Shown: in pieces, positions 1-64,000 of the stretch
Position numbering within the stretch: the stretch's first letter is position 1
Layout: the number at the start of each line of letters is the position of its first letter
From: PVC group bacterium
Lineage (GTDB): Bacteria; Omnitrophota; Gorgyraeia; B26-G9
DNA: 64,000 nucleotides
Reading direction: 5' to 3'
Assembly: GCA_024231215.1 (NCBI GenBank)
Contig: JAAEQR010000195.1
Span: 142,755 to 206,754 of the forward strand
The notes under the pieces: model-generated
What the model saw: the letters and a program-made list of their open reading frames with translations, nothing else
Database searches by the model: none
What the model was told of the DNA's origin: nothing
Program-made: the position numbers and the translations under genes

Positions 1-653
1 TTAGAGTTTTGCAGGGTGAACGCCAGATGGCTAATGACAATGTTGAATTAGGTCAGTTTAATTTAGAAGGCATTCCTCCTGCACCGCGTGGTATTCCGCA
101 GATCGAAGTTGGCTTTGATATTGACGCTAACGGGATTGTGCATGTATCGGCAAAAGATCTTGGGACAGGAAAAGAACAGTCTATAAGAATTACTGCTCCG
201 AAAAAACTATCCAAAGAAGAGATTGAAAAAATGGTTAAAGATGCAGAACAATTTGCCGAAGCTGATGCTAAGAAAAAAGAAGAAGTAGAATCTCGTAATC
301 AGGCAGAACAGCTTGTTTATGCTACAGAAAAATCTCTAAAGGATTATGGGGATAAGGTTAGTGCGGAGGAGAAGGAAGCTATTGAAAAGAAAACAGCTGA
401 ATTAAAAGAAGCGTTAAAAGGAACTGATATTGAGGCGATAAAGAAAACACAGGAAGAACTAGGCAAAGCTTCGCATAAGTTAGCAGAAGCAGTTTATAAA
501 GCTCAGGCGGAACAACAGCAGCAACAGCAACAGGCTGCTGGAGCTGATGCCGGAGCGCAGGCGCAACAGCAGGAACAGTCTCAGGCAGAAGAAGATGCAA
601 AAAAGCCGGAAGATGTAGTTGACGCTGAATACAAGGTAGAAGAAGAAAAATGA
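1..653 (+). CDS. dnaK: Molecular chaperone DnaK, C-terminal portion (5' end lies outside window; reading frame starts at nt 3)
   Basis: Translation ...[93 protein letters not shown]... matches the conserved Hsp70 substrate-binding/lid region. It has the Q/A-rich tail and the terminal [10 protein letters not shown]. The frame is open to the window edge. Confidence 0.92.
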
Positions 654-660
654 GCAAGCT

Positions 661-737
661 AATAGCTAATAGTCAATAGCTAATAGTCAATAATCAATAA
701 CCAATAATCAATTAGCCATAAGCCATTAGCTATAGAC
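661..737. repeat. Array of about 11 tandem degenerate heptamers (AATAGCT/AATAGTC/AATAATC/AATAACC...) filling the dnaK-dnaJ spacer
   Basis: Read directly: aatagct aatagtc aatagct aatagtc aataatc aataacc aataatc aattagc cataagc cattagc tatagac. It starts 8 nt after the dnaK stop (651-653) and ends 9 nt before the dnaJ ATG. Confidence 0.7.
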
Positions 738-745
738 TGGAAAAT

Positions 746-1885
746 ATGACGAAAAGAGACTATTACGAAATATTGGGTGTAAGTAAAACTGCATCAGTGG
801 ATGAGATAAAAAAATCATACCGTAAATTGGCGATGAAATATCATCCGGATCGTGTGTCTGAGGATAAACGTAAAGAAGCAGAAGAACAGTTTAAGGAAAT
901 ATCTGAGTCATATGCAATCTTGTCCGATCAGGATAAGCGTTCAAAATACGATCAATTCGGACATGCCGGAATAAACAATCAATACTCATCAGAAGATATT
1001 TTCCGCGGAACTGATTTTGGTTCGATTTTTGAAGACTTTGGCGGTGGCGGTGGTATTTTTGAAGAACTGTTTTCCGGGTTTGGCGGAGGAGGCGGCAGAA
1101 GGCGCCAAGGACCTAGGCGTGGAGCAGATCTTGAATATCCGCTGAATATAACATTTGAAGAAGCAGCTGTAGGTATAGAGAAGAAGTTTTCCATAAGGCG
1201 CAAAGAAACCTGTAATACATGCAACGGCGAAGGTGCTCAGCCTGGTACAAAGAAAGCTACATGTCTTGTTTGTCAGGGCAGCGGCCAGGTTTCGCAGTCT
1301 GCGGGATTTTTTAGTATTGCCCGCACTTGTGAAAGATGCCGTGGAGAAGGACAGATAATTGAAACGCCATGTAAGACTTGTAGAGGCGGTGGAACTGTTC
1401 CGGTAGATAGAAAAATACAAGTAAAGATTCCTGCAGGTGTAGATAGTGGAGCGCACTTGCGTGTGCGGGGAGAAGGTGAACCTGGCGCAAAAGGCGGACC
1501 TCGCGGAGATCTCTATGTAACTATTCGATTGAAAAAACATGATCTTTTTGAGCGGCATAATAGTGATGTATATTGCAAAGTTCCGGTTAGTTTTGTAAAA
1601 GCAGCTTTAGGCAGTGAAATTGAAGTTCCGACAATATATAAAGAAAAAATAAAGATGAAAGTTCCAGCTGGGACCCAAAGTGGCAAGATGTTTCGTTTGA
1701 GTGGTAAGGGGTTTCCTGATTTGCGCGGATATAATAAAGGAGATGCTTATGTAGTGGTTAATATCTCTGTGCCGACAAAGATCAATGCTCAACAAAAGAA
1801 ATTACTGCTTGAATTCGCCAAGCTAAGCGGAGAAGACGTAACCCAGGGATCATTTACAGAAAAAATTAAGAAGGCTTTTAAGTGA
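746..1885 (+). CDS. dnaJ: Co-chaperone DnaJ (J domain, G/F-rich linker, four CxxCxGxG zinc-finger repeats, C-terminal domain)
   Basis: MTKRDYYEILGV...KKSYRKLAMKYHPDR J-domain with the HPD motif. A Gly/Phe-rich stretch follows, then CNTCNGEG, CLVCQGSG, CERCRGEG, CKTCRGGG. Confidence 0.93.
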   Translation: MTKRDYYEILGVSKTASVDEIKKSYRKLAMKYHPDRVSEDKRKEAEEQFKEISESYAILSDQDKRSKYDQFGHAGINNQYSSEDIFRGTDFGSIFEDFGGGGGIFEELFSGFGGGGGRRRQGPRRGADLEYPLNITFEEAAVGIEKKFSIRRKETCNTCNGEGAQPGTKKATCLVCQGSGQVSQSAGFFSIARTCERCRGEGQIIETPCKTCRGGGTVPVDRKIQVKIPAGVDSGAHLRVRGEGEPGAKGGPRGDLYVTIRLKKHDLFERHNSDVYCKVPVSFVKAALGSEIEVPTIYKEKIKMKVPAGTQSGKMFRLSGKGFPDLRGYNKGDAYVVVNISVPTKINAQQKKLLLEFAKLSGEDVTQGSFTEKIKKAFK

Positions 1886-1975
1886 AGATACAACTTAGGG
1901 GAGTTTTTACGAAAGTAAGTTGTATATTACTATGTGTTAACAAAAACAGAGTCTTTGACATCACAAAAACACGTC

Positions 1976-2081
1976 TTTGCGCTAAGTCCGCAGCGGCATC
2001 GTGCCTTGCGGCCGCGCGTCTCGCCTATTTTTACATCCGTGTAAAAATTACGGCTCAAAGCGCCGCTTAAAGAGAATTTTT
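1976..2081. repeat. Copy A of a roughly 105-nt conserved intergenic element (candidate small RNA / REP-like element), directly 3' of dnaJ
   Basis: cgctaagtccgcagcggcatcgtgccttgcggccgcgcgtctcgcctatttttacatccgtgtaaaaattacggctcaaagcgccgcttaaag...agaattttt aligns at about 75% identity, co-linear, with 54405-54541. Confidence 0.55.
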
Positions 2082-2163
2082 GTGCTATCTATTATTAAGT
2101 TTACTTTGTTAGAATAGTTATGGTTTATCTTTGATTTTTAAATGTATTAACCGGAGGTTAATT

Positions 2164-2490
2164 TTGCCAACATATGATTATGATTGTGATAAATGCGGAG
2201 TGTTTGAAGTTTTTCAGATGATGTCAGCTGAAAAATTCACAGAGTGTCCTCAATGCGGCTCTAAGAAAATTAAGCGTTTGATTGGAGCAGGTATGGGTAT
2301 TATTTTCAAAGGTACCGGATTTTACGAGACAGACTATAAACGCAAGGAAAACAAATCAAAAACTAAAGATATTGCTAATACAAATAAATCCGAAGCAAAA
2401 ACTGAATCAAAGCCTGAGGCTAAATCTAAAGGCGAAACTGATTCTAAACCCAAACCAGCTGAATCAAAAAAACAAAATGATAAAAAATAA
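2164..2490 (+). CDS. FmdB-family putative regulatory zinc-ribbon protein with a Lys/Ser/Glu-rich low-complexity tail
   Basis: TTG start preceded by GGAGG (2153-2157). N-terminus MPTYDYDCDKCGVFE...ECPQCGS is the canonical FmdB CxxC...CxxC signature. The ORF-track ATG at 2131 would add a non-conserved leader. Confidence 0.7.
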   Translation: MPTYDYDCDKCGVFEVFQMMSAEKFTECPQCGSKKIKRLIGAGMGIIFKGTGFYETDYKRKENKSKTKDIANTNKSEAKTESKPEAKSKGETDSKPKPAESKKQNDKK

Positions 2491-2836
2491 ATTTGTTTAT
2501 TATTGGATGCCGGTAATTATCTGGGCGGTACTTATTTTTATTGTCTCATCAATTTCGACTTTCCCTGAGTCGATCCAACCGGTCATCTCATTTGATAAAT
2601 TCTGGCATACTGTAGAATATGGAATATTAGCTTTTTTCCTGGCGCGGGCCTTTAAAAATTCCTCCCGGGAAGATTTTAAGCGTAATTTCCGGCTACTTGC
2701 CATTATTTTTACCGTATTTTACGCTATTTCCGATGAATTCCACCAATCTTTTGTTCCTATGCGCACAGCCAGCATTATTGATGTATTGTTTGACAGCCTC
2801 GGTGCGGTATTGGGACACCTTATTGTGCGTAAATAG
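2477..2836 (+). CDS. VanZ-like family membrane protein
   Basis: MIKNKFVYYWMPVIIWAVLIFIVSS...HTVEYGILAFFLARAF...SDEFHQSFVPMRTASIIDVLFDSLGAVLG is the typical VanZ architecture and motif set. The internal ATG is in frame with the 2282 ORF and overlaps the FmdB end by 14 nt. Confidence 0.7.
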   Translation: MIKNKFVYYWMPVIIWAVLIFIVSSISTFPESIQPVISFDKFWHTVEYGILAFFLARAFKNSSREDFKRNFRLLAIIFTVFYAISDEFHQSFVPMRTASIIDVLFDSLGAVLGHLIVRK

Positions 2837-2854
2837 GGGGTTTCCATTTCCCCC
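2836..2854 (+). terminator. Possible intrinsic terminator hairpin (GGGGG-tttccattt-CCCCC) after the VanZ-like gene
   Basis: 5-bp G/C stem with a 9-nt loop immediately after the stop. The trailing U-tract is weak (ttaatc). Confidence 0.3.
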
Positions 2855-2915
2855 TTAATCTGATACAATAAAAAGTTATTACAAATCATTAATAACTACT
2901 GACAGGAGATTCAAA

Positions 2916-4178
2916 ATGGCTAATATTTCTCCGTTTCGCGGATTACGTTACAACACAAAAAAAATAAAGAATATCAATAAAGTATTTGCACCGCCGTATG
3001 ATGTAATTTCTGAGGCAGAACGAGACAAGCTTTATAAACAGCATTCCAATAATGTGATTAAACTTATTCTCGGTAAGCAGTCTAAAAAAGACACGGTGAA
3101 GAATAATCGTTATACCCGGGCTAAAGCTGATTTTTTCCAGTGGATAGACGATGAAATTATGATTTTCGACGAAAAACCAAGCATTTATGTCTATACACAG
3201 GACTATACCTTTGAAGGTGTAAAGAAAAAAAGAATTGGGTTTGTCTCGTGTTTACGTTTTGACGATAAAGATGAAGGGTGCTTGCCGCATGAGCAGACAT
3301 TAGCTAAGCCAAAAAAAGACAGAATTCAACTGATGCAGTCTGTAGAGGCAAACTTAAGCCCGATATTTTCTTTTTATATTGATAATAAAAATGCGATTGA
3401 TACGGTTTTAAAACCTTATACTAGAAAGAAAGCCCTTATTGACTATACAGATAAAGATAATATTAGACATAAATTCTGGAAAGTAGATGATGTCAAGACG
3501 ATCAGCAAAGTAAAGACTTTAATGAAGGGCAAGCGAGTGTTTATTGCTGACGGTCATCATCGGTATGAAGTATCCCGTTCTTACTATGAGCAAATGCGCA
3601 AAAAATCAAAAGCAGGCAATCATAATCAGGTAATGGTTTACTTTACAGGGTTTAATGAAGAAAATTTGAGTGTTATGCCTACTCATAGGCTGGTAAAAGG
3701 AGTGAAAAACCTTGATGCAAGGATGAAGGATATTGAAAAATACTTTACTAAAACCCCTTGCAAGAACTTAAATGACATGCTTGCCAAGCAAGCAAAGGAG
3801 AAGGGTTTTACATTGGGCATGTGTTTTAAGGGTAAGTTTAATGTATTGACGATGAAAGATAATGTCTTACTTAACCGCTTAATGCGCAAGTCTCCCTCTC
3901 AGTGGAAAAAGCTTGATGTAGCAATGTTAAATAAAGTAGTGTTTGAACATATTTTTAAACTAAACGCTTCTCAAAAAGAAGAGAAGATCAGCTATACTCG
4001 TGATGCTCAGTTTGCGGCAACCGCGGTTAAAAAGAAACTGGCTGATGTGGCCTTTTTCCCTAATCCAACCAAGGCAGACCAGGTGAAAAAGATAGCTTTG
4101 GCTAAATACCGCATGCCTCAAAAATCCACATATTTTTATCCTAAGCCTATAACGGGACTAGTGATACATAAGTTCTAA
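2916..4178 (+). CDS. DUF1015 family protein (conserved, function unknown)
   Basis: N-terminus MANISPFRGLRYN...FAPPYDVIS and DGHHRYE are hallmark DUF1015 motifs. AGGAG RBS upstream. Confidence 0.75.
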   Translation: MANISPFRGLRYNTKKIKNINKVFAPPYDVISEAERDKLYKQHSNNVIKLILGKQSKKDTVKNNRYTRAKADFFQWIDDEIMIFDEKPSIYVYTQDYTFEGVKKKRIGFVSCLRFDDKDEGCLPHEQTLAKPKKDRIQLMQSVEANLSPIFSFYIDNKNAIDTVLKPYTRKKALIDYTDKDNIRHKFWKVDDVKTISKVKTLMKGKRVFIADGHHRYEVSRSYYEQMRKKSKAGNHNQVMVYFTGFNEENLSVMPTHRLVKGVKNLDARMKDIEKYFTKTPCKNLNDMLAKQAKEKGFTLGMCFKGKFNVLTMKDNVLLNRLMRKSPSQWKKLDVAMLNKVVFEHIFKLNASQKEEKISYTRDAQFAATAVKKKLADVAFFPNPTKADQVKKIALAKYRMPQKSTYFYPKPITGLVIHKF

Positions 4179-4314
4179 TTTGATGGCATGGTAAGTTTTT
4201 GAACACCAGATCAAGTCAAAACCATTGTTTTCAAGGGCCAGAACGATGGATACAATATTATATAATACTATATCCGCCACCCGGTTTTTCAAGAAATTAG
4301 TAGTATTTAATATA

Positions 4315-4342
4315 TTGACATAATTTTTATTACTAGTATAAT
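4315..4342 (+). promoter_or_regulatory. Sigma70-like promoter candidate (TTGACA-16nt-TATAAT) ending 9 nt before the MarR ATG, implying a leaderless or near-leaderless transcript for the cluster
   Basis: ttgaca 4315-4320, tataat 4337-4342, ATG at 4351. No SD sequence intervenes. Confidence 0.4.
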
Positions 4343-4350
4343 ATTGTTCA

Positions 4351-4713
4351 ATGAGTGAACATAAATTGAATGAAGATACTTTAAAGATCATAAAAGAAAT
4401 AGAGTCTTGCTCAACTCTCAACCAACGTTTTCTGTCTACGAAACTTGGCATATCATTAGGTAAAACCAATTACCTATTAAAAGAACTTATCAAAAAGGGT
4501 TTAGTCAAAATCCATAATTTTTCTCATGGTAAAAATAAAATCATCAAAGTAGGATATAGTCTTACTCCAAAAGGAATAGAAGAAAGACTGCGTCTTACAT
4601 ATCACTTTCTAAAGAGAAAAGAATTAGAGTATGACCAGCTTAAAAAAGAATGGGAAGATATGACTAAAGGGGTTCAAATTTATCAGGAAAATAAAGAAGC
4701 TGTAGAGTTGTGA
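4351..4713 (+). CDS. MarR-family winged-helix regulator of the EPS-associated subtype (first gene of the glycan locus)
   Basis: 120 aa: LNQRFLSTKLGISLGKTNYLLKELIKKGLVKIHNF...YSLTPKGIEE. Size and wHTH pattern match the MarR-type regulators found at the head of exopolysaccharide loci. Confidence 0.65.
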   Translation: MSEHKLNEDTLKIIKEIESCSTLNQRFLSTKLGISLGKTNYLLKELIKKGLVKIHNFSHGKNKIIKVGYSLTPKGIEERLRLTYHFLKRKELEYDQLKKEWEDMTKGVQIYQENKEAVEL

Positions 4714-4734
4714 TGGTTAAGGGGGAGCTAAAAA

Positions 4735-5376
4735 ATGGAAAAACAGAACATAATCTTAGTTGGCGGCGGCGGACATTGCCGGGCTTGTATTGATGTTATT
4801 GAGGCGCAATTCAGATACAGAATTGTTGGGATAGTTGATGCCAAAGAAATGATGCATAAGAAGGTTTTAGGGTATGAAATCATTGGTTGCGAGCAGGATT
4901 TGCCGAAATTACTTGATGGTTGTGACAATTTTTTTATCACAGTCGGGCAGATTAAAACTGCCGATGTAAGGATAGAGAAGTTTGAATATTTGAAAAAATT
5001 AGGAGCGAAATTCCCGGTAATAATATCCCCTTCTGCCTATGTAGCTGATTCTGCTCGGATTAGTGAGGGGACAATAGTAATGCATGGTGCGGTTGTAAAT
5101 GCGCAGGCAGTGGTTGGGAAAAATTCCATTAGTAATACTGGAGCGATAATAGAACATGATGCAAGTATCGGTGATTATTGTCACATAGCAACCGGAGCAG
5201 TTGTGAATGGAGAATGTGTTATCGGAGAACGAGTGTTTATTGGGAGTAATAGTGTTATTTCAAATGGCGTTAATGTTGAGAGTAATGTTGTGATTGGTGC
5301 AGGTTCCACAGTTATTAAAAGCATTCTTGAGTCGGGAACATATGTGGGCAATCCAGCTAGAAAAGTGAATGGTTAA
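4735..5376 (+). CDS. NeuD/PglD-family sugar N-/O-acetyltransferase (N-terminal Rossmann-like domain plus left-handed beta-helix)
   Basis: MEKQNIILVGGGGHCRACIDVIE... N-terminal domain followed by hexapeptide repeats (IGDYCHIATGAVVNGECVIGERVFIGSNSVI). Confidence 0.75.
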   Translation: MEKQNIILVGGGGHCRACIDVIEAQFRYRIVGIVDAKEMMHKKVLGYEIIGCEQDLPKLLDGCDNFFITVGQIKTADVRIEKFEYLKKLGAKFPVIISPSAYVADSARISEGTIVMHGAVVNAQAVVGKNSISNTGAIIEHDASIGDYCHIATGAVVNGECVIGERVFIGSNSVISNGVNVESNVVIGAGSTVIKSILESGTYVGNPARKVNG

Positions 5377-5390
5377 TACTAAAGGAGTAA

Positions 5391-7504
<2,114 letters not shown>

Positions 7505-7557
7505 GCAAGAGAATCTTAATAATATAAAAGTGTATGTTTTATGCAGGAGGAGTTGTT

Positions 7558-8598
7558 ATGCAGAAAAATATTTTGGGTCCAGTAGATCAGTTTTATTTAA
7601 TTGGAGGAGGAAGGCTTCTTTTTGAATTATCTGTTTGGCTAAAGTCCCAAGGAATTAAGGGGAGCATTATTGCTGCTGAGCGTCATGCGAAAGAAGAAGT
7701 TCTTGAGGATGATAGGACCTTAGAGCAATTAGCGAAAGAAGCACAGATAGAGATACATATAATAGAAGATATAAATAATATTCCCGATAATTCTAAAAGG
7801 ATCAATTTTACGGATACAAGCTTTGCTCTTTCTCTAGGCGCTGCGTGGATATTTAAAGAGCAGACAATAGAGAAACTTTTTAAAAACAGGTTGTTTAATT
7901 TGCATGGGTCAAGGCTGCCTCAATATCGTGGTGGTGGGGGCTTTTCTTGGCAGATATTACGAGGCAATCGCTTGGGGTTTTGTCTGATCCATTTTATAGA
8001 TGGGGGTGTAGATACAGGCAATATTTTAAAATATGAGGAGTTCTTATATCCTGCAGATTGTAGGATACCTTTAGATTACGAAGAGTGTTATAGAAAAAAC
8101 AATCTAGAATTTATGCAGAAGCTATTTAAAAAATTAGTGAAAGGGTCCATAACATTTCAACCAGTAGCACAACAGGAATATTTTTCTGCTTATTGGCCTA
8201 GATTGCATTCGCCGACACATTCCTGGATTGACTGGTCAATGCCTTTAAATGAGTTAGATAGATTTATTTGTGCTTTTGATGATCCCTATTGTGGAGCGCA
8301 AACTACTAGTGACGGGTCTTTGGTTTACTTAAAAAAGACTATGACAGATAATAATGATGGTAATTTTCATCCATTTCAATATGGTTTAGTTTACCGAAAT
8401 AATGGGAAATGGCTTTCTGTTGCTGCAAATGGTGGGACTATTATTATCCAAAGTGTTACCGGCAAGGATGGACAGGATTTGATTAGATCGATTAAGTCGG
8501 GTGACAGATTTTTTACTCCTGTCGAAAAACTTGAAGAAGCTTGTAGTCAACGTATCTTTTATACCCCTAGGGGATTATGCGAAGGAAGGAAGCCTTAG
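7558..8598 (+). CDS. Formyltransferase-fold protein (Formyl_trans_N-like N-terminus plus C-terminal extension); candidate sugar N-formyl/acyl transferase
   Basis: FNLHGSRLPQYRGGGGFSWQILRGNRLGFCLIHFIDGGVDTGNI resembles the N.HxSLLPxYRG...HxxxxxxDxG core of Fmt/ArnA-like formyltransferases. AGGAGGA RBS before the ATG at 7558. Confidence 0.55.
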   Translation: MQKNILGPVDQFYLIGGGRLLFELSVWLKSQGIKGSIIAAERHAKEEVLEDDRTLEQLAKEAQIEIHIIEDINNIPDNSKRINFTDTSFALSLGAAWIFKEQTIEKLFKNRLFNLHGSRLPQYRGGGGFSWQILRGNRLGFCLIHFIDGGVDTGNILKYEEFLYPADCRIPLDYEECYRKNNLEFMQKLFKKLVKGSITFQPVAQQEYFSAYWPRLHSPTHSWIDWSMPLNELDRFICAFDDPYCGAQTTSDGSLVYLKKTMTDNNDGNFHPFQYGLVYRNNGKWLSVAANGGTIIIQSVTGKDGQDLIRSIKSGDRFFTPVEKLEEACSQRIFYTPRGLCEGRKP

Positions 8599-8623
8599 AG
8601 GCGTTCACAAGACGGAGGATATA

Positions 8624-9940
8624 ATGAATAATACTAAAAATCTTAATATGCAGGAGCGTGCAAAAAAACGTATGCCTGGGATGACGCAGCTTCTTTCTAA
8701 AAGGCCGGATCAGTTTTCTTTGGGTGTTTGGCCGGGATATTATAGTAAAGCAAAAGGTGCAGAGGTATGGGATCTGGATGGGAATAAATATTTGGATATG
8801 AGTATTGGTGGTATTGGAGCTAATATTCTTGGTTTTGCTGATGATGATGTTAACGCGGCGGTTTATAAGGCAATTAAAAATGGATCAAGTTCCTCTCTTA
8901 ATTCTCCGGAAGAAGTAGAGCTTTCTGAATTGCTTTGCGAGATTCATCCCTGGGCGGATAAGGTCAGATATGCGCGTACCGGGGGAGAGGCAATGGCTGT
9001 TGCAGTCAGAATTGCCAGGGCGTCTACTGGCCGGGATAAAGTCGCCTTTTGTGGTTACCATGGCTGGCATGATTGGTATCTTTCGGCTAATTTAGGCACT
9101 GAGAATGCATTAGGGGAACATCTTCTCTCTGGATTGGATCCTTTGGGAGTACCAAAAGGTCTTACTGGGACGTCTTTTCCGTTTACTTATAATAAAATAG
9201 AAGAGCTTAGGGATATTGTTGCCAAGCATGGCAATGAAATAGCGGCAATAGTTATGGAACCGATACGAGATGATGCGCCTGATGCTGATTTTGTTGACGA
9301 AGTACGGGCTATTGCCGATAAAATAAAAACGGTTTTGGTCATTGATGAAATTTCTGCCGGATTTCGTTTAAATACCGGAGGCTCACACCTGCTTTATAAT
9401 ATAAAACCGGATATAGCGGTTTTTTCAAAAGCCTTGGGTAATGGCTTTCCTGTAGCGGCTATTATCGGAAAAGAAAAAGTTATGGATGCTGCGCAAAAAA
9501 CATTTATAAGCAGCACAATGTGGACAGAGTGTATTGGACCAACAGCTGCATTGGCAACAATTAAAAAACATAAAGCATGTAATGTGGCTGAGCATCTTAT
9601 TTCTATTGGAAGTAGTGTTCAGGAAGGATGGAAAACACTTTCTAAAAAACATGGCCTAAAAATTCATGTAGGAGGAATTGCTCCTATTAGTCATTTTTCT
9701 TTTGAATATAATAATGCCATGGTTTTAAAAGCATTTTTTGTTCAGTTGATGCTAGAGAGAGGATTTTTGGCTTCTACTTTATTTTATTCTATGTATGCGC
9801 ATCAAACGGCGCATGTTAACAGTTATCTACAGTCAGTTGATGAGGTATTCGCTATTATTGCAAATGCAAATCAAAAAGGAGAAGTAGAGACTAAATTAAA
9901 AGGCAAACCAGCAACTGCCGGTTTTAAGCGGATTACATAG
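8624..9940 (+). CDS. Class III PLP aminotransferase, glutamate-1-semialdehyde aminomutase-like
   Basis: GSA-AT-like motifs (YARTGGEAMAVAVRIARASTGRDKVAFCGYHGWHDWYL; DEISAGFRL; FSKALGNGFPVAA). GGAGG RBS before the ATG at 8624. The upstream overlap of the track ORF is not supported. Confidence 0.7.
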   Translation: MNNTKNLNMQERAKKRMPGMTQLLSKRPDQFSLGVWPGYYSKAKGAEVWDLDGNKYLDMSIGGIGANILGFADDDVNAAVYKAIKNGSSSSLNSPEEVELSELLCEIHPWADKVRYARTGGEAMAVAVRIARASTGRDKVAFCGYHGWHDWYLSANLGTENALGEHLLSGLDPLGVPKGLTGTSFPFTYNKIEELRDIVAKHGNEIAAIVMEPIRDDAPDADFVDEVRAIADKIKTVLVIDEISAGFRLNTGGSHLLYNIKPDIAVFSKALGNGFPVAAIIGKEKVMDAAQKTFISSTMWTECIGPTAALATIKKHKACNVAEHLISIGSSVQEGWKTLSKKHGLKIHVGGIAPISHFSFEYNNAMVLKAFFVQLMLERGFLASTLFYSMYAHQTAHVNSYLQSVDEVFAIIANANQKGEVETKLKGKPATAGFKRIT

Positions 9941-9958
9941 AGTGAAGGGTTTTATTAT

Positions 9959-10864
9959 ATGAACGAATCTTCTTGTTCGATAGTTTTAGGTACCGTACAG
10001 CTTGGTTTTTCTTATGGGATAGCTAATAAAACAGGCCAGCCGGATCAGGAAACAGTCAATAACATTGTGCGTATAGCCTGGAAACAGGGTATAAGAGAGT
10101 TTGATACGGCTCAGGATTATGGAGTAAGCGAGCAGGTTCTTGGGATTGCTTTTGAAAAACTGGGTATATCATCGCAGGCAAGGGTTATCAGTAAGATAGA
10201 TCCTGAAATAGATCATTGTGATCGGGAAGTGATGGTTAAAGCAGTTGAAACATCTTTGACAAAAATGTGTATACCAAATCTTTTTGGCTTAATGCTACAC
10301 AAAGAAGAATTGTTGGAACAATGGTCAAAAGGATTAAAAGATATATTTCTTGGATTTAGAACTTCAGGAAAAGTTAAAAAACTGGGGGTGTCTGTGTATT
10401 CACCGGATAAAGCGGAAGAGGCTTTGAATCTAGAAGGGATTGATCTCGTACAGATTCCCTCCAATATCCTGGATAGAAGATTTGAAAGAAAAAATATTTT
10501 TGAGCTCGCTAATACGAAAAAAAAACAGATTTATATAAGAAGTGTTTTTTTACAGGGTCTTATCCTTATGGGAGAGGGAGAAATCCCTGACTATATGCTT
10601 TTCGCAAAACCAATTATTGATAAGATAAAGCAGCTTTCTTTAAAGTTGAATATGTCTAAACAGGAGCTGGCTTTATTATATTTAAAACAAAAAGCTCCTG
10701 ATGCAAAACTGGTTATCGGATCAGAAACAAGTCAACAGGTCATGAAAAATGTTGATTGCTGGAGGAAAGATGCTTCGAAGGAGCTGGTTTCATCTGTATC
10801 AGAGACCTTTGACCAGGTGGATGAAAAGATTCTTAATCCGTCGTTATGGAGAAGTAAATCATGA
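9959..10864 (+). CDS. Aldo/keto reductase family oxidoreductase
   Basis: LGTVQLGFSYGIANKTGQPDQETV...REFDTAQDYGVSEQVLG typical AKR N-terminus. About 300 aa. Confidence 0.7.
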   Translation: MNESSCSIVLGTVQLGFSYGIANKTGQPDQETVNNIVRIAWKQGIREFDTAQDYGVSEQVLGIAFEKLGISSQARVISKIDPEIDHCDREVMVKAVETSLTKMCIPNLFGLMLHKEELLEQWSKGLKDIFLGFRTSGKVKKLGVSVYSPDKAEEALNLEGIDLVQIPSNILDRRFERKNIFELANTKKKQIYIRSVFLQGLILMGEGEIPDYMLFAKPIIDKIKQLSLKLNMSKQELALLYLKQKAPDAKLVIGSETSQQVMKNVDCWRKDASKELVSSVSETFDQVDEKILNPSLWRSKS

Positions 10865-12654
10865 TAATTACGTTTATTCAGGCCAGAATGTCTTCAACCC
10901 GTTTTCCGGGTAAAGTGCTTAAACATATACTGGGCAAACCAATCCTGCAATTACAGATTGAGAGAGCCCGGGCCTGTAAAACCGTAGACAAAGTAGTTGT
11001 GCTTACCAGTATTTCTGAAGATGACCGGCCGATTGTGGATATGTGTAAAAAGATTAATGTGGATTTTTTTTGCGGCAGTCTGGAAAATGTTTTGGATAGA
11101 TTTTATCAGGCGGCAGTAAAGTTTAAACCGGATCATATTATTCGCCTGACAGGAGATTGCCCTTTAATTGATGCCAAAGTTATTGATGATATGGTTAAGC
11201 TCTATTTAAAAGAAGAAGGAGATTATGGTACCAATTGTGTTCCCGTAACTTATCCGGATGGATTAGATGCGGAGATTCTTACATTTAAAGCACTTCAAGT
11301 CGCGCATACTGAGGCAGTGCTTCCGTCTCATCTGGAGCATTTAAGCCTCTTTTTTGAGGAACAGTCGGAGCGTTTTAAAATAGTGAATTTGGCAAATAAT
11401 ACTGATCTTTCTTCGCTGCGCTGGACAGTAGACGAATCAGAGGATTTCGAATTTGTAAAGGCAATATTTGAGGAACTCTATCCTAAAAAACCCTTATTTT
11501 GCATGCAGGATGTTCTGGACTTGCTCAAAAGAAGGCCTGAGCTGATTTTGCTTAATAATCGTTTTAACAGGAATGAGGGGCTGTTTAAATCAAAAGAACA
11601 AGATAATGTTTTTCTTGAAGGGAAAACTTCAACTAATATGTCTAATACTGTTTCGATTTTATTCAGAGTGGATGTGTATGAAAAATTGGGGTTGGGACAC
11701 TTGTCCCGGTGCAGGTCATTAATGGCGGCTTTTTTGCATTACTCCGAATGTCAATTTGCGGTATTAAGCAATAATGAAACAGTGGTTAGAGAGTTTATCC
11801 CAAATATTGCGTTTGATTTTTACCATAACCGTAATGAACTGAAAAATACTAATTTTGATATTCTAATAGTGGATGTGCCTGATATCGCGTCTGGAGAAGA
11901 TGAAGATTTCCGGGGAGTGGCAAAATTAGTTGTTTGTATCGAGGATGCAGGCCGGGGCTTAAGTTATCAGAATATTCTTATTCGTCCGAATCTGCTTAAT
12001 TTACCGATAAGTCCTAATCTGAAAATAGCAAAGAATAATTACTGGTCGGGACGGGATTATATAATTTTGCATAATGATTTTGCGAAACAGGTTGTTCGTA
12101 ACGATGTGCCTAAAGAAAAAGCCGAAGAGTTACTGCTCTGTTTCGGCGGTAGTGACCCTTGTGGATTGACTTTACGTGCAATACCGCTGTTTAAAGAGCT
12201 TGAAGGTAATATTAGTTTTCATGTAGTGATTGGTCCAGCATTTTCATGGAAGGATGAGGTTTCTTCTATAATCAATGATGATGCTCGTTTTCATTTAAGC
12301 ATTAACTGCCAGAATATGGCAGAACATTTTTCTAAAGCGGATATCGCTTTAATTAGCGGAGGCACAATGCTCTATGAGGCTTGTGCGATGGGAACACCTG
12401 CGTTAGTTTTTTCGCAAAACCAAGAGCAGGAGATTGAAGCCAAAATATGCCAGGCAGCAGGGGCGGTTGCGAGCCTTGGTGTAAGTAAGTCTGTTTCAGA
12501 TGATAAAATTTTTAGTGCGGTAAAGAAAATTATCAGGGATACCGATTTGCGGTTGAATATGGCAAAAGCAGGGCCTAAAATTGTATCCTCTGACGGAGCC
12601 GCGCACATTGTGTCTAGTTTACTTAAATATATCAAAAAAGAGAGCATAAAATGA
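10861..12654 (+). CDS. Fusion protein: SpsF/FlmC-like cytidylyltransferase domain plus PseG/SpsG-like UDP-2,4-diacetamido-2,4,6-trideoxy-L-altropyranose hydrolase domain (CMP-nonulosonic acid activation)
   Basis: N-terminal IITFIQARMSSTRFPGKVLK...LTGDCPLID (CMP-KDO-synthetase-like nucleotidyltransferase fold). C-terminal LLCFGGSDPCGLT...ISGGTMLYEACAMGTPALV (GT28-C/PseG-like). Confidence 0.7.
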   Translation: MIITFIQARMSSTRFPGKVLKHILGKPILQLQIERARACKTVDKVVVLTSISEDDRPIVDMCKKINVDFFCGSLENVLDRFYQAAVKFKPDHIIRLTGDCPLIDAKVIDDMVKLYLKEEGDYGTNCVPVTYPDGLDAEILTFKALQVAHTEAVLPSHLEHLSLFFEEQSERFKIVNLANNTDLSSLRWTVDESEDFEFVKAIFEELYPKKPLFCMQDVLDLLKRRPELILLNNRFNRNEGLFKSKEQDNVFLEGKTSTNMSNTVSILFRVDVYEKLGLGHLSRCRSLMAAFLHYSECQFAVLSNNETVVREFIPNIAFDFYHNRNELKNTNFDILIVDVPDIASGEDEDFRGVAKLVVCIEDAGRGLSYQNILIRPNLLNLPISPNLKIAKNNYWSGRDYIILHNDFAKQVVRNDVPKEKAEELLLCFGGSDPCGLTLRAIPLFKELEGNISFHVVIGPAFSWKDEVSSIINDDARFHLSINCQNMAEHFSKADIALISGGTMLYEACAMGTPALVFSQNQEQEIEAKICQAAGAVASLGVSKSVSDDKIFSAVKKIIRDTDLRLNMAKAGPKIVSSDGAAHIVSSLLKYIKKESIK

Positions 12655-13346
12655 TTGTCGTGATTATGCAACCGACATATCTGTCCTGGTCGGGTTATTT
12701 TGACATGATGGATAATGCTGATGTGTTTGTCCTCCTGGATACAGTGCAGTTTGAAAAACAGGCATGGCAGCAGCGTAATCGAATTAAAATCACAGAAGGT
12801 CAGTCTAAATGGCTAACTGTTCCGGTAGTGCAAAATCTGGGGCAGAAAATAAGCGATGTCCAAATCAAAAACTCAGAACCCTGGAGCAGGAAACACTGGG
12901 GAACAATAGAGCAATTTTATAAACAAACAGAGTATTGGAAAACATATAAAGAAGATTTGGCGCAGATATATTTAAAGGATTGGGATAAGCTTGCTGAGTT
13001 AAATATCGCTTTGATAAATTTCCTTAAAGAAAAATTTAATATTTCAACTAAGCTGCTCAGAGCATCGCAGCTACAGGTTTCAGGTGAAAAAGTCAGGTTA
13101 TTAGTAGACATTTGCCATGATTTAAAAGCAGATGTCTATATGTCAACACCGCGCGCTGCTGATTATCTAGAGCATAACAATATTTTTGCTGAAGAGGGGA
13201 TTGCTTTGAAGTACCATCAGTACGAACCTTCTATATATAGGCAGCTGCATGGAAAGTTTTTGCCCTATATGTCAGCACTTGATCTACTGTTAAATGAAGG
13301 GCCGAGAAGTCTTGAGATTATCCGCTCCGGGCGGATTAGAGGTTGA
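12651..13346 (+). CDS. WbqC-like family protein
   Basis: MIVVIMQPTYLSWSGYFDMMDNADVFVLLDTVQFEK... matches the conserved WbqC-family N-terminus (MQPTYLPW.GYFDL). Confidence 0.8.
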   Translation: MIVVIMQPTYLSWSGYFDMMDNADVFVLLDTVQFEKQAWQQRNRIKITEGQSKWLTVPVVQNLGQKISDVQIKNSEPWSRKHWGTIEQFYKQTEYWKTYKEDLAQIYLKDWDKLAELNIALINFLKEKFNISTKLLRASQLQVSGEKVRLLVDICHDLKADVYMSTPRAADYLEHNNIFAEEGIALKYHQYEPSIYRQLHGKFLPYMSALDLLLNEGPRSLEIIRSGRIRG

Positions 13347-13374
13347 ACAGCCTGCAAATATTAAAAAGGAAAAA

Positions 13375-14076
13375 ATGAACAAAAGAACATACATTGTAGC
13401 GACTATAAGAGAATGGAATATTTCTGCTTTCAAAGATGTTATAAGTAAGTATCCAGGTACCTGGCATTTGATAACAGATAAAAAAGAATTAACAATTAAA
13501 AGAATAAAACAGATAAAACCGCGGTATATTTTCTTCCCTCATTGGAGTTTTAAGGTGCCGAATGTGATAACAGAGTTTAGCGAATGTGTTTGTTTCCATG
13601 AGACAGAGGTGCCTTTTGGACGCGGGGGCAGCCCCATACAAAATCTGATTATGCGGGGATATGAAAAGACAAAAATATCCGCTTTAAAAATGACAAAAAA
13701 ATTAGATGCAGGACCTGTGTATCTAAGAAGAGATTTAGGATTAGATGGACTGGCGGAAGAAATTTTCATAAGGTCTTCAAAAATAATAGCTGGAATGATA
13801 AAAGAGATAATTCATAAAGAACCGTTACCTAAGGCACAGAAAGGAGAAATCGTGGTGTTTAAAAGGCGTACCCCGGAACAAAGTGTTATGACTAAAAAGC
13901 TGAAGAGTTTAGATGAAGTGTTTGATTTTTTACGGATGCTAGATGTCGCGGAATATCCCCGGGCATTTTTTGAGCGTGATGGATTAAGGTATGAGTTTTC
14001 CAGGCCGGCGCTTAGAACAAGCGCTATTGAAGCCGATGTTCGCATTACAAAGTGTAAAAACAGGAGCAAGAAATGA
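13375..14076 (+). CDS. Formyltransferase-fold protein (second copy, short form), typical partner of WbqC-like genes
   Basis: PHWSFKVPNVI...CFHETEVPFGRGGSPIQNLIMRG...KKLDAGPVY resembles the Formyl_trans_N core. The internal ATG at 13375 avoids overlapping wbqC. Confidence 0.55.
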   Translation: MNKRTYIVATIREWNISAFKDVISKYPGTWHLITDKKELTIKRIKQIKPRYIFFPHWSFKVPNVITEFSECVCFHETEVPFGRGGSPIQNLIMRGYEKTKISALKMTKKLDAGPVYLRRDLGLDGLAEEIFIRSSKIIAGMIKEIIHKEPLPKAQKGEIVVFKRRTPEQSVMTKKLKSLDEVFDFLRMLDVAEYPRAFFERDGLRYEFSRPALRTSAIEADVRITKCKNRSKK

Positions 14077-14771
14077 TCTTAGAAAATTATAATAAAATAT
14101 TAACGTTTTTCGCTCATCCTGATGATGAGACCTTGGCCGCCGGAGCTACTATTTCCAGGCTTAGCAGTTTAGGCGCAAAGGTGCATATAGCTATTCCTGC
14201 AACAGGTATTCACGGGCGTCGAAATTCATCCTCAAGGCAGTCAAGAAATAATGAACTTGCTAAATTAAGAAAAGATTGTCAAAAAGCCTGTGCCGCGTTG
14301 GGTGTTGATAATAAGCATATTTATCTGGGAGAATTTGCCGATAATGAAATGGACAAGAGTTCGTTGCTTGAAGTTATTAACTGGTTTGAAGACATAATTG
14401 CTAAGGTTAAGCCGGATTTGATTCTTACTCATCATCGGTATTGCACGAACATAGATCATCAGTACTCTCATCAGGCCGCGATAGTTGCTTCAAGGCCGGC
14501 GGCAAACAGTCATATTCCGATATTATGCGGAGAGGTTCCCAGCAGCACAGGATATCTAAAGCCTGTTCAATGGGAGCCGAATTTATATGTTGAAGTAACC
14601 GAAAAGAATGTAGAAGCAAAAATCTGCGCGATGCAGTTATATGAAGGGGAGGCTCGTCCGGATCCTCATCCCCGGTCACCGGAGGTATTAAAGGCTTTGG
14701 CAAAAGTGCGCGGTTCTGAATCCGGATTTATGTTCGCGGAAGCATTTATGATCCAGCGCATATTTAGCTGA
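14073..14771 (+). CDS. PIG-L/LmbE-family N-acetyl-sugar deacetylase
   Basis: ILTFFAHPDDETLAAGATISRL...LTHHRYCTNIDH (HPDDE plus H..D.H zinc-hydrolase motifs). Confidence 0.8.
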   Translation: MILENYNKILTFFAHPDDETLAAGATISRLSSLGAKVHIAIPATGIHGRRNSSSRQSRNNELAKLRKDCQKACAALGVDNKHIYLGEFADNEMDKSSLLEVINWFEDIIAKVKPDLILTHHRYCTNIDHQYSHQAAIVASRPAANSHIPILCGEVPSSTGYLKPVQWEPNLYVEVTEKNVEAKICAMQLYEGEARPDPHPRSPEVLKALAKVRGSESGFMFAEAFMIQRIFS

Positions 14772-14790
14772 GAGAAAGCACAAAAAATTC

Positions 14791-15864
14791 ATGTATATAA
14801 CTATAAACAATAGAAAGATTGGGAAAGGTAAGACTGTATATATTATTGCTGAGTTGTCGGCTAATCATAATCAAAGCATAGATAAAGCTATAAAGCTGAT
14901 CGAAGTAGCCAAGCAGGCAGGTGCTGATGCCGTAAAAATACAGACTTATACCGCTGATACCATGACCATTGATTCTGATAAAGAATGGTTTCAGATCAAA
15001 GGGACAATTTGGGAAGGGAATAATCTATATAAATTATATCAGGAGGCATTTACTCCTTGGGAATGGCAGTCACAGTTAAAACAAGTTAGCGAGAAGCTGG
15101 GGCTTGATTTCTTTTCTACCCCGTTTGATGTTACGGCAGTGGATTTTTTGCAGGGATTGAATGTCCCGGCATATAAGATTGCTTCATTTGAGCTTGTGGA
15201 TATCCCGCTGTTGAAAAAGATTGCGATTACTGGTAAGCCGGTGATTATGTCTACAGGAATGGCGACTCTAGAAGAAATAGACGAGGCAGTACAGACGCTT
15301 GTCTTAGCGGGTAATAAACAGCTGGTATTGCTCAAATGCACAAGCGCATATCCGGCAGCTGCCCAAGAGATGAACTTAAATGCCATTAGCTATATTTCAG
15401 AGAAATACAAAGTACCGGTTGGTCTTTCCGATCATACACTGGGCAGCGCTGTTGCTGTGGCTGCGGTTGCGTTAGGGGCATGTATTATTGAAAAACATCT
15501 CACCTTGACCCGCAAAGATCCGGGGCCTGATGCGACGTTTTCAATGGAACCCGCGGAATTTAAATCTATGGTTGATGATATAAGAATCGTAGAAAAGGCC
15601 TTGGGGAAAGTATCTTTTGAAGTGACGGAAAAGGAGAAAGAAAATCGTGTATTCCGCCGGTCATTGTTTGTAGTTAAAGATATTAAAAAAGGCGAGACTT
15701 TTTCTGCAAAAAATATACGTTCCATACGGCCGGGGCATGGATTGCACACAAGATATTTAGAGCAAATTTTAGACAAAAAAGCAGTCAAAGACATAGAAAA
15801 AGGGACGCCGCTGAACTGGAATTTAGTGGAAGGGTGTAATCGGGATGAGAAAGGCAGAGCATAA
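14791..15864 (+). CDS. pseI: Pseudaminic acid synthase (NeuB family, with C-terminal SAF/antifreeze-like domain)
   Basis: KTVYIIAELSANHNQSIDKAIKLIEVAKQAGADAVKIQTY...PAYKIASFEL...STGMATLEEIDEAV...GLSDHTLG. The C-terminal SAF domain is FSAKNIRSIRPGHGL. Confidence 0.85.
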   Translation: MYITINNRKIGKGKTVYIIAELSANHNQSIDKAIKLIEVAKQAGADAVKIQTYTADTMTIDSDKEWFQIKGTIWEGNNLYKLYQEAFTPWEWQSQLKQVSEKLGLDFFSTPFDVTAVDFLQGLNVPAYKIASFELVDIPLLKKIAITGKPVIMSTGMATLEEIDEAVQTLVLAGNKQLVLLKCTSAYPAAAQEMNLNAISYISEKYKVPVGLSDHTLGSAVAVAAVALGACIIEKHLTLTRKDPGPDATFSMEPAEFKSMVDDIRIVEKALGKVSFEVTEKEKENRVFRRSLFVVKDIKKGETFSAKNIRSIRPGHGLHTRYLEQILDKKAVKDIEKGTPLNWNLVEGCNRDEKGRA

Positions 15865-16869
15865 ATGATAAATGTTAATACACGAAACATCTCTCCGGAG
15901 GTTGCAGGTACGGATAAGCAACTGGGGCTGGTATTTAATGATAAAAAGTGGATTGAATACCGTAGAAAATGGGATGAAAACCCTAAACAGGGAATTGTGG
16001 AAAAGGTTCCATTGCAGATTGATCTATTTGCGGTTGATATATGCAATTTAAAATGCCCGATGTGTCCAAGGCAGGCATTTATCCCCGGAAAAGGATATAT
16101 GGATACAAAATCAATAAAGAGAATCCTGGATCAGGGGGCAGAGCATGGATTATGTGCCTTTAATTTTTCCGGATTGGGTGAGCCGACCTTACATCCTGAT
16201 GTGTTGGAAATTATCAGATATGCAAAGGAAAAAGGTGTTGTTGATGTGAATATGCATACAAATGGAACGCGTTTAGGCGCTGAATTCAATAAAAAGCTGC
16301 TTGAATCAGGGCTGGACAGGCTTATTGTTTCGCTTGATAGTGCGGATAAACAAAGATATGAGAGTATTCGTATAGGAGCAAGCTTTGAAAAGGTTTATGC
16401 CGGGGTTGAGGATTTGATTAAACAACGAAATGACCATAAGAGTGCAAGATTGCATATTAAAGCTAACTTTATAGAAATGGATGAAAAAGATGATACTGAA
16501 AAAAATAAGTTTATAACGTATTGGAAGGGCAAGGTCGATAGGATCGCAGTGTTGCGTTATCTTGATTGTAAGGATGTGGAGAGGCTTTTTTGGAAAGAAA
16601 ACTATGTTCAGGATAATGATTTTTGTTGTCCTGAACTATGGCGCAGATTGATAATCCTGAGTGATGGCACGGCAACTCTTTGCCCCAGAGATATGCAAAA
16701 GCATCATATAATCGGAAATGTCAACGACAAAACCATTTCAGAGATATGGACAGGGGAAAAGATTCAAAAGATTAGAGATATGCACCGGAAAGGTTGTTTT
16801 AAAGAGCTGGGTTTTTGTGCGGATTGTCCTGATTCTTATGATAAAAAGAAAGATGAGCAGAAAAAATGA
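15865..16869 (+). CDS. Radical SAM enzyme with C-terminal SPASM-type auxiliary cluster domain (paralog 1)
   Basis: CNLKCPMCP CxxxCxxC motif. C-terminal CCPELW...SDGTATLCP...GCFKELGFCADCP cysteine pattern typical of SPASM. Confidence 0.75.
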   Translation: MINVNTRNISPEVAGTDKQLGLVFNDKKWIEYRRKWDENPKQGIVEKVPLQIDLFAVDICNLKCPMCPRQAFIPGKGYMDTKSIKRILDQGAEHGLCAFNFSGLGEPTLHPDVLEIIRYAKEKGVVDVNMHTNGTRLGAEFNKKLLESGLDRLIVSLDSADKQRYESIRIGASFEKVYAGVEDLIKQRNDHKSARLHIKANFIEMDEKDDTEKNKFITYWKGKVDRIAVLRYLDCKDVERLFWKENYVQDNDFCCPELWRRLIILSDGTATLCPRDMQKHHIIGNVNDKTISEIWTGEKIQKIRDMHRKGCFKELGFCADCPDSYDKKKDEQKK

Positions 16870-17879
16870 AAAGGAATTGGAAAATAAAATCAGGGGTTTT
16901 AACAAAGATAAAAAATCTTTATAAAAAAGGTGGATTAAATCCCAGGTTTTATGCGTATCGCTATTGTTTCAATAGCTATCCTGATAATTTCAAGATCAGC
17001 AAATATCCATTTGATATAATTGCGGAGGCTTCTAATGTTTGCAACCTGAGATGCTCCATGTGCTTTCAGGTCGATGATGAACTTCCGGTTCGGACAACGA
17101 CAAAAGTTCCTTTCATGAAGATGAATTTGTTTAAAAAAATTACTGATGAATGTGCGAAATATAAGGTACCTGCTTTAAAATTAAGTTGGCGGGGTGAGCC
17201 AATGTTAAATGAAAACTTCACAGAAATGATCAGATATGCAAAATCCAAAGGGATCTTAGAGGTTACGTCTTTAACTAATGCGACATTAATGCATGAAAAT
17301 ATTTGCCGGGAAATTGTATCTGCAAAAATGGATCAGATTGTTATTTCCATAGATGGTTTTACAAAAGAGACATATGAAAAAATCAGGATTGGTGCTGATT
17401 ATGACGTTGTGTGTAATAATATAAAAAATTTACTTAAAATAAGAGGAAAGTCAAACAAGCCTTTTATTAGATTGCAATATACGGAATCTGATATAAATAA
17501 GCATGAAACAGAGAGATTTTATCATTATTGGAAAGATAAGGTCGATGAAATAACTGTGTCGTATTGTCAGGATTTTGGCTCTACTGAGAAGATTGATCCC
17601 GAGGATATTCCGGCACATAGCTTTGTTTGCAAACAGCCTTTTCAGCGCTTGGTTATTATGACTGACGGGACTGTTTGTGTTTGCGCTACAGATGTTATGG
17701 GTGAAATTTCAATAGGCAATATCCAGGACTCAAAGCTTATAGATTTATGGAATTGTTCTAAAATTAATGAGCTTCGCCAACAGCATAAGGCAGGGAAATA
17801 TCAGCATAATCCAATGTGTCGTATTTGCGTGCATAATGTATTCATGGCCAACAAAAATGCGGGTCTTTCTGTTAAATAA
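16866..17879 (+). CDS. Radical SAM enzyme with C-terminal SPASM-type domain (paralog 2)
   Basis: CNLRCSMC motif. C-terminal CKQPFQRLVIMTDGTVCVCATDVMGEI...CSKIN...CRICVH. Similar length and architecture to the upstream gene. ATGA start/stop overlap. Confidence 0.75.
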   Translation: MKRNWKIKSGVLTKIKNLYKKGGLNPRFYAYRYCFNSYPDNFKISKYPFDIIAEASNVCNLRCSMCFQVDDELPVRTTTKVPFMKMNLFKKITDECAKYKVPALKLSWRGEPMLNENFTEMIRYAKSKGILEVTSLTNATLMHENICREIVSAKMDQIVISIDGFTKETYEKIRIGADYDVVCNNIKNLLKIRGKSNKPFIRLQYTESDINKHETERFYHYWKDKVDEITVSYCQDFGSTEKIDPEDIPAHSFVCKQPFQRLVIMTDGTVCVCATDVMGEISIGNIQDSKLIDLWNCSKINELRQQHKAGKYQHNPMCRICVHNVFMANKNAGLSVK

Positions 17880-17917
17880 TCTTAATGTAAGAAATTAAAT
17901 CAGGCAATGACCAATAA

Positions 17918-19747
17918 ATGGATAATAGGCTTTATATTTTAGATAAGAAATATCGAAATGTATTTATAACTCAGAATCGGGATAGTTGGAATGTTTGTCC
18001 TTTTGAATTTGATAAAGATAAAGATTTGGTTCTTTCTTTCGACTTTGCAGTTGTTAATGAAGTCAGACAGACAGGGGGGCAGGCTTATTATATTGATCAT
18101 CTGGTAAATAGCCAATTGATGGAAGAATATAATCACAAAATGTATGAATTTTTTGCTAAATGGCATAAAAATTTATTAGGCAAGGATATTTTTAGCTATA
18201 AAGGTATGGATGTTGCGAGTGCCTTTAGGATCGAAATATGGAATGATCTTACTTTTTATATGCGGATATTAGTCAATCTACATGAATTGTTCAAAAAAAT
18301 CAAGCCTGAGAATGTGTATGTGGGAATAGAGAATCAAATAGTTAGGGAGGTTATTGGGGGGCTTAATATTAAGGTTGTTTTCTGGAATGCGCCAGAAAAC
18401 AAAAACAGTACTGAATATTATTTCCCGATTTTTAGATGGATGGATGAAGCTCTGCACCCTGCTGATTTTAAACACAAGGTTAGGTTGTTTGTTTTTAAGA
18501 TATTTGGATCAATATCAAGTTTTATTAAAAAAATCAAGTTTAATAAAAATAAAAAGCAGATATATGTTGAGTGGTATCATCCGACAAATGACATAATTAG
18601 AGAGTTGAAAAGGGAAAATAAGGTTGAAATAGTTCGCAGTGGGTTTAATTGTATCCAGGATATGTTTAACAGTGTGTATTTACCGGCAGCTAGTTTCTCG
18701 GGCAGCAGATGCTATAAGCTTGAGACAGAGAAAATGCTTAAAAATTTTGATAAGGAAAAATGCGCGACATTAAGTATTGATGACATTGATATGAGTAATG
18801 AGATTTATAAGTTGATCATTAAAAGAGTTTCACCTTTAATCCCTAGATCTTTACTGACTGTAGACATTATAATGAAGTTTTTTGCAAAAAAAAAGCTGAG
18901 TCTTATGATTACGGTTGCAAGTATTGGGCTTATAAATAGATTGATGATTAATTACTGCATCAAGGCAGATATACCTGTGTATATGATTATTAACGGCTGG
19001 CTGGGCAATTCTTTTCTTGATGAAGCTAAAGATGGTACATGGATAAATTCTTATAGTGAATCCGTTAAGAAAAATTATTTTAAGGGTATGAAAAATGTTA
19101 TTTGTTTAGGAGATCCTAGGATGGATAAATATGTTAATTGTCTTAAAAAAAAATATAGTGACTATGAAAATCCGACTATTGGTATCGGGGCAGCCGGATT
19201 TACTAATGTTGATTTGAATTGTTATGTAGCAATTGAATGGGAGTTTTTAAATGATATAATGCAGGTTTGTAAAAAAATAATAACCTCTGGCAAAAAGATG
19301 AGTATTATAATAAAAGTTCGTCAAAACGGTTATATACAGCAATATCGGAATTTTCTGGACGAGTATTATTCTGATGTACCAGTCGTTCTTGAGGATTCGG
19401 TCTCGATAGAAGAAGTATATAAAAAAGCTGATTTTTTTATATCCATTTATTCTCAAAGCTTATTCGAGGCATCCTGTTATGGATTGCCGGTTTTGTATTA
19501 TAAAAATGATACTCAGTATTTTGACCCTCCCTTTGACGGTAATTCTGAGCTTATTACGGCGATGACTCCGGATGATCTCAGGCAAAAGATCGAGGCTTTT
19601 TACAATAAAGATGCAATGTATGATAAATTTAAAGAAAAGAAAGTAATGGAAAAGTATATAGGATTGTTAGATGGACAAAATCTAAAGCGAAATATGGATT
19701 TTATATATTCTTTTATAGAAGATAAAAAACAGGCTCAGGCAAATTGA
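17918..19747 (+). CDS. Hypothetical 609-aa protein; C-terminal half resembles GT-B-like TagF/KpsS-type transferases (candidate nonulosonic-acid or glycerol-phosphate transferase)
   Basis: No N-terminal match recognised. C-terminal ...ADFFISIYSQSLFEASCYGLPVLYYKNDTQYFDPPFDG... resembles the TagF-like / Capsule_synth ...DYSS..FD.A.L.KP.IFY.PD.. region. Confidence 0.3.
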   Translation: MDNRLYILDKKYRNVFITQNRDSWNVCPFEFDKDKDLVLSFDFAVVNEVRQTGGQAYYIDHLVNSQLMEEYNHKMYEFFAKWHKNLLGKDIFSYKGMDVASAFRIEIWNDLTFYMRILVNLHELFKKIKPENVYVGIENQIVREVIGGLNIKVVFWNAPENKNSTEYYFPIFRWMDEALHPADFKHKVRLFVFKIFGSISSFIKKIKFNKNKKQIYVEWYHPTNDIIRELKRENKVEIVRSGFNCIQDMFNSVYLPAASFSGSRCYKLETEKMLKNFDKEKCATLSIDDIDMSNEIYKLIIKRVSPLIPRSLLTVDIIMKFFAKKKLSLMITVASIGLINRLMINYCIKADIPVYMIINGWLGNSFLDEAKDGTWINSYSESVKKNYFKGMKNVICLGDPRMDKYVNCLKKKYSDYENPTIGIGAAGFTNVDLNCYVAIEWEFLNDIMQVCKKIITSGKKMSIIIKVRQNGYIQQYRNFLDEYYSDVPVVLEDSVSIEEVYKKADFFISIYSQSLFEASCYGLPVLYYKNDTQYFDPPFDGNSELITAMTPDDLRQKIEAFYNKDAMYDKFKEKKVMEKYIGLLDGQNLKRNMDFIYSFIEDKKQAQAN

Positions 19748-19786
19748 ACGCTTTGAGTCGAAAACTACAATGTAAAGTGTTGATTT

Positions 19787-21307
19787 ATGTCAATTAAAAA
19801 AAAATCAGTTTTTAAAATTCTTACAAATATTGTGACTTTGCTTGTCGGGTTAGTGACTCAAGGCATTATACCGCGTACTTTAGGGCCGGCAGCATATGGT
19901 AATTTTTCTTTTCTCACTAATTTTTTCTTTTCTATATGCGGTTTTCTGAATTTAAATTCATCAACTGTTTTTTTTACTAAATTATCACAGAGACCTAAAG
20001 CAAAAGGACTGATTCGTTTTTATATGCATTTTCTGGCTTTCATTGCGCTTATAATTGCCATTTTTTTGTCCGGAAGCATTGTCTTTGGTCTAAAATCTGT
20101 TTTTTGGCCAGGGCAGCGTACTGTATTTATAATTTTAGCTGCGATTTTGGGTGTTTTCACATTTTATGATATGGTTTTTAAAGATATGTGTGATGCATAT
20201 GGGATTACTATAAAGGCTGAGCTTATTAAAATAGCTCTTAAGGTTATTGGATTGGGTCTAATCTTATTTTTGTTTTGGAAAAAGAGTCTTAATTTAGGAA
20301 CTTATTTTTCTTATCACATATTTATTCTTTTGTCAACGATAGGTTTTCTTATTTTCCTTATACATAAAAGCGGCCACTCATTGTTCAGCGGATTTATCGC
20401 TAAAAAAGATGAGTTTGAACCTTATTATAAAGAGTTTTCTAAAGTATGCTTTCCTTTATTCTTTTTTTTGTCTCTAGCTCTAATTGGACAGATATTTGAC
20501 CGCTGGTTTTTGCAGAAGTTTTCCGGAAGTGTTGATCAAGGGTATTATTCTTTTGCTTTTCAGGTAGGCAATCTTTGCATGCTTTTCACCAGTGCTATTA
20601 TGCCTCTTGTTTTACGGGAACAGTCGATACATTTCGGAAATATGGATTTTGAAAAATTAAGAAATGTTTTCTCACGTTCTATAAGCATTTTGGTAGCTTT
20701 AACTGCTTTTATATGTTGTTTTCTCGCTGTGGAATCTCAGACAGTTATTAATATCTTTGCTGGAAAGGCTTATTCTGCTGCTTTTGTACCCATGGTATTA
20801 ATGTGTTTGTTCCCAATTCATCGTACATACGGACAGTTGAATGGGAATTTCTTTTTTGCATCAGATAGAGTTCATATCTATCGAAATATAGGTATCGTAT
20901 TCACGCTTTTGGGAGTTGTTTTTACTTTTTTCTTACTGGGACCTCAAAAATATGGAGGGTTTAATCTGGGAGCAAATGGACTTTCTTTTAAAATGATGGG
21001 ATTGCAGGTGATCAGCGTTAATGTGCAGCTTTGGTTTAATGCAAAATACTTAAAATATTCTTTTAAAACACTTTTTTTGAATCAGATCGGGACGATAATT
21101 GTTTTTCTGGGCTTGTCGGGAATATCATCTGGCTTTGCAAGAGCGATATTCCCAAATTTAGCTCCAGTCATCCATTTTTGTTTAAGCGGGACAGTATACG
21201 TTATAATATGTTTTGTGGTTTTTAACTGTTGGCCGGAAACTATGGCTTTAAAGAAAACTGATGTTAATCAGTTAAATATATTTATCAAAGAGAAACTTGG
21301 CAAGTAA
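19787..21307 (+). CDS. MOP-superfamily polysaccharide flippase (Wzx-like), multi-pass membrane protein
   Basis: 506 aa, about 12-14 hydrophobic segments. N-terminal ...ILTNIVTLLVGLVTQGIIPRTLGPAAYGNFSF... typical of Wzx / polysaccharide biosynthesis protein family. Confidence 0.65.
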   Translation: MSIKKKSVFKILTNIVTLLVGLVTQGIIPRTLGPAAYGNFSFLTNFFFSICGFLNLNSSTVFFTKLSQRPKAKGLIRFYMHFLAFIALIIAIFLSGSIVFGLKSVFWPGQRTVFIILAAILGVFTFYDMVFKDMCDAYGITIKAELIKIALKVIGLGLILFLFWKKSLNLGTYFSYHIFILLSTIGFLIFLIHKSGHSLFSGFIAKKDEFEPYYKEFSKVCFPLFFFLSLALIGQIFDRWFLQKFSGSVDQGYYSFAFQVGNLCMLFTSAIMPLVLREQSIHFGNMDFEKLRNVFSRSISILVALTAFICCFLAVESQTVINIFAGKAYSAAFVPMVLMCLFPIHRTYGQLNGNFFFASDRVHIYRNIGIVFTLLGVVFTFFLLGPQKYGGFNLGANGLSFKMMGLQVISVNVQLWFNAKYLKYSFKTLFLNQIGTIIVFLGLSGISSGFARAIFPNLAPVIHFCLSGTVYVIICFVVFNCWPETMALKKTDVNQLNIFIKEKLGK

Positions 21308-21461
21308 ATTTATTGAGATTAATTTTTCTAGTGTTGGGTGCCGTAAGCATGAAATTACTGTTTAATTAAATTCAGTGGTAAGTTGATGAATACTTGTTTT
21401 TAGATGAAATATTAGTTGCGGGGATAAATATGAGAATTATCTGCAAGCTTTTTTAGGACCC

Positions 21462-21504
21462 TGTTATAATAGAACTGCTCTAAAGAGAAATAATCTGCTA
21501 TAAT
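21462..21504 (+). promoter_or_regulatory. Candidate promoter(s) in the 217-bp gap after the flippase gene: extended -10 TGtTATAAT (21462-21470) and a second TATAAT (21499-21504)
   Basis: Read from sequence. This is the only sizeable intergenic gap inside the 4.3-45 kb gene train. Confidence 0.3.
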
Positions 21505-21524
21505 GAAGGCATCAAAGAAAGAAG

Positions 21525-22208
21525 ATGGGTAGAGTGATGGTGTTAATTGATATACTAAAAAATCTGAAAAAGTTAATTCGATTACTTATCGATTTAAGAA
21601 AAACACGAAAAAAATTCCCCACATGTCAGATTTATAACAGCACCATTATCGATTCTAACTCAGTATTAGGGGGATATAATTTGATATGTGAAAATGTAAT
21701 AGCTATAAATTCCTATATAGGAGAGCATACTATTGTGCAAAAAAATACTACAATATTTAATTCAGAGATTGGTAAATTTTGCGGTATTGCTGCAAGATGT
21801 AGTGTGGGACAAGGAAGACATCAAACAACCTTTGTAAGTTCTCATCCAGCTTTTCATAGCAATCAAGAAATCCTGGTAAAATCTTTTCATGAAGAATCTG
21901 ATAAGGTAATATCAAAGCGTACCTGTATTGGACATGATACTTATATTGGAGAAAATGCTATGATTATGGACGGCATTAAAGTTGGCATAGGGGCGGTAAT
22001 AGGAATGGGGGCTGTTGTAATAGAAGATGTGCCAGATTATGCAATTGTTTTTGGGAATCCCGCTCGAATATATAAGTATCGTTTTGAAAAAGAGATAATA
22101 AAAAAACTTTTAGAAACTAAATGGTGGGATATGCCTGTAGAATTTTTTGAAAAAAATGGAAAATGTTTTAATAATCCCGAAACATTTTTTAAATGTCTAG
22201 ATTTGTGA
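21525..22208 (+). CDS. Hexapeptide-repeat (left-handed beta-helix) acyltransferase, xenobiotic/sugar O-acetyltransferase-like
   Basis: Hexapeptide repeats [39 protein letters not shown], then FGNPARI. The start could also be the ATG at 21537. Confidence 0.65.
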
Positions 22209-22295
22209 AATTAATAGACAAAGATTTTAATTAATTTATTCATTATATATACAATAAAATATTTAAATATAATGCATTTGTAACAAGGTAATAAT

Positions 22296-24077
22296 ATGAA
22301 AAAAAAGAGGTCTTTTTTAGAGATTCAAGAGATGCTTAGCAGCTCGGATATATCTAAATGCCCAATTTTGGAAATTGCAGTTCTTCGTAATGTGATTCTC
22401 GAACCTATAGAGCAGTACTTGAGATACGAAGCTTTTAAAATAGGATTTGCTGCCAATGTTAAATTGGGGGAATATGATAATATTTTTCAGGAGGCTGCTG
22501 GAGGTAATAATATATTATTTAGCAAAAATACAGATTGTGTTCTCATCTTTATGAAAATGGAAACAGTATCGTGGGATATCTCACGCAACTTTGCCGTACT
22601 TAAAGCTTCTCAAATTAGCGATGAAATTGAGCGTATTAAGGGTTATGTTGTTAACATCCTTAAAGGTATTCGATTGCAGTCCAATGCTATGATTTTGTGG
22701 CATGGTTTTGAATATTTGATTAACCCAAGCTTTGGGATTTGTGACAGCCAAATCAAAAATGGACAAAATAGTACGATTAGAGACTTAAATAATTTTTTGC
22801 AAACTAAAATACAAGATACCCCCAATGCTTATTTTGTTGATCTTAATATATGTTTAACAAGAGTAGGCGCTCAAGAATTTTATGATTTTCGATATTGGCA
22901 TATCGCGAAGGCCCCCTATTCAAAAAAAGCTCTTCAGCAAATATCATCGGAGGATTTTAAATATATTCGCGCTCTCAAAGGTAAGAATAAAAAATGTCTT
23001 ATCCTAGATTGTGACAATACTCTCTGGGGTGGAGTTGTTGGAGAGGATGGGTTTTCTAACATTAAATTGGGTAGAAATTATCCAGGATCTTCATATTTCG
23101 AATTTCAACAAGAGGTTGTTAATCTATACCATAGGGGCATCATTATTGCTCTTTGCAGTAAGAACAACGAAGAAGATGTTTGGGAAGTTTTCAATACCCA
23201 TCCAGATATGATTCTTAAGGCGGAACATATTGCTACCAGTCAAATTAACTGGCAAGATAAAGCTTCCAATATTCGTCAAATTGCATTGGATTTGAATATT
23301 GGATTGGATAGTATTGTGTTTATGGATGATAGCGAATTTGAAATAAAACTAATTCGTAATGCTCTACCTGATGTGACAACTATACATCTTTCCGAGAAAA
23401 ATGCTGTAGAATACAGAGAGATATTAGCATCATGTGGATTGTTTGATACGATAACTATTGCTAGTGAGGATAAAAATCGTGGTGTTGCTTATAGGGCTGA
23501 AGCTAATAGAAAAAAACTCATGAACCAAATTATTTGCATGGAGGATTATTATAAATCATTAGAAATGATCTTAGAAATTAATTTTGCTAATAATTTTAAT
23601 ATACCTCGCATTGCTCAGCTGACACAAAAAACTAACCAATTCAATTTGACTACAAAGCGGTATAACGATGTGGATATAAAGGAAATGTCAGAAAGTAATA
23701 ATTTTGATGTTATATCTATTAGCCTTAAGGATAAGTTTGGTAATTCGGGCATTATTGGTGTCTGTATTCTGAGATACAAATCCAGGAAGGCAAGCTTTGA
23801 TACTTTTCTTCTCTCGTGCCGCGCTTTAGGGCGTGGTGTTGAAAATGTATTTGTTGTCCAGGCTTTAAGGCTGGCTAAAAAACGTGGCAACCAGCTTGCT
23901 ATAGGTGAATATTATGCCACTCGGAAAAACAAACAAGTCGAGAATTTTTATGAAAAAAATAGTTTTATAGAAAATAATGAAGAAAACTTGAAGGCAGATG
24001 GAATATTTTGCTATGACTTGCAAGAAAAGATAAAAACTCAACCACATTTCTTTAAAGAAATTAAATCAGAAATTTAA
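22296..24077 (+). CDS. FkbH-like protein (HAD-superfamily subfamily IIIC phosphatase domain with DxDxT motif, plus C-terminal acyltransferase-like domain); predicted glyceryl/acyl loading enzyme for the adjacent ACP
   Basis: KCLILDCDNTLWGGVVGEDG (HAD motif I). ...IALCSKNNEEDV... and ...VFMDDSEFE... (HAD motifs III/IV). 593 aa with an N-terminal extension as in FkbH-family proteins. Immediately followed by a stand-alone ACP. Confidence 0.65.
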   Translation: MKKKRSFLEIQEMLSSSDISKCPILEIAVLRNVILEPIEQYLRYEAFKIGFAANVKLGEYDNIFQEAAGGNNILFSKNTDCVLIFMKMETVSWDISRNFAVLKASQISDEIERIKGYVVNILKGIRLQSNAMILWHGFEYLINPSFGICDSQIKNGQNSTIRDLNNFLQTKIQDTPNAYFVDLNICLTRVGAQEFYDFRYWHIAKAPYSKKALQQISSEDFKYIRALKGKNKKCLILDCDNTLWGGVVGEDGFSNIKLGRNYPGSSYFEFQQEVVNLYHRGIIIALCSKNNEEDVWEVFNTHPDMILKAEHIATSQINWQDKASNIRQIALDLNIGLDSIVFMDDSEFEIKLIRNALPDVTTIHLSEKNAVEYREILASCGLFDTITIASEDKNRGVAYRAEANRKKLMNQIICMEDYYKSLEMILEINFANNFNIPRIAQLTQKTNQFNLTTKRYNDVDIKEMSESNNFDVISISLKDKFGNSGIIGVCILRYKSRKASFDTFLLSCRALGRGVENVFVVQALRLAKKRGNQLAIGEYYATRKNKQVENFYEKNSFIENNEENLKADGIFCYDLQEKIKTQPHFFKEIKSEI

Positions 24078-24089
24078 TAGGAGGTTATT

Positions 24090-24314
24090 ATGAAAGAGAA
24101 GTTATTCAATATTTTAAGACGAGTTGCAAAGGTTTCAATTGAAGAGGTGAATGAGGAGTCATCACCTGATACGATTGATTCATGGGATTCTTTAACGCAT
24201 ATTAACTTAATTTTGGCAATTGAAGAGGAGTTTGAAGTGAATTTTTCTCATGATCAAATAGCGAGAATGCAGAGCTTTAAATCAATAGTAGAATGTTTAA
24301 ATGAGAATCTGTAA
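24090..24314 (+). CDS. Stand-alone acyl carrier protein
   Basis: 74 aa, four-helix pattern with the phosphopantetheine attachment motif DSWDSLTHINL. GGAGG RBS 6 nt upstream. Confidence 0.85.
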   Translation: MKEKLFNILRRVAKVSIEEVNEESSPDTIDSWDSLTHINLILAIEEEFEVNFSHDQIARMQSFKSIVECLNENL

Positions 24315-24344
24315 ATACAGAAGGATAATAGCAGTCTGGGATAT

Positions 24345-25253
24345 TTGAAGATGAAAGAAAGACTTTTGAAATATCTCTTCAGCAAAAACGCAAGGCACAA
24401 GAAAAAAGTCGAAACAGCGTTTGGAAAAAATCCAGATATGCTTTTTGACCTTGAAAAGTTTCTTGATCGATACGATTTATTCATGAAAAATGAAAGAATA
24501 ACTGTCGAAGAACTTGTAGACGCCTATCTTCTAATGCTTGAGCAAATGATGATAGCACGCTTGATATTTCTCAGAACAGGTAGGTATCCATCTAGTTCTC
24601 AGAAAGAGTCTTATGATAACGTTTATAGCAATAAAAAGGTTATGCGAAATTATATGCTTGGCCTTGCTCTTTCACAGTTTTTATGGGAGCACCATTATAA
24701 GATATTCAAGTTTTATTGTGATGAGCTTCTGTATTTGAGAAAGCACAGGGTGTGTTTAGAAATAGGCTCAGGGCATGGGCTTTTTACTTTAGAGTTCCTA
24801 GATAGGATAAGAGACTTTGAGACTCTTGATGTAATTGATATAAGCAGTACTTCTCTAGATATAACACGGGGAATTATTAAAACCCTCAAGTTAGAATGTC
24901 TGAAAAAAGTGAACTTTATTAAGGCAGATGTAAATCTATATCAACCACTATCCCAGTATGACTTTATTATGATGGGAGAAGTTTTAGAACATGTGGATGA
25001 TCCTTTAAAGATGCTTAAAAACGTTTATAGGCTGCTAGCTGCTGAAGGTTCTTTCTATTTGACGACATGTGCAAATGCACCTGCGATGGATCATGTCTAT
25101 CTTTTTAACAATGTCGATGAGATAAGGATGCTTATAAAAGAGGCAGGTTTTTTAATATCAAAAGAACTTGTTGTGCCATCAGAATGCAAGAATTGGAAAG
25201 AAATAGAGTCACAAAAAATTGATATATCTTACGCGGCACTACTTGCAAAATAA
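24345..25253 (+). CDS. Class I SAM-dependent methyltransferase
   Basis: VCLEIGSGHGLFTLEF (motif I), DFIMMGEVLEHVDDP (motif II/III). Confidence 0.7.
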   Translation: MKMKERLLKYLFSKNARHKKKVETAFGKNPDMLFDLEKFLDRYDLFMKNERITVEELVDAYLLMLEQMMIARLIFLRTGRYPSSSQKESYDNVYSNKKVMRNYMLGLALSQFLWEHHYKIFKFYCDELLYLRKHRVCLEIGSGHGLFTLEFLDRIRDFETLDVIDISSTSLDITRGIIKTLKLECLKKVNFIKADVNLYQPLSQYDFIMMGEVLEHVDDPLKMLKNVYRLLAAEGSFYLTTCANAPAMDHVYLFNNVDEIRMLIKEAGFLISKELVVPSECKNWKEIESQKIDISYAALLAK

Positions 25254-25266
25254 AGGTTCATTTATT

Positions 25267-26706
25267 ATGATAAGTCGTAATTTTACATTTGAAGATCAAG
25301 AAAACTTTGCACAGCTTTCCGGTGACTATAATCCTGCGCATTTGGATGAAATAGCTACTCGTAGATTTCAATTTGGAAAGCCTGTTGCGCATGGAGTTCA
25401 CCTGCTTTTATGGACACTTGATTGCTGGCTAAAGGATCATTATGAATATGTGAAATTACGTTCATTGAAAGTTGATTTTAAAAAACCGGTATTTTTAAAT
25501 GAGAATGTACATTGTTTTTTTTATTCGCACACAGATGATAGAGTTAGCATTGAAGTTTCAATAGAAGATTCTGTAATTGCAAATATAGAAGTAGAATGGA
25601 GTACTTCAAGATTGTTTTTAGATAATAAACTGTGCGGAAAAGATCCAGATCGCCTTAATTGTAAAGTTTTGAATGCAGAAAAAGTCACTACTGTTTCAGG
25701 GAAATTAGATTTATGTGTTAACGAGGAGACTTCCTCAAAATTATTCCCTGTCTTGACTAAAAAAATGCCATTACAACAGTTAGCGGAGCTACTTGCAGTT
25801 ACAAGACTTGTGGGAATGGAGTGCCCAGGATATCATTCTGTATTATCTGCATTAGATATATCTTTTGTTGATAATCCCGATGCTCTATTAGAATTAACAT
25901 ATAATGTTTCTGAATATGACAAAAGATTTTCTTTGTTATCGATAAACTTACGAGGCCCTAGTCTAAATGGTACAGTAAGAGCATTTTTTCGACCGCCCCC
26001 TAAAAGTCAAAAAAGCATTTTTTGTTTACGCAAAAAAATTACCAATAAAGAATTTAAAGGGCAAAATGCGTTAATAATAGGTGGTTCTCGTGGGTTGGGG
26101 GAAGTTGCCGCTAAGCTTCTTGCCGCAGGTGGAGCAAATGTGAAAATAACGTATTATAGAGGCAAAGAAGATGCACTCAAGATAGTTGATGAGATAGTTT
26201 CAGTGGGAGGGTATGCTGATTGTACGCCTTTTAATATATTGGATATAGAAAACGCTTTGTCTAACAAACTAATTGCCGAAACAAAAATAACTCATTTGTA
26301 TTATTTTGCTACACCATCTATCTTTGCTATTAAATATAAAAAATATTTTTCTTCAAAGCTATTTAAAAAATTCTGTAAATATTATGTGACAGGGTTTGAG
26401 TCAACAGTGAACAGTTTGTGTGCAATATCTCCGGGAATAACGAATATTTTTTATCCATCTTCGATCGCTATTGATGAATTACTGCCATCTTTGGCTGAAT
26501 ATACTTGCGCTAAAGTAGCGGGTGAGATTTTGTGCAATTTGCTTGAGAAATATCATAAAGGATTATCCATTTATAAACCGCGTTTACCCAGAATGGCTAC
26601 GGATCAAACAGCTAGTGTTTTGATCCATAATAGTCAAGATGCTGCTCCAGTTATGCTTGGGCATATTAGAAAATTTTGTGACATGAAGAAAAAAGAAGTT
26701 TATTGA
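25267..26706 (+). CDS. Bifunctional MaoC-like (hot-dog) dehydratase / short-chain dehydrogenase-reductase fusion
   Basis: N-terminal FEDQENFAQLSGDYNPAHLDEIATRRFQFGKPVAHGVHL (MaoC hydratase motif). C-terminal NALIIGGSRGLGEVAAKLLAAGGANVKITY (Rossmann TGxxxGxG-like) with downstream Y...K. The start is moved to ATG 25267; the ORF-track TTG start overlaps the upstream gene. Confidence 0.65.
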   Translation: MISRNFTFEDQENFAQLSGDYNPAHLDEIATRRFQFGKPVAHGVHLLLWTLDCWLKDHYEYVKLRSLKVDFKKPVFLNENVHCFFYSHTDDRVSIEVSIEDSVIANIEVEWSTSRLFLDNKLCGKDPDRLNCKVLNAEKVTTVSGKLDLCVNEETSSKLFPVLTKKMPLQQLAELLAVTRLVGMECPGYHSVLSALDISFVDNPDALLELTYNVSEYDKRFSLLSINLRGPSLNGTVRAFFRPPPKSQKSIFCLRKKITNKEFKGQNALIIGGSRGLGEVAAKLLAAGGANVKITYYRGKEDALKIVDEIVSVGGYADCTPFNILDIENALSNKLIAETKITHLYYFATPSIFAIKYKKYFSSKLFKKFCKYYVTGFESTVNSLCAISPGITNIFYPSSIAIDELLPSLAEYTCAKVAGEILCNLLEKYHKGLSIYKPRLPRMATDQTASVLIHNSQDAAPVMLGHIRKFCDMKKKEVY

Positions 26707-26732
26707 TGAATAAACAAATCCAAAGGCGCTGA

Positions 26733-27326
26733 ATGATGAAAATGAAAAAACTTAGATTTCAAAGGTTGTATGGCCTGATAAAAGCAGGTATTTTTTTTAT
26801 TTGCAATAAGGGTAAGTATAAGAAACTGGAAATTGGTGCTTTTGTAATCAAACCTTTGCGTTTAAACGGCACCCCACATATGTCTATTTTAAAAGGTGCT
26901 GTTGTTCAGAAATATACCTGGCTGTTTGCTTTGCAGATAGATGAACATGTTCCGGAATTAGTTATAAAAGAGGGGTGCTCGATAGGAGATTTTAACCATA
27001 TTGCTGCAGTCAGGAAAGTTATAATTGGGAAAAATGTTTTAACTGCTAATAGAGTTTATATTTCTGATAATATTCATTGCTATAAAGATGTAAATACACC
27101 TATTATGCATCAGCCCGTTGAATTTAAGTCAGAGGTTGCTATCGGGGATGGTTCCTGGATTGGTGAGAATGTTTGTGTTATCGGCGCTAAGATAGGAAAA
27201 AATTGTGTTATCGGTGCAAATTCTGTTGTAACAAATGATATCCCCGATTACTGTGTCGCTGTGGGTGCCCCGGCCAAGATAATAAAGAGATTTAATGCTG
27301 CAACAAAAGAATGGAAGAAGGTCTAA
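26733..27326 (+). CDS. Hexapeptide-repeat acyltransferase (WbbJ/LacA/MAT-like)
   Basis: IGKNVLTANRVYISD..., IGDGSWIGENVCVIGAKIGKNCVIGANSVV, VAVGAPAKIIKRF. Paralogous to the 40142 ORF. Confidence 0.7.
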   Translation: MMKMKKLRFQRLYGLIKAGIFFICNKGKYKKLEIGAFVIKPLRLNGTPHMSILKGAVVQKYTWLFALQIDEHVPELVIKEGCSIGDFNHIAAVRKVIIGKNVLTANRVYISDNIHCYKDVNTPIMHQPVEFKSEVAIGDGSWIGENVCVIGAKIGKNCVIGANSVVTNDIPDYCVAVGAPAKIIKRFNAATKEWKKV

Positions 27327-27334
27327 AATAGATT

Positions 27335-28132
27335 ATGAAAAGTTGGTTAGCAGAACAATATAAGTCTAAAGCTTCACAATTTGATGCGGAGGTCATTAGC
27401 CGTTATCCTGATTCACAAAAGATATTCAGCGATCCGCATGAATTTTATAAGGGCCTTGTCGGTGAATGGAATTATCTTGATGCTGTCAAGGCTTTAGACT
27501 GGGATAAATATATTAAAAAGGATGCGGTTATTATTGATATCGGCGGCGGGACAGGATGGCTCAGCGCATATATCTCAAGTTTTGAGCAGGTAAAAGAAAT
27601 AAGCCTTATTGATTCAAGCCGATTTTTTTTAGAAAAAATGGTTCCCGAAATGATAAAGCTTATGAAGGGAGTTCCGGAAAAAATCAAGATAGTGGAAGGA
27701 CTTTTTTCGCCATTACTTCTTGATGATGAATCGATTGATGTTGCTTTTATATGTTCATCAATGCATCATGCCGATAATATTTCTAAGTTATTAATTGAAA
27801 TAAAAAGAGTTTTAAAAAAAGGCGGCTATCTTTTTATCTTAAATGAAACCCCATATAATAATTTCTCGTATTTAGGGGCAATTATAAAACAATTTTTAAT
27901 TATTGTCAGAGACATTATTTTTCACCGTTTCAAGGCTGTCTCGACATCAATTGCATCTAACGGATTTTTGTATGATCCGTATTTGAATGATAAGGCATAT
28001 CCCTTCTGGTACTGGGAAAAAGCTATTAAAGAAAGCGGGTTTTTGCTTGCTGATGTGGTAAACACCGGATTATCTACTCTCAAACAAAAAAAAGGGATAA
28101 TGCTAAGGCATTTTATCTGTAGGAAAAATTGA
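27335..28132 (+). CDS. Class I SAM-dependent methyltransferase
   Basis: VIIDIGGGTGWLSAYI (motif I), FICSSMHHADN..., LKKGGYLFI. Confidence 0.65.
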   Translation: MKSWLAEQYKSKASQFDAEVISRYPDSQKIFSDPHEFYKGLVGEWNYLDAVKALDWDKYIKKDAVIIDIGGGTGWLSAYISSFEQVKEISLIDSSRFFLEKMVPEMIKLMKGVPEKIKIVEGLFSPLLLDDESIDVAFICSSMHHADNISKLLIEIKRVLKKGGYLFILNETPYNNFSYLGAIIKQFLIIVRDIIFHRFKAVSTSIASNGFLYDPYLNDKAYPFWYWEKAIKESGFLLADVVNTGLSTLKQKKGIMLRHFICRKN

Positions 28133-28134
28133 AT

Positions 28135-29622
28135 ATGTTACGTATAGGGCTTATCTCATTCCTCACTAATAACTTGAGTATTCGGTTGCTTTCAGCTTAT
28201 TTAAAACAAAATGGAGTTGAAGTTATATCTATTTTTTGTCCGCCTGATTTTAATGAAAAAAAAGCCAAAGATATCATGGATATTCTAAAAGAGCACGATG
28301 TAATGCTTGCCGGAATAACACTGGTTACAGATGATTATAAAAAAGCTGTTGTGCTTACTCAAATGATTAAAAGCCGTCTTAATATCCCTGTGATTTGGGG
28401 CGGAGCACATCCAAGTGTATTGCCGCAGGAGTCTCTAAGGCATGCGGATATGGTCTGTATCGGAGAAGGTGAAGAAGCATTATTAGAATTGATCAAGAGT
28501 TTGTCTTTAGGGGAGAGGAACCAAAGCATAAAGAATATTTGGTTTAAGGATGGAGACAATATAGTAAAAAATGAGTTAAGGGATTTAACCGAAGACTTAG
28601 ATGAATACCCTTTTCCTGACATGGATTGGAATTCACAGATAGTTATAACAGAAAACGGCGCTGAGAAAATGCACGAAGATCACTTCCAGGGAGAGTATAA
28701 TATTATCACCTCTCGTGGCTGCCCTTATTCATGTTGTTATTGTTACAATAGTTACCGAAGGCAGCAGTATAAAGGAAAAGGTAAGTATTTACGCATGCGC
28801 ACTATTGGTAATGTGATTGATGAGTTGATAATAGCCAAGGCTCAGCTTAAGAATGTTCATTTGATCAATTTTTGGGACGATAGTTTTATGGCGAGGAGTA
28901 ATAGTGATTTTTTGTTATTCAAAGAACTGTATTCTAAGAATATAAATTTGTCTTTTTTTGCTTTGGCTGAACCGATGGCTTTTAATGAAGCGAAAGTCAG
29001 TATCTTAAGAGAATGCGGACTGGAAATGTTGCAAATAGGTATACAGACTGGCAGTGAAAGGGTAAACCGGGAAGTTTACAATCGCCGGGTAACTAGAGAT
29101 CAGACTCTGGCAACTGCGCAGGTTATTAGTCGCTTAGGGATCAAGGTTATTTATGATGTTATTTTTAACAATCCTTATGAAAACGAAGATGATTTACGAG
29201 AGACCGTAAGGCTTTTTGCAAATTTCCCGCGACCTTTTGCTTTGCAAGGATTTAACCTGATTTTTTATCCCGGGACTGAAATGGCGAAAAGGGCGTTGAA
29301 GGATGGTTTTATATCGCAAAAGGGAAATCAGGAGGATTTTTCTACAATACAAGGTCGAAAAAATTCGCCGCTTTCTTTCAAGATGAAACCGGTTATTAGC
29401 GGAAGATTTTACAGAGTTAATTATGATAGTCGGAGTAAGAAGTATTATAATTTAGTTATTTTGCTTACTTCCTATTTATGGGTTCCTCGATGGATTATTG
29501 AATTTTTTGCTAAGTCCAAAAATTTTTTGAAGTTAGTAATGTTGAATCTTTTTATCCATGCATATTCATTTCTATCTCGGGTAAAAAATAAAAAGTTTTT
29601 TGTGGATGGGAATAATGTCTGA
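28135..29622 (+). CDS. B12-binding-domain radical SAM enzyme (class B radical SAM; candidate methylcobalamin-dependent C-methyltransferase)
   Basis: N-terminal B12-binding-like region (LRIGLISFL..., ...DVMLAGITLVTDDY...). Radical SAM core ITSRGCPYSCCYCYN. About 495 aa, typical of this class. Confidence 0.65.
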   Translation: MLRIGLISFLTNNLSIRLLSAYLKQNGVEVISIFCPPDFNEKKAKDIMDILKEHDVMLAGITLVTDDYKKAVVLTQMIKSRLNIPVIWGGAHPSVLPQESLRHADMVCIGEGEEALLELIKSLSLGERNQSIKNIWFKDGDNIVKNELRDLTEDLDEYPFPDMDWNSQIVITENGAEKMHEDHFQGEYNIITSRGCPYSCCYCYNSYRRQQYKGKGKYLRMRTIGNVIDELIIAKAQLKNVHLINFWDDSFMARSNSDFLLFKELYSKNINLSFFALAEPMAFNEAKVSILRECGLEMLQIGIQTGSERVNREVYNRRVTRDQTLATAQVISRLGIKVIYDVIFNNPYENEDDLRETVRLFANFPRPFALQGFNLIFYPGTEMAKRALKDGFISQKGNQEDFSTIQGRKNSPLSFKMKPVISGRFYRVNYDSRSKKYYNLVILLTSYLWVPRWIIEFFAKSKNFLKLVMLNLFIHAYSFLSRVKNKKFFVDGNNV

Positions 29623-30592
29623 ATTAGTAAGTGTAATTATTACAAGTTATAATCATGGTGAGTATTTAAAAGAGCGTTTGGATACTATCCTGGGACAGAC
29701 TTATAAAAATATTGAAATTATTGTAGTAGATGATTGTTCGATAGATAATAGCCTTGAGGTATTAAAGGGTTATGCTGGTTATTCGAATGTGAAGGTGATT
29801 GCACTTAAAGAAAATGTCGGATATGCCCTTGCTTGCCACAAGGGAGTAGGCGAAAGTAAGGGAAATTTTATTATTTTTGCTGAATCTGACGACTTTAGTG
29901 AACCTGAGCAGATAGAAATGCTCTTTGACGTAATAGTAAAAGATGAACGTATCGGAGTTGCCTGGTGCAGAAGTAATATCGTAGATGAAAATGGAAAAGT
30001 GCTAGGTGATGATTATTCAGGACGAGAAAAATCCTTTCGTCTGATGTGCAAAGAGAGCACATTTATAAGAAAAGAATATATGCAGAGGCTTTTTTTGTCT
30101 TCTTGCGTTATTCCGAATATGAGCGCTGCGCTTTTAAGAAGGTCTTTTTTTGAGCAAACAGGGGGACTTTCTCCTAATTATAAAGCTTGTGCGGATTGGG
30201 ATTTTTGGAATAGGATGGCAATGGTTTGTGATTTTTTTTATATTACAAAAACTTTAAATAATTTTAGAACACATGGGCAAACCGTAAGGAATACTTTTGA
30301 ATCAAATCTTCAGGCACAAGAGATTCTTAAACTTACAGCTGATGCCAGCAATACGGTTTATTCAACGAGAAAAGGGCGATTAAAGTCATGTTTTAATTTG
30401 GGCTATATTGGGGCATATATGATTATTTATAGTTTAGGGAATAGGTTTAAAAATGCTATTTTTATTTATAAGGAAGGCAGTCGATATGTAGGTTTTTTTA
30501 TTTTTTTTCTACTGTTTGGGTTCTTAAAAAATTTCTGGAAATACATAGGTATGGTTTTTAATAGACAAGTATTTTTAAAAGGTTGGTTTTAA
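29615..30592 (+). CDS. Glycosyltransferase family 2
   Basis: VSVIITSYNHGEYLKERLDTILGQTYKNIEIIVVDDCSIDNS... and the DxD region FAESDDF. Confidence 0.75.
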   Translation: MSELVSVIITSYNHGEYLKERLDTILGQTYKNIEIIVVDDCSIDNSLEVLKGYAGYSNVKVIALKENVGYALACHKGVGESKGNFIIFAESDDFSEPEQIEMLFDVIVKDERIGVAWCRSNIVDENGKVLGDDYSGREKSFRLMCKESTFIRKEYMQRLFLSSCVIPNMSAALLRRSFFEQTGGLSPNYKACADWDFWNRMAMVCDFFYITKTLNNFRTHGQTVRNTFESNLQAQEILKLTADASNTVYSTRKGRLKSCFNLGYIGAYMIIYSLGNRFKNAIFIYKEGSRYVGFFIFFLLFGFLKNFWKYIGMVFNRQVFLKGWF

Positions 30593-30594
30593 CA

Positions 30595-31581
30595 ATGGGA
30601 ACAGGTAATGTGATAAAAAATACCGAAGAGTTTTATGATCAACGTTACTCTAAGGGTTATATGGAAGAATGGCCTTTAGAGCAAAAACAGAGGGTTTTTA
30701 AGCTAATCAGAGAGCTGAATTTGCCAGAAACTGGAAAAGTTTTGGATTTTGGCTGTGGCAACGGAGAATTTACAAGTGTTTTAAAACAGGCGTTACCAGG
30801 AGGGGATGTAACTGGAGTTGATATAAGTTCTGTAGCTATTGAAAATGCCCGGAAACGTTATCCTGAATGCTCATTTTCGCTGATCAGTGAGCTTAGTTCA
30901 CAGAATAAAGAATTTGATTTTTTATTCACTCATCATGTGCTTGAGCATGTAAGTGATATTGATAGCACCTGGCTTGAGATCAATAAAGTTTTAAAAGATA
31001 AAGCTCATGTCCTTCATATCCTGCCGTGCGGTAATACCGGCAGCTTTGAATATATGCTCTGCATGTTAAAGCGTGACGGAATTGAAAAAAATTTTTGTAA
31101 CAGGTTTTATTTTGAAGATAAAAGTCATTTACGGCGATTAACCTCAGCTCAAATGAATGAACTGGCATCTAAATATTCTTTTAAGTCAGAGTTTGCGTAT
31201 TTCAGCAATCACTTTTATGGGGCAATTGACTGGATCAGCTCAGCTAGGCCCGAGACAATATGGCAAATATTTAATCCGCAGAAATCTGCTGATATGTTTT
31301 CTTCTCTTAAATTGATTGGTTTCTTGATTTTATTTATGTTTATTAAAGTAATGCGTTTTCCGGCAAATACAATAGATTATAAGATAAAAAGTTTAAAAAG
31401 TTATCAGTATTACTTTTTCTTGTTAATATTTTTACTCATTTATCCGTTATCGAAATTGATAAACATTTACTTGAAGTATAAAACTCGAATAGAATGGAAG
31501 AATAATAGAAATGAAATAAACGGAAGTGAAATGTATATTTATTATAAAAAGATAGGATCTATACAAAAAGGAGGTTTTTAA
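30595..31581 (+). CDS. Class I SAM-dependent methyltransferase with a hydrophobic C-terminal tail; its last ~80 codons are duplicated at 32482-32706
   Basis: VLDFGCGNGEFTSVL (motif I), DFLFTHHVLEHV. The C-terminal ...MFIKVMRFPANTIDYKIKSLKSYQYYFFLLIFLLIYPLSKL... is repeated downstream. Confidence 0.65.
   Translation: MGTGNVIKNTEEFYDQRYSKGYMEEWPLEQKQRVFKLIRELNLPETGKVLDFGCGNGEFTSVLKQALPGGDVTGVDISSVAIENARKRYPECSFSLISELSSQNKEFDFLFTHHVLEHVSDIDSTWLEINKVLKDKAHVLHILPCGNTGSFEYMLCMLKRDGIEKNFCNRFYFEDKSHLRRLTSAQMNELASKYSFKSEFAYFSNHFYGAIDWISSARPETIWQIFNPQKSADMFSSLKLIGFLILFMFIKVMRFPANTIDYKIKSLKSYQYYFFLLIFLLIYPLSKLINIYLKYKTRIEWKNNRNEINGSEMYIYYKKIGSIQKGGF
31336..31575. repeat. Direct repeat copy 1 (about 220 bp; a roughly 100-bp core is near-identical to 32494-32590)
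   Basis: atgcgttttccggcaaatacaatagattataagataaaaagtttaaaaagttatcagtattactttttcttgttaatattttt is shared with copy 2 with only 2-3 mismatches. The flanks diverge but stay co-linear. Confidence 0.8.
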
Positions 31582-32438
31582 TGAAAAGTATGGTGGGAAG
31601 AATCACTGAAGCAGGACGTTTATTGGTCACTAACCCAAGATTGTTTTTTTTAAAAATTTATGCTACTTTGAGATCGTTGTATCCCTTATCAAAATATCCG
31701 ATCTTAAAAAAAATAAATGGAATTAACTTTGAGTTTGATTTTTCCTATGACGCTGCTATAAAACATATGTATACTGGAACTTATGAGGCAGAGACAGTTC
31801 AAGTGATGAAGAGATTCCTGAAGGAAGGAGATACTTTTGTAGATATAGGTTCTAATGTGGGTTATTTATCTGCTATCGCTGCAGGATTTGTAGGGACAAG
31901 AGGGCAAGTTCATAGTTTTGAGCCAGTACCAAAATATTTCTCAAAATTGCAAAATGTAGCTTTGCTTAACTCGCAATATAACATTAAACCAAATCAATTT
32001 GCGTTAGGGGAAAAAGATGGGGTTGCTAGGATTTCGATCACCAATCTTCCTAACATTGGATGGAATACAATTGTGCCTGGTTTTATGAGTAAAGATACAA
32101 CTAAAGAATCTATTGAGGTTTCTGTTCGTAAATTTGATGATTATGCTCGAGAGAATTCCTTGAATAAAGTTTCCTTAATAAAAGTAGATACAGAAGGCTT
32201 TGAATTTCCTGTATTAAAGGGATTCAGCAGGTTTTTTGATGATAGAAGTATTTTACCTATAGTGATTTGTGAAATTGCGCCCATGGCATATTCATTTTTA
32301 GGTTGTACGCTTGAACAGTTGTCTCAATATATGAGAGGATATAGCTATGAAGCGTTTGAGGTTACAAATATAAGCAAAAAAATAGACATCTTAGCATTGA
32401 AAAAAACTACAAATGTTATATTTATACATTCGAGATAA
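31581..32438 (+). CDS. FkbM-family methyltransferase
   Basis: FVDIGSNVGYLSAIAA...VHSFEPVPKYF...IKVDTEGFEFPVLKG are canonical FkbM-family motifs. AAAGGAGG RBS. Confidence 0.8.
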   Translation: MKSMVGRITEAGRLLVTNPRLFFLKIYATLRSLYPLSKYPILKKINGINFEFDFSYDAAIKHMYTGTYEAETVQVMKRFLKEGDTFVDIGSNVGYLSAIAAGFVGTRGQVHSFEPVPKYFSKLQNVALLNSQYNIKPNQFALGEKDGVARISITNLPNIGWNTIVPGFMSKDTTKESIEVSVRKFDDYARENSLNKVSLIKVDTEGFEFPVLKGFSRFFDDRSILPIVICEIAPMAYSFLGCTLEQLSQYMRGYSYEAFEVTNISKKIDILALKKTTNVIFIHSR

Positions 32439-32481
32439 TGTTAAATTTAAGGCATAGTTGATATAGTTATAGTGCGTATTT

Positions 32482-32702
32482 GTGTTCATTGTAATAATGC
32501 GTTTTCCTGTAAATACAATAGATTATAAGATAAAAAGTTTAAAAAGTTATCAGTATTACTTTTTCTTGTTAATATTTTTGCCTATTTATCCGTTTTCAAA
32601 ACTAATGAATTTTTATTTACAGGATAAGTCGGAACAGGAATGGAAGAAGAAAATAAATAAGAATAACGGAAGCGAAATGTATTTATACTACAAAAGGATA
32701 TT
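32482..32702. repeat. Direct repeat copy 2 (partner of 31336-31575), flanking the FkbM methyltransferase gene
   Basis: See copy 1. Confidence 0.8.
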
Positions 32703-32706
32703 ATGA
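32482..32706 (+). pseudogene. Remnant: duplicated 3' end of the 30595-31581 methyltransferase gene (74-codon ORF with no N-terminal catalytic part)
   Basis: Translation MFIVIMRFPVNTIDYKIKSLKSYQYYFFLLIFLPIYPFSKLMNFYLQDKSEQEWKKKINKNNGSEMYLYYKRIL parallels the tail of the upstream MT nearly residue for residue. Confidence 0.55.
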
Positions 32707-34484
32707 AGAATGGGCCGTTAGTTTCAATAATAACACCGTCATATAACTCGGCACGTTTTTTATCTGAAGCAGTAGCGTCTGTGTTGAATCAGACTTATCG
32801 GAATTGGGAAATGCTGATTGTCGATGACGGTTCTACGGATGACACTTTATTGCTGGCAAGAAGATATGAAGAAAAAGACAAACGGATCAAGGTGTTTGCA
32901 TTAGATCCTAGCAGTGGCGGGCCTGCGATACCAAGAAACTATGGAATGCGGCAAGCGAAGGGCAGTTATATCGCTTTTTTGGATTCCGATGATATGTGGT
33001 TTGCGGAAAAACTTCAAAAGCAGGTTGATTTGATGGAGAAGAGCAAAGATGTTTTTTTATTATATTCGCAGTGTATTGTCGAAAAAGACGGCAGGCAGTG
33101 TAGTATAAAGCCGGCAAATCCGAAGAAGGGTTGTATTTTTAATGATCTTTTATACGGAAATATCATTGCTTGTAATACAGTGATGATAAGAAATAATAAG
33201 GATGATAATGCCTATTTTTTCGATGAGGATAAAAAGCTTGTTGCCGTTGAGGACTATGCTATGTGGTTATCAATTGCCTCTAAAGAACAAATATCTTTTA
33301 TAAAGGAGCCTCTTGCTGTTTATCGAATTCATTTAGGAGGTATATCGTCTAGTGCATTTGTAAATTTTAAAAAAAGCGGCTTAGTTATTAGGAGATTTAG
33401 GCATTTAGTCTCTAAATTGACTTGGCTTAAAGTTCAAATAAATTTTTATATGAAACTTGGCTTTGTGGGGATAATGGTTTCTTTAATAAAAATTAAAAAT
33501 TTTATTATGAAAAATGCACCAGATAAGCAGAAGATAGCAGCGCTTTGCAAATTGTCATTTATTATTGCGACTGTTGATAGAGATGAGCAATTACAGCAAT
33601 GTATTAACTCAATTGAGGAAGCACATCAATTTAGGAAGGATATTTCAATTGAAATATTAATAATTATTCAAAACGCAAAGAAAAATAAAAATATCAAAAT
33701 ACGCTATCCGGAATTTACTTATATCTATCAAATAAATGATCGGGGATTATCTGTATCCAGAAATTTTGCTATAGAAAAAAGCACAGGGGATTATCTTGTG
33801 TTTTTAGACGATGATGCGACAGTAAAAATGGATTTTATTGACGAATTGACTAAAAAAATCTTAGCATATCCGAAAATTAACGCTTTTTGCGGGAAACTTT
33901 TAGACATTGATCAGCATACTCCTTTTTCAGTTCTTTTTAAAAATAACAGTATTAAAAAATTACGCAGGATAGATTACCAGTATTTTATGGGCAGCGCTCA
34001 TGTGTTAAGCCGGAGAGTTATTGAAAAGATTGGTATGTATGACAGCCGTTTTGGAGTAGGTTCAGCATGTTATGGTGGAAGCGAAGAAACGGACATGTTT
34101 TTTAGATTAAAGGCTCAGAGAGAACTAGTTTTATATTTACCCGGCTTAATTTTTTATCATCCAATCCCAGAAATGCGGCCTGAGAATGTTTATGATTATT
34201 CGTATAGCATTGGAGCAGTATTTGTAAAAAATGCGGCAAAGGATAGGCTCTTTTTTTTCATATATTTTGTGGTGGCGTGTAAAATTATATTAAAAGCACT
34301 AATACGGATATTACAGCAGGTAATTTTAGCCATATTCAATATACAGTATAAAAAAGAATATAAGTATAGTTTTGTTCTTAAGGGGCTTTTAGCTGGTATA
34401 ATTAACTACATTAGAGGTAAAAAACAAACTGTTGAAACATTGAAGGGTAAATTTAATTCTCAAGATGGAAAAACGAGGGCATAA
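32703..34484 (+). CDS. Two-domain glycosyltransferase (tandem GT2 modules)
   Basis: Module 1: VSIITPSYNSARFLSEAVASVLNQTYRNWEMLIVDDGSTDDT, FLDSDD. Module 2: LSFIIATVDRDEQL...FLDDDA. Confidence 0.75.
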   Translation: MKNGPLVSIITPSYNSARFLSEAVASVLNQTYRNWEMLIVDDGSTDDTLLLARRYEEKDKRIKVFALDPSSGGPAIPRNYGMRQAKGSYIAFLDSDDMWFAEKLQKQVDLMEKSKDVFLLYSQCIVEKDGRQCSIKPANPKKGCIFNDLLYGNIIACNTVMIRNNKDDNAYFFDEDKKLVAVEDYAMWLSIASKEQISFIKEPLAVYRIHLGGISSSAFVNFKKSGLVIRRFRHLVSKLTWLKVQINFYMKLGFVGIMVSLIKIKNFIMKNAPDKQKIAALCKLSFIIATVDRDEQLQQCINSIEEAHQFRKDISIEILIIIQNAKKNKNIKIRYPEFTYIYQINDRGLSVSRNFAIEKSTGDYLVFLDDDATVKMDFIDELTKKILAYPKINAFCGKLLDIDQHTPFSVLFKNNSIKKLRRIDYQYFMGSAHVLSRRVIEKIGMYDSRFGVGSACYGGSEETDMFFRLKAQRELVLYLPGLIFYHPIPEMRPENVYDYSYSIGAVFVKNAAKDRLFFFIYFVVACKIILKALIRILQQVILAIFNIQYKKEYKYSFVLKGLLAGIINYIRGKKQTVETLKGKFNSQDGKTRA

Positions 34485-34485
34485 A

Positions 34486-35736
34486 ATGTACACAGAGATA
34501 AATAAATGTAGGATTTGTGGTAATACTAATCTGGAGCAGGTGCTTGATTTAGGAGAGCAGATGTTGACTGGGGTATTCCCATGCGAGAAGGGTGAGAAGC
34601 TTACAGTCGGTCCTTTACGACTGGTAAAATGTATGGGAGCAGATGATGTTTGCGGGTTATTACAGCTTGAGCATTCTTATGATTCAGAAGAGATGTATGG
34701 GGAAAACTATGGTTATCGTTCCGGCTTAAATTCCAGCATGGTTGCGCATTTGCATGATAAGGTGAAAAAAATCATTGAACAGGTCGAGCTGAATAAAGGT
34801 GATCTGATCATTGATATTGGCAGTAATGATAGTACTTTGCTTCAAGCTTATCCCAGAGAAGGATTGGACCTTGTCGGTATGGACCCTACCGGTGAAAAAT
34901 TTAAGAAATATTACCCTGAACATATAAAATTAATTCCTGAGTTTTTCTCCTCAGAATCTTTTAAGAAGAATTTTGGGGAAAGAAAAGCAAAAGTTGTTAC
35001 TTCTATTGCGATGTTTTATGATCTAGAGCGACCGCTTGATTTTGTTAGGCAAGTGCATGAAATATTAGCTGATGACGGTATTTGGGTGTTTGAACAGAGC
35101 TATCTGCCCACAATGTTGGAAATGAATGCATATGATACTGTTTGCCATGAACATTTAGAGTACTACTGTTTGAAGCAAATAAAATGGATGGCTGAACAAC
35201 TTGAATTTAAAATTGTTGATGTAGAATTAAATGAAATTAATGGAGGGAGCTTTTCAGTTACTATTGCCAAGTCGACTTCTGCGTATCCTTGTAATACGAA
35301 ATTTATTGAAAAGATATTGCAGGAAGAAGCGGCCAAGGAATTGCATACTATAAAGCCCTATGATGAATTTAAAAAAAGAGTTTTAGCTAGTCGAAGTGAA
35401 TTGATGGGGTTTATTCAAAAAGTGAAAAGTGAAAATAAATGCTTATTAGGTTACGGTGCTTCTACTAAAGGTAATGTGATTTTGCAATTTTGTGATTTAG
35501 GAACAGCAGACATCCCGGCTATTGCGGAAGTAAATGTAGATAAGTATGGTTGTTATACCCCAAATACCAATATTCCTATTATATCCGAAGAAGATGTAAA
35601 AAAAATGAATCCTGATTATTTGTTGGTTTTTCCTTGGCATTTTAAAGATAATATTATTGACCGCGAAACAGAGTATTTGAATTCAGGTGGGAAATTAGTA
35701 TTTCCTTTGCCTCATTTGGAGGTTGTGCAGAAATGA
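34486..35736 (+). CDS. TylCIII/Coq-like sugar C-methyltransferase family (NDP-hexose 3-C-methyltransferase-like; N-terminal Zn-ribbon CxxC plus SAM MT plus C-methyltransferase C-terminal domain)
   Basis: MYTEINKCRICGNTNLEQVLDLGEQMLTGVFP (zinc-binding N-terminus), LIIDIGSNDSTLL (motif I), C-terminal ...LGYGASTKGNVILQ... as in the C-methyltransferase C-terminal domain. Confidence 0.65.
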   Translation: MYTEINKCRICGNTNLEQVLDLGEQMLTGVFPCEKGEKLTVGPLRLVKCMGADDVCGLLQLEHSYDSEEMYGENYGYRSGLNSSMVAHLHDKVKKIIEQVELNKGDLIIDIGSNDSTLLQAYPREGLDLVGMDPTGEKFKKYYPEHIKLIPEFFSSESFKKNFGERKAKVVTSIAMFYDLERPLDFVRQVHEILADDGIWVFEQSYLPTMLEMNAYDTVCHEHLEYYCLKQIKWMAEQLEFKIVDVELNEINGGSFSVTIAKSTSAYPCNTKFIEKILQEEAAKELHTIKPYDEFKKRVLASRSELMGFIQKVKSENKCLLGYGASTKGNVILQFCDLGTADIPAIAEVNVDKYGCYTPNTNIPIISEEDVKKMNPDYLLVFPWHFKDNIIDRETEYLNSGGKLVFPLPHLEVVQK

Positions 35737-36680
35737 AAAAAGCAGTAATTGTCGGATGTAATGGACAAGATGGTAAAGTACTCAATAAATACTTACTTGA
35801 AAAAGAGTATATAATTGTAGGGATAGACAGAGAATTTATTAGTTGCTCTGACAACCTTAGTTGTAATTCTGTTGATATTATAAATTCAAAGGATGTGTAT
35901 GATCTGATAAGTAATTTTCAGCCGGATGAAGTTTATTATTTAGCAGCATTCCATCACTCATCGGAAGATGCGACTATTGAAAATAATACATTACTTCAAA
36001 AAAGCTATGATGTCCAGGTGCGGGGATTTGCTAATTTCCTTGAGGGAATAAGGCAGTATTCTCCGCAAACTAGGATATTCTATGCTGCTTCTTCTCACAT
36101 TTTTGGCAAACCTGAAAGTGAGTTGCAAGATGAAAATACTGCAATAAATCCGACCAATATCTATGGCATTACTAAAGCTGCGGGGTTGTTCATGTGTCGT
36201 TTGTACAGAAGTAGTTATTCTGTTTTTGCATCAGCCGGTATATTATATAATCATGAATCGTTGTTCCGCGAAGAAAAATTTATTTCAAAGAAAATAATCA
36301 ATAGTGCTGTAAAAATTAAAAATAAAAGTCAGGAGAAAATTGTTATTGGCAATCTAAAGCATGAAGCTGATTGGGGTTATGCTCCGGATTATGTCAGGGC
36401 GATGCATGCAATGCTTAATATTGAAAAAGCCGATGATTTTATTGTTGCTACCGGGAAGAAGCATAGTGTTCTTGATTTTATTAAGATAGCATTTGGTTAT
36501 TTAGATTTAGATTGGCAGTTATATGTTGAAGAAAATAACTTAATAATTTCAAAAGATAATAATTGTCTCGTAGGGAATTCGCAAAAGTTGCGGGAGGTTA
36601 CGGGATGGCAGCCATCGGTTGATTTTAAAGAAATGATACAGAAGATGATTGATGAAACAACTTTAGCTGAGGAGGTTTGA
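35733..36680 (+). CDS. Short GDP-mannose 4,6-dehydratase-like NAD(P)-dependent sugar dehydratase (divergent)
   Basis: KAVIVGCNGQDGKVLNKYLLEKEY..., YGITKAAG (YxxxK), ILYNHESLFREEKFISKKI...NLKHEADWGYAPDYVRAMHAMLN parallels Gmd LYNHESPRRG...FVTRKIT...NLDAKRDWGHAKDYVEAMW. Confidence 0.55.
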   Translation: MKKAVIVGCNGQDGKVLNKYLLEKEYIIVGIDREFISCSDNLSCNSVDIINSKDVYDLISNFQPDEVYYLAAFHHSSEDATIENNTLLQKSYDVQVRGFANFLEGIRQYSPQTRIFYAASSHIFGKPESELQDENTAINPTNIYGITKAAGLFMCRLYRSSYSVFASAGILYNHESLFREEKFISKKIINSAVKIKNKSQEKIVIGNLKHEADWGYAPDYVRAMHAMLNIEKADDFIVATGKKHSVLDFIKIAFGYLDLDWQLYVEENNLIISKDNNCLVGNSQKLREVTGWQPSVDFKEMIQKMIDETTLAEEV

Positions 36681-36681
36681 A

Positions 36682-37728
36682 ATGGCGAATAATATAGCTC
36701 TTTCGATATGTATACCAACTCGTAATCGAGCCAGTTTGCTTGCTGAAACTCTTGAAAATATAATTTCGCAGGCAAATGATGCTGTTGAAATAGTAATAGT
36801 AGATGGAGCTTCAAAAGATAATACAACGGAGGTTGTAGAGCAGTTTAAGAGAAAGTTTAGTAATCTGGTATATTATCGCGGCGAAAAAAATATGGGTGTT
36901 GATAGAGATATGGCAAAAACTATTGAAATCGCTAGTGGGGAATATTGCTGGATGCTTTCTGATGATGATCTGCTTGCTTCGGGAGCAATTGAAAGAATGT
37001 TAAAAGAGATAGAATCAAAATGTGAAATATATTTATGCAATATAACGGCGTGCAATTTATATATGAAGCATTACAAGGAGATATCCTGGCTTTCAAGGGA
37101 TGTAAAAGATAGGGTTTTTAATCTTCATGATAAAAAGGAATTAGAGCAGTACTGCAATAATGCAAGATCGATTGGTGCATTATTTAGCTATATGAGTTCA
37201 ATTATAGTAAATCGTAAGGAATGGAGTAAAGTTGGATTCCAACACGATTCTGATGGCACTGCTTATGCGCTTGCTGCTTCACTCATGTCGCTTATTAAAA
37301 CCAAGTGTAGACTTAAGTACATCAAAAGCTCGCTTGTTCTTTGGCGTGGTGATAATGAAAGTTTTCAGACCCCCGGAGGATTAATAAAAAGATTCTTACT
37401 TGATCTTGACGGGTATTTAAAACTGGCCGATAAGTATTTAATAGATGATAAAAATGTGAGAAATTCATTTTTAAAGGTTATGACACGTGAACATCCATGG
37501 TATACAATTATACATGTTGCATCATATTTTAAAGATATTGAATCATGGAAAGATTTTAAGCGCAAACTAATTGCTTTTGGATATAATTCCAGCATGGTTG
37601 ATTTTTTTTATTTTTGCGGAAGGAATAAGTCTCTGGTATCCATTGCCGTTAAGATCAAGCGCAGCATAGTCCGCAGCGGAATTTATCTATGGCTAAATAA
37701 AATAAAGGGGATGCAAGACCCGGTATAA
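36682..37728 (+). CDS. Glycosyltransferase family 2
   Basis: LSICIPTRNRASLLAETLENIISQANDAVEIVIVDGASKDNT...MLSDDD. GAGGAGG RBS. Confidence 0.7.
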   Translation: MANNIALSICIPTRNRASLLAETLENIISQANDAVEIVIVDGASKDNTTEVVEQFKRKFSNLVYYRGEKNMGVDRDMAKTIEIASGEYCWMLSDDDLLASGAIERMLKEIESKCEIYLCNITACNLYMKHYKEISWLSRDVKDRVFNLHDKKELEQYCNNARSIGALFSYMSSIIVNRKEWSKVGFQHDSDGTAYALAASLMSLIKTKCRLKYIKSSLVLWRGDNESFQTPGGLIKRFLLDLDGYLKLADKYLIDDKNVRNSFLKVMTREHPWYTIIHVASYFKDIESWKDFKRKLIAFGYNSSMVDFFYFCGRNKSLVSIAVKIKRSIVRSGIYLWLNKIKGMQDPV

Positions 37729-37749
37729 TTCAGAACATATATTTTACAT

Positions 37750-39018
37750 ATGAAAAAAATATTTAATTATTTAATGATATCCAATATTTTTACCGGTGGC
37801 TTTGTTTTTACAACAGAGCTGTTTGATCTGTATTTGAGTTATCTTTTTATATTCTTTTTCACATTTTCGTATATATTTTCCCATAACAAATTAAATATTA
37901 ATCGAAAATTCATTTATATTTTAGTACTTTTCTCTTTTTTTTCATTTTTAAATGTTTTGCTTGGGAATAATTCCATTTCTTTTCTATCAAAGACAGTAGT
38001 TGGATTTATCGTTAATGGCATACCATATTATTTGCTAATTCGCTTAAATGATAACAACATAGATAAGCTCTTTCGTATATACTTGAAACTCGCGTGCGTT
38101 GTTGCTCTTATCGGAGTTTTTCAGGAAATAAGTTTCTTGGTTGGATTTGAATATGGTTATGATTTCCGATTTTTCATTCCCAGAATGGTGGCTCCTCATT
38201 CGCAATTAGGAATGCTTAAAGTTACATCGATTATCCCGGAACCAGCTCATTTTGGCGCAGTCATGGCTCCTGCGATCTTTGTATCAATCTTAAATATTTT
38301 TCAAAAGAAAAAATATTTCATAAGTCAAAAGATGAGTTGCTTGATAATTATAAGTGTTATGTTGTCATTTTCGTTAGTTGCCTATCTGAGCATTGTTGTT
38401 GTTTTTATTTTAATAATGTTAAATTATAAAAGAGTTCAATTAATAACTGTGTTTGCAATAATTTTAGGGTCTTTAATGTTTACAACCTACAAACATTTTC
38501 CTGAATTTAGATTTAAGATCAATGATACAGTTTCAGTTATTAGCGGTAATGTTCCGCTTTATAAGGTCAATCTAAGCACGTTTGCTTTTTGTAGTAATGG
38601 TTTTGTGGCTTATAAAAGTTTTATGAGTAACCCATTGATCGGGTCGGGACTGGGGAGTCATCCAATGTCTTATGACCGCTATATTGCTGCTGTTATAGAT
38701 TCAAAAATTAATAAGTGGGCTTTAAATAGAAAAGATGCATCAGCGTTGTTTTTTAGGGTTGTTTCGGAAACAGGTTTGATTGGGATATTTTTGGTTTTTA
38801 GTTTTATGTTTAAATTCCATGTGTCTAGAAAGAAGGACGATTATTTATGGATTATAAGTAATGCAATAACTTGCTTGTTTGTTTTGAAATTGTTGAGACA
38901 GGGAAATTATTTTTATAATGGATTTTTTTTCTTTGTGTGGGTATATTATTTTGCATATAAGAATATGCCTATTAAAGCAAGATTTTTACTGGAGAAAAAA
39001 TATAGTGAGAGAGAATAG
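37750..39018 (+). CDS. Polytopic membrane protein, O-antigen polymerase/ligase (Wzy/WaaL-like)
   Basis: About 10-12 TM segments, a large periplasmic loop near the C-terminus and ...PLIGSGLGSHPMSY... in the region where Wzy_C-family proteins carry their conserved loop. Confidence 0.5.
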   Translation: MKKIFNYLMISNIFTGGFVFTTELFDLYLSYLFIFFFTFSYIFSHNKLNINRKFIYILVLFSFFSFLNVLLGNNSISFLSKTVVGFIVNGIPYYLLIRLNDNNIDKLFRIYLKLACVVALIGVFQEISFLVGFEYGYDFRFFIPRMVAPHSQLGMLKVTSIIPEPAHFGAVMAPAIFVSILNIFQKKKYFISQKMSCLIIISVMLSFSLVAYLSIVVVFILIMLNYKRVQLITVFAIILGSLMFTTYKHFPEFRFKINDTVSVISGNVPLYKVNLSTFAFCSNGFVAYKSFMSNPLIGSGLGSHPMSYDRYIAAVIDSKINKWALNRKDASALFFRVVSETGLIGIFLVFSFMFKFHVSRKKDDYLWIISNAITCLFVLKLLRQGNYFYNGFFFFVWVYYFAYKNMPIKARFLLEKKYSERE

Positions 39019-40102
39019 AAGTTTGAAGAAAATTGTTGTTTCAGCGATAAATATCTCTGATGGTGGGGCACTATCAATTTTGAAAGAATGCTTAGGCTAC
39101 CTTTCGAGTAATTTAGCAAATGAGTACGAAATTATTGCTCTAGTTAACAATAAGGCGATTTTTGACTATAAAAATATAAAATTTTACTCCTTTCCAAAAT
39201 CAAAAAAATCATGGTTAGCAAGATTATATTATGAGTATATTTATTTTTATGGTTTTTCAAAAAAATTAAAGCCATATCTATGGGTTTCCTTGCATGATAT
39301 GACTCCAAATGTTAAAGCGGATATTCAGGCTGTTTATTGTCATAACCCTTCACCTTTTTATAAATTATCTTCGAAGGAGGCATTTTTAGGAGGTTATAAG
39401 TTCTTATTGTTTAATTTGTTTTATCGTTATTTGTATGCTATTAATATAAAGAGAAATAAATATGTAATTGTGCAGCAGGATGCTTTGAGAAGAAAATTTA
39501 AAAAGTTTGCCGAAGCTGAGAAGGTTGTTGTGGCTCATCCGACTATGAGCAATAAAAAACAAGCCGTTGTTTCTGAAACTGCTGGCAATTCTTTTTTTTA
39601 TCCGGCCTTTGCACGAATATTTAAGAATTTCGGGGTTATTTGCAAGGCTACAGAGATTCTACTAAGCCAGGGAATAAATAACTTTCAGGTCATTTTGACT
39701 ATAAGCGGCAATGAAAATAAGTATGCCAGATATATATATAATTCTTACAAGCACGTAGAAAACATTAAATTCATAGGTGTTCAATCCAGAGAGAAGACTT
39801 TTGAATTATATAATGAATCTGATTGTGTTATATTTCCGTCAAAGTTGGAAACATGGGGTCTGCCGATAACTGAAGCTAAATCTTTTTCTAAACCTATACT
39901 TCTGGCAGATCTGGATTATGCGCATGAGGCTATAGGCGCATACGATAGGGTTAAATTTTTTAATCCTGAAGGCCCTGCGGAATTGGCTGCGATAATGAAA
40001 GAGTTTATAAATAAAAAGATTAAATTCAGAAGCACTAGTGCGAGATATATTGAACATCCCTATGCTCAAAATTGGAAACAGCTTTTTGATATTTTATTAT
40101 AA
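39005..40102 (+). CDS. Glycosyltransferase family 1 (GT4-type, GT-B fold)
   Basis: C-terminal ...DCVIFPSKLETWGLPITEAKSFSKPILLADLDYAHEA (EX7E-like). The start is ambiguous (GTG 39005 or TTG 39023). The ORF-track start at 38918 overlaps the upstream gene and is unsupported. Confidence 0.6.
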   Translation: MRENRSLKKIVVSAINISDGGALSILKECLGYLSSNLANEYEIIALVNNKAIFDYKNIKFYSFPKSKKSWLARLYYEYIYFYGFSKKLKPYLWVSLHDMTPNVKADIQAVYCHNPSPFYKLSSKEAFLGGYKFLLFNLFYRYLYAINIKRNKYVIVQQDALRRKFKKFAEAEKVVVAHPTMSNKKQAVVSETAGNSFFYPAFARIFKNFGVICKATEILLSQGINNFQVILTISGNENKYARYIYNSYKHVENIKFIGVQSREKTFELYNESDCVIFPSKLETWGLPITEAKSFSKPILLADLDYAHEAIGAYDRVKFFNPEGPAELAAIMKEFINKKIKFRSTSARYIEHPYAQNWKQLFDILL

Positions 40103-40141
40103 AGAAAACCAAACCTATTTTTATGAATAAAGGTAAATTTT

Positions 40142-40741
40142 ATGAAAAATATGATTAAACGATATGGCTGCTTTGGATTGTTGAAACTTTCGATTACTTT
40201 AATTAGGAGCAAACTGTTGTATCCTAAAGCTCGTTTAATACGATTTCCAATTGACATTAGAGGTAGGAAGTATATTAATTATGGGAAAGGGTTTACTACG
40301 GGTAGAGGCTGTCGTATTGAAGCATATCCAATTGATGGTAAATCAACGACCATCATTATTGGTAATAATGTTCAGATAAATGATTATGTCCATATTACTG
40401 GTGTAAAAAAGGTTCTTATTGGGAATAATGTGTTAATAGCAGGGAAAGTTTATATTTCTGATTCAAACCATGGAAATTATTCAGGGAGTAAAGAGGATAG
40501 TAATCCATTAGTTGTTCCTACAGATAGACCATTATTTTCGAAGGAAGTTATTATTGAAGATTGTGTTTGGATAGGAGAAGCCGTTTCTATATTACCTGGG
40601 GTTACTGTTGGGAAAGGTTCAGTTATTGGAGCTAATAGTGTTGTTACAAAAAATATTCCTGAAAATGTGATAGCCGTAGGTAGTCCCGCACGTGTAATTA
40701 AAAAATTTAATTTTGTGATTAATAAATGGGAAAGGCTTTAA
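40142..40741 (+). CDS. Hexapeptide-repeat acyltransferase (WbbJ/LacA-like), paralog of 26733-27326
   Basis: IGNNVQINDYVHITG, IGNNVLIAGKVYISDSNHG, IGEAVSILPGVTVGKGSVIGANSVVTKNIPENVIAVGSPARVIKKF. Confidence 0.7.
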   Translation: MKNMIKRYGCFGLLKLSITLIRSKLLYPKARLIRFPIDIRGRKYINYGKGFTTGRGCRIEAYPIDGKSTTIIIGNNVQINDYVHITGVKKVLIGNNVLIAGKVYISDSNHGNYSGSKEDSNPLVVPTDRPLFSKEVIIEDCVWIGEAVSILPGVTVGKGSVIGANSVVTKNIPENVIAVGSPARVIKKFNFVINKWERL

Positions 40742-40747
40742 ATATTT

Positions 40748-41884
40748 ATGAATAAAAATAGAAATATTTTAATTTCTGGAGGAGCAGGCTTTATTGGAAG
40801 TAGCTTGGCTCTTTATTTAAAGTCATTAGATTATAATGTGTCTGTCTTGGATAATTTAAGCCAACAGATTCATGGCGAATGTCCTGATAATTCAGATTTA
40901 TATCAAAATATTAAAGGTGAAGTTAAATTTATATTAGGGGATGTTAGAGTAAAGGAAGATTGGATTAAAGCTATTGATGGGCAGGATGTGATAATTCACT
41001 TAGCAGCAGAGACAGGAACAGGGCAGTCAATGTATGAGATTAGTAAGTATGTTGAAGTAAATGTTGGGGGCACTGCTGCATTATGGGATGTTTTAGCCAA
41101 TAATAAACATTCAATAAAAAAAGTGGTTTTAGCATCGTCAAGGGCTGTGTATGGAGAAGGGGCATATCAATGCCAAGTGGGCTGTGGTTTGGTTGCTGTG
41201 AAGTCACGCATGAAAGCGGAGCTTCAGAAAGGGCATTGGGAGCCTATTTGCTTGAAATGTGGCGGCTTGGTGGAACCTATAGCAACTTCTGAAACAGCAA
41301 CTCCAAGACCTGTTTCTTTGTATGCTTGTACAAAATTGGCTCAAGAACAAATGTCGTTAACTATTGGGGAGGCGCAAGGAATTTCGGTTGGTGTTTTGCG
41401 TTTTCAAAATGTATATGGACCGGGTCAGTCCTTGCAAAATCCTTATACGGGTATTTTATCTATTTTTTCTAATCAATTGCGTCAGAATTTACCAGTAAAT
41501 ATTTATGAGGATGGGGCTGAAAGCAGAGATTTTGTTTTCATTCAAGATGTTGTGCAGGCTTGTAAGCGAACGATGGAGCTCAGAGATTTTAATATTGTGA
41601 TTAATGTTGGGAGTGGACGACCGACGACTGTTTTGGAATTAGCTCATGTTTTAAAACAGCGCTGGAGAAGTAAGTCTTTGGTTACGGTGACAGGTGCATT
41701 TAGAGTGGGTGATATTCGGCATAACTGGGCAGACCTGACGCAGTTTTATCGGCTATGGCCAGATTGTAAGATGACGACTCTAGATGCTGGACTAGTGTCA
41801 TTTATAGAATGGGCCAGAGGACAGTTAGTTTTTGAGGATAAAACTCATAATGCAGAACAAGAATTAAAGTCTCGCAATTTATAA
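40748..41884 (+). CDS. NAD-dependent epimerase/dehydratase (extended SDR) carrying an inserted four-cysteine segment
   Basis: ILISGGAGFIGSSL (GxxGxxG), YACTK (YxxxK), with the insert ...YQCQVGCGLVAVKSRMKAELQKGHWEPICLKCGG... between them. Confidence 0.7.
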   Translation: MNKNRNILISGGAGFIGSSLALYLKSLDYNVSVLDNLSQQIHGECPDNSDLYQNIKGEVKFILGDVRVKEDWIKAIDGQDVIIHLAAETGTGQSMYEISKYVEVNVGGTAALWDVLANNKHSIKKVVLASSRAVYGEGAYQCQVGCGLVAVKSRMKAELQKGHWEPICLKCGGLVEPIATSETATPRPVSLYACTKLAQEQMSLTIGEAQGISVGVLRFQNVYGPGQSLQNPYTGILSIFSNQLRQNLPVNIYEDGAESRDFVFIQDVVQACKRTMELRDFNIVINVGSGRPTTVLELAHVLKQRWRSKSLVTVTGAFRVGDIRHNWADLTQFYRLWPDCKMTTLDAGLVSFIEWARGQLVFEDKTHNAEQELKSRNL

Positions 41885-41910
41885 AAAATGAATTAATAAG
41901 GGAGTGAAGT

Positions 41911-42825
41911 ATGAAGCGATGTGATTTATCAATAATTATAGCTAGTTATAATACGAAGCAATTGTTGGAGATGTGCTTGCAATCTATTTATCAGAATACT
42001 CAGGGGATTTTGTTTGAGGTAATTGTAGTGGATGATGGATCGAAAGATGAAAGTCCTGGAATGGTACGCAAGCTTTTTCCTAAGGTACGGTTGATATGCA
42101 ATGAACGCAATCTTAAATACGTGGGGACTAATAACGTGGGATTGCGTGCTGCTTCCGGACGGTATGGGTTGCTGTTAAATAGTGACGTGGAGGTTAAGCC
42201 AGGTGCTTTTGTTACGCTTGTGCGATTTATGGATGCGCATCCGGATGCAGCTGCGGCTGGCCCGAAGCTTATCAACCCTGACGGTTCCATTCAACAATGC
42301 ATTCGAAGTTTTGCAGGGGTGTTTCCTATGATTTGCCAGACGCTCAATTTGCATAAACTTTGGCCGAATAATTTAGTTACTAATAGATATTATTCGGATA
42401 TTGACTATGATCGTATTCAGGTGGTACCTCATATTGGGACTACGGCTTTTATTATTCGTCGTCAGACTTGGGAAACGTTTGGACTGTTGGATGAACGGTT
42501 TGAACAATTCTTTGGCGATTTTTCCTATTGTTATATATTAGGTCAGCATAATCAGAAGATATATTATGTTCCGGAAGCGGTAGTTGTGCATTACGGAAGT
42601 CAATCTATTAATCAGAATGGAATCAAACAGATTCGAGCTTTGCATAAGGCATTGCGAGTTTTTTTTGATATTTATTATGCTCCGCGCTATTTACGTCCAA
42701 TACGTTGGGTTGTGCGAATAGGCATTCGAATGCGGGAAATTTTTAAGGTGTTGGAGTTTAGGCTTTCTCGAGATAAGCGGGTGATTACCGGACCAGGCGC
42801 CCCGTTTTTGAAACGTTCCTCTTAG
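41911..42825 (+). CDS. Glycosyltransferase family 2
   Basis: LSIIIASYNTKQLLEMCLQSIYQNT...EVIVVDDGSKDES...LLNSDVEV. AGGGAG RBS. Confidence 0.75.
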   Translation: MKRCDLSIIIASYNTKQLLEMCLQSIYQNTQGILFEVIVVDDGSKDESPGMVRKLFPKVRLICNERNLKYVGTNNVGLRAASGRYGLLLNSDVEVKPGAFVTLVRFMDAHPDAAAAGPKLINPDGSIQQCIRSFAGVFPMICQTLNLHKLWPNNLVTNRYYSDIDYDRIQVVPHIGTTAFIIRRQTWETFGLLDERFEQFFGDFSYCYILGQHNQKIYYVPEAVVVHYGSQSINQNGIKQIRALHKALRVFFDIYYAPRYLRPIRWVVRIGIRMREIFKVLEFRLSRDKRVITGPGAPFLKRSS

Positions 42826-42914
42826 AAAAATCATATTTAGACCGTAGGCATAGAACCAAATTCATTGTGGTCGCAATGCATTATAAAGTTATGGAAGCGT
42901 GGCAAGGAGAACCG

Positions 42915-43688
42915 ATGTTTTTTATCGCATCAAAAATATTTCAGATGATTGCTCAGCCGTTTAATGTTGTGCTTATATTGCTTGCGTCTGCTTGGTTTTT
43001 AGGGAAAAGGAATCCATCCGCGGCGAGAATAATAATTGGCATTATTCTTATCTTTTGTTTTGTTTGCGGTTCCGAGGTGTTTTCAGATTATATGTTAAGG
43101 GCTCTTGAACAGCAGGTGCCAAGAGATGTTATCTCCGAAAATATCGATGGAATAATTGTTTTGGTCGGGATAGTGAATATTTATTCAATGCGGGAAGGCG
43201 TGACGGAACTTGTGGAATCTGCCGACCGCATTGTCCAAGGGGTTGTGCTGGCGCGGCAATATCCAAAGGCAAAACTTATAATAACCGGGGCTTCCGGATT
43301 GCTGGATAAATCTGCTTATTTTCGTGAGGCGGATTTGTTAAATGAGCTTGTATTAGCATTGGGGATAAGTAAAGACAGGATTATTCTTGAACGTAACGCG
43401 CGAAATACTCATGAGCATGCGACAGAACTCTCGGCAATGCTGCCTAAAGATGGTAAATGGGTTTTAGTAACATCAGCGTTTCATATGCCCAGGGCGGTGG
43501 GGTGTTTTAAAAAAGCAGGATTTATGGTTAAAGCTTATCCAGTAGATTACCGAACAAGATCAAAGAAGTTTTGTAAAACATCCTTGGAATTATTTGTTCC
43601 GACGCTTTCCGGTTTTAAAAATTTCAATATTGCATTGAAAGAATATATTGGTTTAATAGTATACAGGTTAGCAGGATATATGAATTAG
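42915..43688 (+). CDS. YdcF/DUF218 (ElyC/SanA-like) family protein
   Basis: DGIIVLVG...RIVQGVVLARQYPKAKLIITGASG...VLVTSAFHMPRA, the classic DUF218 pattern. AAGGAG RBS 5 nt before the ATG at 42915. Confidence 0.7.
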   Translation: MFFIASKIFQMIAQPFNVVLILLASAWFLGKRNPSAARIIIGIILIFCFVCGSEVFSDYMLRALEQQVPRDVISENIDGIIVLVGIVNIYSMREGVTELVESADRIVQGVVLARQYPKAKLIITGASGLLDKSAYFREADLLNELVLALGISKDRIILERNARNTHEHATELSAMLPKDGKWVLVTSAFHMPRAVGCFKKAGFMVKAYPVDYRTRSKKFCKTSLELFVPTLSGFKNFNIALKEYIGLIVYRLAGYMN

Positions 43689-43699
43689 GTGTTTGCCAG

Positions 43700-44650
43700 A
43701 TGAAAAAAATATTGGTTACCGGAGCAACCGGATTTATTGGGCGTGCAGTATGTGTTAAACTTCTGGAAAATGGATGGAAATTTAAGGCTGTTGTTCGTAA
43801 AGATTTTAACCCCAGTGTTTTGCCGACCGGAATTGAAAAAGTATATATAGAATCGATTGAAAACTATAATTTTTGTGATAAGGATTTTTCCGAAGTAGAA
43901 GCGGTTATTCATTTGGCTGCACGAGTGCATATGATTAATGATAAAGCTGTTGCTCCGCTGGATGCCTTTCGTAAGGTTAATGTGCTTGGGACTAAACGTC
44001 TGGCGCTTGCGGCGGCTAAAGCCGGAGTGAAAAGATTTATTTTTCTTAGTTCAGTTAAAGTCAACGGGGAGACGACTGTCCGGCCTTATACGGAAAAAGA
44101 TAAGCCTGATCCCCAAGATGCGTATGGTGTTAGTAAAAAAGAAGCTGAAGATGCCTTGGCTGATATGGCGGCTGAAACAGGGATGCAAATAGTAATTATC
44201 CGGCCGCCTTTAGTCTATGGGCTTGGAGTTAAGGCTAACTTTAGGAGTTTGATAAAGATCACCAAGGCCGGTATACCTTTACCGTTTAAAAATATTTATA
44301 ATAAGCGTAGTTTTGTTTATCTTGGTAATTTGGCAGATGCTATTATCATATGCATAGACCATATCCGTGCAGCAGGTGAGACGTTCTTGATAAGCGATGG
44401 AGAAGATGTTTCTGTAGCGGAGTTAATAAATAAGATTGCAATTGCTATGAATAGAAAACCGGCGTTATTTTCTTTTAACCAGGGAATATTAAGATCATTT
44501 TGTAAGGTGATTGGTAAAAGCGAAGAGTTAGAAAAATTAGCAGGATCGCTCTTGGTTGACAGTAGTAAGATGAGGAATATACTGGGATGGACTCCTCCAT
44601 TTAGTCTGGAAGAAGGTTTGAAAGAAACGGTTAAACCCTATAAATCATGA
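43700..44650 (+). CDS. NAD-dependent epimerase/dehydratase family (UDP-sugar 4-epimerase/reductase-like), directly upstream of the initiating phosphoglycosyltransferase
   Basis: KILVTGATGFIGRAV (GxxGxxG), YGVSK (YxxxK). Confidence 0.7.
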   Translation: MKKILVTGATGFIGRAVCVKLLENGWKFKAVVRKDFNPSVLPTGIEKVYIESIENYNFCDKDFSEVEAVIHLAARVHMINDKAVAPLDAFRKVNVLGTKRLALAAAKAGVKRFIFLSSVKVNGETTVRPYTEKDKPDPQDAYGVSKKEAEDALADMAAETGMQIVIIRPPLVYGLGVKANFRSLIKITKAGIPLPFKNIYNKRSFVYLGNLADAIIICIDHIRAAGETFLISDGEDVSVAELINKIAIAMNRKPALFSFNQGILRSFCKVIGKSEELEKLAGSLLVDSSKMRNILGWTPPFSLEEGLKETVKPYKS

Positions 44651-45186
44651 TAAAACGTATTTCGGATATTGTTATTGCTGTTTTCCTATTGGCATGCTTA
44701 AGCTTACCGTTTTTTATTTTTGCGATAATCATCAAATTAACCTCTCTTGGGCCGGTATTCTATTGGTCGGACAGAGTGGGTAAGAATAATAAAATATTTA
44801 AGATGTGTAAATTTCGTACTATGCGGATAAATACTCCTGCAGTTGCGACGCATCTTTTAAAAGACGCTTCACAATATATTACCCCAATAGGTTCTTTCTT
44901 GCGCAAGTTTAGTTTAGACGAATTACCGCAGATATTTAATATAATAGCAGGGGACATGACATTTGTCGGACCCAGGCCGGCATTATTTAATCAAGATGAT
45001 TTAATAAATTTGAGAACAAAAAAGAATGTACATACACTTATCCCGGGAGTTACCGGATGGGCTCAGGTCAATGGCCGGGATGAACTTTCTATACCGGTAA
45101 AGGTTGAATTTGATGAGTATTATTTGAAAAACAAAAGCTTGTTTTTAGATGCTAAAATCATACTGCTTACATTGCTAAAGTTATAA
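44647..45186 (+). CDS. Small bacterial sugar transferase (PglC/WbaP-C-terminal-like initiating phosphoglycosyltransferase, polyprenyl-phosphate hexose-1-phosphate transferase)
   Basis: ISDIVIAVFLLACLSLPFFIF (re-entrant helix)...GPVFYWSDRVGKNNKIFKMCKFRTM...DELPQIFNIIAGDMTFVGPRP. Confidence 0.85.
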   Translation: MIKRISDIVIAVFLLACLSLPFFIFAIIIKLTSLGPVFYWSDRVGKNNKIFKMCKFRTMRINTPAVATHLLKDASQYITPIGSFLRKFSLDELPQIFNIIAGDMTFVGPRPALFNQDDLINLRTKKNVHTLIPGVTGWAQVNGRDELSIPVKVEFDEYYLKNKSLFLDAKIILLTLLKL

Positions 45187-45333
45187 AGCAAGAAGGTGTA
45201 GAACATTAACAACTGTAAAAGTGTTCATTCCGGCCGTCCAATTATTCTCCAACTTTAATCTTGATATACAGTTACAAGTATTTATCTCTAAAATTTCAGA
45301 ATTGGTCTGAGAAATTGCCGGGATGCGCAATCG

Positions 45334-45362
45334 TTGATAAAAAACTAGCTATATGGTAATAT
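45334..45362 (+). promoter_or_regulatory. Candidate sigma70-type promoter (TTGATA-17nt-TAATAT) in the 261-bp gap before the PglF/CapD-like gene
   Basis: Read from sequence. A strong AAGGAG RBS precedes the ATG at 45448. Confidence 0.35.
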
Positions 45363-45447
45363 AAACTAAAGTAATTAGTATAAAATAGAGTAATAATAAA
45401 TAAACTTTCATAATAAATTTTATAAAAGCTGAGGATAAGGAGAAATA

Positions 45448-47274
45448 ATGATCGAGCGTTTTAGGAAACCAATACTTTTAATTTGTGATTTGATTTTAAT
45501 AAATTTGTCTATGGGGTTGGCCTTTCTAGTACGATTCGACTGGAATTTGGTGAATGTTGGTGAGAATTGTTTGTATTTTATGGTTTGGACGAGTTTAATT
45601 AGAGTTGTTTTATTTAGTATGTCCGGGCTATACCAATGGTCTTTTCGGTATGCAAGTATCAGTGAGGCGATGAATGTTTTTAGAGTAGTGACTTTAGGCA
45701 GTTTGCTGCTTACCGCAGTTGCCTTTTTTTCTAAACACATGATTATGGGACGGTCTGTTTTAATTATTGATTATCTGGGCTGCTTATTTTTAGTTATTGC
45801 TTCTCGTTTTCTCCCGCGTGTTATTATTAAATTTAAACAACGTCGGATTATTAATCTTAAAAGAGTGCTTATTGTCGGAGCCGGATCTGCGGGGGAAATG
45901 GTTGCCCGGGAATTGATTACTTCTAAGGAGAGAGTTTATGATCCGGTTGGATTTATAGATGATAAGCCAAGTAAGAGGAACGCGCGTATTCACGGTATAA
46001 AAGTTCTTGGGAAGATGAGTGATATCAGTGTTCTTGTGAAATACTGTAGCATTGAAGAAATAATTATTGCTATTCCATCTGCTTCCGGGAAAATAATACG
46101 GGATATAATCGAAAAATGTAAAAAGACAGGTGTGAAGATTAAAATTGTTCCGGAGCTGCATAAAATTCTCACTGGAGAGGTTTCTATACGGCAGATACGG
46201 GAAGTGCGGCCGGAAGATCTTTTAGGTCGGGAAAGTATAAATATTGATATAAAAAATATAAATTCTTTTATCCAAGATAAAGTAGTTTTAGTTACCGGAT
46301 CAGCCGGAACAATTGGCTCAGAACTTTGTCGTCAGATTATAAAATTTAAACCCCGGCTGCTAGTTTTATATGATTATAATGAAAATGATTTTTACTTTTT
46401 ACAGTTAGAACTCAGGGATAAATATCCAGATATAAAATTAAAGACAATTATCGGAGATATAAAAGATCTGGGATTGCTTAACCATATATTTTCTCAGTTC
46501 AGGCCTCATATTGTATTTCATTCTGCAGCACATAAGCATGTGCCGCTTATGGAAGAAAACCCTGTGGCTGCGGTAAAAAACAATGTGATTGGGACAAAGA
46601 ATTTTATGAACGCAGTTGAGCATTACGGGGTTGAGCGGTTTGTGTTGATTTCTACAGATAAGGCAGTAAATCCGACGAGTATTATGGGAGCATCCAAGCG
46701 TATTGCTGAGATGATGGTTCAGGCAAGGACGAAAACTTCTCAGACAAAATTTATGGCAGTACGGTTTGGGAATGTTATTGGTTCCAGCGGAAGCGCCGTA
46801 TTGATCTTTAAAAAACAGATTGAAAAAGGTGGTCCGGTTACGGTAACTCATCCGGATGTCAAACGCTTTTTTATGACCGCAAGTGAAGCAGTTCAGCTGG
46901 TTATTCAGGCTGCGGTATTGGGTAAGGGCGGAGAAGTATTTATTCTGGATATGGGCCAGCAAATAAAAATTGCGGATCTAGCTAAAGGGCTGATTACTTT
47001 GTCCGGATTAAAGCCGGAAGAAGATATCCCAATTACGTTTACCGGATTGCGGCCGGGAGAAAAATTATATGAAGAAGTATTACTTAATATAGAAAAAGAT
47101 AAGGCTACGAAACATGATAAAATTTATATCACCCAGCCAAACCATTTTGATCCACGGAAACTGCAGTCTCAGATAAAAGAACTGGAAGAGCTGGCTAATA
47201 TTATAGATAACGAAGGTGTTATTAGCAAAATAAAAGAACTTGTCCCGACTTATTCCGGGAATAAAAAAAAGTAG
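45448..47274 (+). CDS. Membrane-anchored polysaccharide biosynthesis protein CapD/PglF/WbpM family (UDP-GlcNAc 4,6-dehydratase)
   Basis: N-terminal 4 TM helices. VLIVGAGSAGEMVAREL and VLVTGSAGTIGSEL (two Rossmann motifs). HSAAHKHVPLMEENP...ISTDKAVNPTSIMGASKRIAE. Confidence 0.85.
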   Translation: MIERFRKPILLICDLILINLSMGLAFLVRFDWNLVNVGENCLYFMVWTSLIRVVLFSMSGLYQWSFRYASISEAMNVFRVVTLGSLLLTAVAFFSKHMIMGRSVLIIDYLGCLFLVIASRFLPRVIIKFKQRRIINLKRVLIVGAGSAGEMVARELITSKERVYDPVGFIDDKPSKRNARIHGIKVLGKMSDISVLVKYCSIEEIIIAIPSASGKIIRDIIEKCKKTGVKIKIVPELHKILTGEVSIRQIREVRPEDLLGRESINIDIKNINSFIQDKVVLVTGSAGTIGSELCRQIIKFKPRLLVLYDYNENDFYFLQLELRDKYPDIKLKTIIGDIKDLGLLNHIFSQFRPHIVFHSAAHKHVPLMEENPVAAVKNNVIGTKNFMNAVEHYGVERFVLISTDKAVNPTSIMGASKRIAEMMVQARTKTSQTKFMAVRFGNVIGSSGSAVLIFKKQIEKGGPVTVTHPDVKRFFMTASEAVQLVIQAAVLGKGGEVFILDMGQQIKIADLAKGLITLSGLKPEEDIPITFTGLRPGEKLYEEVLLNIEKDKATKHDKIYITQPNHFDPRKLQSQIKELEELANIIDNEGVISKIKELVPTYSGNKKK

Positions 47275-47282
47275 GAGAGTAT

Positions 47283-49760
47283 ATGGCAAAACAGATATTA
47301 AAAAACGGATTTAGAAATATTTGCGTATATTTAACTTGTCTGGGGTTATTGTTAAGTGCGGCTTTGCCGATGGCAGTTGCCTATGAGCCCGATGAGGGTC
47401 GTGAAAAACTGAAACAGGTAATGCGGGATTCAGATCTTTCCGAAGAAGAATCTAATTTGCTAAATGAAGAAATGCAAGGGGATGAAGGGATAGAGGGTGA
47501 AGAACCGGAAGAAGCTGATCTTGGTGAAGAAAGCAAAGAAGATGAGAAGATGTTAGAAGAGGAAGAATTGGCCAAGAATATTCCGAATATATCTTCCCTG
47601 GAACAGATGTTTGAGGGGAAAGCATCGCTTGATCTTTCTCGTTCCATAAAACAGTTTGGATATGATATTTTTCAGGCATCTTCTACCTTTGCGCCGGTAC
47701 AAAATGTTCCGGTGGGGCCGGATTATGTTATTGGTTCCGGAGACAGCTTGATTGTTTATATCTGGGGGAAAGTTGTTCAGGAAACATTTAACGTAAAAGT
47801 AGACAGGGACGGCAAAATTACGTTACCTAAATCTGGTAATATCTATGTTTGGGGTTTAAAATTTTCTGAGGTTGAGAAGTTAATTAAAAACACACTTGCT
47901 CAGCATTATGCGAATTTACAGATTAGTGTGACTATGGGCAGGCTGCGATCGATAAAGGTGTTTGTTTTGGGTGATGTTACCCGGCCGGGAGCTTATACAA
48001 TGAGTTCACTTTCGACGGTGTTCCACTCTATCTATGAGGCTGGCGGCCCGACAAAATTAGGCAGTATGCGTTTTGTAAAGCTGATTCGGAATAATGAGAC
48101 TATCGATACGATTGATCTTTATAACTTTTTGTTAGAAGGGGATAAAAGTCAGGATCATAAGCTGCTTTCTAATGATACGATATTTGTTCCTTCGATTGGC
48201 CGGGTTGCCGGTGTTGCCGGAAGAGTAAAACGCCCGGGTATTTATGAGATAACGCAGGATGTGAAAATGAGTGAGCTGATAAAAATGAGCGGCGGGCTTA
48301 CACCTGAAGGTTATGTTCAGCGTATACAATTAGAACGTATTCAGGAGCGTCAGCGTAGAGTGGTTATTGATCTAAAATTAAAAGATATTGATGAATTAGA
48401 AAATTCTCAGGAGGATATTGCCATTCAGGATGGTGATTTAGTGCTGATTTTTTCTATTCTGCCTGAAAAATATAATTTTGTTTCAGTAAGTGGTAATGTG
48501 TTTAGACCGGGAGATTATGAATTTACAGCGCAAATGAGAGTTAAGGACTTGCTGGATAATGCCGGAGGTATTTCCGTGGGGACTTACTTGGAAAGAGCTG
48601 AACTTTTTAGATATAAAGATGATCGTTCTAGAGAAGTCATCCCTGTGAATTTAAAAGTACTTTTACAGGGAAAAGACGAAAAGGAAAATTTATTATTGCA
48701 GGACTGGGACGATTTGGTGGTTTACGCGAAAAGTGATGTTTTGCCGGAGCGCTATGTACAGATAAGCGGGGCAATATATAAGCCGGGTGAGTATGAGCTT
48801 ACTTCGAACATGAAGATCAATGATTTAATTTTTAGGGCTGGAAATTTAAAACAAACAGCTTCTTTAGCGAATGCGGAATTATTTCGCGTGGGCAACGGAG
48901 AAGGGACAAAAATATACAGCCTTGATCTTTCTAAAAAAATAGGGGGAGATAGCTGCCCTTATAAGATATTACTTCATGAGGATGATCACTTATATATCAG
49001 AGAAGAAAAGGAGCGGAGAGAGAAGAGGATAATTACACTTAAAGGGGAAGTGAAGTTTCCCGGGGAATATGTGGCTGCGAAAGATGAGAGTTTAAGTTCA
49101 ATTGTTAAGCGTGCCGGTGGGTTTACAAAAGAGGCATTTTTAAAAGGTGCGGTTTTTACACGTGAATCTGTAAAGGAAGTTCAGCAGCAAATGGTGGATA
49201 GATTTATTGCCTCGGAGAAAAAATCGCTTCTGCAGCTTGAATCTAAATTGGAGAAGAGTGATATTTCGCAGGCAGAACAGCAGGAAAAAGAAACTACATT
49301 CCAGCGCAGAAAAGAACTAGTGGAGCTTGTATCTTCGATAGAGGTTGTGGGGCGTATGGTGATTGATCTGAAAGATCCTTATGAGTTGAGTGGTACACAG
49401 AGTGATGTAGTGATTGAAGACGAAGATATATTGTATGTCCCTCCGGTGCCTTCTTCAGTCCAGATTGTGGGCAGTGTATATAATCCAACATCTGTTGTTT
49501 TCGAAACGGAAAAGACAATGAAATATTATTTGAAGAAGGCGGGTGGTTTCACTAAAAACGCTGATAAAAAATCGATTTATATTGTACGTGCAAATGGAGA
49601 AGTTGAATCGGAATTTGTACGAATACAGGAAGTAGACAAAGGGGATACGATTGTAGTTCCCGAAGAGTTTAAGACAAAGACACAATGGGGTAAACTGTGG
49701 CTAGATACAACACAGATAATGTATAACATGGCTGTGGGTGCTGCGGTGGTATTGGACTAA
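47283..49760 (+). CDS. Polysaccharide export protein (Wza/Poly_export family) with multiple SLBB domains, 825 aa, signal peptide
   Basis: Signal peptide, ...PVGPDYVIGSGDSLIVYIWGK...DGKITLPKSGNIYVWGLKFSEVEKLIKN (Poly_export motif). Repeated PG.Y soluble-ligand-binding beta-grasp-like units (VRPGDYEFT, YKPGEYELT, KFPGEYVAA). Confidence 0.8.
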   Translation: MAKQILKNGFRNICVYLTCLGLLLSAALPMAVAYEPDEGREKLKQVMRDSDLSEEESNLLNEEMQGDEGIEGEEPEEADLGEESKEDEKMLEEEELAKNIPNISSLEQMFEGKASLDLSRSIKQFGYDIFQASSTFAPVQNVPVGPDYVIGSGDSLIVYIWGKVVQETFNVKVDRDGKITLPKSGNIYVWGLKFSEVEKLIKNTLAQHYANLQISVTMGRLRSIKVFVLGDVTRPGAYTMSSLSTVFHSIYEAGGPTKLGSMRFVKLIRNNETIDTIDLYNFLLEGDKSQDHKLLSNDTIFVPSIGRVAGVAGRVKRPGIYEITQDVKMSELIKMSGGLTPEGYVQRIQLERIQERQRRVVIDLKLKDIDELENSQEDIAIQDGDLVLIFSILPEKYNFVSVSGNVFRPGDYEFTAQMRVKDLLDNAGGISVGTYLERAELFRYKDDRSREVIPVNLKVLLQGKDEKENLLLQDWDDLVVYAKSDVLPERYVQISGAIYKPGEYELTSNMKINDLIFRAGNLKQTASLANAELFRVGNGEGTKIYSLDLSKKIGGDSCPYKILLHEDDHLYIREEKERREKRIITLKGEVKFPGEYVAAKDESLSSIVKRAGGFTKEAFLKGAVFTRESVKEVQQQMVDRFIASEKKSLLQLESKLEKSDISQAEQQEKETTFQRRKELVELVSSIEVVGRMVIDLKDPYELSGTQSDVVIEDEDILYVPPVPSSVQIVGSVYNPTSVVFETEKTMKYYLKKAGGFTKNADKKSIYIVRANGEVESEFVRIQEVDKGDTIVVPEEFKTKTQWGKLWLDTTQIMYNMAVGAAVVLD

Positions 49761-49788
49761 TCTCGTATTTAGTATCTAGTATCTCGTG
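49761..49788. repeat. Four tandem heptamers (tctcgta tttagta tctagta tctcgtg) starting 1 nt after the Wza-like stop codon
   Basis: Read directly from sequence. Confidence 0.5.
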
Positions 49789-49840
49789 AATGGGGTAAAT
49801 CTTGTAGAGACAGGGAGTGTCGGAGATTAAAATATAAAGG

Positions 49841-51385
49841 ATGATGTTGAAAAAGAAACAGTTAATTGTTTTATATATTTTTGCATTTTTTTTGATAGCA
49901 TCGAATATTTATGCTGGGGATTTGCAGCTTGGGAGTAGTAGTTATGATGATCTGGATAAGCTGGTTGTTTGCGGCTTAGCAGAAATGTCTGAAGTTGGAC
50001 CTAAGCCTGTTTCACGCTTAAGAGCTGCCGGGGTTGTGGTCGAAGCGGTGTACAGGATCCGAGAAAAAGATGTTGAACATGTTATATATTCGCATGATTT
50101 AGAAAGTGCTCTTTTGCGTTTAAGTAAAGAATTGCGTCTGGAAGTAGATATGATCGCACCCGGATTATTTAGTTCAGAAAAAGAAGAAGCAAAATTTATC
50201 AGTTCTTTGATTGTTTTGGAAAAGCGTTTGGACTGTGGGGTATTTGATAAGGTCAAAACATATGATGTGCCGAATGCTTACGGCCGCAAGACATTTGACG
50301 GAGGGAATGCCCAGATATCAGCAAAAGGTGATTTTTACTATGGGGAGAACTTAAGTTTTTCTCTGGAACCAATATTATTTTATGGGGCGGAAGAGAGAGA
50401 AACACTTCTACACCAGGCATATTGTGCGATAGGCTATTCTAACTTAGAGCTTAAATTAGGTCGAATGCCGATGTGGTATGGAAATGGATATCATGGCAGT
50501 TTACTTCTTTCCAATAACAGCTCTCCGTTTGAAACAATAGAGATAAAAAACAGGGAGTCTTTTTTACTGCCAGGATTTTTGGAATACTTAGGCTTGTTTA
50601 ATACTCAGGTTTTTCTGGCTCGCTTAAGCGCAGACCGGGAATTTCCTCGATTATCTTTTATTGGTACAAGAGTAGAGATGTATCCATTTTCGTTTGTCGG
50701 AGTTGGGGTTAATCATACGGCGATGTTTGGCGGTAAGGGCAACGGTGGTTTAAACGGAGAAAATTGGCTCGAGAATTTTATTGCTAATGGCGCGGGATCA
50801 ACTGCTGATGCAGCCAACCATCTTACTTCTATTGATATGCAGGTAGTTTTGCCTGCGTATTTACATGAATATTTTCCTTTGGCTAACGGCTTGAAAGTTT
50901 TTGCTGAAATGGGAGCAGAAGATAGCGGGGCTGACGCAGGCCTGGATTTTACGCACAAAGGCTATTTGTGCGGGGCTTATTTGCCTGGGCTTTTTAAAAT
51001 TGATACAGTTGATTTGCGTTTAGAATTTGCCCAAACTGATAGTGTTTGGTATGTTCACGGTAGGTTGGTTGATGGATATACTTATAAAAGAGATGTTATC
51101 GGTCATCATATGGGGACAGATGCCCAGGATATCTTTGCCCAGATAAGTTGGCATCTTTATGAAAACCTATTGTTTAAGTTTGCTCTTAATCGGGAACAGA
51201 GGTTGAGAACTCAACCGATATCAGAAACAAGGAATGAATTGAATATCAGCATGGAGCATGATTTCCGGAAACATTGGACGATACTGTGCGGATATTCTTT
51301 TATTGATATTACTAATTTAGAAAATATAAGTGGTAGGGACGATATAATCCACATTTTTTCTGTGGGCAGCAAATACCGGTTTTGA
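49841..51385 (+). CDS. Secreted protein, probable outer-membrane beta-barrel associated with polysaccharide export (Wzi/porin-like; family not resolved)
   Basis: Signal peptide MMLKKKQLIVLYIFAFFLIASNIYA, alternating amphipathic strands, aromatic-rich, C-terminal ...FSVGSKYRF ending in Phe. Confidence 0.35.
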   Translation: MMLKKKQLIVLYIFAFFLIASNIYAGDLQLGSSSYDDLDKLVVCGLAEMSEVGPKPVSRLRAAGVVVEAVYRIREKDVEHVIYSHDLESALLRLSKELRLEVDMIAPGLFSSEKEEAKFISSLIVLEKRLDCGVFDKVKTYDVPNAYGRKTFDGGNAQISAKGDFYYGENLSFSLEPILFYGAEERETLLHQAYCAIGYSNLELKLGRMPMWYGNGYHGSLLLSNNSSPFETIEIKNRESFLLPGFLEYLGLFNTQVFLARLSADREFPRLSFIGTRVEMYPFSFVGVGVNHTAMFGGKGNGGLNGENWLENFIANGAGSTADAANHLTSIDMQVVLPAYLHEYFPLANGLKVFAEMGAEDSGADAGLDFTHKGYLCGAYLPGLFKIDTVDLRLEFAQTDSVWYVHGRLVDGYTYKRDVIGHHMGTDAQDIFAQISWHLYENLLFKFALNREQRLRTQPISETRNELNISMEHDFRKHWTILCGYSFIDITNLENISGRDDIIHIFSVGSKYRF

Positions 51386-51429
51386 TAGATTTTAGAATGT
51401 CTCGCATTTAGCGGGATTAATTCGCGCAA

Positions 51430-51463
51430 ATGATTTACGTCATAGAAATAATCCGTAAATCAT
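51430..51463 (+). terminator. Perfect 10-bp inverted repeat (ATGATTTACG...CGTAAATCAT) with a 14-nt spacer in the gap before the wzz-like gene; terminator/attenuator or palindromic operator
   Basis: Read from sequence. Flanked by GCGC on both sides (extends pairing). Followed by gcgcttatt and the RBS of the 51488 ORF. Confidence 0.35.
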
Positions 51464-51487
51464 GCGCTTATTAAGAAAGGGAAAAAC

Positions 51488-52186
51488 ATGGAAGAAAGAG
51501 AAATGCGAGACGAAGATGAGCTTAATCTATTGGATTTTTTCAGGGTGATATGGAAATATAAAATTCTGATCGTTCTTATCGTAATAGCAACTTGTACTAT
51601 ATCTTGGGTAAATAATATTAGGGCTCCGAAAATATATGAGTCTACAGCTACAGCTCTTCCTCCTGAAAGTGAAACTAAGTCCATGGGTTCATTGTCTCAA
51701 TTTACGCAAGGTGTTGTGGGTCAAATGCTTCCTAGCTTATCTTACGGGTCATCAACCAATATGGTTCTGGCCATGTTGAAGAGCCGGCGCATGGCTGAAG
51801 ATATTATTAAAAATTATGGTTTAAAAAAACGTTGGAAAGCTGAATTTCTTATTGATGCGATTGGAAGAATTAAAGGGAATACTCGTATTTCTGTATCAGA
51901 GGAAGGGGTTATTGCGATAGCCGTAGAATCAGAAGATTCTCAGCTTGCTGCTAATATCGCAAATTTTTATGTATCTAATCTTAATACAATGAATGAACAG
52001 CTCGAACTTAGTTCTTCAAAGCCGGTTGTAAGAAGTATTGATATAGCTAAACCAGCGGAGAAGAAATCAAAACCGGTAATCAGAAAGAACGTGATGATGG
52101 CTGGGCTGGGAGCTTTGTTATTGGGAATATTCCTGGCTTTTTTAAAAGAATATATTAATAGACATAAAGAAAAACTTAACGTATAA
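51488..52186 (+). CDS. Wzz-like polysaccharide chain-length determinant (short form, no tyrosine-kinase domain)
   Basis: LNLLDFFRVIWKYKILIVLIVIATCTI (N-terminal TM), periplasmic coiled region, C-terminal TM MMAGLGALLLGIFLAFLKEY. 232 aa. Confidence 0.65.
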   Translation: MEEREMRDEDELNLLDFFRVIWKYKILIVLIVIATCTISWVNNIRAPKIYESTATALPPESETKSMGSLSQFTQGVVGQMLPSLSYGSSTNMVLAMLKSRRMAEDIIKNYGLKKRWKAEFLIDAIGRIKGNTRISVSEEGVIAIAVESEDSQLAANIANFYVSNLNTMNEQLELSSSKPVVRSIDIAKPAEKKSKPVIRKNVMMAGLGALLLGIFLAFLKEYINRHKEKLNV

Positions 52187-52198
52187 TACGACCTTCCT

Positions 52199-52771
52199 AT
52201 GAATAAAGAAATTTTAAATTTATTTGCTGAAACTGGCTTGCTCAAAAGAGTTAAGAGAACAGGTTGGTGGGTGATCGGGATTAAAGATCCGGAAAGCGTA
52301 GCGGAGCATTCCTTTCGCTGTGCGGTGATCGGGTATGTGCTGGCAAAGATGGAGAAGGCTCAGGTGCATTCTGCGACGATGATGTGTCTTTTTAATGACT
52401 TACATGAGGCTAGGACAAACGATCATCATAAAATGAATATCCGTTATATAGATCATAAAAAAGCGGAAGATAAAGCCTTTAAAGAGCAAGTACAATCTTT
52501 ACCCAAAGGGCTTAAAGACGAGATGTGGGGTTGGCGTACCGAATACACAGGCCAAAAGACAAAAGAAAGTCTTATTGCGCGTGACGCGGATATTTTAGAA
52601 TGTTTAATCCAGGCAAAAGAATATCTGGATCAGGGAGTTCCCCAGGCAAAGTTGTTTTTCCAGAAAGCGCCGAAATTTTTAAAGACAAAAAGTGCTAAAG
52701 CATTATGGAAAAGTTTGCAGAAATGGGATAGTAGTAAGTGGTGGCAGAAAGTTTGCGAGTTCGAGAGATAA
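52199..52771 (+). CDS. HD-domain metal-dependent phosphohydrolase (YfbR-like)
   Basis: ESVAEHSFRCAVIGYVLA...LFNDLHEARTNDHH (H...HD...D arrangement). Confidence 0.55.
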   Translation: MNKEILNLFAETGLLKRVKRTGWWVIGIKDPESVAEHSFRCAVIGYVLAKMEKAQVHSATMMCLFNDLHEARTNDHHKMNIRYIDHKKAEDKAFKEQVQSLPKGLKDEMWGWRTEYTGQKTKESLIARDADILECLIQAKEYLDQGVPQAKLFFQKAPKFLKTKSAKALWKSLQKWDSSKWWQKVCEFER

Positions 52772-52786
52772 ACGAGGAGTATTATT

Positions 52787-53263
52787 ATGGCTGCAGGAGA
52801 TGTATTTTTAACACGTGATGGATATGAAAAATTAAAAAAAGAATATGAACATCTAAAAAAAGTAAAACGTCCGGAAATATCAAGGGCAATAGAAAAGGCA
52901 AGAGAATTTGGAGATCTGAAAGAAAACGCAGAATATCATGCGGCTAAAGAAGCTATGGGCATGAGCGAAGCGCGGATTTCTGAACTCGAAGATATAATTA
53001 GCCGTGGCCGGATAGTGGATGATGAGAATATAGATAAAGATAAAGTATTGCTTGGCGCGACAGTAAAGATTCGTGATGTTGCCGATAATGAAATAGAAGA
53101 ATATATGCTTGTCTCAGAGGCAGAAGCTGACTTTAGCCAAAACAAGATATCAACGGCTTCTCCGTTAGGGCAGGGTATTCTAGGGCATAAAAAAGGTGAT
53201 ATTGTGCAGGTGAAGATTCCCGCTGGCATGATGACAATTGAAATATTGGAAATAACAAGATAG
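52787..53263 (+). CDS. greA: Transcription elongation factor GreA
   Basis: LTRDGYEKLKKEYEHLKKVKRPEISRAIEKAREFGDLKENAEYHAAKEAMGMSEARISELEDII...SPLGQGILGHKKGDIV. 158 aa. GAGGAG RBS. Confidence 0.9.
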   Translation: MAAGDVFLTRDGYEKLKKEYEHLKKVKRPEISRAIEKAREFGDLKENAEYHAAKEAMGMSEARISELEDIISRGRIVDDENIDKDKVLLGATVKIRDVADNEIEEYMLVSEAEADFSQNKISTASPLGQGILGHKKGDIVQVKIPAGMMTIEILEITR

Positions 53264-53271
53264 AGAAACAG

Positions 53272-53300
53272 TCGATAGTCAATGGTCAATAGTCTATAGA
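53272..53300. repeat. Four tandem heptamers (cgatagt caatggt caatagt ctataga) of the same AATAGTC-type unit as in the dnaK-dnaJ spacer, starting 9 nt after the greA stop
   Basis: Read directly from sequence. The unit is a phase-shifted AATAGTC. Confidence 0.55.
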
Positions 53301-53337
53301 AAAACAAAACAAATAGAAAAAATACAATGTCCTGTAG

Positions 53338-53357
53338 GGGCGGCCGGCTGGCCGCCC
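53338..53357 (+). terminator. Intrinsic terminator candidate after greA (GGGCGGCC-ggct-GGCCGCCC, then gttattaatatatt)
   Basis: 8-bp all-G/C stem with a 4-nt loop and an A/U-rich tail. Confidence 0.5.
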
Positions 53358-53383
53358 GTTATTAATATATTGGGAGTTTAAAT

Positions 53384-54367
53384 ATGAACAAACAGGTTAG
53401 GGCCATTGGCCTTTTATCCGGGGGATTAGATAGTATTCTTGCGATTAAAGTTGTTCAACAACAGGGTATAGAAGTCACCGGGCTTTCTTTTGTTACCCCG
53501 TTCTTTAACGCTAACGCTGCTCAAAAAGCAGCGGATCAACTTGGGGTTCCCCTTATTATTAAAGATATTACCGCAGAGCATTTCAAAATAGTTAAAAACC
53601 CACCGCATGGCTATGGCAAAACTATGAATCCCTGTATAGATTGTCATGCTTTAATGGTTAAGATTGCCGGGGGGATAATGCAAGGGGAAGGTTTTGATTT
53701 TATCTTTACCGGAGAAGTTCTTAATGAACGACCTATGTCGCAAAACAGAGCGTCTTTGGAGATCGTGGCCAAAACTTCCGGGTATAAAGAGTACTTGATA
53801 CGTCCTTTAAGCGCGAAATTTTTAAACCAGACAAAGCCGGAGCAAGAAGGAATAGTAGATCACAGTAAATTTTTAGATCTTCAGGGGCGCTCCAGGAAAA
53901 GGCAGATAGCTATGGCTCGGGAGTTTGGGGTAAAAGAGTATCCTAACCCTGCAGGCGGCTGTTTGCTTACAGATAAAGGCTTTTCCAATCGTCTTCGGGA
54001 ATTATTGTCCTACAATGAAGATCCTAGTGTTAGAGAGCTGAGGCTTTTGAGACTTGGACGCCACTTTCGTCTGGCTGATACAGCTAAGTTGATTGTCGGT
54101 AGAAATCAACAAGAGAATGAGGTATTGGAATCCTTATTTGAATCGCAAGGTTATATGATTATGACCGACGATGAGATTTCCGGGCCAACATGTCTATTAA
54201 TCGGAGATAACTTATCTGAGTATTTGGAAAGATGTGCACTTATTTGTGCGGCTTATAGTGATGTGGCACCTGGCATAGAATGTCCGGTGAATATAAAGCA
54301 TGCTAGTAAGGTAAGTAAAACAACTGTGATTACAGATAGATCCCACCGAGAGACAGATAGAATTTAA
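53384..54367 (+). CDS. PP-loop superfamily ATP pyrophosphatase (ThiI/MnmA-like; probable tRNA thiolation or related sulfur/nitrogen transferase)
   Basis: AIGLLSGGLDSILAIKV (SGGxDS PP-loop) and NPCIDCH cysteine motif. 327 aa. Confidence 0.5.
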   Translation: MNKQVRAIGLLSGGLDSILAIKVVQQQGIEVTGLSFVTPFFNANAAQKAADQLGVPLIIKDITAEHFKIVKNPPHGYGKTMNPCIDCHALMVKIAGGIMQGEGFDFIFTGEVLNERPMSQNRASLEIVAKTSGYKEYLIRPLSAKFLNQTKPEQEGIVDHSKFLDLQGRSRKRQIAMAREFGVKEYPNPAGGCLLTDKGFSNRLRELLSYNEDPSVRELRLLRLGRHFRLADTAKLIVGRNQQENEVLESLFESQGYMIMTDDEISGPTCLLIGDNLSEYLERCALICAAYSDVAPGIECPVNIKHASKVSKTTVITDRSHRETDRI

Positions 54368-54400
54368 GAGAACTGTATATAAATAATTCAAAAATCTCTC

Positions 54401-54541
54401 TTTTCGCTAAGCTCGCTACGACTTCCTGTCTTGCGACCGCGCGTTTTCACTATTTTAACATCCTTGTTAAAATTACGTTCAAAAGCGTCGCTTAAACCTT
54501 TAAGGGTTCCACGAGTGTAGCGAAGTGCAAGAGAATTTTTC
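54401..54541. repeat. Copy B of the roughly 105-nt conserved intergenic element (with a roughly 35-nt insertion), 3' of the PP-loop ATPase gene
   Basis: cgctaagctcgctacgacttcctgtcttgcgaccgcgcgttttcactattttaacatccttgttaaaattacgttcaaaagcgtcgcttaaac...gagaattttt, co-linear with 1980-2081. Confidence 0.55.
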
Positions 54542-54574
54542 GATTATTTATCATCGAGTTTTAGGAAAATAAAA

Positions 54575-54604
54575 AAGGGATAGAAGCAAGAGCCTCTATC
54601 CCTT
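54575..54604 (-). terminator. Intrinsic terminator for the minus-strand lipoprotein gene (10-bp stem AAGGGATAGA/TCTATCCCTT; the T-run is on the minus strand)
   Basis: Hairpin read from sequence. The top strand upstream is aaaataaaaaa, which is a U-tract after the hairpin on the minus-strand transcript. Confidence 0.55.
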
Positions 54605-54621
54605 AAAATATATCTTATTAT

Positions 54622-55011
54622 TTATTCGTCATCTTCCATGTCTTCATCGTCGTCCATGTCGTCTTCATCTTCATCATCGACAGATTTTTTCTTGTTTTGG
54701 ATGTACAATTCTGGAAATGCCTGCAATTCTTCGCGTTTTCCCCATTGTGAGACCTGATCATTTAAGAAGTATATTTGATAAGTGGATTTTGATTTCTTAT
54801 CGTAGAATTCCCAGAGATCGAGTAAATTACCTTCAGCATCAACTTTAGAGGCTTTAGCTACAAAGCCGGTCTTGAAAATAGCTCTTACTTCTTCTTTATG
54901 CATGTTGATAGAAAGCTGGTTCATCTTGTCTAACATATTTCCACAACCGACAATGCTAAATACCATAATACTTACTAATAAAATTCCCCAAAATTTATTT
55001 TTTGCTGCCAT
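54622..55011 (-). CDS. Small lipoprotein with an extremely acidic C-terminal tail
   Basis: Signal peptide plus lipobox (SIMVFSIVGCG). C-terminus SVDDEDEDDMDDDEDMEDDE. AAAGGGG RBS on the minus strand. Confidence 0.6.
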   Translation of the reverse strand: MAAKNKFWGILLVSIMVFSIVGCGNMLDKMNQLSINMHKEEVRAIFKTGFVAKASKVDAEGNLLDLWEFYDKKSKSTYQIYFLNDQVSQWGKREELQAFPELYIQNKKKSVDDEDEDDMDDDEDMEDDE

Positions 55012-55156
55012 TGTTCCCCTTTCGTTTTTTACTAATAATTAAATTATAACGATCCATACCCTACAGGATTATATTACTATGTTACTATGTTTCTAGGTTT
55101 TGTCAAGAGAGTAGGTTGAATTGACAAATGAGCTTAAGAGGATTAAACTAAGGAAC

Positions 55157-56206
55157 ATGAAGTTAGGAAAAAAAGTCAAAAAGATATTGGTGTTTGGGCA
55201 TAGCAATATCGGAGATGTTTGCTATGATTTGATTGGTATTAAGCCATTACGGGAGGCTTTCCCGCATGCTCACATCAGCTTTGTTACCTCATTAAAAGCT
55301 CAGGAAGTGGTAAAGACTGTTTTTGCAATAGATGAAGTGATAATCTTTGATAAGCAGGGGAAAGACCGTGGTATGTTGAGATATCTCAGATTTATAGGTG
55401 AAATACGTAAGAATTGTTTTGATTTAAGTATTATTCTGCGTAGAATGCAAATGTATTATTTTTTCGGCATACCTGTGCAAATAAAAGCGCAAGAGGTCGA
55501 GCAAAGGCATGTTGCTTTACGAAATTTGCAGATACTGGAAGTGCTTGGCATAAAACCGGCAACTCCGGAATTTGGTACTTCGACGAAACTAAGCTCAGCA
55601 TCAATCATGAGCAAAGATAGTCGAATGATTGGTTTTAGTTTTTCAGATGAAGAAAATAAATTTACCCAAGAAAGATTGGGTGAGAAAAACCAGGACGAAT
55701 TATTTGTCGGAATCATGCCGTTTTCCGCCTGGAAATTAAAGTGCTGGCCTGTAGAAAAATGGAATGAATTGATTGAGTTTTTAACTGGTGAGTTAAAGGC
55801 CAAAGTTTTTGTTTTTGGCAAGACCGGGGATACTGCCTGGGAAACGGACTTTGTTAAGCGGATTTCAAAAGATGCTGTCTCTGTGATTAATAAATGCACT
55901 TTACGGCAAAGTCTGGCTATAATTAATAAATTAGATTTATTTGTTGGGGTTGATACCAGTTTACTGCACTTTGCTAGTTGTATGCAGGTGCCGGCGATCG
56001 GATTATACGGTCCGACCGATCATAAAGTTTTCTATCCGTTTTTTCATGAAGATTATGCAATTGTTTCTAAGGATCAGTTAAAATGTGCGCCTTGTTATCG
56101 TCAGTCGGAAGTAGGCCCTTGTGGGGTTAAGGATAATCCTGCCCAATGTATGATTGATATTGATATAAATCAGATTGTAGAAAAAATAAAAACAGTCTAT
56201 AGTTGA
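55157..56206 (+). CDS. Glycosyltransferase family 9 (ADP-heptose:LPS heptosyltransferase-like)
   Basis: KILVFGHSNIGDVCYDLIGIKPLREAFPHAHISFV mirrors the GT9 N-terminus (ILIIR.S.LGDV..T.P.L..L...P.A.I). C-terminal ...GVDTSLLHFASCMQVPAIGLYGPT. The ORF-track TTG start at 55121 is also possible. Confidence 0.65.
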   Translation: MKLGKKVKKILVFGHSNIGDVCYDLIGIKPLREAFPHAHISFVTSLKAQEVVKTVFAIDEVIIFDKQGKDRGMLRYLRFIGEIRKNCFDLSIILRRMQMYYFFGIPVQIKAQEVEQRHVALRNLQILEVLGIKPATPEFGTSTKLSSASIMSKDSRMIGFSFSDEENKFTQERLGEKNQDELFVGIMPFSAWKLKCWPVEKWNELIEFLTGELKAKVFVFGKTGDTAWETDFVKRISKDAVSVINKCTLRQSLAIINKLDLFVGVDTSLLHFASCMQVPAIGLYGPTDHKVFYPFFHEDYAIVSKDQLKCAPCYRQSEVGPCGVKDNPAQCMIDIDINQIVEKIKTVYS

Positions 56207-56258
56207 TCGCTAATGGCTCATAGATAAAAAATTTCAAAAACAAAAAGATTGAGAAAAT

Positions 56259-57053
56259 ATGATGAAAATATTCTTAACAATTCTTGCGTTTTTCTTGTTC
56301 GTGTATTGTTATGCACGTTATCTGGAGAGGAGTGCGCTTTATTATCCGGAAAAAGAGATAGTATTAAAGCCAAATGATGTAGGCCTTGCTTTTGAAGAAG
56401 TACATTTTACGGCAAAGGATAAAGTCAAACTGCATGGTTGGTATATCCCGGCTAAAGACGCGCAGACTAGCTTGATTTTCTGTCATGGTAATGGAGGCAA
56501 TATCAGCCATCGCATGGATAAAATACTTCTTTTTAATAACCTCGGGGTAAATATGTTTATATTTGATTATCGCGGATATGGGAAAAGTAAAGGGAGGTCT
56601 TCAGAAGCTGGATTTTATAATGATGCTGAAGCTGCTTATAAATATCTAAAATCACGGGGTGATGCGGGACGGAAAATTATTATTTACGGAGAATCATTAG
56701 GCGGGGCAGTAGCTGTGGATCTGGCGGCTAAGGTGCCGGTTGCCGGACTTATTTTAGAAAGTACATTTACAAATGTATTGGATATGGCAAAAGTAGTTTA
56801 TCCTTTACTGCCTGGGTTTTTAGTGCAGAGTAAGTTTGATTCTCTGTCTAAAATAAAGACCATAGATGTTCCAAAACTGTGTATGCATAGCCAAGATGAT
56901 AATATAGTTCCGTTCCGGTTAGGGAAAAAGCTTTTTGATGCTGCTTCAGAACCTAAGCAGTTTTTAGAGATATACGGGGCTCATAACGATTCATTTCTAA
57001 ATTCTGAAGAAGAAATTAAAATAAAACTGCGTAATTTTTTCAGAGAAATCTAA
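56259..57053 (+). CDS. Alpha/beta-fold hydrolase with N-terminal membrane anchor
   Basis: FCHGNGGNISHR, IIIYGESLGGAVAV (GxSxG nucleophile elbow), distal D and H (HSQDDN..., GAHND). Confidence 0.65.
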   Translation: MMKIFLTILAFFLFVYCYARYLERSALYYPEKEIVLKPNDVGLAFEEVHFTAKDKVKLHGWYIPAKDAQTSLIFCHGNGGNISHRMDKILLFNNLGVNMFIFDYRGYGKSKGRSSEAGFYNDAEAAYKYLKSRGDAGRKIIIYGESLGGAVAVDLAAKVPVAGLILESTFTNVLDMAKVVYPLLPGFLVQSKFDSLSKIKTIDVPKLCMHSQDDNIVPFRLGKKLFDAASEPKQFLEIYGAHNDSFLNSEEEIKIKLRNFFREI

Positions 57054-57583
57054 TTTTTTTTCGGCTGCCTAGGGGGTATGGGAGGCGGCGGTATCTGTTG
57101 TTGACGTAATATTCTCATCTGCTGTTGATGCTGGATTTGCATTTGTGTGTTTTGGTAATTCTGGTAGGAATTTATTGTATCCATGGTTCTTTTTGTCTTT
57201 TGTGCTTCTTCGGCAATAGAATTCAGCCACTGATGATATTGCTGAATTCCAAAATCTGTTTTTTCTTCCTTAACTACACCTAATTTGTGTAATGTATTCA
57301 TGATTGCAGCATGATCGTCAACTGCCCAACTATACAGTTCTTCGTCTACAAAAATAAGGCTATATATCTTTTTCTTGCATCGCTTTTGACGATATTCCCA
57401 GACTTGAACCGGAAAATTATTTCGTGTTACTCCCAGGGCTATTTTTTGAGTTGGTTCTCCCCAGGACTGGATAACTTCTTCTGCGGTAAGGCCGTTTTCA
57501 AGCTCTGGTTTCTTCTTGCAGGCTCCGCTGCAGCCGTATACAGTGAACATAATTAAGATTAGAATTAAGACAATTTTCTTCAT
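57050..57583 (-). CDS. Lipoprotein, function unknown, with Gln-rich and Pro-rich C-terminal tail
   Basis: MKKIVLILILIMFTVYGCSG (signal peptide plus lipobox). Tail QNTQMQIQHQQQMRILRQQQIPPPPIPPRQPKKN. The ORF-track start at 57670 would bury the signal peptide, so the internal Met was chosen. Confidence 0.5.
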   Translation of the reverse strand: MKKIVLILILIMFTVYGCSGACKKKPELENGLTAEEVIQSWGEPTQKIALGVTRNNFPVQVWEYRQKRCKKKIYSLIFVDEELYSWAVDDHAAIMNTLHKLGVVKEEKTDFGIQQYHQWLNSIAEEAQKTKRTMDTINSYQNYQNTQMQIQHQQQMRILRQQQIPPPPIPPRQPKKN

Positions 57584-57811
57584 ATATTGGAATGTAACAC
57601 AAATACCATTTCTTGTCAATTCGGACAGAAAGTAAATTGGCAGAAATTCAAAAGGTGTGGTATACTTCATCTAAGAGGATCGGTGCAAGCATAGGTTACG
57701 TTTTAAGGTTTGAGAGGTTTTGAAAAAGGTTCACAAGCTTAAATAGTAGGTAAGGCACCGTTCCTCCTTTTTATGCCCATTTCCCCCTGAATATCCCCGA
57801 TATTTGTGCTC

Positions 57812-57840
57812 TTGATACCTATAGGCGTTTGTGTTAAGAT
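57812..57840 (+). promoter_or_regulatory. Candidate sigma70 promoter for uvrA (TTGATA-17nt-TAAGAT) ending 7 nt before the ATG (leaderless-type geometry)
   Basis: Read from sequence. No SD between the -10 box and the ATG at 57848. Confidence 0.35.
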
Positions 57841-57847
57841 TTATCTC

Positions 57848-60655
57848 ATGAGTAAAGAGTACATTTCTATTAAAGGTGCGAAAGAGCACAACCTTAAATC
57901 CATAGACCTGGATCTACCGCGAAATAGTCTGGTAGTTATTACTGGTCTTTCCGGTTCCGGGAAATCTTCTCTGGCGTTTGATACTATTTATGCCGAGGGA
58001 CAGCGCAGATATGTAGAGAGTTTATCTGCTTATGCGCGGCAGTTTCTAGAGCAGCTGCATAAGCCGGATGTAGAATATATCGAAGGATTGTCTCCGGCGA
58101 TTGCTATAGAACAGCGTAATACTGGCTCTAATCCGCGCTCTACCGTAGCTACCCAGACGGAAATCTACGATTACTTACGATTACTTTTTGCCCGGATCGG
58201 AACAGCGTTTTGCTATCGCTGCGGCAAGAAAATATCCCGGCAGACATCGCAGCAAATTGTAGACCAGATATTGGCATTGCCGGCTAACTCCAGACTTTAT
58301 TTACTGGCACCTCTTGTACGTGGTAGAAAAGGAGAATATCGTCAGGTATTTGAAGATGTGGCAAAGTCCGGTTTTGTGAGAGTACGGGTAGACGGTGTAA
58401 TTTATGATATAAATGATAAGATAAAATTAAATAAAAAGAAAAAACATTCTATTGAAGTAGTGGTCGACAGGCTTATTTTAAAAAAGGATATTAAAAAAAG
58501 ACTCACTGACTCTGTGGAAACCGCATTAAAAGTAGGCAATAGTACATTGATTGTCGGGGTTGAAGAAAAACCCGGGCAGATGAAGGAAATTATATTTAGC
58601 GAGGTATACGCTTGTACCGAATGCAGTATTAGTTATGAAGAGCTGCAGCCGCGCATGTTTTCCTTTAACAGTCCCTATGGGGCTTGTCCGGCTTGTGCGG
58701 GCTTAGGCACAAAGGTGGAAATAGATGAAGACCTGGTGGTGCAGGATAAAAATAAAAGTTTAAGAGAAGGAGCTTTGGAACCCTGGCGTCGGGGAGGTAA
58801 AGGATATTTGATGTATTACCGGAGTTTACTGTTGGAGTTATCGGCAGTTGAAGGCTTTAGTATGGATACTCCGTTTAAAAAACTACCGAAAGATATGCAA
58901 AAACTTATCCTTTACGGTGGTGATACCCAGGTGTGGGGGAAGCCTTACGAAGGGATAATACCTCATTTAGAAAGGTTGTTCCATCAGACAGACAGCGATT
59001 TTCTTAAACAGGAAATTAATAAATACATGAGTAATCTTCCTTGTCCGGCTTGTAACGGGATGCGCTTACGCCCTGAAAGCCTGGCAGTTAAAATCGGCGG
59101 GTTATCTATACACCAGATCACACATCTATCTATTGCTTCAGGGATTAAATTATTTAATACGTTGAAATTATCAGCCAAAGAAAAACTTATTGCGCATCAG
59201 GTATTAAAAGAAATTCGCCAGCGTTTAGAGTTTATGATGAACGTTGGGTTGGGGTATTTAACTTTAGACCGGCAGAGCAGTACACTTTCCGGTGGGGAGG
59301 CGCAGCGTATTCGTTTAGCTACACAAATTGGTTCGCGGCTTACGGGTGTGATTTATATATTAGATGAGCCGAGCATTGGTCTGCACCAGAGAGATAATGA
59401 GAAACTGCTGGAAACTCTAAAAGCTTTACGTGATCTGGGTAATACCCTGATAGTGGTTGAGCATGACGAAGCAACAATTATGGCGGCGGATTATATTGTG
59501 GATTTAGGTCCGGGAGCAGGTAGAGAAGGCGGTCAGGTCGTGTGCAAGGGAACGTTGGCACAAGTTTTGAAATGTAAAAATTCACCGACTGCGAATTATC
59601 TTAAAGGTGATTTAAAAATAGCGCCTGAGTTTAAAAAACGTACTTATAACGCGAAGAAATGTTTGAAAATAATCGGAGCTAAAGAAAACAACTTAAAAGA
59701 TATTGATGTAACTATTCCGCTGGGTCTTTTTGTCTGTGTGACCGGAGTATCCGGTTCAGGCAAATCCACACTGATTGATGAGATAACTTACAAAGCTTTA
59801 GCGAAAAAATTATATCGTTCTAAAGAAAAACCCGGAAAGCATAAAAAAATTACAGGGATTGATAAAATAGATAAAGTAATTGTTATTGATCAGTCGGCGA
59901 TCGGTAGAACTCCGCGGTCTAATCCGGCGACTTATACCGGATTATTCTCTCCCATACGGGATTTTTTCTCTCAATTGCCTGAATCGCGTTTAAGAGGTTA
60001 TAAGCCGGGGCGTTTTAGTTTTAATGTTAAAGGCGGACGCTGTGAAGCTTGTCAGGGCGACGGAATTAAAAAGATTGAAATGCATTTCCTGCCGGATATC
60101 TATGTGGAATGCGAAGTGTGTAAGGGCAAGCGATATAACGAACAGACTCTGGAAGTGAAGTTTAAAGGGAAGTCAATCTCCGATGTTTTGGAAATGACGG
60201 TTGAAGATGCAAAAGATTTGTTCGGCAATATCCCCCGGGTAATTAATAAACTTAAGGTTTTAAACGATGTGGGATTGGGATATATACAATTAGGGCAGGC
60301 GGCAACTACACTTTCCGGCGGAGAAGCTCAACGCGTAAAACTGTCTACGGAACTATCTAAAAAAGCTACGGGCCGTACTTTATATATATTGGATGAGCCG
60401 ACGACAGGATTGCATTTTGCCGATGTGGATAAACTTTTGAAAGTATTGCATACACTAGTTGATTACGGAAATACGATTGTGGTTATTGAGCATAACCTGG
60501 ACGTAATAAAAACTGCGGATTATATTATTGATTTAGGACCTGAAGGCGGTGAGAAAGGCGGTGAAATCATCGGCTGCGGCAGTCCTCGGGATTTAATGAA
60601 GAATAAACGTTCATATACCGGTAAATATTTAAAACAACATTTAAAAAAACACTGA
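57848..60655 (+). CDS. uvrA: Excinuclease ABC subunit A
   Basis: [67 protein letters not shown]..., two ABC modules, zinc-finger cysteines. 936 aa from the canonical MS(K)..I.IRGA start. Confidence 0.93.
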
Positions 60656-60800
60656 ATAAGCTGTAAGTTGTAAGATAGAAGGACTAAAAGTGCAACTCAA
60701 AAATATAAAGTGTAATATAATAGAGATGTGCTATAGTTGTTAAAACATGTTTTTGTGTTTTAACGTTTAACCCATATGTTTTTGTTTAGCGAAAATTAAA

Positions 60801-63257
60801 ATGAAAAAAATAATGAAATACATTTTTCTCTTAGGACTTATAGCTTACAGCTTATGTCTTGTTTCTCCTGTCTACTCACAGTACGACGAGTACAAGGATT
60901 TGTTTTTGGCAAAGCAGGCGTTTGAGGACGGTTTTCATGATGTTGCTGTGAGGCAGATGGAGAAATTCCTGCAATACTATCCTGATAGTAAGCGCAAACT
61001 TGATGTGCAGCTTTTACTCGGACGCAGCTATTTGAGCCAGGGACAGCTGTATAAAGCATCCAGTCTTTTTGCCGAGCTCTTAGCGAAAAAAAATGATAAT
61101 GCAGATGAACTTAACTTCTGGATGGGAGAGACTTATTTTAAAGGCAAAGATTATGAGCAGGCCCTTGCATTCTATAAGAAAATAATTCAGGAATTTCCAA
61201 ATTCGAAATGGTTAAGTCATGCGGTATATAACAATGCCTGGTGCTTATATGAATTAAAACAATTTGATGCGGCAAAATCCGGGTTTGAAAAATTCATAAA
61301 TACATATCCGAAACATAAATATGTAGCTGAAGCAGAGTATAAAATCGGTGAGATCTTATTTGAACTCCAGAAATATTCAGAAGCAAAGAAATATCTGATC
61401 ACCTACAATAAAAGGCATATTAAGCAAGGTAATTTAACCCGGGTTTATTGTTTGCTGGGTGAAATACACTACCGCATTTCAGATTATCCTCTGGCAATTA
61501 AGTATTACAGTGCAGCAGTTAAAGTTGGCCCGCGTTCTACGTACGGTCCTTACGCGCGTTATGGAATAGCCTGGGCGTATTTTAAATTGGGGAAATACAA
61601 AGAGAGCTTAGCGGCTTTTGGCCGGTTTATGGAGTTCTTTCCAAAACATAATTTGGCCCAGTTGGTAATCTTGCAGATGGGGGAATGTAGTTTTAATTTA
61701 AAAGATTACGACGCGGCACTTTCTTCTTACCGGCAGATGATACGAAAATTCCCTAAGGGAAGATGGGTTTATAAAGCGTATCTGGCCAAGGCAAAAACTA
61801 TATTTGAACTAGGGCGTTTTAAAGATGCGGTTATTGCCTACCAGTATTTCTTGAAAGAATTTCCACAGGTAGATGTTGTTCCGGAAGCACGTTATTCTTT
61901 GGGAAAGGCATATTTAAAGATCAATAAAAAACAGGAAGCTTTAAAAGAATTCGAACTTATCGATAGCCTTACTACAGACGCGATGCTAACGGTTAATGCC
62001 TTAAATGAAATTGCTGATATTCATATGGGTTCGGGTGAGGTAGACCGTGCTCAAAAAATATACGATAAAATTTTAGAGGATTTTTCCGATACTGAATACG
62101 CGGATTATGCCCAGTATCAATTAGGTATGAGTTTTCTTCAGAAGGGAAGATTTGATGCAGCGATCCTGGCTTTTCAAAACGTTTCTAAAACTGAATATGC
62201 AGTTAAAGCAAGATATCAGCTGGGTATTGCTTATTTTAAAAAGGGAAATTTTTCAGTAGCCGCAGGCAAACTTGCGGAGTTTATCGCAAAATGGCCGCAA
62301 AACGAACTAAAAGACGATGCTTTATTCTATCGTGCGACTTGTTTTTATAATCTAAAGGATTTTAAACAGGCAATCAATATCTATACTGTAGTGATCAAAA
62401 CAAGCCGGGAGCATGAATTGTTGTGGCGTTCTATGTATCAGCGTGCATGGTGCTATTATCATATGGGTAATGAAAAAGAGGCGATAACTGGTTTTGTTAA
62501 ATGTCTGGCTCAGTTTTCTGATTTACCGATTAGTGTGGATATCCAATTCTGGCTGGGGCAATATTATTTGCAGAAAAATAATTTCAATAAAGCCCGGGAT
62601 TATTTTCTGGCTGTAGCCCAACAGCCAATAGAGAGTGAATTAAAAGATGATGCTGTTTTTCAATTGGGATTGTGTTATCGCAAACAGAAAAAGGCTAATC
62701 TTGCTATAAAACAATTTGTTGTTTTGAAAAAAATATATCCAAAAAGTGAATTTGTGCCGGAAAGCATGCTGCGGGTGGCCGAGCTTTTTTCCGAGCAGAA
62801 AAAGAACAGAGAGGCAAAAGCCGAATTAAAGAGTTTATTAAACGAATATGCGGGATCTATCTATGAAAGTATGTCGTATAAAAAATTAGCTCATCTTGAA
62901 GAATTAGAAAATAATTTAATGCAGGCCAGAGAATATCTTTCGTTGGCTTTACAAAATAAACAGCTGGTAGCTGATTTTAAGGTGCAGTTACAATACGATC
63001 TGGGTCGTTTATGGGAAGTAGAGCAGGATTACGAACATGCAGTCGAAGAATATCTAAAGGTTGCATATCTATATCCACAGCATAAAAATCTTGTTGGTAA
63101 AGCTTTCTGGCAGGTGGGGCGTATTTTTGAAAATAAAAAAGAATATGAAAAAGCAGGACATATTTATGAAAAAATTATAGAAGGGGAATTCTCACAAAAA
63201 AAACAAGCCAAGGAGAGATTAGAATGGATAAAAGAACAATTAGCCGCATCATCTTAA
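60801..63257 (+). CDS. Secreted tetratricopeptide-repeat protein (about 20 TPR-like units), 818 aa
   Basis: Signal peptide MKKIMKYIFLLGLIAYSLCLVSPVYSQ. Reiterated ...A.Y.LG..Y...G.Y..A...F..FL..YP.S......A.Y.....Y 34-residue units throughout. Confidence 0.7.
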   Translation: MKKIMKYIFLLGLIAYSLCLVSPVYSQYDEYKDLFLAKQAFEDGFHDVAVRQMEKFLQYYPDSKRKLDVQLLLGRSYLSQGQLYKASSLFAELLAKKNDNADELNFWMGETYFKGKDYEQALAFYKKIIQEFPNSKWLSHAVYNNAWCLYELKQFDAAKSGFEKFINTYPKHKYVAEAEYKIGEILFELQKYSEAKKYLITYNKRHIKQGNLTRVYCLLGEIHYRISDYPLAIKYYSAAVKVGPRSTYGPYARYGIAWAYFKLGKYKESLAAFGRFMEFFPKHNLAQLVILQMGECSFNLKDYDAALSSYRQMIRKFPKGRWVYKAYLAKAKTIFELGRFKDAVIAYQYFLKEFPQVDVVPEARYSLGKAYLKINKKQEALKEFELIDSLTTDAMLTVNALNEIADIHMGSGEVDRAQKIYDKILEDFSDTEYADYAQYQLGMSFLQKGRFDAAILAFQNVSKTEYAVKARYQLGIAYFKKGNFSVAAGKLAEFIAKWPQNELKDDALFYRATCFYNLKDFKQAINIYTVVIKTSREHELLWRSMYQRAWCYYHMGNEKEAITGFVKCLAQFSDLPISVDIQFWLGQYYLQKNNFNKARDYFLAVAQQPIESELKDDAVFQLGLCYRKQKKANLAIKQFVVLKKIYPKSEFVPESMLRVAELFSEQKKNREAKAELKSLLNEYAGSIYESMSYKKLAHLEELENNLMQAREYLSLALQNKQLVADFKVQLQYDLGRLWEVEQDYEHAVEEYLKVAYLYPQHKNLVGKAFWQVGRIFENKKEYEKAGHIYEKIIEGEFSQKKQAKERLEWIKEQLAASS

Positions 63258-64000
63258 TTGCTGTTGTGTGCTACGGGGCATGGGGAAGTGCCGGGATATC
63301 GTATGGAGAGGATTTGAAAAAACCGTCATTGGAGATACCTCAGGTGAATATCGATTCTTCCCCGGAAGAATTGATGTTTGAAGCAGATATCGAAGATAAT
63401 GAGGAAGTTATTGATGATAGTCACGGAACAGTCAATATTGCTTATGGCCGGTTTAGGTCCAGTCTTTACGATCTCGAGACTTCGGCAAGAAACGAAAATT
63501 TCTATCATTCCTTCCGGCTTAGTGTTAATACAGCTGACGGGGAGCGTGATAATAGCCAGTTTAGTACGTATCGTCCTAGTTTTGAGCTAGGTATTCCCTT
63601 TGATCAGGAAAATGAATTTGTTTTTAAAATGAAATACTTTGATAAAATTATGGGGTTACCGGGGAAAATGGATGCGCTTACGCCCAGTGCCAAGCGGAGA
63701 AACAGCGATTTTCAGGTTTCCGGGCAATTAACCCATGGCTTAGAGAACGGAACAATAAGTATTGAGCCGTATTACGGACATTCATTACTTAATGAAGATA
63801 TTATGCGTCGTAATTTTAAGAATAAGATGGCTGGTATGCGGGTTGATACCGAAGTATATGGAAACACTTTAGATTTTAATATATACCAAAATAGGTTGAT
63901 TGATAATTATGAGCAGACAGTTGCTGATGCGCGGTTAAGACTGATGCCATTATCTTGGGGGGATAAGTGGCAGTTGTTACTGGGCGCAAATGCATTTGCA
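63224..64000 (+). CDS. Hypothetical secreted protein, partial (runs off the 3' end of the window); not in the supplied ORF track because no stop is reached
   Basis: ATG at 63224 (overlaps the TPR gene end). Frame is open for 259 codons to the window edge. MDKRTISRIILIAVVCYGAWGSAGISYG signal-like N-terminus. The track ORF 63378-63590 is in a different frame. Confidence 0.45.
   Translation, partial: MDKRTISRIILIAVVCYGAWGSAGISYGEDLKKPSLEIPQVNIDSSPEELMFEADIEDNEEVIDDSHGTVNIAYGRFRSSLYDLETSARNENFYHSFRLSVNTADGERDNSQFSTYRPSFELGIPFDQENEFVFKMKYFDKIMGLPGKMDALTPSAKRRNSDFQVSGQLTHGLENGTISIEPYYGHSLLNEDIMRRNFKNKMAGMRVDTEVYGNTLDFNIYQNRLIDNYEQTVADARLRLMPLSWGDKWQLLLGANAFA

Follow-up and report, generated by a model that had tools for sequence, protein, structure and literature searches.

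The spacer between dnaK and dnaJ in this Omnitrophota genome (positions 654–745, 92 nt) is filled by a tandem array of 7-nt units whose closing copies are inverted relative to the opening ones, and it is predicted to fold into a stem-loop. Together with shorter arrays past greA and past a Wza-like polysaccharide export gene, it belongs to the heptanucleotide simple sequence repeats (SSRs) and is similar to the short tandemly repeated repetitive sequences (STRRs) of cyanobacteria, a class that is already known and is here extended to the uncultivated phylum Omnitrophota. On balance we favor the explanation that such heptamers were born by strand slippage and that the copy between dnaK and dnaJ acts as an intercistronic stem-loop, which would uncouple the expression of the two genes.

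The DnaJ encoded in the window (the whole 64-kb stretch of DNA analyzed here) is 100 per cent identical to a protein of a metagenome-assembled genome deposited as 'PVC group bacterium', and its next relatives by protein similarity all belong to Candidatus Omnitrophota, with 70–75 per cent identity. The gene order hrcA–grpE–dnaK–dnaJ–Zn ribbon–VanZ–DUF1015–HD–greA is common to the relatives, and their order hrcA–grpE–dnaK–dnaJ places the promoter of the dnaKJ operon upstream of the window. Pfam also identified further flanking genes, namely Wzi and HD. A metagenome scan with a 24-mer from the start of dnaJ returned seven contigs, which come from other species and carry grpE–dnaJ junctions. The features discussed below are collected in Table 1.

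Table 1. Coordinates of genes, heptamer arrays, and predicted structures in the window.
Feature	Positions	Strand	Basis and details
dnaK, 3' part (HSP70 C-terminus)	9–653	+	Pfam HSP70, E 1.8e-51; synteny; stop TGA 651–653
Predicted hairpin, 5' arm (units AGCTAAT/AGTCAAT)	655–686	+	Inverted repeats; RNAfold
Period-7 array, 11–11.5 units, AATAGCT/AATAGTC family	657–737	+	TRF; period-7 score
Predicted loop, three degenerate units (AATAATC AATAACC AATAATC)	687–708	+	Pairing probability 0.05
Predicted hairpin, 3' arm (ATTAGCC ATAAGCC ATTAGCT ATAGACT)	709–739	+	Reverse complements of unit; RNAfold
dnaJ	746–1885	+	Pfam DnaJ, DnaJ_CXXCXGXG, DnaJ_C
Wza-like polysaccharide export gene	47283–49760	+	Pfam Poly_export, SLBB; stop TAA 49758–49760
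Weak 4-unit array (TCTCGTA TTTAGTA TCTAGTA TCTCGTG)	49761–49788	+	Period-7 score 10
greA	52787–53263	+	Pfam GreA_GreB_N, GreA_GreB; stop TAG 53261–53263
Direct heptamer array (AGTCGAT AGTCAAT GGTCAAT AGTCTAT AG)	53270–53299	+	Unit family match
GC-rich hairpin GGGCGGCC-GGCT-GGCCGCCC, between greA array and next gene	53338–53357	+	Inverted repeat; folding
Possible fourth, weaker array (ATAAGCT GTAAGTT GTAAGAT AGAAGGA)	60656–60683	+	Score 8, below significance threshold

The three arrays that had been reported from the letters of the sequence are all present, and they are non-coding and begin 1–9 nt past the stop codons listed in Table 1, as had been claimed. The array at dnaK–dnaJ is by far the strongest: its period-7 self-match score is 25, where 30 Markov shuffles of the whole window reached no more than 11, and among periods of 4 to 12 none but 7 scores comparably in this spacer. 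Its units from 661 to 737 read AATAGCT, AATAGTC, AATAGCT, AATAGTC, AATAATC, and AATAACC for the first six and AATAATC, AATTAGC, CATAAGC, CATTAGC, and TATAGAC for the seventh to eleventh, and the 7-nt phase begins already at 657. The original prediction described these as 11 head-to-tail units; the number is right and the orientation is right in part, for the last four 'units' are reverse-complement copies of the first ones and the array is thus not purely direct. Were ATTAGCTAAT not nearly palindromic, the inverted copies would fall out of the 7-nt phase. The arrays of the window are imperfect (about 82 per cent matches), and they may therefore no longer slip.

A second claim, that the AATAGTC-type unit recurs past greA, was borne out by a search with the 21-mer (AATAGTC)x3: allowing up to three mismatches, it matches in the window only at 668–702 and 53267–53294, with 0.00 matches expected by chance, and the unit family shared by the two spacers (AATAGYY) is therefore real. 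The greA array on its own has a period-7 score of 11, which is marginal against whole-window shuffles. The 4 x 7-nt array past the Wza-like gene, which directly adjoins the stop codon and lies 52 nt before wzi, is weaker than the others and its score is within the range of whole-window shuffles, yet it gains significance jointly with them: among the 24 intergenic spacers of the window (2,919 nt), three reach a score of at least 10 where 0.026 would be expected, and in none of 500 shuffles did more than one spacer do so. The possible fourth array lies directly past the stop codon of the gene at 57806–60655, within the spacer 60656–60800.

These findings underlie the class assignment. At least three head-to-tail 7-nt copies occur beyond chance, a period of seven is in excess in the lineage (about 36 loci of relatives plus the window), the location is mainly intergenic and is so for all three window arrays, and one unit family occupies more than one locus. 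Membership in the STRRs sensu stricto was rejected, the host being an omnitroph and not a cyanobacterium and the units being AATAGCT, AATAGTC, and TCTAGTA. The distinction from CRISPR and from CIRCE made in the original prediction stands on both counts. The units are 7 nt long and contiguous, as opposed to repeats of ∼23–50 nt with unique spacers of similar length, and the CIRCE operator TTAGCACTC-N9-GAGTGCTAA has no match with up to three mismatches anywhere in the window. Such arrays are best annotated as a repeat class, not as CRISPR remnants or regulatory operators. A phase-variable contingency locus was likewise rejected, given that the arrays lie outside open reading frames, that the promoter scan gave no site in the dnaK–dnaJ spacer, and that the units are imperfect.

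Within the dnaK–dnaJ spacer five overlapping inverted pairs (I1–I5) are found in differing registers, the best of which joins 671–684 with 725–738 over 14 nt at 93 per cent complementarity. RNAfold accordingly pairs the two arms in a hairpin of 24 pairs at −16.1 kcal/mol, with a pairing probability of 0.62 in the arms. The hairpin begins 2 nt past the dnaK stop codon and its 3' arm ends 6 nt before the dnaJ ATG, and the start region of dnaJ (741–750) is predicted to be unpaired (probability 0.04). The stem is AU-rich and its predicted stability is moderate, only somewhat better than that of shuffled sequences: the spacer by itself gives a z of −2.59, with none of 100 shuffles reaching the observed energy, and a longer fragment that includes the coding flanks gives a z of −1.69, with 12 of 200 shuffles reaching it. 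An intrinsic (Rho-independent) terminator was considered for this site and rejected, since the AU-rich stem is followed by GGAAAATATG and not by a T-run, and scans of positions 1–3000 for terminator and promoter consensus sequences found no site in the spacer. Rfam assigned no family at gathering score anywhere in the window; at an E-value threshold it returned a chance-level match to a miRNA hairpin (671–738, minus strand, 19.7 bits against a threshold of 97) and no match at the greA array.

The other two arrays differ from this picture. An inverted-repeat search found no partner for the array at greA or for that between the Wza-like gene and wzi, the latter spacer gives no folding signal (z +0.52), and the folding signal near greA comes not from the array but from the separate GC-rich hairpin at 53338–53357, whose stem, followed by a weak T tail, may resemble a terminator. 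A hairpin role can therefore not be general. We assign the two arrays to the repeat class of the dnaK–dnaJ array, but as members with one arm and direct copies only, and with no function of their own indicated.

These plain arrays are one reason to consider that heptamers are a neutral by-product, that is, functionless slippage debris left in the least constrained part of a spacer, close behind the stop codon and clear of the promoter and ribosome-binding site of the following gene, with the dnaK–dnaJ hairpin an accident of nearly palindromic units. The arrays are imperfect, their units differ between genomes, the arrays past greA and the Wza-like gene are unstructured, and the window hairpin is only moderately significant, all of which speak for such debris. 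We regard this explanation as the less probable one, if a serious contender, and what tells against it comes largely from the relatives.

The comparison drew on 80 dnaJ loci from species-representative genomes, about 36 of them from Omnitrophota and the others serving as a control. Folding was done for 21 dnaK–dnaJ spacers, those of 20 relatives (one of them a member of the Chloroflexi) and that of the window. The spacer sequences of the relatives cannot be aligned with one another. Eighteen of the 21 have a z of −2.5 or below, down to −10; L019 (61 nt, z −1.78) and the two shortest spacers, L003 and L007, do not reach this. A stable hairpin is thus predicted between dnaK and dnaJ in nearly all relatives whose spacer is at least 50 nt long, which speaks against mere accident. 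Seven Omnitrophota loci (L023, L057, L013, L027, L030, L039, and L012) have a forward heptamer array followed by a reverse-complement array at this position, as does the Chloroflexi locus L050, and with L004 about nine of the hairpins consist of a heptamer array and its inverted array. Variants with a period of nine (L025) or eight (L055, the complete genome of Velamenicoccus archaeovorus) also occur, and other loci have an ordinary stem, in L004, L005, and L006 with T-runs.

One family, ATAGCGT/ACGCTAT, has been kept in the dnaK–dnaJ spacer of three species that share 59–68 per cent identity in DnaJ, a further point against functionless debris. The copy number of its arms differs across these species (about 2 + 3.5, 4.5 + 4.5, and 4 + 1), and in two of the three the dnaK stop codon TAG is itself part of the first unit. 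Assemblies from the same population, as found for two relatives, have identical arrays (8 assemblies, P0028 contigs; 3 assemblies, P0005 contigs). For the source species itself, exact-match protein searches with DnaJ, GreA, DUF1015, and P0001 turned up no second assembly, and a scan of genome contigs gave relatives only. An apparent length difference of 155 nt in one relative is a run of N in a scaffold.

Beyond this one spacer, a period of seven stands out in the lineage as a whole. In 28 loci labelled as Omnitrophota (394 kb), 31 arrays that score at least 12 have a period of seven, as against 0–7 for each of the other periods from 4 to 12. An independent TRF run over 556 kb again gave period 7 as the largest class, with 60 arrays, followed by period 12 (28) and period 9 (21). 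The period-12 and period-9 arrays are coding-compatible. A count over 36 loci, the window among them, placed 44 arrays of period 7 in 70.7 kb of intergenic sequence and 23 in 485.5 kb of open reading frames, a density of 0.62 per kb as against 0.047 per kb (∼13x), and period 7 makes up 44 of the 62 intergenic arrays. Gene boundaries in the relatives come from a crude open reading frame heuristic, and arrays in the same genome are not independent observations. Heptamer arrays occur also in loci from Syntrophales, Desulfobacterota-type bacteria, Gammaproteobacteria, Chloroflexi, and Acidobacteriota, concentrated in particular genomes.

The position next to stop codons to which the original prediction drew attention is seen in the relatives as well. 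Of 22 arrays that lie between genes of the same direction and have 40 nt or more of slack, 10 start no further than 10 nt from the preceding stop codon, where 2.2 would be expected; no such excess is seen near the start codon (4 observed, 2.2 expected). Treating the last 25 or 35 nt ahead of the start codon as off-limits weakens the bias, in favor of neutral debris (expected 3.6 or 5.2), but it is still significant (P = 0.0004 and 0.004, respectively), with P at or below 0.004 under three null models. Inverted partners are likewise in excess: among 88 arrays, 18 have two units repeated in inverted form no more than 200 nt away, 12 times the 1.5 expected.

The arrays could be read in another way, in that units with TAG or TAA at a period that is not a multiple of three would provide frame-independent back-up stops, halting ribosomes that read through or are frameshifted in any of the three frames. 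The window units do contain TAG or TAA, an ATAGCTC array in L099 supplies the stop codon of a gene, and MacGregor noted the stop property for the TAACTGA repeat (PMC4679880). For arrays between co-directional genes, however, a stop triplet is present in 15 of 30 units on the sense strand and in 20 of 30 on the antisense strand, and many units have none (CCCCAAC, CAAAAGT, and AGAAACC are examples). The lack of sense-strand enrichment disfavors this reading, which we consider the most improbable of all those weighed here.

The composition of the units bears on explanations that involve a dedicated partner. Identical consensus units, allowing for rotation and strand, are shared by 7.4 per cent of within-locus array pairs and by 0.41 per cent of between-locus pairs, and units that recur include CAAAAGT (four times) and GAGTAGN (twice) in L004, GACTATS (three times) in L079, and AGGCTGA (three times) in L071. 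The use of one unit family at several spacers of a genome, and the forward and inverted arms that form predicted hairpins past stop codons in the manner of REP elements, would suit a dispersed mobile element of the REP/BIME or MITE type with heptamer arrays as its arms, spread by a transposase or by gene conversion. It is very unlikely that this is the source of the arrays, since the copies have in common the 7-nt unit only and no flanks, ends, or fixed length, and no RAYT- or IS200-like gene was noticed in the open reading frame list of the window.

Another partner might be a protein that reads the arrays in 7-nt register, either one resembling HutP (UAG-N4-UAG) or a cold-shock-domain protein with a footprint of 7 nt, in the service of post-transcriptional regulation. 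UAG does recur every 7 nt in the 5' arm at dnaK–dnaJ and in the arrays past greA and the Wza-like gene (proteins of the HutP/TRAP type, encoded in the same genome as their targets, read regularly spaced (U/G)AG triplets), and cold-shock proteins have been proposed as binders of TAACTGA heptamers (PMC4679880). CTA/TAG, ACT/AGT, and GAC/GTC are enriched 2.2–2.5x in the units relative to background intergenic heptamers, counts that are not phylogenetically independent, and the ATAG(Y)(Y) family recurs at different spacers in several Omnitrophota (L005, L013, L017, L079, and L099). That family stands in both orientations relative to genes, however, and within one genome there may be several families unrelated to each other (CAAAAGT and GAGTAGN in L004, CCCCAAC and TTTAGGG in L003, TAAGGAT and AGAGGAC in L039), a diversity that weakens the case for a single reader. 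The binding array for one protein that had been put forward among the candidate roles sits less well with the variety of families but is in keeping with the enrichment of ATAG/AGTC-type units, and we judge it unlikely.

A broader version of this idea is a dedicated heptamer system of Omnitrophota, and perhaps of a wider range of bacteria, in which ATAG/AGTC units are read by a conserved factor (a protein or nuclease) or are specifically spread, and in which forward and inverted arrays are laid down from the stop codon onward. We think this improbable, if less so than an array for a single binding protein. Were it true, stems that slip in register would be tunable, evolvable intercistronic hairpins that set relative expression within operons, the 35-year-old puzzle of STRRs and heptamers would gain a testable function, and there would be an explanation for why the window unit AGTCAAT so closely resembles the cyanobacterial STRR3.

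We think it somewhat more likely than not that slippage combined with a local hairpin lies behind these observations. Genome-specific families of 7-nt units would arise and change in copy number by strand slippage, and would persist in transcribed spacers, preferentially right past the upstream stop codon. Between dnaK and dnaJ, where transcription presumably runs through the spacer, an array and its inverted copy would then form an imperfect stem-loop in the dicistronic mRNA, with several registers possible. By analogy with REP elements and the cyanobacterial STRR hairpins, this stem-loop would most likely be a structure that protects the 3' end of dnaK or serves as a processing site, with the dnaJ ribosome-binding region left unpaired. 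The dnaK mRNA may thereby outlast or outnumber the dnaJ segment, and the ratio of DnaK to DnaJ would be set in this way. Of the roles proposed at the outset, a slippage-prone spacer fits the literature on heptanucleotide repeats and is among the two best-fitting ones, and a 3'-end or processing signal, or an effect on dnaJ coupling, is consistent with the predicted hairpin and with the hairpins at the same position in relatives. Neither the period of seven nor the enrichment of ATAG/AGTC-type units is accounted for by slippage.

Any explanation of these arrays has to accommodate three regularities, namely that they begin at or just past stop codons, that forward and inverted pairs frequently build hairpins (at dnaK–dnaJ in most relatives, regardless of sequence), and that a bias toward ATAG/AGTC-type units is common to distant genomes. 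If the hairpin has the role suggested here, the stoichiometry of operon products could evolve simply through slippage in one arm or the other.

Tandem heptamers have been known since 1990 in cyanobacteria and since 2007 from genome surveys. In most prokaryotes rich in repeats, heptanucleotides are summarized as the most abundant class of long SSR, and it has been proposed that slippage is favored by a contact of 7 nt between DNA and DNA polymerase (Mrazek 2007, as cited in PMC4679880). The arrays described here are like these LSSRs (Mrazek 2007; Huang and Mrazek 2014) in their tandem 7-nt units, period-7 excess, intergenic bias, and sporadic distribution, with slippage as the proposed origin (PMC4679880, PMC4692102). 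They differ in two features measured here, the stop-proximal bias and the inverted arrays that build hairpins, both of which are absent from the summary description of LSSRs in those sources. A literature search for Omnitrophota combined with tandem repeats and intergenic location found no report.

Further counterparts are the STRRs of heterocystous cyanobacteria, families of 7-bp repeats that are dispersed intergenically and, as predicted at dnaK–dnaJ, can form hairpins between co-transcribed genes. Those possible between hupS and hupL have been proposed to stabilize the transcript or to effect translational coupling (PMC2670836). The phylum and the unit families are different, and the arrays here are short (4–11 units) and imperfect. 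The unit of STRR3, CAACAGT (in rotation, AGTCAAC), is one base off the window unit AGTCAAT.

Intergenic heptamers have also been described in Xanthomonas and Nostoc (GGGAATC/GGGGAYT; Rehm et al. 2015), where some are inverted and where, in Xanthomonas, they occupy the same gene pairs in two species with varying length and sequence (PMC4692102). The window, L004, L003, and L005 show like behavior at their dnaK–dnaJ and greA spacers, with CAAAWTC in a greA-flanking spacer of L004 and GACTATT upstream of greA in L005. The repeats of Rehm et al. are, however, G-rich and capable of forming G-quadruplexes, which is not possible for the AT-rich window units that have no G-tracts. The TAACTGA direct repeats of marine Beggiatoaceae, some Cyanobacteria, and Bacteroidetes, for which ribosomal protein S1, cold-shock proteins, and CsrA have been proposed as binders (MacGregor 2015, PMC4679880), are again a genome-specific intergenic heptamer family, with units that have stop codons in all frames. 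They are mostly located just before start codons, where they overlap the ribosome-binding site and where predictions give no structure, whereas the arrays here abut stop codons and are predicted to form a hairpin at dnaK–dnaJ.

REP elements are extragenic palindromes found past stop codons inside operons, where they stabilize the upstream mRNA. They are single palindromes of 20–40 nt, in contrast to the heptamer arrays described here. REP/BIME elements number tens to hundreds of near-identical copies per genome and have an associated RAYT transposase; the 64 kb of the window contain two loci of the AATAGYY family. Neither they nor tpke11, the structured dnaK–dnaJ spacer of E. coli, have sequence or Rfam similarity to the window spacer. 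The predominant dnaK transcript that E. coli makes from its dnaKJ operon is an RNA of 2.1 kb with dnaK alone, and dnaJ levels there are influenced by RNase III (PMC3082872). The likeness to REP/BIME elements is one of position, with the predicted dnaK–dnaJ hairpin standing just past a stop codon inside an operon and having its equivalents in relatives.

The genes of the window appear to share a direction. Nearly all long ORFs read in the + direction, and the GC skew stays above zero across the whole window (0.09-0.33), as would fit a segment of one replichore in which genes are co-oriented. Within it lies a block of polysaccharide synthesis and export genes that encodes glycosyltransferases, Polysacc_synt_2, Wza-like and Wzi proteins. 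Because DUF1015 adjoins HD-greA in five relatives (the dnaJ-bearing loci L003, L004, L005, L091 and L099 from other genomes), this block looks like an inserted island. GC content is 0.32-0.36 at 18-42 kb, within the block, and 0.38-0.41 outside. A long direct repeat is also present, with one copy at the end of an ORF (30583-31581) and the other in a spacer (32439-32702).

Two further tandem arrays were found in window spacers. A weak fourth heptamer array begins immediately 3' of the stop codon (60653-60655) of a gene encoding 949 aa (57806-60655), and a period-8 array, the sole strong non-heptamer array among window spacers, lies 5' of a gene that starts at 55121. Downstream of greA, a GC-rich hairpin resembles a terminator stem, although its T tail is weak.

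Further features of the window; array scores are self-match scores at the period named
Feature	Position	Size or score	Sequence or setting
Polysaccharide synthesis and export block	4180-52190	~48 kb	between DUF1015 and HD-greA
Direct repeat	31331-31554 and 32477-32700	224 nt, 81% identity	copies 1,146 nt apart
GC-rich hairpin	53338-53357		GGGCGGCC-GGCT-GGCCGCCC; 3' of greA, between heptamer array and next gene
Period-8 array	55070-55100	score 14	TATATTAC TATGTTAC TATGTTTC TAGGTTT
Weak fourth heptamer array	60656-60683	period-7 score 8, under our threshold	ATAAGCT GTAAGTT GTAAGAT AGAAGGA

Notable heptamer arrays were also seen in other genomes. Eight perfect copies of TAAGGAT, a unit containing the Shine-Dalgarno-like AAGGA, stand 5' of dnaJ in L039 (7791-7848), and in L099 (11383-11405) an NFACT-R_2 gene ends inside an array of three ATAGCTC units and takes its stop codon from it. 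L003 (9975-9991, 16924-16955) carries CCCCAAC units in its dnaK-dnaJ spacer and also telomere-like TTTAGGG-type units. A heptamer array is present in unrelated organisms too: in two metagenome contigs with a grpE-dnaJ junction, matched by a 24-mer from the start of the window dnaJ (L084 and L085), about four ACGCGAA and ACACGAA units sit between the stop of grpE and the start of dnaJ, and a single-base difference between the contigs falls inside the array.

Follow-up and report, generated by a model that had tools for sequence, protein, structure and literature searches.

Two non-coding stretches in the 64-kb window (the whole stretch of DNA that was analysed) resemble each other closely enough to raise the question of what kind of element they represent. 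One lies behind dnaJ and the other behind a gene for a PP-loop ATPase. The original prediction, made from the letters of the window, offered a structured small RNA, an element of 3' untranslated regions, and a REP-like family of repeats as possible answers. Here we describe the two copies, follow their relatives through other genomes and metagenomes, and weigh these and further explanations against the structure, setting, and distribution of the family.

Two co-linear intergenic copies in the window

Both stretches are present where the original prediction had placed them, although each proved slightly longer than first drawn (1962-2084 and 54387-54543). The co-linear identity of about 75% that had been reported for them was reproduced by global alignment, in which copy A (123 nt) and copy B (157 nt) have 92 matches and 31 mismatches over 123 positions (74.8%). 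A 34-nt segment of B (54495-54528) is not found in A. The conserved blocks CTTGCGNCCGCGCGT and ACATCCNTGTNAAAATTACG occur in the window only within A and B, with about 0.05 matches expected from shuffled sequence, and neither nhmmer nor a covariance model run with its filters off found a third copy in the 64-kb window. The next-best match after A and B, at 16.9 bits, lies within an ORF and was treated as noise. The GC content is 0.50 in A and 0.41 in B, compared with 0.37 for the window. The distance from the stop codon of the preceding gene is 76 nt for copy A (dnaJ) and 19 nt for copy B (PP-loop ATPase), and each copy is on the strand of the gene that it follows. The features are as follows.

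746-1885, + strand: dnaJ, the gene upstream of A (context); its product is 100% identical to a DnaJ recorded at NCBI for a 'PVC group bacterium'
1962-2084, + strand: copy A, whole (core, 123 nt); nhmmer E = 1.2e-31, and 114.4 bits with covariance model CM R1 over model positions 1-123
1962-1978, + strand: left terminal inverted repeat of A, CACAAAAACACGTCTTT, with its partner at 2069-2084; read from the sequence
1988-2011, + strand: side hairpin 1 of A, CCGCAG-C-GGCA TCG TGCC TTGCGG; from the MFE fold
2027-2048, + strand: central hairpin of A, ATTTTTACA TCCG TGTAAAAAT, with minus-strand apex ACACGGAUGU; from sequence and fold
2069-2084, + strand: right terminal inverted repeat of A, AAAGAGAATTTTTGTG; from sequence, RNAalifold, and covariation
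53384-54367, + strand: PP-loop ATPase gene, upstream of B (context); its orthologues in L034 and L036 have ThiI/NFACT-R_2 Pfam matches
54387-54543, + strand: copy B, whole (157 nt, the more symmetric form); nhmmer E = 1.1e-25, covariance model 75.3 bits, fold z = -4.25
54413-54436, + strand: side hairpin 1 of B, TCGC TAC GAC TTCCT GTC TT GCGA, with minus-strand apex GACAGGAAGUC; from sequence and fold
54452-54473, + strand: central hairpin of B, ATTTTAACA TCCT TGTTAAAAT, with minus-strand apex ACAAGGAUGU; from sequence and fold
54495-54528, + strand: 34-nt segment specific to B, found in neither A nor the main family; from alignment and fold

Each copy is enclosed by terminal inverted repeats (CACAAAAAC...TTTTTGTG in A and TTCAAAAAT...ATTTTTCGA in B), and the central hairpins of the two copies differ by compensated changes, TTTTTACA/TGTAAAAA versus TTTTAACA/TGTTAAAA. 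The suggestion that the insertion in B, then put at roughly 35 nt, can pair with the 5' arm was borne out by the same fold of B (z = -4.25), in which TTCGCTA.GCTCG is paired with CGAGT.TAGCGAA. The 34-nt segment consists of a small hairpin, AACCTTTAAGGGTT, plus CGAGTGTAGCGAAG, the latter being the part that pairs with the left arm TTCGCTAAGCTCG. Its presence makes the right arm of B mirror the CGCTAAGCTCG segment of the left arm, and B is therefore the more symmetric form of the element. The alignment and the fold together suggest that A and the main family are deletion derivatives of a B-like symmetric form.

A repeat family within Candidatus Omnitrophota

The original prediction had proposed a search for more copies, and this was run over other genomes and metagenomes with considerable yield. 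A 21-base pattern taken from positions common to A and B was scanned against one genome per bacterial species and gave 33 matches, all of them within four MAGs of Candidatus Omnitrophota (JAHITE, JAHITY, JAZDHZ, and JBDRPX). Applying nhmmer to these matches with their flanking DNA brought the number to 38 copies at that stage, and a second exact pattern, scanned against metagenomes, added 35 copies from at least 3 projects. The covariance model CM R1 gives 79 matches, a distant sister family (F2) included, and these collapse to 38 independent sites. Pattern scans followed by the HMM and the covariance model thus yield about 70 further copies beyond A and B, at 38 independent intergenic sites. 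By source there are at least 17 copies in JAHITE, at least 13 in JAHITY, 3 in JAZDHZ, 3 in JBDRPX, and 2 in the window, all of them intergenic; the counts per MAG are lower bounds because the scan needed an exact pattern.

The family consensus is 124 nt long and sharply bounded: GGCAAAAACACATCTTTTCGCTAAGCCTGAGCCTGCATCGTGCAGGCCCAGCCGCGCGTTCTCACTATTTTGACATCCCTGTCAAAATTACGTTCGAAAGCGCCGCTCAAAGAGAATTTTTGCC. Copy A is 81.5% identical to it and copy B 81.9%. The two window copies are therefore each about 82% identical to a consensus of other genomes and 75% identical to each other, a star-like pattern of the kind left when copies decay from a master independently of one another. In sister family F2 the architecture and the central hairpin are the same and the terminal repeats and stems are different, and its copies are recovered by CM R1 at E = 1e-9 to 1e-5 (L017, 5679-5799; L005, 5109-5229; L069, 3827-3947; L070, 5570-5693; L083, 928-1047).

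No copy of the family was found in viral contigs by two pattern scans. The first of these gave a single match, in a high-GC phage, which was judged to be chance, and the second gave 3 bare 25-nt matches that have a stem mismatch and from which the rest of the element is absent. In metagenome contigs, some of them from termite gut, isolated matches to the central hairpin fall in ORF-poor or coding DNA, come without the rest of the element, and were taken as unrelated or chance. For use in other searches, the end sequence of the element that can be compared with IS ends is GGCAAAAACAC, and a pattern of the element that is free of the ACATCC motif is AAAGCGNCGNTNAAAGAGAATTTTT.

A long interrupted hairpin maintained by compensatory change

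RNAalifold on 35 copies and the folds of single sequences agree on one long interrupted hairpin. Its terminal inverted repeats have the consensus GGCAAAAA-N4-TCTTT ... AAAGA-N3-TTTTTGCC (8 + 5 bp), its inner stem is GC-rich (AGC.GCGC.TTC / GAA.GCGC.GCT), and its central hairpin is an AT-rich stem of 9 bp, TATTTTGACA-TCCN-TGTCAAAATTA, which in palindrome form reads TTTTGACA-TCCN-TGTCAAAA. A side hairpin sits on the left arm. The fold of the family consensus has a z-score of about -6.3.

Covariation analysis, which the original prediction had made dependent on finding more copies, gave a strong signal. The 53 distinct sequences, aligned by fitting them to the model, have 94.2% paired cells, and both partners have changed in 28 of the 42 pairs. 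In 500 column shuffles no observed measure was equalled, and the paired fraction falls to 28-46% when partners are shifted by 1-3 columns. The retrieval patterns imposed the central hairpin, so the invariance of that hairpin is not evidence for the structure; the other helices are unaffected by this.

The terminal inverted repeats, which form helices 1 and 2 of the family structure, are 98% paired with compensated changes, and they covary among subfamilies (for example, GGC...GCC, CAC...GTG, and AGC...GCT in L077). In the stem of the side hairpin (helix 3), double changes occur in 10 of 11 pairs, and its sequence is wholly different between subfamilies while the pairing and the loop are kept. 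The stems of the subfamilies are CTGAGCCTGCA/TGCAGGCTCAG and CTATGACTGCA/TGCAGTCATAG, CCGCAG.GGCA/TGCCTTGCGG in A, TCGC..GAC/GTC..GCGA in B, and GTCCCGC/GCGGGAC and GCATTAC/GTAATGC in F2. One base pair of the central stem occurs as G-C, as C-G, as T-A in copy A, and as A-T in copy B. Internal insertions are present in some copies, of 34 nt in B, 57 nt in L008, and about 70-100 nt in L007.

Genomic setting, orientation, and coding potential

Every copy is intergenic, often only 12-50 nt from the adjoining genes, and these neighbours are housekeeping genes such as mur ligases, mraY, ATP synthase, and ABC ATPases. Examples are a site in a cell-wall gene cluster between mraY and a mur ligase, and a site 3' of an ATP synthase subunit gene. 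A position immediately 3' of a + strand gene, which had been presented as a shared trait, is true of A and B but is not a property of the family. Over the 38 independent sites, the + strand of the element runs against the neighbouring genes at 21, with them at 11, and in a mixed setting at 6 (binomial p = 0.11). The orientation relative to local GC skew is 17 : 21, both orientations occur inside the single loci L007 and L024, and no significant orientation bias relative to genes or to the replication strand was found. The same-strand, 3'-of-gene placement of A and B, after dnaJ and the PP-loop gene, is incidental, since orientation is mixed over the 38 sites. The idea that A and B form the borders of a 48-kb polysaccharide island was also rejected, as 3 core genes conserved in relatives separate each copy from the island edge.

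The ORF at 1882-2070 (62 amino acids), which overlaps copy A and which the original prediction had already doubted, is not a gene, given that the family has indels of 1, 34, 57, and about 70-100 nt and that 5 of the 6 frames of the consensus contain stops. A short conserved protein had been named as something that could explain the similarity of the two copies, and this is ruled out by the same frame analysis. The open frame has no start, a 1-nt indel separates subfamilies and a 34-nt indel sets off B, and substitutions follow the pairing rather than codons.

A dedicated RNA gene finds no better support. A search of Rfam 15 for known RNA families, another of the checks proposed, found nothing at gathering level in the window, and at permissive thresholds the surroundings of A, of B, and of a consensus copy gave only chance-level similarities (E above 0.1). 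Inside the element there is no promoter or terminator consensus, and there is no consistent signal around A, B, and the consensus copy; the one convincing terminator, at 54575-54604, is that of the convergent gene on the downstream side of B. Among the possibilities originally put forward, the REP-like family is the one that stands, with dozens of copies at unrelated intergenic sites in related Omnitrophota genomes. A 3'-UTR element as a rule is not supported, given the mixed orientation over 38 sites, and neither is a small RNA gene, for which the Rfam match and the promoter and terminator consensus are missing. The idea of a structured element is right insofar as the fold is real and covarying, but this does not extend to an sRNA gene, and the family is not a gene-specific regulatory RNA.

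Two other classes of folded or repeated DNA were considered and rejected. The ends of the element, GGCAAAAAC ... TTTTTGCC, are not the R''/R' boxes of an integron attC site (RYYYAAC ... GTTRRRY), and the copies lie scattered between housekeeping genes, in either orientation. A template or variable repeat of a DGR is ruled out by the end sequences, the dispersal, and the pattern of mismatches.

Presence and absence at orthologous sites

The gene order hrcA-grpE-dnaK-dnaJ-fmdB-VanZ-DUF1015-HD-greA-PPloop is kept in two relatives of the window, L034 and L036, and the element is absent from both of the window sites in both of them. The dnaJ-fmdB spacer is 17 nt long in L036 and contains an unrelated palindrome in L034, and the spacer 3' of the PP-loop gene in these relatives is about 70 nt. 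L034 is part of the MAG JBDRPX, which has copies of the family elsewhere. No filled and empty pair of sites with identical flanks was obtained for the window, whose relatives are too distant for this, the nearest relatives of its DnaJ being only 75% identical.

A closer comparison comes from JAHITY and JAHITE, in which all of the orthologous sites compared are occupied in both species. The orthologous copies are 88-99% identical and their flanks 69-90%, such that conservation of the element equals or exceeds that of its surroundings, and in one orthologous pair the differences in side hairpin 1 are fully compensated. The occupied sites, together with this conservation and the compensated changes, suggest that the locus is under selection or subject to gene conversion, rather than that the element is purely selfish and has moved recently. 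No clean empty site was found between JAHITY and JAHITE, and the two candidate differences are block replacements, one of them with an extra small gene.

Weighing alternative explanations

The terminal inverted repeats (8 + 5 bp) and their covariation between subfamilies, together with the small size, the lack of an ORF, and the many copies in both orientations, would also suit a classical cut-and-paste MITE, moved in trans by the DDE transposase of an IS with the same terminal inverted repeats. We consider this unlikely. A target-site duplication was looked for at k = 2-9 with boundary offsets of -2 to +5 in 46 distinct copies, and none was found (best excess 10 against 4, for a dinucleotide). 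Age does not explain this result, since the copies are about 95% alike and the duplication is missing all the same. The true ends are not fully certain because the outer flanks of many copies are repeated modules themselves. The DNA collected around the copies contains no solo ends and no longer element with matching ends, and no transposase-like gene recurs among the neighbours, in which only Mur ligases, ATP synthase, and ABC ATPases recur. The internal hairpins covary, and a DDE transposase does not need them. Covariation bears equally on a reading at the level of duplex DNA, in which the repeat would be a protein-binding site (an operator, or a nucleoid or topology site) recognised through the 20-bp palindrome TTTTGACA-N4-TGTCAAAA. 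The central palindrome is indeed the part common to the main family and the distant F2, and orientation independence suits a symmetric DNA site, but we regard this reading as extremely improbable. One pair of the palindrome takes all four Watson-Crick types, which argues that pairing rather than sequence is conserved; the side hairpin keeps its structure on wholly different stems, which a duplex-binding protein would not select; and about 100 more bases are conserved, with covariation.

The minus strand raises a different possibility, namely, that the repeat acts as a functional RNA module transcribed from that strand, with one or two ANGGAN-loop hairpins that would bind a CsrA/RsmA-type protein, so that neighbouring genes would be under CsrA control, or CsrA would be titrated, and the host would keep the dispersed repeat for this reason. 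We think this quite unlikely. A more specific form, in which a mobile post-transcriptional module would wire housekeeping operons to a CsrA-like regulator, or buffer that regulator, through a near-perfect minus-strand CsrA/RsmA hairpin ACANGGAUGU (with a CAGGAUG-type loop in some subfamilies), seems to us very unlikely. Among 53 distinct copies, 42 have ACANGGAUGU at the minus-strand apex of the central hairpin, and all four bases occur at N. The CsrA SELEX consensus is RUACARGGAUGU and RsmE recognises an ANGGAN hexaloop (PMC7652899); ACANGGAUGU equals the core of the SELEX consensus and presents the ANGGAN hexaloop closed by AC/GU (PMC7652899). The invariance of GGA is largely by construction, however, because ACATCC was part of both patterns used to collect copies; of the no more than about 7 copies that escape this bias, 6 retain GGA. 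The minus-strand loop of hairpin 1 is CAGGAUG or ACAGGAAGU in B, the JBDRPX copy L019, and F2, comparable to the CsrB repeat CAGGA(U/A/C)G, but GGA occurs in this second hairpin only in B, L019, L008, and F2, and the main family and copy A have CGA instead. Stem mismatches favour G.U on the minus strand (A.C in 63 cells and 23 events versus G.T in 16 cells and 11 events), and the folding energy of the consensus is -57.3 kcal/mol for the minus strand and -44.7 for the plus strand. Yet F2 and the window copies have no strand preference in folding, and tolerance of G.T suits folded single-stranded DNA equally well. The occupied orthologous sites with compensated changes in hairpin 1 made in place suggest constraint at the level of the host. 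At 9 bp, the central stem exceeds the usual length of CsrA sites (PMC7652899). Of the 32 informative sites, no more than 21 have the minus strand in the direction of the adjoining genes (p = 0.11), and A and B are both antisense, the wrong orientation for read-through. A tblastn search of the DNA collected around the copies, with approximate query sequences, found neither csrA nor FliW. In its GGA loop closed by AC/GU, identical to the SELEX core, the minus-strand apex does resemble the hairpins of CsrB, RsmZ, and the glgC leader; it differs from them in that each element would have only one or two such loops, set in a 9-bp stem of a dispersed repeat. If true, the CsrA module would also account for the cross-species conservation of occupied sites and of the fold, in an uncultured phylum.

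A non-autonomous palindromic repeat and its possible mobilisation

The family is multi-copy, intergenic, present in either orientation, sharply bounded, missing from the orthologous sites of relatives, and held to its shape by compensatory substitutions. This combination of properties is that of a non-autonomous interspersed palindromic repeat, and the features by which the REP/REPIN/ERIC class is operationally recognised (many extragenic copies, a compensated imperfect palindrome, and both orientations) are all found here. Most probably, then, A and B are old copies, each diverged on its own, of a non-autonomous interspersed palindromic repeat of about 124 bp (REPIN-, ERIC-, or MITE-like) belonging to a clade of Candidatus Omnitrophota.

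The family has probably spread by transposition from a few master copies. Mobilisation may have acted on a folded single strand, through a REP/REPIN-RAYT mechanism or an HUH mechanism like that of IS200/IS605, and this is more likely than DDE cut-and-paste, given the covarying hairpins and the lack of a target-site duplication. A tblastn search for an IS200/IS608-like TnpA, again with approximate queries, found none in about 0.7 Mb around the copies. Where operons are read through, the repeat would appear in the mRNA as a long, interrupted hairpin of about 35 bp, and by analogy with REP, ERIC, and Correia elements this hairpin could be a determinant of mRNA processing or stability.

Comparison with known bacterial repeats

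The REP/REPIN sequences of Pseudomonas and Escherichia coli offer the closest set of shared features, as they too are extragenic imperfect palindromes of about 100 nt in tens of copies that fold as long hairpins. They also share with the Omnitrophota repeat the compensatory changes that preserve the hairpin, the absence of a target-site duplication, the occurrence in both orientations, and the persistence of copies at orthologous sites across species. The likeness is one of features, and the host belongs to another phylum. The arms of the Omnitrophota element are about 45 nt long, with side and central hairpins, unlike the two simple REPs of 20-25 nt that make up a REPIN, and a GTAG-type 5' motif was not identified in it. 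The hallmark of REPIN-RAYT systems is a single-copy RAYT gene, encoding a Y1 HUH transposase, that is flanked by repeats. In contrast to these systems, no RAYT gene was seen in about 0.7 Mb around the Omnitrophota copies.

ERIC (IRU) sequences of Enterobacteria are similar in length (about 127 bp, compared with about 124) and are likewise imperfect palindromes in transcribed intergenic regions, found in either orientation; the comparison is one of general features. Some ERIC copies have internal insertions at fixed places, as some Omnitrophota copies do. To our knowledge no mobilising enzyme has been described for ERIC, and the same holds for the Omnitrophota repeat. The host phyla of the two are unrelated.

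Correia (NEMIS) elements of Neisseria and other MITEs (RUP, BOX) are also short, non-coding, bounded by terminal inverted repeats, and scattered beside genes. Repeats of the Correia type are co-transcribed with genes and give long hairpins in the RNA, where they can undergo processing or alter expression. Correia elements differ in their TA target duplication and in the promoter and IHF sites at their ends, whereas the Omnitrophota repeat has neither a duplication nor a promoter consensus.

Implications for Omnitrophota genomes

The repeat family and its sister F2 are previously undescribed in Omnitrophota, although small bacterial repeats are a well-known kind of element. A full-text literature search found no description of intergenic repeats in Omnitrophota, and one genome survey of the phylum does not use the terms MITE, palindrome, or intergenic. 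For the locus with which we began, this means that the "element after dnaJ" is a false lead and not a regulator of the chaperone operon, and that the overlapping 62-amino-acid ORF should stay unannotated as a gene.

The Omnitrophota are known from metagenomes only. Repeats of this kind break up assemblies, give rise to spurious ORFs, and mark loci that vary. The structural covariation of the family is unusually clear and its copies persist at orthologous sites, which may make it a test case for the idea of a "resident repeat population" developed for REPINs, as well as for the CsrA-hairpin lead. The chief value of the finding lies in annotation, and in pointing to a possible REPIN-like system in an uncultured phylum.

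A polysaccharide island between the two copies

The + strand carries nearly all genes of the window, and its GC skew is strongly positive, at 0.09 to 0.33 in all 2-kb bins. The 64 kb contain neither a tRNA gene nor any other RNA gene at Rfam level. Much of the window is occupied by a single co-directional gene block, flanked as follows:

2916-4178, DUF1015 gene, flanking the block on one side
4300-52200, co-directional block of about 48 kb and about 45 genes
52199-52771, HD-domain gene, flanking the block on the other side

The block encodes a winged-helix regulator, a PglD-like acetyltransferase, Polysacc_synt_2 dehydratases, an aminotransferase, a cytidylyltransferase, GT2 glycosyltransferases and a Wza/SLBB exporter, and its GC content falls to 0.32-0.35 across 18-40 kb of the window. 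Because the DUF1015 and HD-domain genes are direct neighbours in two relatives, L034 (from the Omnitrophota MAG JBDRPX) and L036, the block is a lineage-specific polysaccharide or nonulosonic-acid island. Copies A (after dnaJ) and B (after the PP-loop ATPase gene) of the palindromic repeat might be taken for its boundaries, but each lies about 2.2 kb beyond an island edge and is separated from it by conserved core genes, which rules them out as delimiters.

A sister family and mosaic intergenic regions

Some repeats share the layout and central hairpin of the main family and differ from it in their terminal inverted repeats, e.g., GGAATCAATTATTT...AAATAATTATTCC. They form a second repeat family, F2, distantly related to the first, with these copies (L numbers denote loci retrieved from genomes and metagenomes):

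L017 5679-5799
L005 5109-5229
L069 3827-3947
L070 5570-5693
L083 928-1047
L041 2032-2152

An F2 copy often lies no more than 70-140 nt from a main-family copy. At one orthologous site the MAG JAHITY has a main-family copy, and the copy that JAHITE carries there belongs to F2 and faces the other way. Intergenic regions of these two MAGs are mosaics in which other short repeated modules adjoin the element (among the L002-L033 copies, e.g., L033 390-450, L005 4860-4897 and L023 7560-7660), an arrangement reminiscent of the BIME mosaics of E. coli. In these copies, modules include TGTCCTAATATAGTTGACA...ATTGCGTCGTGCGTATTG on the left side and CATTGACTATCG..TATTAGCC, CAGCGGATTAGCTATTAGCC or ATCAGTCAAGCGCTTTTTGC on the right. 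Copies A and B lack most of them, the exception being a weak CTATCTAT motif right of A.

In two variant copies, other sequence replaces or interrupts the central hairpin:

L007 5815-6006, other sequence of about 100 nt
L008 9-188, other sequence of about 57-65 nt

The L007 insert begins with AAATGAGAGCCTGACTTACGGA, a motif that also adjoins the L002 copy, which suggests that a further repeat is nested there. Without the remaining element, the bare 25-nt hairpin ATTTTNACATCCNTGTNAAAATNAC also turns up in ORF-poor contigs from termite-gut metagenomes and in a few other contigs (L047/L052, L060 and L081 among these loci). Such matches are probably unrelated or due to chance, but they nonetheless recur at a single conserved, orthologous locus (L048, L050, L058, L059, L063, L064 and L072).

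Hairpins beside the copies and in the dnaJ-fmdB spacer

Further hairpins neighbour both window copies:

1888-1925, 10-bp hairpin ATACAACTTA...TAAGTTGTAT, immediately 3' of the stop codon of dnaJ and upstream of copy A
54575-54604, 13-bp GC-containing terminator-like hairpin flanked by A and T runs, separating copy B from the convergent gene beyond it (54622-55011)

The dnaJ-fmdB spacer of JBDRPX (L034 11150-11290) holds a palindrome of about 90 nt, CGGAATTTATCCCGCCCTTTGGG...CCCAAAGGGCGGGATTTAATTC...GGATAAATTCC, which is unrelated to the element and has no second occurrence in the sequence retrieved around repeat copies. The counterpart of this spacer in the window is the site of copy A, and hairpin elements seem to have landed in the dnaJ-fmdB spacer repeatedly.

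Follow-up and report, generated by a model that had tools for sequence, protein, structure and literature searches.

A close described counterpart of the locus analyzed here is the PseJ route to 7-N-formyl pseudaminic acid (Pse), in which a formyltransferase fold encoded in a Pse cluster (PDB 6CI2 and 6CI4) replaces PseH. We take these structures to be those of the Anoxybacillus kamchatkensis enzyme of Reimer et al. (2018). A related logic is used in the Arn pathway for lipid A Ara4N, where an N10-formyl-THF transformylase modifies the UDP-4-amino sugar after the step of a DegT-type 4-aminotransferase; ArnD, a metal hydrolase, later removes the N-formyl group. A third comparison is offered by Candidatus Kuenenia stuttgartiensis, a PVC-superphylum organism. 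Measurements showed that its CMP-nonulosonates have one nitrogen as a free amine and another formylated. Its cluster encodes a deacetylase and a formyltransferase after the early genes and before neuB, and the authors describe it as legionaminic-type with no mention of WbqC or of the aminotransferase and reductase treated below (SugarBase preprint, bioRxiv 10.64898/2026.04.20.719630). Pse5Ac7Fo and Pse7Fo5(3RHb) are natural compounds, and PseJ is a characterized enzyme (PMC11040635).

The window, a 64,000-nucleotide stretch of DNA from an uncultivated PVC-group bacterium, resembles the PseJ route in that a formyltransferase fold (Fmt1) again occupies the PseH position. However, PseJ is a single domain of ~190-217 aa, whereas Fmt1 has 346 aa and a Fmt/ArnA-type C-terminal domain, and the window adds a second formyltransferase-like gene (Fmt2), a PIG-L deacetylase, WbqC, a class III aminotransferase (AT3) and an aldo/keto reductase (AKR). 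It differs from Arn in its sugar and end product and in its deacylase, ArnD being PF01522 and not PIG-L; the formyl group, transient in Arn, is probably retained here. The Kuenenia deacetylase and formyltransferase match the PIG-L/Fmt2 pair in described function and may be homologous to it.

The operon and its core enzymes

Genes were assigned with Pfam and NCBIfam profiles, and equivalog cutoffs decided pathway identity (Table 1). The studied stretch is the middle of one Pse-type surface-sugar operon (~4351-17879) within a large EPS/O-antigen locus, with seven co-directional, translationally coupled genes between pseC and pseI. Intergenic gaps of -4 to +53 nt throughout 4351-21307, all on one strand, indicate one operon-like run, in which no credible + strand terminator was found. 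The seven folds predicted by the sequence-only reading were recovered on the + strand at, or nearly at, the positions given there, with matches far above chance; AT3 truly starts at 8624, in agreement with the deposited 438-aa protein P0241. Co-occurrence analysis placed WbqC, Fmt2 and PIG-L with PseB/C/G/I and with no unrelated pathways, in agreement with the earlier assignment of the block to Pse synthesis.

Table 1. Features of the Pse-type operon, with the profile or motif evidence for each.
Feature	Position	Strand	Evidence
Promoter-like site, TTGACA-16-TATAAT	4315-4342	+	Consensus match only (12/12), just 5' of the first gene of the locus; promoter-like sites overall not enriched vs shuffles
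MarR-family EPS-associated regulator, first gene of the one-strand polysaccharide locus	4351-4713	+	TIGR04176, 111 bits (cutoff 88)
NeuD/PglB/VioB-family (PglD-like, hexapeptide) sugar N-acetyltransferase	4735-5376	+	TIGR03570, 208 bits (cutoff 160.8); Pfam PglD_N and Hexapep
PseB, UDP-GlcNAc 4,6-dehydratase (inverting)	5394-6374	+	TIGR03589, 536 bits (cutoff 408)
PseC, UDP-4-amino-4,6-dideoxy-beta-L-AltNAc transaminase	6371-7504	+	TIGR03588, 480 bits (cutoff 423.5)
Fmt1, two-domain ArnA/Fmt-type formyltransferase, 346 aa	7558-8598	+	Formyl_trans_N PF00551 and Formyl_trans_C PF02911, E ~4e-8 each
AT3, class III PLP aminotransferase, GSA-aminomutase-like	8624-9940	+	Aminotran_3, 2e-41; PLP lysine in FSKALGNG
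AKR, aldo/keto reductase	9959-10864	+	Aldo_ket_red PF00248, 1.9e-24
SpsF-like cytidylyltransferase fused to PseG-like UDP-sugar hydrolase	10861-12654	+	CTP_transf_3, 8e-30; GLGHLSR motif
WbqC-family protein	12651-13346	+	PF08889, 1.2e-71, 241 bits
Fmt2, short formyltransferase-like protein	13375-14076	+	Pfam PF21553, 1e-16
PIG-L/LmbE-family zinc de-N-acetylase	14073-14771	+	Pfam PIG-L, 1.7e-24; AHPDDE and DH motifs
PseI, pseudaminic acid synthase	14791-15864	+	TIGR03586, 504 bits (cutoff 340)
Two radical-SAM/SPASM genes abutting pseI	15865-17879 (15865-16869, 16866-17879)	+	Pfam

Equivalog-level homology establishes PseB and PseC as the predicted producers of UDP-4-amino-4,6-dideoxy-beta-L-AltNAc and PseI as the predicted enzyme condensing the free sugar with PEP; PseC also matches the ArnB model (3e-102). 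The PseG-like domain of the fusion scored 125 bits against TIGR03590, below the cutoff of 153.55, and its cytidylyltransferase only 33.7 bits against PseF (TIGR03584, cutoff 205.7); the latter domain is presumably the CMP-nonulosonate synthetase. The radical-SAM/SPASM genes have no NCBIfam equivalog, and copies with 68-76% identity lie 3' of PseI in the closest loci (L001, L003, and L084). An FkbH-ACP-MaoC/SDR acyl-supply block follows downstream, and the polysaccharide locus also encodes a PglF-like dehydratase, epimerases and a PglC-type initiating transferase.

Formyltransferase-like proteins, PIG-L and WbqC

Both expected formyltransferase domains were found in Fmt1, whose best NCBIfam matches were the formyltransferase PRK06988 (1.8e-17) and ArnA (1.3e-15). 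Its Asn-His-Asp triad is intact (FNLHGSRLPQYRG ... GVDTG) and aligns to N102, H104, and D140 of ArnA. Among solved structures, ArnA matched best (1e-10) and PseJ at 1.3e-9; Fmt1 is no closer to PseJ than to ArnA. Three sister loci share the architecture. In the position following PseC, L001 encodes an Fmt1 orthologue, and L002 and L084 each encode a PseH-like GNAT. Because two of these three loci use the position for a PseH-like GNAT, Fmt1 probably carries out a PseH/PseJ-type step, yielding a 7-N-formyl group. This bears out the earlier proposal that a Fmt/ArnA-like protein fills the N-acetyltransferase position. The proposal had nevertheless overlooked a conventional NeuD/PglD-type gene next to the block, directly 5' of pseB; this gene, absent from L001 and L002, encodes a candidate acyltransferase for the 4-amino sugar or a freed amine.

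Fmt2 (3487 homologues) is less straightforward. NCBIfam Fmt and ArnA matched at ~1e-7, and PDB 1ZGH, a structural-genomics "methionyl-tRNA formyltransferase" (PF21553) presumably from Clostridium thermocellum, is a direct homologue (1.9e-63 over 220 residues) whose function and ligand are both unassigned. It shares the short architecture of Fmt2 and the loss of the catalytic Asn, which is replaced by Val in 1ZGH and by a conserved Cys73 in the Fmt2 clade, with His75, Asp111, and the LP..GRGGSP loop invariant in the family. The predicted relatedness to formyltransferases stood, whereas PF00551 and PF02911 were not matched, Pfam giving PF21553 only. Neither Fmt1 nor Fmt2 lacks the catalytic His or Asp on alignment, but with Cys in place of Asn, formyltransferase activity of Fmt2 is less certain than had been assumed; the protein may rely on a different donor or have no catalytic role.

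PIG-L overlaps Fmt2 by 4 nt, indicating translational coupling, and its closest relatives (BshB, MshB, and diacetylchitobiose deacetylase) share 2-acetamido groups as their target. Of 58 loci, 53 have PIG-L as the next gene after Fmt2 and 57 have it within 2.5 kb, and PseI follows the pair within 2.5 kb in 24/39. A GNAT-domain ORF is found immediately 5' of Fmt2 in 14 of 41 loci; most of these ORFs are ~500 aa long and match PseG too, and are apparent PseG-GNAT fusions. Of the 11 complete loci that lack WbqC, 9 contain a GNAT or a formyltransferase as well, implying that Fmt2 adds to PseH and does not replace it. The order on a Synechococcus NIES-970 plasmid is PseB-PseC-CTP-PseG-PseH-like-Fmt2-LmbE-NeuB, and both L114 and L120 encode a canonical sugar N-formyltransferase (PF00551 and PF18216) just 5' of Fmt2. 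Since the pair usually supplements a full Pse gene set, PseH-like GNAT included, Fmt2 and PIG-L seem to form an accessory cassette for deacetylation and formylation. Having a deacetylase together with a formyltransferase in one block fits the N-acetyl replacement originally suggested.

WbqC, in contrast, is independent of this near-obligate pair. It stands immediately 5' of Fmt2 in only 4/41 Fmt2 loci, and Fmt2 and PIG-L are both present in only 2/80 WbqC loci, so the recurrent WbqC/formyltransferase/deacetylase trio that had been proposed did not hold up. The profile match of WbqC came as predicted. Its AF2 model is confident (pLDDT 94.9); neither Foldseek nor profile searches returned a solved structural homologue in the PDB, and no recognizable acyltransferase fold or motif was seen. 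A PseI-like gene accompanies WbqC in 72 of 80 loci from >15 phyla. WbqC is a candidate N-acyltransferase analogous to PseH because it is usually the only acyltransferase candidate in loci without AT3 (15 of 28 complete ones), although it occurs in several loci alongside a GNAT fused or adjacent to PseG. Its neighbors in more distant contexts include methyltransferases, and another chemistry is therefore possible.

AT3, AKR and the number of acyltransferases

AT3 scored below every NCBIfam equivalog cutoff. It has >8000 homologues, with 68-77% identity across phyla, is fused to CTP_transf_3 in 3 of the top 120, and counts aminoglycoside C-6' aminotransferases among its PDB relatives (~1e-39). 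Residues matching the Asp-Tyr-Lys-His tetrad can be read in AKR by eye. We infer that AT3 is a sugar aminotransferase and AKR its oxidoreductase partner. Elsewhere, AKR is paired with AT3 or an SDR and is fused to a cytidylyltransferase (see also PMC7371886), and the oxidoreductase adjoining AT3 is either an AKR or, as in L015 and L017, a GFO/IDH/MocA enzyme. WbpB/WbpE, KdnB/KdnA (Kdo8N) and the aminoglycoside C-6' pairs likewise set an oxidoreductase beside a PLP aminotransferase to turn a sugar hydroxyl into an amine; with an AKR or GFO/MocA partner here, the likeness is one of logic only.

AT3 and AKR form a widespread module separate from the deacylation and acylation genes. Exactly one acyltransferase candidate was found in 23 of the 28 complete loci without AT3 (WbqC alone in 15, GNAT alone in 7, formyltransferase alone in 1), and at least two in 12 of the 14 with AT3 (Fisher p = 3.6e-5 for 42 complete loci, counted in a WbqC-seeded and an Fmt2-seeded sample with no correction for phylogeny). 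The "minimal" genomes could carry a PseH gene at another site, and the extra acyltransferases of AT3 loci could be O-acetyltransferases. Because of the cytidylyltransferase fusions and the association of AT3 with one extra acyltransferase, the module points to the sugar, not an acyl side chain, as the target of amination; the earlier idea that AT3 and AKR act on the acyl side chain found no link. A tri-amino nonulosonate was not found in the searchable literature. The window encodes four candidate acyl or formyl transferases, and with the number of amines uncertain, the exact product is not deducible.

A proposed route and its alternatives

We assign a probability of about 0.55 to the reading that Fmt1, PIG-L/Fmt2, WbqC and AKR/AT3 together would give a CMP-activated Pse-type nonulosonate with non-standard N-substituents. 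WbqC, Fmt2, and PIG-L might instead act as one trio exchanging N-acetyl for another acyl or formyl group, with AT3 and AKR tailoring the acyl side chain, for instance by supplying a hydroxy- or amino-acyl donor (GABA could be converted through succinic semialdehyde to 4-hydroxybutyrate). The trio forms an unbroken run of genes here and in L001, L002, L083-L086, and L092, nonulosonates bear hydroxyacyl N-substituents (PMC11040635), the downstream acyl-supply block would fit, and the extra acyltransferase of AT3 loci would also suit installation of a special acyl group. However, the trio counts given above argue against a unit, many AT3/AKR loci lack any deacetylase, AT3 or AKR can elsewhere be fused to cytidylyltransferases and not to acyl-activating enzymes, neither a CoA ligase nor an ACP lies inside the block, and sugar C-6' aminotransferases are among the structural relatives of AT3. 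We consider this unlikely, if the least unlikely of the alternatives. Next in order is the possibility that Fmt2 is a non-catalytic or differently catalytic partner of PIG-L, the pair only deacetylating or moving a non-formyl acyl group, and WbqC or the NeuD/PglD-type enzyme re-acylating. Cys73 (Val in 1ZGH), the failure of the Pfam N-terminal formyltransferase model to match Fmt2 and a Bacillus mycoides plasmid (pBWB401) on which WbqC adjoins a PIG-L gene without Fmt2 are consistent with it; the invariant His75, Asp111, and LP..GRGGSP of a large, well-conserved family favor retained catalysis and folate-type binding, and we regard it as improbable.

An Arn-like logic, in which Fmt1 and/or Fmt2 formylate transiently to pull the PseC equilibrium and satisfy PseG and PseI before PIG-L deformylates or deacetylates to a free amine, ranks just after these. 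It draws on ArnB and ArnA being among the nearest relatives of PseC and Fmt1. The Kuenenia CMP-nonulosonates do carry a free amine, but they keep formyl on the other nitrogen (bioRxiv 10.64898/2026.04.20.719630); moreover, Fmt2/PIG-L is usually added where a PseH-like GNAT exists and a driving step is needless, and ArnD, the known deformylase, belongs to another family. It is very improbable, finally, that WbqC, the NeuD/PglD-type enzyme or AT3/AKR contribute to another amino sugar in the same polysaccharide. The dehydratase, epimerases, and initiating transferase of the locus would suit such a sugar, and remote WbqC homologues are accompanied by rffA-type 4-aminotransferases in the absence of NeuB; yet the accessory genes are translationally coupled within the pseB-pseI run, WbqC of this clade is usually found with a PseI-like gene, and the window has no second DegT-type aminotransferase.

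Under the preferred reading, a Pse-type product with altered N-substituents, Fmt1 would N-formylate the new 4-amino group instead of PseH, giving the future 7-N-formyl as PseJ does. The PseG domain would take off UDP, and the fused SpsF-like domain would make the CMP-sugar later. The N-acetyl group that PIG-L, coupled with Fmt2, would strip is most likely the 2-N-acetyl inherited from GlcNAc (future N5), because the PIG-L family characteristically attacks this position; the freed amine could be re-formylated by Fmt2, left free or passed to another acyltransferase. WbqC, a separate acyltransferase-like enzyme that may be the PseH equivalent in many other lineages, and the NeuD/PglD-type enzyme would be available here for additional amines. 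In the most speculative step, AKR and AT3 would oxidize and transaminate the nonulosonate to introduce a further amino group at C4 or C8, which would explain the acyltransferase surplus. For this bacterium, the extra enzymes of the operon most likely swap or add N-substituents on a surface sugar, with formyl in place of acetyl and possibly a further amino group.

The pse operon and the surrounding polysaccharide locus

The window is part of a contig of 507 kb from a MAG that carries the label 'PVC group bacterium', and its WbqC, Fmt2 and AT3 were 100% identical to the deposited proteins P0001, P0121 and P0241, respectively. All genes from 4351 to ~52200 lay on the + strand and formed a single polysaccharide locus, which contained a MarR-EPS regulator, the pseudaminic acid (Pse) genes, a Wzx-like protein, a PglC-type initiating transferase, many glycosyl-, methyl- and acyltransferases, and PglF-like, Wza, Wzi and Wzz proteins. 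GC skew was positive in all 2-kb bins of the window (1-64000) and essentially all genes were on the + strand, consistent with a long leading-strand segment.

Pfam and NCBIfam searches confirmed exactly the seven genes that the sequence-only reading had placed between pseC and pseI, and the flanking PseB, PseC and PseI scored above their equivalog cutoffs (see table). Intergenic spacing ranged from -4 to +53 nt, a perfect match to the sigma-70 consensus was present at 4315-4342, and no credible + strand terminator was found up to 22000. A NeuD/PglB/VioB-family sugar N-acetyltransferase immediately upstream of pseB and two paralogous radical-SAM/SPASM genes adjoining pseI had been overlooked.

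Features of the pse operon in the window
Feature	Position	Strand	Basis or remark
PseB	5394-6374	+	TIGR03589, 536 bits (cutoff 408)
PseC	6371-7504	+	TIGR03588, 480 bits (cutoff 423.5)
Fmt1, formyltransferase fold	7558-8598	+	Pfam, NCBIfam
AT3, class III aminotransferase	8624-9940	+	Pfam, NCBIfam
AKR, aldo/keto reductase	9959-10864	+	Pfam, NCBIfam
Cytidylyltransferase-PseG fusion	10861-12654	+	Pfam, NCBIfam
WbqC	12651-13346	+	Pfam, NCBIfam
Fmt2, formyltransferase fold	13375-14076	+	Pfam, NCBIfam
PIG-L	14073-14771	+	Pfam, NCBIfam
PseI	14791-15864	+	TIGR03586, 504 bits (cutoff 340)
Radical-SAM/SPASM gene 1	15865-16869	+	spacing to pseI 0 nt
Radical-SAM/SPASM gene 2	16866-17879	+	spacing -4 nt

The PseG-like domain formed the C-terminal part of the fusion and scored 125 bits against TIGR03590 (cutoff 153.55); it contained a GxGHxxR motif whose His we take, from C. 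jejuni PseG, to be the catalytic residue. The PseF model TIGR03584 gave only 33.7 bits (cutoff 205.7). The cytidylyltransferase domain was of the SpsF/KdsB-like CTP_transf_3 type and, because it was the sole cytidylyltransferase found in the window, probably fills the PseF role. No protein scanned from the pse block (4351-15864) matched a GNAT model, the type to which PseH (TIGR03585) belongs.

Copies of the radical-SAM/SPASM genes, 68-76% identical, followed PseI in the related loci L001, L003 and L084. The pair had no NCBIfam equivalog, its best partial matches being tungsten-cofactor and spiro-SPASM maturases, and a role as sugar dehydrogenase or epimerase is conceivable. Between this pair and the Wzx-like gene lay a 609-aa ORF (17918-19747) with no Pfam or NCBIfam match; an unrelated 582-aa orphan (cluster c12) recurred in Acidobacteriota Pse loci, and either protein could be a Pse transferase. 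Further downstream, a putative acyl-donor supply block (22296-29622) encoded an FkbH-domain protein (TIGR01686, 300 bits), a MaoC-dehydratase/SDR fusion, a 74-aa acyl carrier protein (24090-24314; PP-binding, DSL motif), two methyltransferases, a WbbJ-like hexapeptide acyltransferase and a B12-radical-SAM enzyme. An acyl group derived from glycerate, and possibly methylated, could come from this block. At ~3.5 kb downstream of Fmt2/PIG-L in L085 and L086, tblastn detected genes resembling FkbH and MaoC/SDR (29% and 25% identity).

Fmt1, Fmt2 and the PIG-L deacetylase

In Fmt1, FNLHGSRLPQYRG and GVDTG aligned with ArnA N102, H104 and D140, and both the Asn-His-Asp triad and the HxSLLPxxRG loop were present. 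Fmt1 passed PF00551 (33.7 bits, cutoff 26.1) and PF02911 (33.7 bits, cutoff 21.1). The closest loci shared the order PseB-PseC-X-AT3-AKR-CTP/PseG-WbqC-Fmt2-PIG-L-PseI, in which X was variable: it was Fmt1 in the window and in L001 (40% identical), and a GNAT of ~175-195 aa in L002 and L084, for which PseH (TIGR03585) was the best or second-best NCBIfam match at 46-49 bits, under the 93.1 cutoff. L086 had no X gene; a GNAT immediately preceded WbqC instead. This positional exchange of GNAT and Fmt1 is the best evidence for the reading that Fmt1 probably takes over the PseH step, transferring formyl. Fmt1 also matched PseJ (PDB 6CI2) at 1.3e-9, and PseJ provides an experimental precedent for the formyl version of the PseH reaction (PMC11040635).

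Fmt2 was closely related to the orphan structure 1ZGH (1.9e-63). Across 32 aligned members of the family, His75, Asp111 and the LP..GRGGSP loop were invariant; the Asn position of the triad was occupied by Cys73, conserved in at least 90% of the clade, and by Val in 1ZGH. Judged by its residues, Fmt2 is not a canonical formyltransferase. Loss of the catalytic His/Asp, which the sequence-only reading had named as evidence against itself, was thus seen in neither formyltransferase-fold protein, although Fmt2 lacked the Asn. PIG-L scored 87 bits against PF02585 (cutoff 28.2), and its metal-binding HPDD and DH motifs (AHPDDE at residues 14-19, and IDHQ) aligned with diacetylchitobiose deacetylase. 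The expected family assignments held for Fmt1, PIG-L and WbqC (PF08889, 241.5 bits, model positions 1-217 of 218), but PF00551 fell below the Pfam threshold on Fmt2.

Two samples of related loci were compared. Fmt2 had 3487 homologues, and the Fmt2-seeded sample comprised 83 loci from three contig look-ups and a metagenome scan; the WbqC-seeded scan used one genome per GTDB species, and the best 80 of 431 relatives were retained. Where the sequence extended far enough (58 loci), PIG-L was the gene directly downstream of Fmt2 in 53 and lay no more than 2.5 kb away in 57; PseI lay within 2.5 kb downstream in 24/39. The gene immediately upstream of Fmt2 was WbqC in 4/41 loci and a GNAT-domain ORF in 14/41; most of these ORFs were ~500 aa long and also matched PseG, and are apparent PseG-GNAT fusions. 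Among the best 80 of 431 WbqC relatives, Fmt2 and PIG-L occurred together within 10 kb in only two (L001, Omnitrophota, and L002, Planctomycetales). These counts rule out WbqC/Fmt2/PIG-L as a unit, and the recurrent trio that had been proposed was not borne out; from the Fmt2-seeded loci, the recurrent unit is therefore the Fmt2/PIG-L pair.

As a rule, this pair came on top of a Pse set with a PseH-like enzyme or a canonical sugar N-formyltransferase of its own. A plasmid of the cultured Synechococcus NIES-970 carried PseB-PseC-CTP-PseG-hypothetical-PseH-like-Fmt2-LmbE-NeuB, and in L114 and L120 the gene upstream of Fmt2 encoded a canonical WlaRD/VioF-type sugar N-formyltransferase. Fmt2 was rejected as a PseH replacement, since almost every Fmt2/PIG-L locus had, in addition, either a canonical formyltransferase or a PseH-like GNAT. 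Most simply, Fmt2 and PIG-L would form a coupled cassette for the editing of an N-acetyl group. The target would be the GlcNAc-derived 2-N-acetyl (the future N5), because the characterised PIG-L relatives matched (BshB, MshB and diacetylchitobiose deacetylase) all attack such groups. A literature search on LmbE in Pse pathways gave nothing useful.

Two further arrangements were observed. In L081 (4459-20405), Fmt2-PIG-L-CTP-ATP-grasp-DUF354-hexapeptide transferase-NeuB lay between two flagellin genes and a 1471-aa MptE/Maf-like protein, indicating that the Fmt2/PIG-L cassette also serves flagellin glycosylation. A 1ZGH-type paralogue, 25-29% identical to Fmt2, stood in tandem directly upstream of it in L135 (9247-9984) and L139 (9067-10002), and similar matches were present in L146 and L149.

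WbqC and the AT3/AKR module

Neither a solved homologous structure of WbqC nor, in the literature searched, a functional study was found. The 80 retained loci covered >15 phyla, archaea included. Within 10 kb of WbqC in these best 80 of 431, PseI-like genes occurred in 72, PseC in 60, PseB in 54, CTP/PseG in 52, PglD-like genes in 22, AT3 in 21 and AKR in 17, and the usual place of WbqC was between PseG and PseI. Thirteen tightly packed operons had the order PseB-PseC-(MT)-CTP-PseG-WbqC-(MT)-PseI without any other acyltransferase, and represented seven phylum-level lineages (Saccharibacteria, WOR-1, Myxococcota, Paceibacterota, Cyanobacteriota, Omnitrophota and Acidobacteriota). PseG was above its equivalog cutoff in both minimal loci checked (L044 and L048). 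Because this is the classic missing-enzyme/orphan-gene pattern, WbqC is a candidate PseH analogue.

Other neighbours of WbqC were also recorded. As a caveat to the PseH-analogue reading, distant homologues adjoined methyltransferases, rffA-type aminotransferases, a FemAB-like protein and PIG-L, and methyltransferases flanked distant WbqC genes on Rhizobium, Azospirillum and Solidesulfovibrio plasmids. In L164 (Bacillus mycoides pBWB401, 11116-13374) and in the Acidobacteriota loci L044, L052, L058, L076, L078 and L080, WbqC recurred together with a deacetylase and a FemAB-like gene of the aminoacyl-transferase type; the deacetylases were non-homologous (PIG-L in Bacillus, PF01522 in Acidobacteriota), and the N-substituent may, on this hint, be of an aminoacyl type. 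Of the 80 WbqC loci, 36 (for example L005, L029, L031, L048, L057 and L063) had a class I SAM methyltransferase (cluster c5), which may be the 'Pse-associated methylase' TIGRFAM. A second cluster type (L008, L009, L011, L019, L026, L027 and L074), spanning several phyla and a Methanomicrobiaceae MAG, had AT3-(AKR)-CTP-PglD-like-PseG-like with WbqC at ~10001, a GH130-like beta-propeller protein and a NeuB only 35-40% identical to PseI, with no PseB or PseC within 10 kb.

AT3 scored 207 bits against HemL TIGR00713 (cutoff 527) and 257 bits against PRK06209 (cutoff 486). These scores, far under the cutoffs, and the polysaccharide rather than haem context rule out a genuine HemL; by sequence, AT3 belongs to the class III aminotransferases but has a different specificity. 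The PLP lysine was present in AT3, and residues matching the Asp-Tyr-Lys-His tetrad were identified by eye in AKR. AT3 had >8000 homologues and was 68-77% identical across Omnitrophota, Elusimicrobiota, Thermodesulfobacteriota, Chloroflexota and Proteobacteria (P0242-P0360). It was clearly more conserved than PseC, WbqC or Fmt2 of the same loci.

Fusion of AT3 to an SpsF-like cytidylyltransferase occurred in 3 of the top 120 homologues, and long AT3 ORFs (~690-1030 aa) with an adjacent CTP match in L015, L017, L047, L070 and L079 are consistent with the same fusion. AKR was apparently fused to an SpsF-like cytidylyltransferase in L071 and L075 (ORFs of ~550-560 aa), a fusion documented in a Vibrio Pse cluster (PMC7371886); the AT3/AKR gene set is also found in Legionella serogroup 6/12 LPS loci (PMC3694923). 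The oxidoreductase adjacent to AT3 was either AKR or a GFO/IDH/MocA enzyme, and AKR without AT3 was partnered by an SDR. Aminoglycoside C-6' aminotransferases were among the solved relatives of AT3. AT3 and AKR had been tentatively linked to the acyl side chain, but taken together these features appear to fit nonulosonate chemistry better. AKR/AT3 would then work as a couple at about the activation step, first oxidising the nonulosonate and then transaminating (or reducing) it.

Acyltransferase candidates (WbqC, GNAT, PglD-like and canonical formyltransferase, leaving out Fmt2 paired with PIG-L) were counted in the 42 loci from both samples that had PseB, PseC, PseG and PseI. Among the 28 loci without AT3, 23 had exactly one candidate (WbqC alone in 15, GNAT alone in 7, formyltransferase alone in 1) and five had two, whereas 12 of the 14 loci with AT3 had two or more (Fisher p = 3.6e-5, kinship ignored). 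One exception, L024, with zero acyltransferases, was an ORF-calling artefact, as tblastn found WbqC and a PglD-like gene there. The counts suggest that AT3 makes one more acceptor amine. They describe the locus only, and where no local GNAT was present PseH may lie elsewhere in the genome; likewise, the extra enzymes in AT3 loci could be O-acetyltransferases instead.

Possible product and significance

We put at roughly one in five the chance of the joint reading in which WbqC would be a new-fold N-acyltransferase replacing PseH in a large share of environmental Pse pathways and AKR/AT3 would add a third nonulosonate amine, yielding an undescribed tri-N-substituted, partly N-formylated nonulosonic acid. 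The exact product of the operon is not deducible from sequence. As for the N-acyl remodelling block of the sequence-only reading, the interpretation is partly supported and its parts have been regrouped: a Pse-linked N-acyl editing cassette is plausible in the form of Fmt2/PIG-L, the trio has been dropped as a unit, and the acyl side-chain role is the less likely one for AT3/AKR.

N-formyl Pse and PseJ are already known (PMC11040635), and the aminotransferase-formyltransferase-deacylase logic of the operon resembles ArnB/ArnA/ArnD. CMP-nonulosonates with one free amine and one N-formyl group have been described in Kuenenia (2026 preprint, bioRxiv 10.64898/2026.04.20.719630), whose nonulosonate cluster, likened to the window by description only, also holds a deacetylase and a formyltransferase. 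The literature searched contained no description of an ArnA-like two-domain enzyme in the PseH slot, of 1ZGH-type proteins strictly paired with PIG-L in Pse clusters, of the genomic behaviour of WbqC or the AT3/AKR module, or of a tri-amino nonulosonate.

Pse with formyl, hydroxybutyryl, amidino or free-amine groups occurs on flagella, capsules and O-antigens, and modified Pse influence immune recognition and phage susceptibility; the enzymes installing most of the N-substituents are 'largely unknown' (PMC11040635). The window locus and 163 related loci provide candidates for such enzymes: a strict cassette of PIG-L and a 1ZGH-type protein that would edit the N-acetyl group derived from the sugar, an ArnA-like enzyme as an alternative to PseJ, a module of aminotransferase and oxidoreductase linked to the CMP-transferase, and WbqC, a widespread orphan family that behaves genomically like the missing PseH. 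If confirmed, any of these would help the prediction of glycan structure from genomes, and the candidates would be enzymes for the chemoenzymatic synthesis of modified CMP-Pse donors.

Follow-up and report, generated by a model that had tools for sequence, protein, structure and literature searches.

We analysed a 64,000-nucleotide stretch of DNA, here called the window, in which two radical SAM genes lie on the forward strand directly behind pseI. The product of pseI (14791..15864) was identified as a pseudaminic acid synthase by TIGR03586 (503.6 bits against a cut-off of 340). It is followed by rSAM1 (15865..16869), which encodes a Twitch-domain radical SAM enzyme of 334 residues, and by rSAM2 (16866..17879), which encodes a paralogous Twitch-domain enzyme of 337 residues. 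Both ORF products exceeded the Pfam gathering scores for Radical_SAM (PF04055; 76.5 bits for rSAM1 and 58.6 for rSAM2 against 29.5) and for SPASM (49.6 and 46.7 bits against 21.5). The two proteins are 31% identical over 303 residues (E = 8e-51) and matched each other with a probability of 100% and E = 4e-74 in a profile-profile comparison. The tandem of paralogous radical SAM ORFs that a preliminary description of this sequence had placed after pseI is therefore real. The CX3CX2C motifs it had listed were located as CNLKCPMC in rSAM1 (16042..16065; residues 60-67, with C60, C64 and C67) and as CNLRCSMC in rSAM2 (17040..17063; residues 59-66, with C59, C63 and C66), and they are conserved in orthologues. 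Of the ATGA overlaps it had claimed at both junctions, the one between rSAM1 and rSAM2 is genuine (16866..16869) and suggests that the translation of the two genes is coupled, whereas the TAA stop of pseI simply abuts the ATG of rSAM1 with a gap of 0 nt.

The pair lies in a run of forward-strand genes in which no intergenic gap from nt 5376 to 21307 is longer than 39 nt. The upstream part of the operon (4735..14771) encodes, as judged by NCBIfam and Pfam, a NeuD-type acetyltransferase (4735-5376), PseB (5394-6374), PseC (6371-7504), an Fmt-like protein (7534-8598), a class-III aminotransferase, AT3 (8624 as the likely, revised start codon, to 9940), a PseF-PseG fusion (10861-12654), WbqC (12651-13346), Fmt-C2 (likely start revised to 13375, end 14076) and a PIG-L/LmbE deacetylase (14073-14771). 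An aldo-keto reductase, AKR (9959-10864), was labelled after the Pfam family to which its orthologues in syntenic loci belong. The downstream genes of the same transcription unit (17918..21307) are u609 (17918-19747), which encodes a soluble protein without a family and is conserved after the pair in the orthologous locus L003, and u506 (19787-21307), which encodes a 12-TM Wzx-like flippase. The solved relatives of AT3 include aminoglycoside C-6' sugar aminotransferases, and WbqC has a BshC-like ligase fold. Searches of PDB sequences returned no match for WbqC, either with the single sequence or with a profile, or for the aldo-keto reductase, and papers that mention 'WbqC' did so in genome annotations or dealt with unrelated subjects. 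No Rfam family matched the window, and a scan of the window for promoters and terminators showed no overall enrichment over shuffles.

When compared with the canonical pathways for pseudaminic acid (Pse; PseB/C/H/G/I/F) and legionaminic acid (Leg; LegB/C/H/G/I/F plus PtmE), the window holds the full Pse set plus the radical SAM pair. The NeuD-type acetyltransferase, PseB, PseC, PseF-PseG and PseI complete this set without rSAM1 and rSAM2. To our knowledge, neither canonical pathway has a radical SAM step. The idea that a radical SAM protein replaces a missing canonical step was rejected, since the Pse set is complete in the window and the Leg set is complete in a related locus (L085).

The sequence of rSAM1 is 100% identical to that of a protein from a 'PVC group bacterium' MAG. 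Orthologues were found at 43-79% identity for rSAM1 and at 40-81% for rSAM2 with E-values reaching 1e-190, so that chance is excluded for the pair. The CX3CX2C motif of rSAM1 has no exception in 22 orthologues or 93 family members. In both orthologue sets, the SAM-binding GE motif and all cluster ligands are invariant, which for rSAM2 amounts to seven cysteines plus the GE. Each protein is predicted to be competent, with one SAM-binding [4Fe-4S] cluster and one four-cysteine auxiliary [4Fe-4S] cluster. About 59 residues precede the cluster motif, and their model contains a single short strand and a single helix (the AF2 model of rSAM1 has a pLDDT of 90); this N-terminal helix is family-specific, and in 87-88% of family members it bears a conserved Tyr-Arg pair (Y32/R33). 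A recent tandem duplication was rejected as the origin of the pair, given the low identity of the copies and their position in different deep clades of a neighbour-joining tree without support values.

The C-terminal region carries only four invariant cysteines (C255, C273, C318 and C321), with the pattern CX12GX4C...CX2C in both orthologue sets and in the 93 family members. They span 16627..16827 in rSAM1, where they were assigned by conservation and by alignment with BtrN, and 17628..17828 in rSAM2, where they were assigned by conservation. A Twitch domain is a truncated SPASM domain that has the ligands for a single auxiliary cluster, as exemplified by BtrN, MoaA and SkfB, and this is why the Pfam SPASM model still matches both proteins. 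The SPASM motif itself has seven cysteines, CX9-15GX4C-gap-CX2CX5CX3C-gap-C, and holds two auxiliary clusters (PMC6231123). This seven-cysteine motif is absent from the orthologue alignments of rSAM1 and rSAM2, in which four cysteines are conserved instead. A full SPASM domain with two auxiliary clusters was rejected on this basis, and what had at first been described as SPASM auxiliary-cluster cysteine arrays corresponds to the Twitch pattern. As judged from the sequences, the C-terminal domain of both proteins is of the Twitch type with ligands for one auxiliary cluster. The model NF033640, 'twitch domain-containing radical SAM', was matched in part.

HMM classification had been proposed as a check in the preliminary description. 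Both proteins passed the Pfam models given above, and none of the curated NCBIfam radical SAM families listed reached its cut-off with rSAM1 or rSAM2. The best matches were to TIGR04317 (119.7 against a cut-off of 380) and to a spiro-SPASM model (99.2 against 250), and the BlsE model TIGR04466 scored 43 bits against 400. The anSME model TIGR03942 scored 44.8 bits with rSAM2 against a cut-off of 349.45 and was absent among the 25 best families listed for rSAM1. Because every listed NCBIfam match was far below its cut-off, membership in the anSME family or another named radical SAM family was rejected.

The closest solved relative of the pair is BtrN (profile E = 1.6e-21). BtrN is the 2-deoxy-scyllo-inosamine dehydrogenase of butirosin biosynthesis (PDB 4M7T/4M7S), an aminocyclitol dehydrogenase and the founding Twitch radical SAM enzyme. 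The four C-terminal cysteines of rSAM1 align in order with C169, C187, C232 and C235 of BtrN, which is covered structurally over 205 of 214 residues at 2.4 A. However, BtrN is only 18-21% identical to the window proteins, which are about 85 residues longer, have the family-specific N-terminal helix and occur as a conserved paralogous pair; the context of BtrN is an aminoglycoside pathway (2-deoxystreptamine/butirosin) rather than a nonulosonic-acid operon. By analogy, rSAM1 and rSAM2 may work like BtrN without being members of the BtrN family. BlsE, DesII and SpeY are radical SAM enzymes of antibiotic pathways whose substrates are nucleotide sugars or aminocyclitols and whose reactions are decarboxylation, deamination or dioxane-bridge chemistry; unlike the pair, they have no link to nonulosonic acids. 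HygY, described as a Twitch enzyme, and NeoN are radical SAM aminoglycoside epimerases, and PMC10991966 states that a single hydrogen-donor cysteine, Cys249 in NeoN, sets whether the outcome is that of a dehydrogenase or an epimerase. Compared by description, they resemble the presumed role of the pair in that their radical SAM chemistry is directed at carbinol centres of sugars, and neither was among the sequence or fold matches of the pair. In contrast to these epimerases, the orthologues of rSAM1 and rSAM2 have no invariant non-ligand cysteine (maximum conservation 0.82-0.83 in the two sets), so an obligate cysteine hydrogen donor of the NeoN/HygY type (PMC10991966) is not part of these enzymes.

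We propose here a nonulosonic-acid-locus-associated family of Twitch radical SAM proteins, with seven conserved cysteines and about 330 residues, to which rSAM1 and rSAM2 belong. The family comprises at least 646 clusters (50% identity, E <= 1e-30), occurs in bacteria and archaea, and has 555 relatives in GTDB species genomes. The neighbourhoods of the best 80 of these 555 were surveyed by simple ORF calling, with cluster labels taken from single representatives. Within these best 80, nonulosonic-acid marker genes were present in 34 of the 37 GTDB loci that had at least 8 kb on both sides, and two of the three marker-less loci had NeuB-like tblastn matches. The 41 loci of this survey whose flanks reached at least 8 kb in both directions contained CTP_transf_3 in 36 cases, NeuB in 33, an SDR dehydratase in 32, DegT in 25 and PtmE in 24. 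The commonest immediate neighbour among the same best 80 was a CMP-sugar synthetase gene, with CTP_transf_3 next to the family member at 33 of 79 loci, PtmE at 17 and NeuB at 15. The preliminary description had proposed such a survey and had named orthologues lying consistently outside glycan loci as evidence against its reading; the opposite was seen, with linkage to CTP_transf_3 and NeuB.

Individual loci point in the same direction. L085 holds the entire canonical Leg cluster, with the radical SAM gene as its sole extra gene, and other family members lie elsewhere in full Leg sets. Some members are fused to NeuB and SAF (P0296) or to CTP_transf_3 (P0246), others to 2-Hacid_dh (P0218, P0304) or to a methyltransferase (P0235, P0309), and three of the fusions were confirmed on their contigs. 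Exceptions to the nonulosonic-acid linkage are L050 and the H. bilis loci L074/L075; in L024, no LegB-like SDR was visible within 10 kb. Searches of the literature for radical SAM together with nonulosonic, pseudaminic or legionaminic acid, O-antigen, NeuB or the glycosylation of flagellin returned nothing relevant and no paper on these enzymes. We take the family to be an uncharacterised one that is dedicated to nonulosonic-acid loci.

Since this uncharacterised family is found almost only beside nonulosonic-acid genes, the pair probably performs a radical step on a sugar and not on a peptide. A carbohydrate substrate had been suggested in the preliminary description, and the placement of orthologues in nonulosonic-acid loci, the NeuB and CTP_transf_3 fusions and the relationship to BtrN all support it. 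We consider it reasonably likely that rSAM1 and rSAM2 are small-molecule tailoring enzymes of pseudaminic or legionaminic acid biosynthesis, with BtrN-like C-H oxidation as the probable reaction. The pair would be transcribed together with pseI and probably coupled to it in translation, and it would act on a small-molecule pathway intermediate, most likely the nine-carbon acid produced by PseI or its CMP-activated form. SAM would be cleaved reductively to a 5'-deoxyadenosyl radical, which would remove a hydrogen from a carbon of the sugar. The auxiliary cluster, with all its ligands in place, would then accept the electron as it does in BtrN, so that a secondary alcohol, possibly the C4-OH or C8-OH of Pse, would become a ketone. 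This ketone might be aminated by the class-III aminotransferase or reduced with stereo-inversion by the aldo-keto reductase. The two paralogues, which come from different deep clades, may act on two different positions or intermediates. Within 10 kb of family members, AT3 was present in 10 of 41 loci and AKR in about five (best 80 of 555), and ketone-processing partners are thus not general to the family. Loci that encode a GFO oxidoreductase together with AT3 already have an NAD-dependent route to a ketone, which counts against this reading.

The pair might instead consist of radical epimerases or other redox-neutral enzymes, in which a protein residue returns the hydrogen to the opposite face in the manner of NeoN and HygY to give C4-, C5-, C7- or C8-epimers of Pse or Leg, the two copies inverting two centres. 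The genomic and architectural evidence is equal for this and for a dehydrogenase, and Twitch sugar epimerases exist, with HygY and the Cys249 donor of NeoN cited in PMC10991966. Compact Leg clusters such as L085, without an extra ketone-processing enzyme, fit a self-contained reaction. As to a donor, 74% of the wider family has an extra cysteine beside the second auxiliary ligand, but rSAM1 has P274 and rSAM2 has A274 there, and no non-ligand cysteine is invariant in either orthologue set. Conserved tyrosines (Y165 at 95%, Y32 and Y119 at 88%) could donate the hydrogen in an epimerase, which counts against a dehydrogenase. Epimerisation would, however, leave the co-conserved AT3 and AKR without an obvious role linked to the pair, and we regard it as unlikely.

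The overlapping arrangement of rSAM1 and rSAM2 was also found at 71, 65, 52 and 43% identity, with overlaps of 4-8 nt in L001/L002, L086, L087 and L088, and 32 entries, matched on the length of the longest contig, are common to the two orthologue lists. rSAM1 and rSAM2 are inherited together, as one unit. The cassette order of the window recurs in L001/L002, and in L003 and L086 the order of these genes differs slightly; WbqC always accompanies the pair, and L088 has the pair without AT3 and without AKR. The strict co-inheritance, the start/stop overlap kept down to 43% identity and the shared entries would suit an obligate rSAM1/rSAM2 heteromer for one reaction, or a pair in which one subunit is a scaffold or electron conduit, in place of two successive radical steps, and such an assembly is compatible with dehydrogenase, epimerase or N-acyl-substituent chemistry. 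Against it, every cluster ligand and the SAM-binding GE are invariant in both proteins, the wider family is mostly single-copy (57 of 75 GTDB loci; best 80 of 555), and one locus (L006) encodes a 60% identical rSAM1 orthologue without an adjacent rSAM2. An obligate heteromer thus appears quite unlikely.

The BshC-like ligase fold of WbqC raises another possibility, namely that an N-aminoacyl substituent, rather than the backbone of the sugar, is the substrate. After removal of an N-acetyl group by PIG-L, WbqC would ligate an amino acid or an acyl group, and this N-linked group would then be modified by the radical SAM proteins; examples are C-alpha epimerisation, desaturation and cross-linking to the sugar. 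Peptide-type SPASM/Twitch chemistry would in this way take place on a glycan-borne residue. The ligase activity of WbqC is, however, a fold-based inference. Within 10 kb of family members, WbqC was found in 8 and PIG-L in 11 of 41 loci, as opposed to 80-88% for NeuB and CTP_transf_3 (best 80 of 555). In addition, clusters such as L085 offer only N-acetyl groups, and the fusions are to NeuB and CTP_transf_3 with none to WbqC. Modification of an N-acyl substituent is therefore decidedly improbable.

A peptide or protein substrate is the least credible. The preliminary description had reported no precursor-peptide gene nearby and had considered that a conserved leader/core peptide ORF would speak against its reading. 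We found no small, mostly intergenic ORF near the pair in the window, where the intergenic gaps are short as noted above, and no precursor-peptide gene was called beside the pair in the syntenic loci for which gene tables were used, L001/L002, L086, L087 and L088, in which 12-38 nt separate it from the preceding and 13-155 nt from the following gene. SPASM maturases (SuiB, SkfB, ChlB, CteB, anSME, PqqE) have an RRE or a peptide substrate and mostly seven cysteines with two auxiliary clusters (PMC6231123), unlike the window pair with its four cysteines, no peptide gene and, by Pfam, no PqqD/RRE domain in either protein. That the pair comprises RiPP or protein maturases (sactisynthase/streptide-like, or anSME-like for formylglycine) lying in a glycan locus by chance is extremely improbable: the Pfam SPASM domain, the presence of ChlB, SuiB, SkfB and anSME among the top fold matches and a sulfatase gene in one orthologous locus (L088) favour it, but RiPP maturation was rejected for want of a precursor ORF, of room for one and of an RRE, the residues N-terminal to the cluster motif being few, and only one auxiliary cluster is possible, the listed RiPP-maturase models all scored far below their cut-offs, as did TIGR03942 with rSAM2 (44.8 bits against 349), and the linkage to NeuB and CTP_transf_3, including direct fusions, crosses phyla.

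More tentatively than for the tailoring role itself, we suggest that the family may stand for a radical step in the biosynthesis of nonulosonic acids that needs no oxygen and had gone unrecognised. It would create a new structural class of sialic-acid-like sugars (e.g. keto-, extra-amino-, epimeric or side-chain-cross-linked Pse/Leg), shown on flagellins and polysaccharides across hundreds of lineages, Campylobacterota among them, that are mostly anaerobes or microaerophiles, and it would occur twice in the window by way of the dedicated pair. Pse and Leg acids decorate flagella, capsules and LPS and matter for motility, immune evasion and phage recognition. Since the family has at least 646 clusters and lies in, and is sometimes fused to, core pathway genes, widespread sugar structures may be missing from pathway models and glycan databases. 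If the proposal is true, the Twitch subclass would gain a new class of small-molecule substrate, and the diverged paralogues would be a natural system for examining how specificity is set. The hypothesis is directly testable, as Pse and Leg intermediates are enzymatically accessible, and culturable carriers of the family include Campylobacter fetus, Sulfurospirillum, Acetobacterium (for example A. wieringae), Azospirillum (for example A. soli) and Neomoorella stamsii. In C. fetus, radical SAM genes of the 'MoaA/NifB/PqqE/SkfB family', possible relatives of the present family, are among the phase-variable genes (PMC6321876), and adjoining locus tags in the same list are those of methyltransferases and a formyltransferase-domain protein (PMC6321876).

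The two radical SAM ORFs with CxxxCxxC motifs reported in the preliminary description are both present on the + strand, rSAM1 at 15865-16869 (334 aa, CNLKCPMC at residues 60-67) and rSAM2 at 16866-17879 (337 aa, CNLRCSMC at residues 59-66). The window belongs to an uncultivated 'PVC group bacterium' MAG, whose NCBI entries match both proteins at 100 % identity. In Pfam, Radical_SAM and SPASM each score above the gathering threshold in either protein; every NCBIfam model scored them far below its own cut-off. They share 31 % identity over 303 residues (E = 8e-51; profile-profile E = 4e-74). The gene 5' of rSAM1 was identified as pseI (503.6 bits vs a cut-off of 340). ATGA overlaps had been described at both junctions, and this holds for rSAM1/rSAM2 but not for pseI/rSAM1, where the TAA stop directly abuts the ATG. 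N-terminal of the cluster motif are 59 residues, modelled as a short strand followed by a helix, and the helix bears a Tyr-Arg pair kept in 87-88 % of the family.

The C-terminal cysteine arrays had been read as SPASM-type and are better described as Twitch. Across 22 rSAM1 orthologues (40-79 % identity), cysteine invariance is limited to C60, C64, C67, C255, C273, C318 and C321, the last four being the C-terminal ones. In 23 rSAM2 orthologues these seven are likewise invariant, and in a 93-member family alignment reaching down to about 25 % identity they are kept at 99-100 %. Any further cysteine is conserved at 83 % or less. SPASM domains contain seven cysteines and two clusters, and the Twitch domain is a truncated form with one cluster (PMC6231123). 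Since the CX12GX4C...CX2C pattern of the pair retains only the first part of the SPASM motif, rSAM1 and rSAM2 are assigned by sequence to the Twitch-domain radical SAM enzymes. The best solved relative in a profile search with the rSAM1 orthologues was BtrN (E = 1.6e-21), followed by MoaA (1e-12), and BtrN C169, C187, C232 and C235 line up with the four invariant C-terminal cysteines of the pair.

The operon is preceded by a 557-nt gap, the sole large one, which contains a sigma-70-type TTGACA-16 nt-TATAAT site (4315-4342, 12/12 consensus matches), although promoter-like sites across the region equal the shuffled expectation with no enrichment. It encodes a NeuD-type acetyltransferase (4735-5376), PseB (5394-6374), PseC (6371-7504), an Fmt-like protein (7534-8598), the class-III aminotransferase AT3 (listed as 8501-9940), an aldo-keto reductase, AKR (9959-10864; named after the Pfam assignment of syntenic orthologues), a PseF-PseG fusion (10861-12654), WbqC (12651-13346), the second Fmt-like protein FmtC2 (listed as 13294-14076) and a PIG-L/LmbE deacetylase (14073-14771). 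PseI, rSAM1, rSAM2, a 609-aa protein and a 12-TM Wzx-like flippase follow in that order. The listed AT3 and FmtC2 starts are probably too early, because starts at M42 (nt 8624, 438 aa) and M28 (nt 13375, 233 aa), respectively, give lengths equal to those of the orthologues; the revised starts also abolish apparent overlaps of 98 nt and 53 nt. As the neighbours of the pair make up the full canonical set for pseudaminic acid (Pse), the Pse pathway is complete without the radical enzymes. The soluble 609-aa protein directly 3' of the pair (17918-19747) matches no Pfam or NCBIfam family and could serve as transferase for the modified sugar. It recurs in the same position at 61 % identity in a deltaproteobacterial MAG (L003), and a 581-aa unannotated gene, alike in position, takes its slot in locus L086. 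The reported lack of a precursor-peptide gene was borne out, with no mostly intergenic small ORF by the pair and no gap above 39 nt between genes from nt 5376 to 21307. Pfam likewise found no RRE/PqqD domain in either protein.

Farther 3' lie genes for an FkbH protein, an ACP, methyltransferases, a MaoC/SDR protein, a B12-radical SAM enzyme, GT2 and GT1, a set that identifies a surface-polysaccharide locus. Within this stretch is an acyl-tailoring block (22296-29622) with the FkbH-domain protein (300 bits, over its cut-off), the acyl carrier protein (24090-24314, 74 aa, the only real small ORF of the region), a methyltransferase, a MaoC-dehydratase/SDR fusion, a hexapeptide acyltransferase, a second methyltransferase and the B12-binding radical SAM enzyme (28129-29622). 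From the content of this block, the glycan may carry a methylated N- or O-acyl group derived from glyceryl-ACP. At 34465-35736 there is a gene of the sugar C-methyltransferase type. Every large ORF in the window (1-64000) is on the + strand save 57050-57670, GC skew is positive throughout, and Rfam at gathering thresholds gave no match in the whole window.

An Omnitrophota genome (L001/L002) shows the whole PseB-to-rSAM2 cassette in synteny, and synteny is largely kept in L003 and L086 (65 % identity). Since the rSAM1/rSAM2 overlap of 4-8 nt is retained at 71, 65, 52 and 43 % identity, and the two orthologue lists coincide in 32 longest-contig sizes, the pair is inherited as a unit. A recent duplication is ruled out by a neighbor-joining tree (no support values) that places the two copies in different deep clades; the partnership is an old one.

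To survey the wider family, GTDB was scanned with one genome per species. Of the 555 relatives found, the best 80 loci by similarity to rSAM1 were kept, five more were added by exact protein lookup, and ORFs were clustered and the clusters labelled by Pfam. With ORFs called mechanically, labels taken from single representatives and many loci being MAG contigs, the 41 loci flanked by 8 kb or more on each side contained within 10 kb CTP_transf_3 (CMP-nonulosonate synthetase type; 36), NeuB (33), SDR dehydratase (32), DegT aminotransferase (25), PtmE (24) and NeuC/LegG (19). In agreement with the glycan-locus setting first proposed, 34 of the 37 GTDB loci among these 41 had at least one nonulosonic-acid marker, and two of the three marker-less ones gave NeuB-like tblastn matches. 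Over 79 loci, the genes most often directly adjacent were CTP_transf_3 (33), PtmE (17) and NeuB (15). A flagellin glycosylation setting is indicated in 14 of 75 loci, which have Maf or flagellin genes, and some relatives sit in Wzx-dependent polysaccharide loci. Ten Campylobacterota loci (L033, L034, L037, L039, L040, L042, L044, L045, L048 and L053) share a PtmE-rSAM-CMPtr-rSAM module, several with tandem flagellin genes and a Maf glycosyltransferase alongside; this is a second, independent pairing of two family members, with the CMP-transferase gene between them. In L085 the rSAM gene is the sole addition to a complete canonical legionaminic acid cluster adjoining flaG-fliD-fliS. True exceptions are few: a GT1/Wza/Wzz polysaccharide locus (L050) and the Helicobacter bilis copies (L074 3824-4777, L075 10064-10924; 31 % identity), which have no nonulosonic-acid genes nearby, the L074 copy having two methyl-accepting chemotaxis protein genes and some ORFs without annotation next to it. 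In Pseudobacteroides cellulosolvens (L024, about 7000-12000), NeuC, PtmE, an acetyltransferase, NeuB, CMP transferase, rSAM and DegT lie together with no LegB-like 4,6-dehydratase seen within 10 kb; there rSAM and DegT could install a 4-amino group without 6-deoxygenation.

An exhaustive search of 1.84 billion representatives returned 646 clusters at E <= 1e-30, and the family includes natural fusions of rSAM to NeuB and SAF (P0296), CTP_transf_3 (P0246), D-2-hydroxyacid dehydrogenase (P0218, P0304) and methyltransferase (P0235, P0309). Three rSAM fusions were upheld by a contig check, one adjoining DegT, NeuC-like and NeuB genes. In orthologous loci CTP_transf_3 is itself fused to NeuB in L088 (3768-5540, 590 aa) and to a class-III aminotransferase in L087 (303-2333, 676 aa), the latter suggesting that AT3 works on, or adjacent to, a cytidylylated intermediate. 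Given the linkage, the fusions, the BtrN kinship and the lack of a peptide gene or RRE, we consider a small-molecule role of the pair in nonulosonic-acid biosynthesis highly probable. Since family members are fused and adjacent to both NeuB and CMP-transferase, the substrate is probably the free nine-carbon acid, or else its CMP derivative.

We tentatively propose, by analogy with BtrN, that the rSAM enzymes would carry out a two-electron oxidation of a secondary alcohol to a ketone, where the electron acceptor would be the fully ligated auxiliary cluster. Processing of the ketone would fall to AT3 or AKR in the window and to DegT or the fused 2-hydroxyacid dehydrogenase elsewhere. Solved relatives of AT3 include aminoglycoside C-6' aminotransferases. 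This oxidation, although the favoured chemistry, is less likely than not, because AT3 and AKR are missing from most family loci and from L088, because similarity is a notoriously poor guide to function within the subclass (PMC6231123), and because, as described for HygY and NeoN (PMC10991966), a single hydrogen-donor residue separates epimerase from dehydrogenase outcomes. Less probably, the radical enzymes modify a glycan-borne residue instead of the sugar skeleton. The best matches of the PIG-L protein are BshB2 and BshB1, and in bacillithiol synthesis a sugar amine is deacetylated by BshB before cysteine is added by BshC (PMC5790435); on this resemblance, the cassette may remove the N-acetyl group of a Pse precursor and attach an amino acid in its place, a group that the two Fmt-like proteins could then formylate. 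A glycan-borne target would be compatible with such a route. A cysteine-dependent epimerase is weakly argued against by the lack of an invariant free cysteine in the window proteins, although tyrosines are conserved in the family and an additional cysteine directly follows C273, the second auxiliary ligand, in 74 % of the 93-member alignment. That column holds P274 in rSAM1 and A274 in rSAM2; the extra cysteine could be a fifth ligand, or a hydrogen donor dividing epimerase-like from dehydrogenase-like clades.

Our literature search found no paper tying radical SAM enzymes to nonulosonic-acid biosynthesis. What comes closest is a list of phase-variable genes in Campylobacter fetus; it includes radical SAM genes annotated as 'MoaA/NifB/PqqE/SkfB family', with methyltransferases and a formyltransferase-domain protein at adjoining locus tags (PMC6321876). 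Twitch radical SAM enzymes that act on carbohydrates are already known as a kind; the pathway, substrate class, family size and conserved paralogous pair are new. Related glycan loci seem to employ radical chemistry repeatedly: L083 (17190-19002) encodes a protein of ~1,496 aa with Radical_SAM, SPASM and methyltransferase domains, and L091 (14990-17008) a 672-aa HAD-hydrolase/Radical_SAM fusion.
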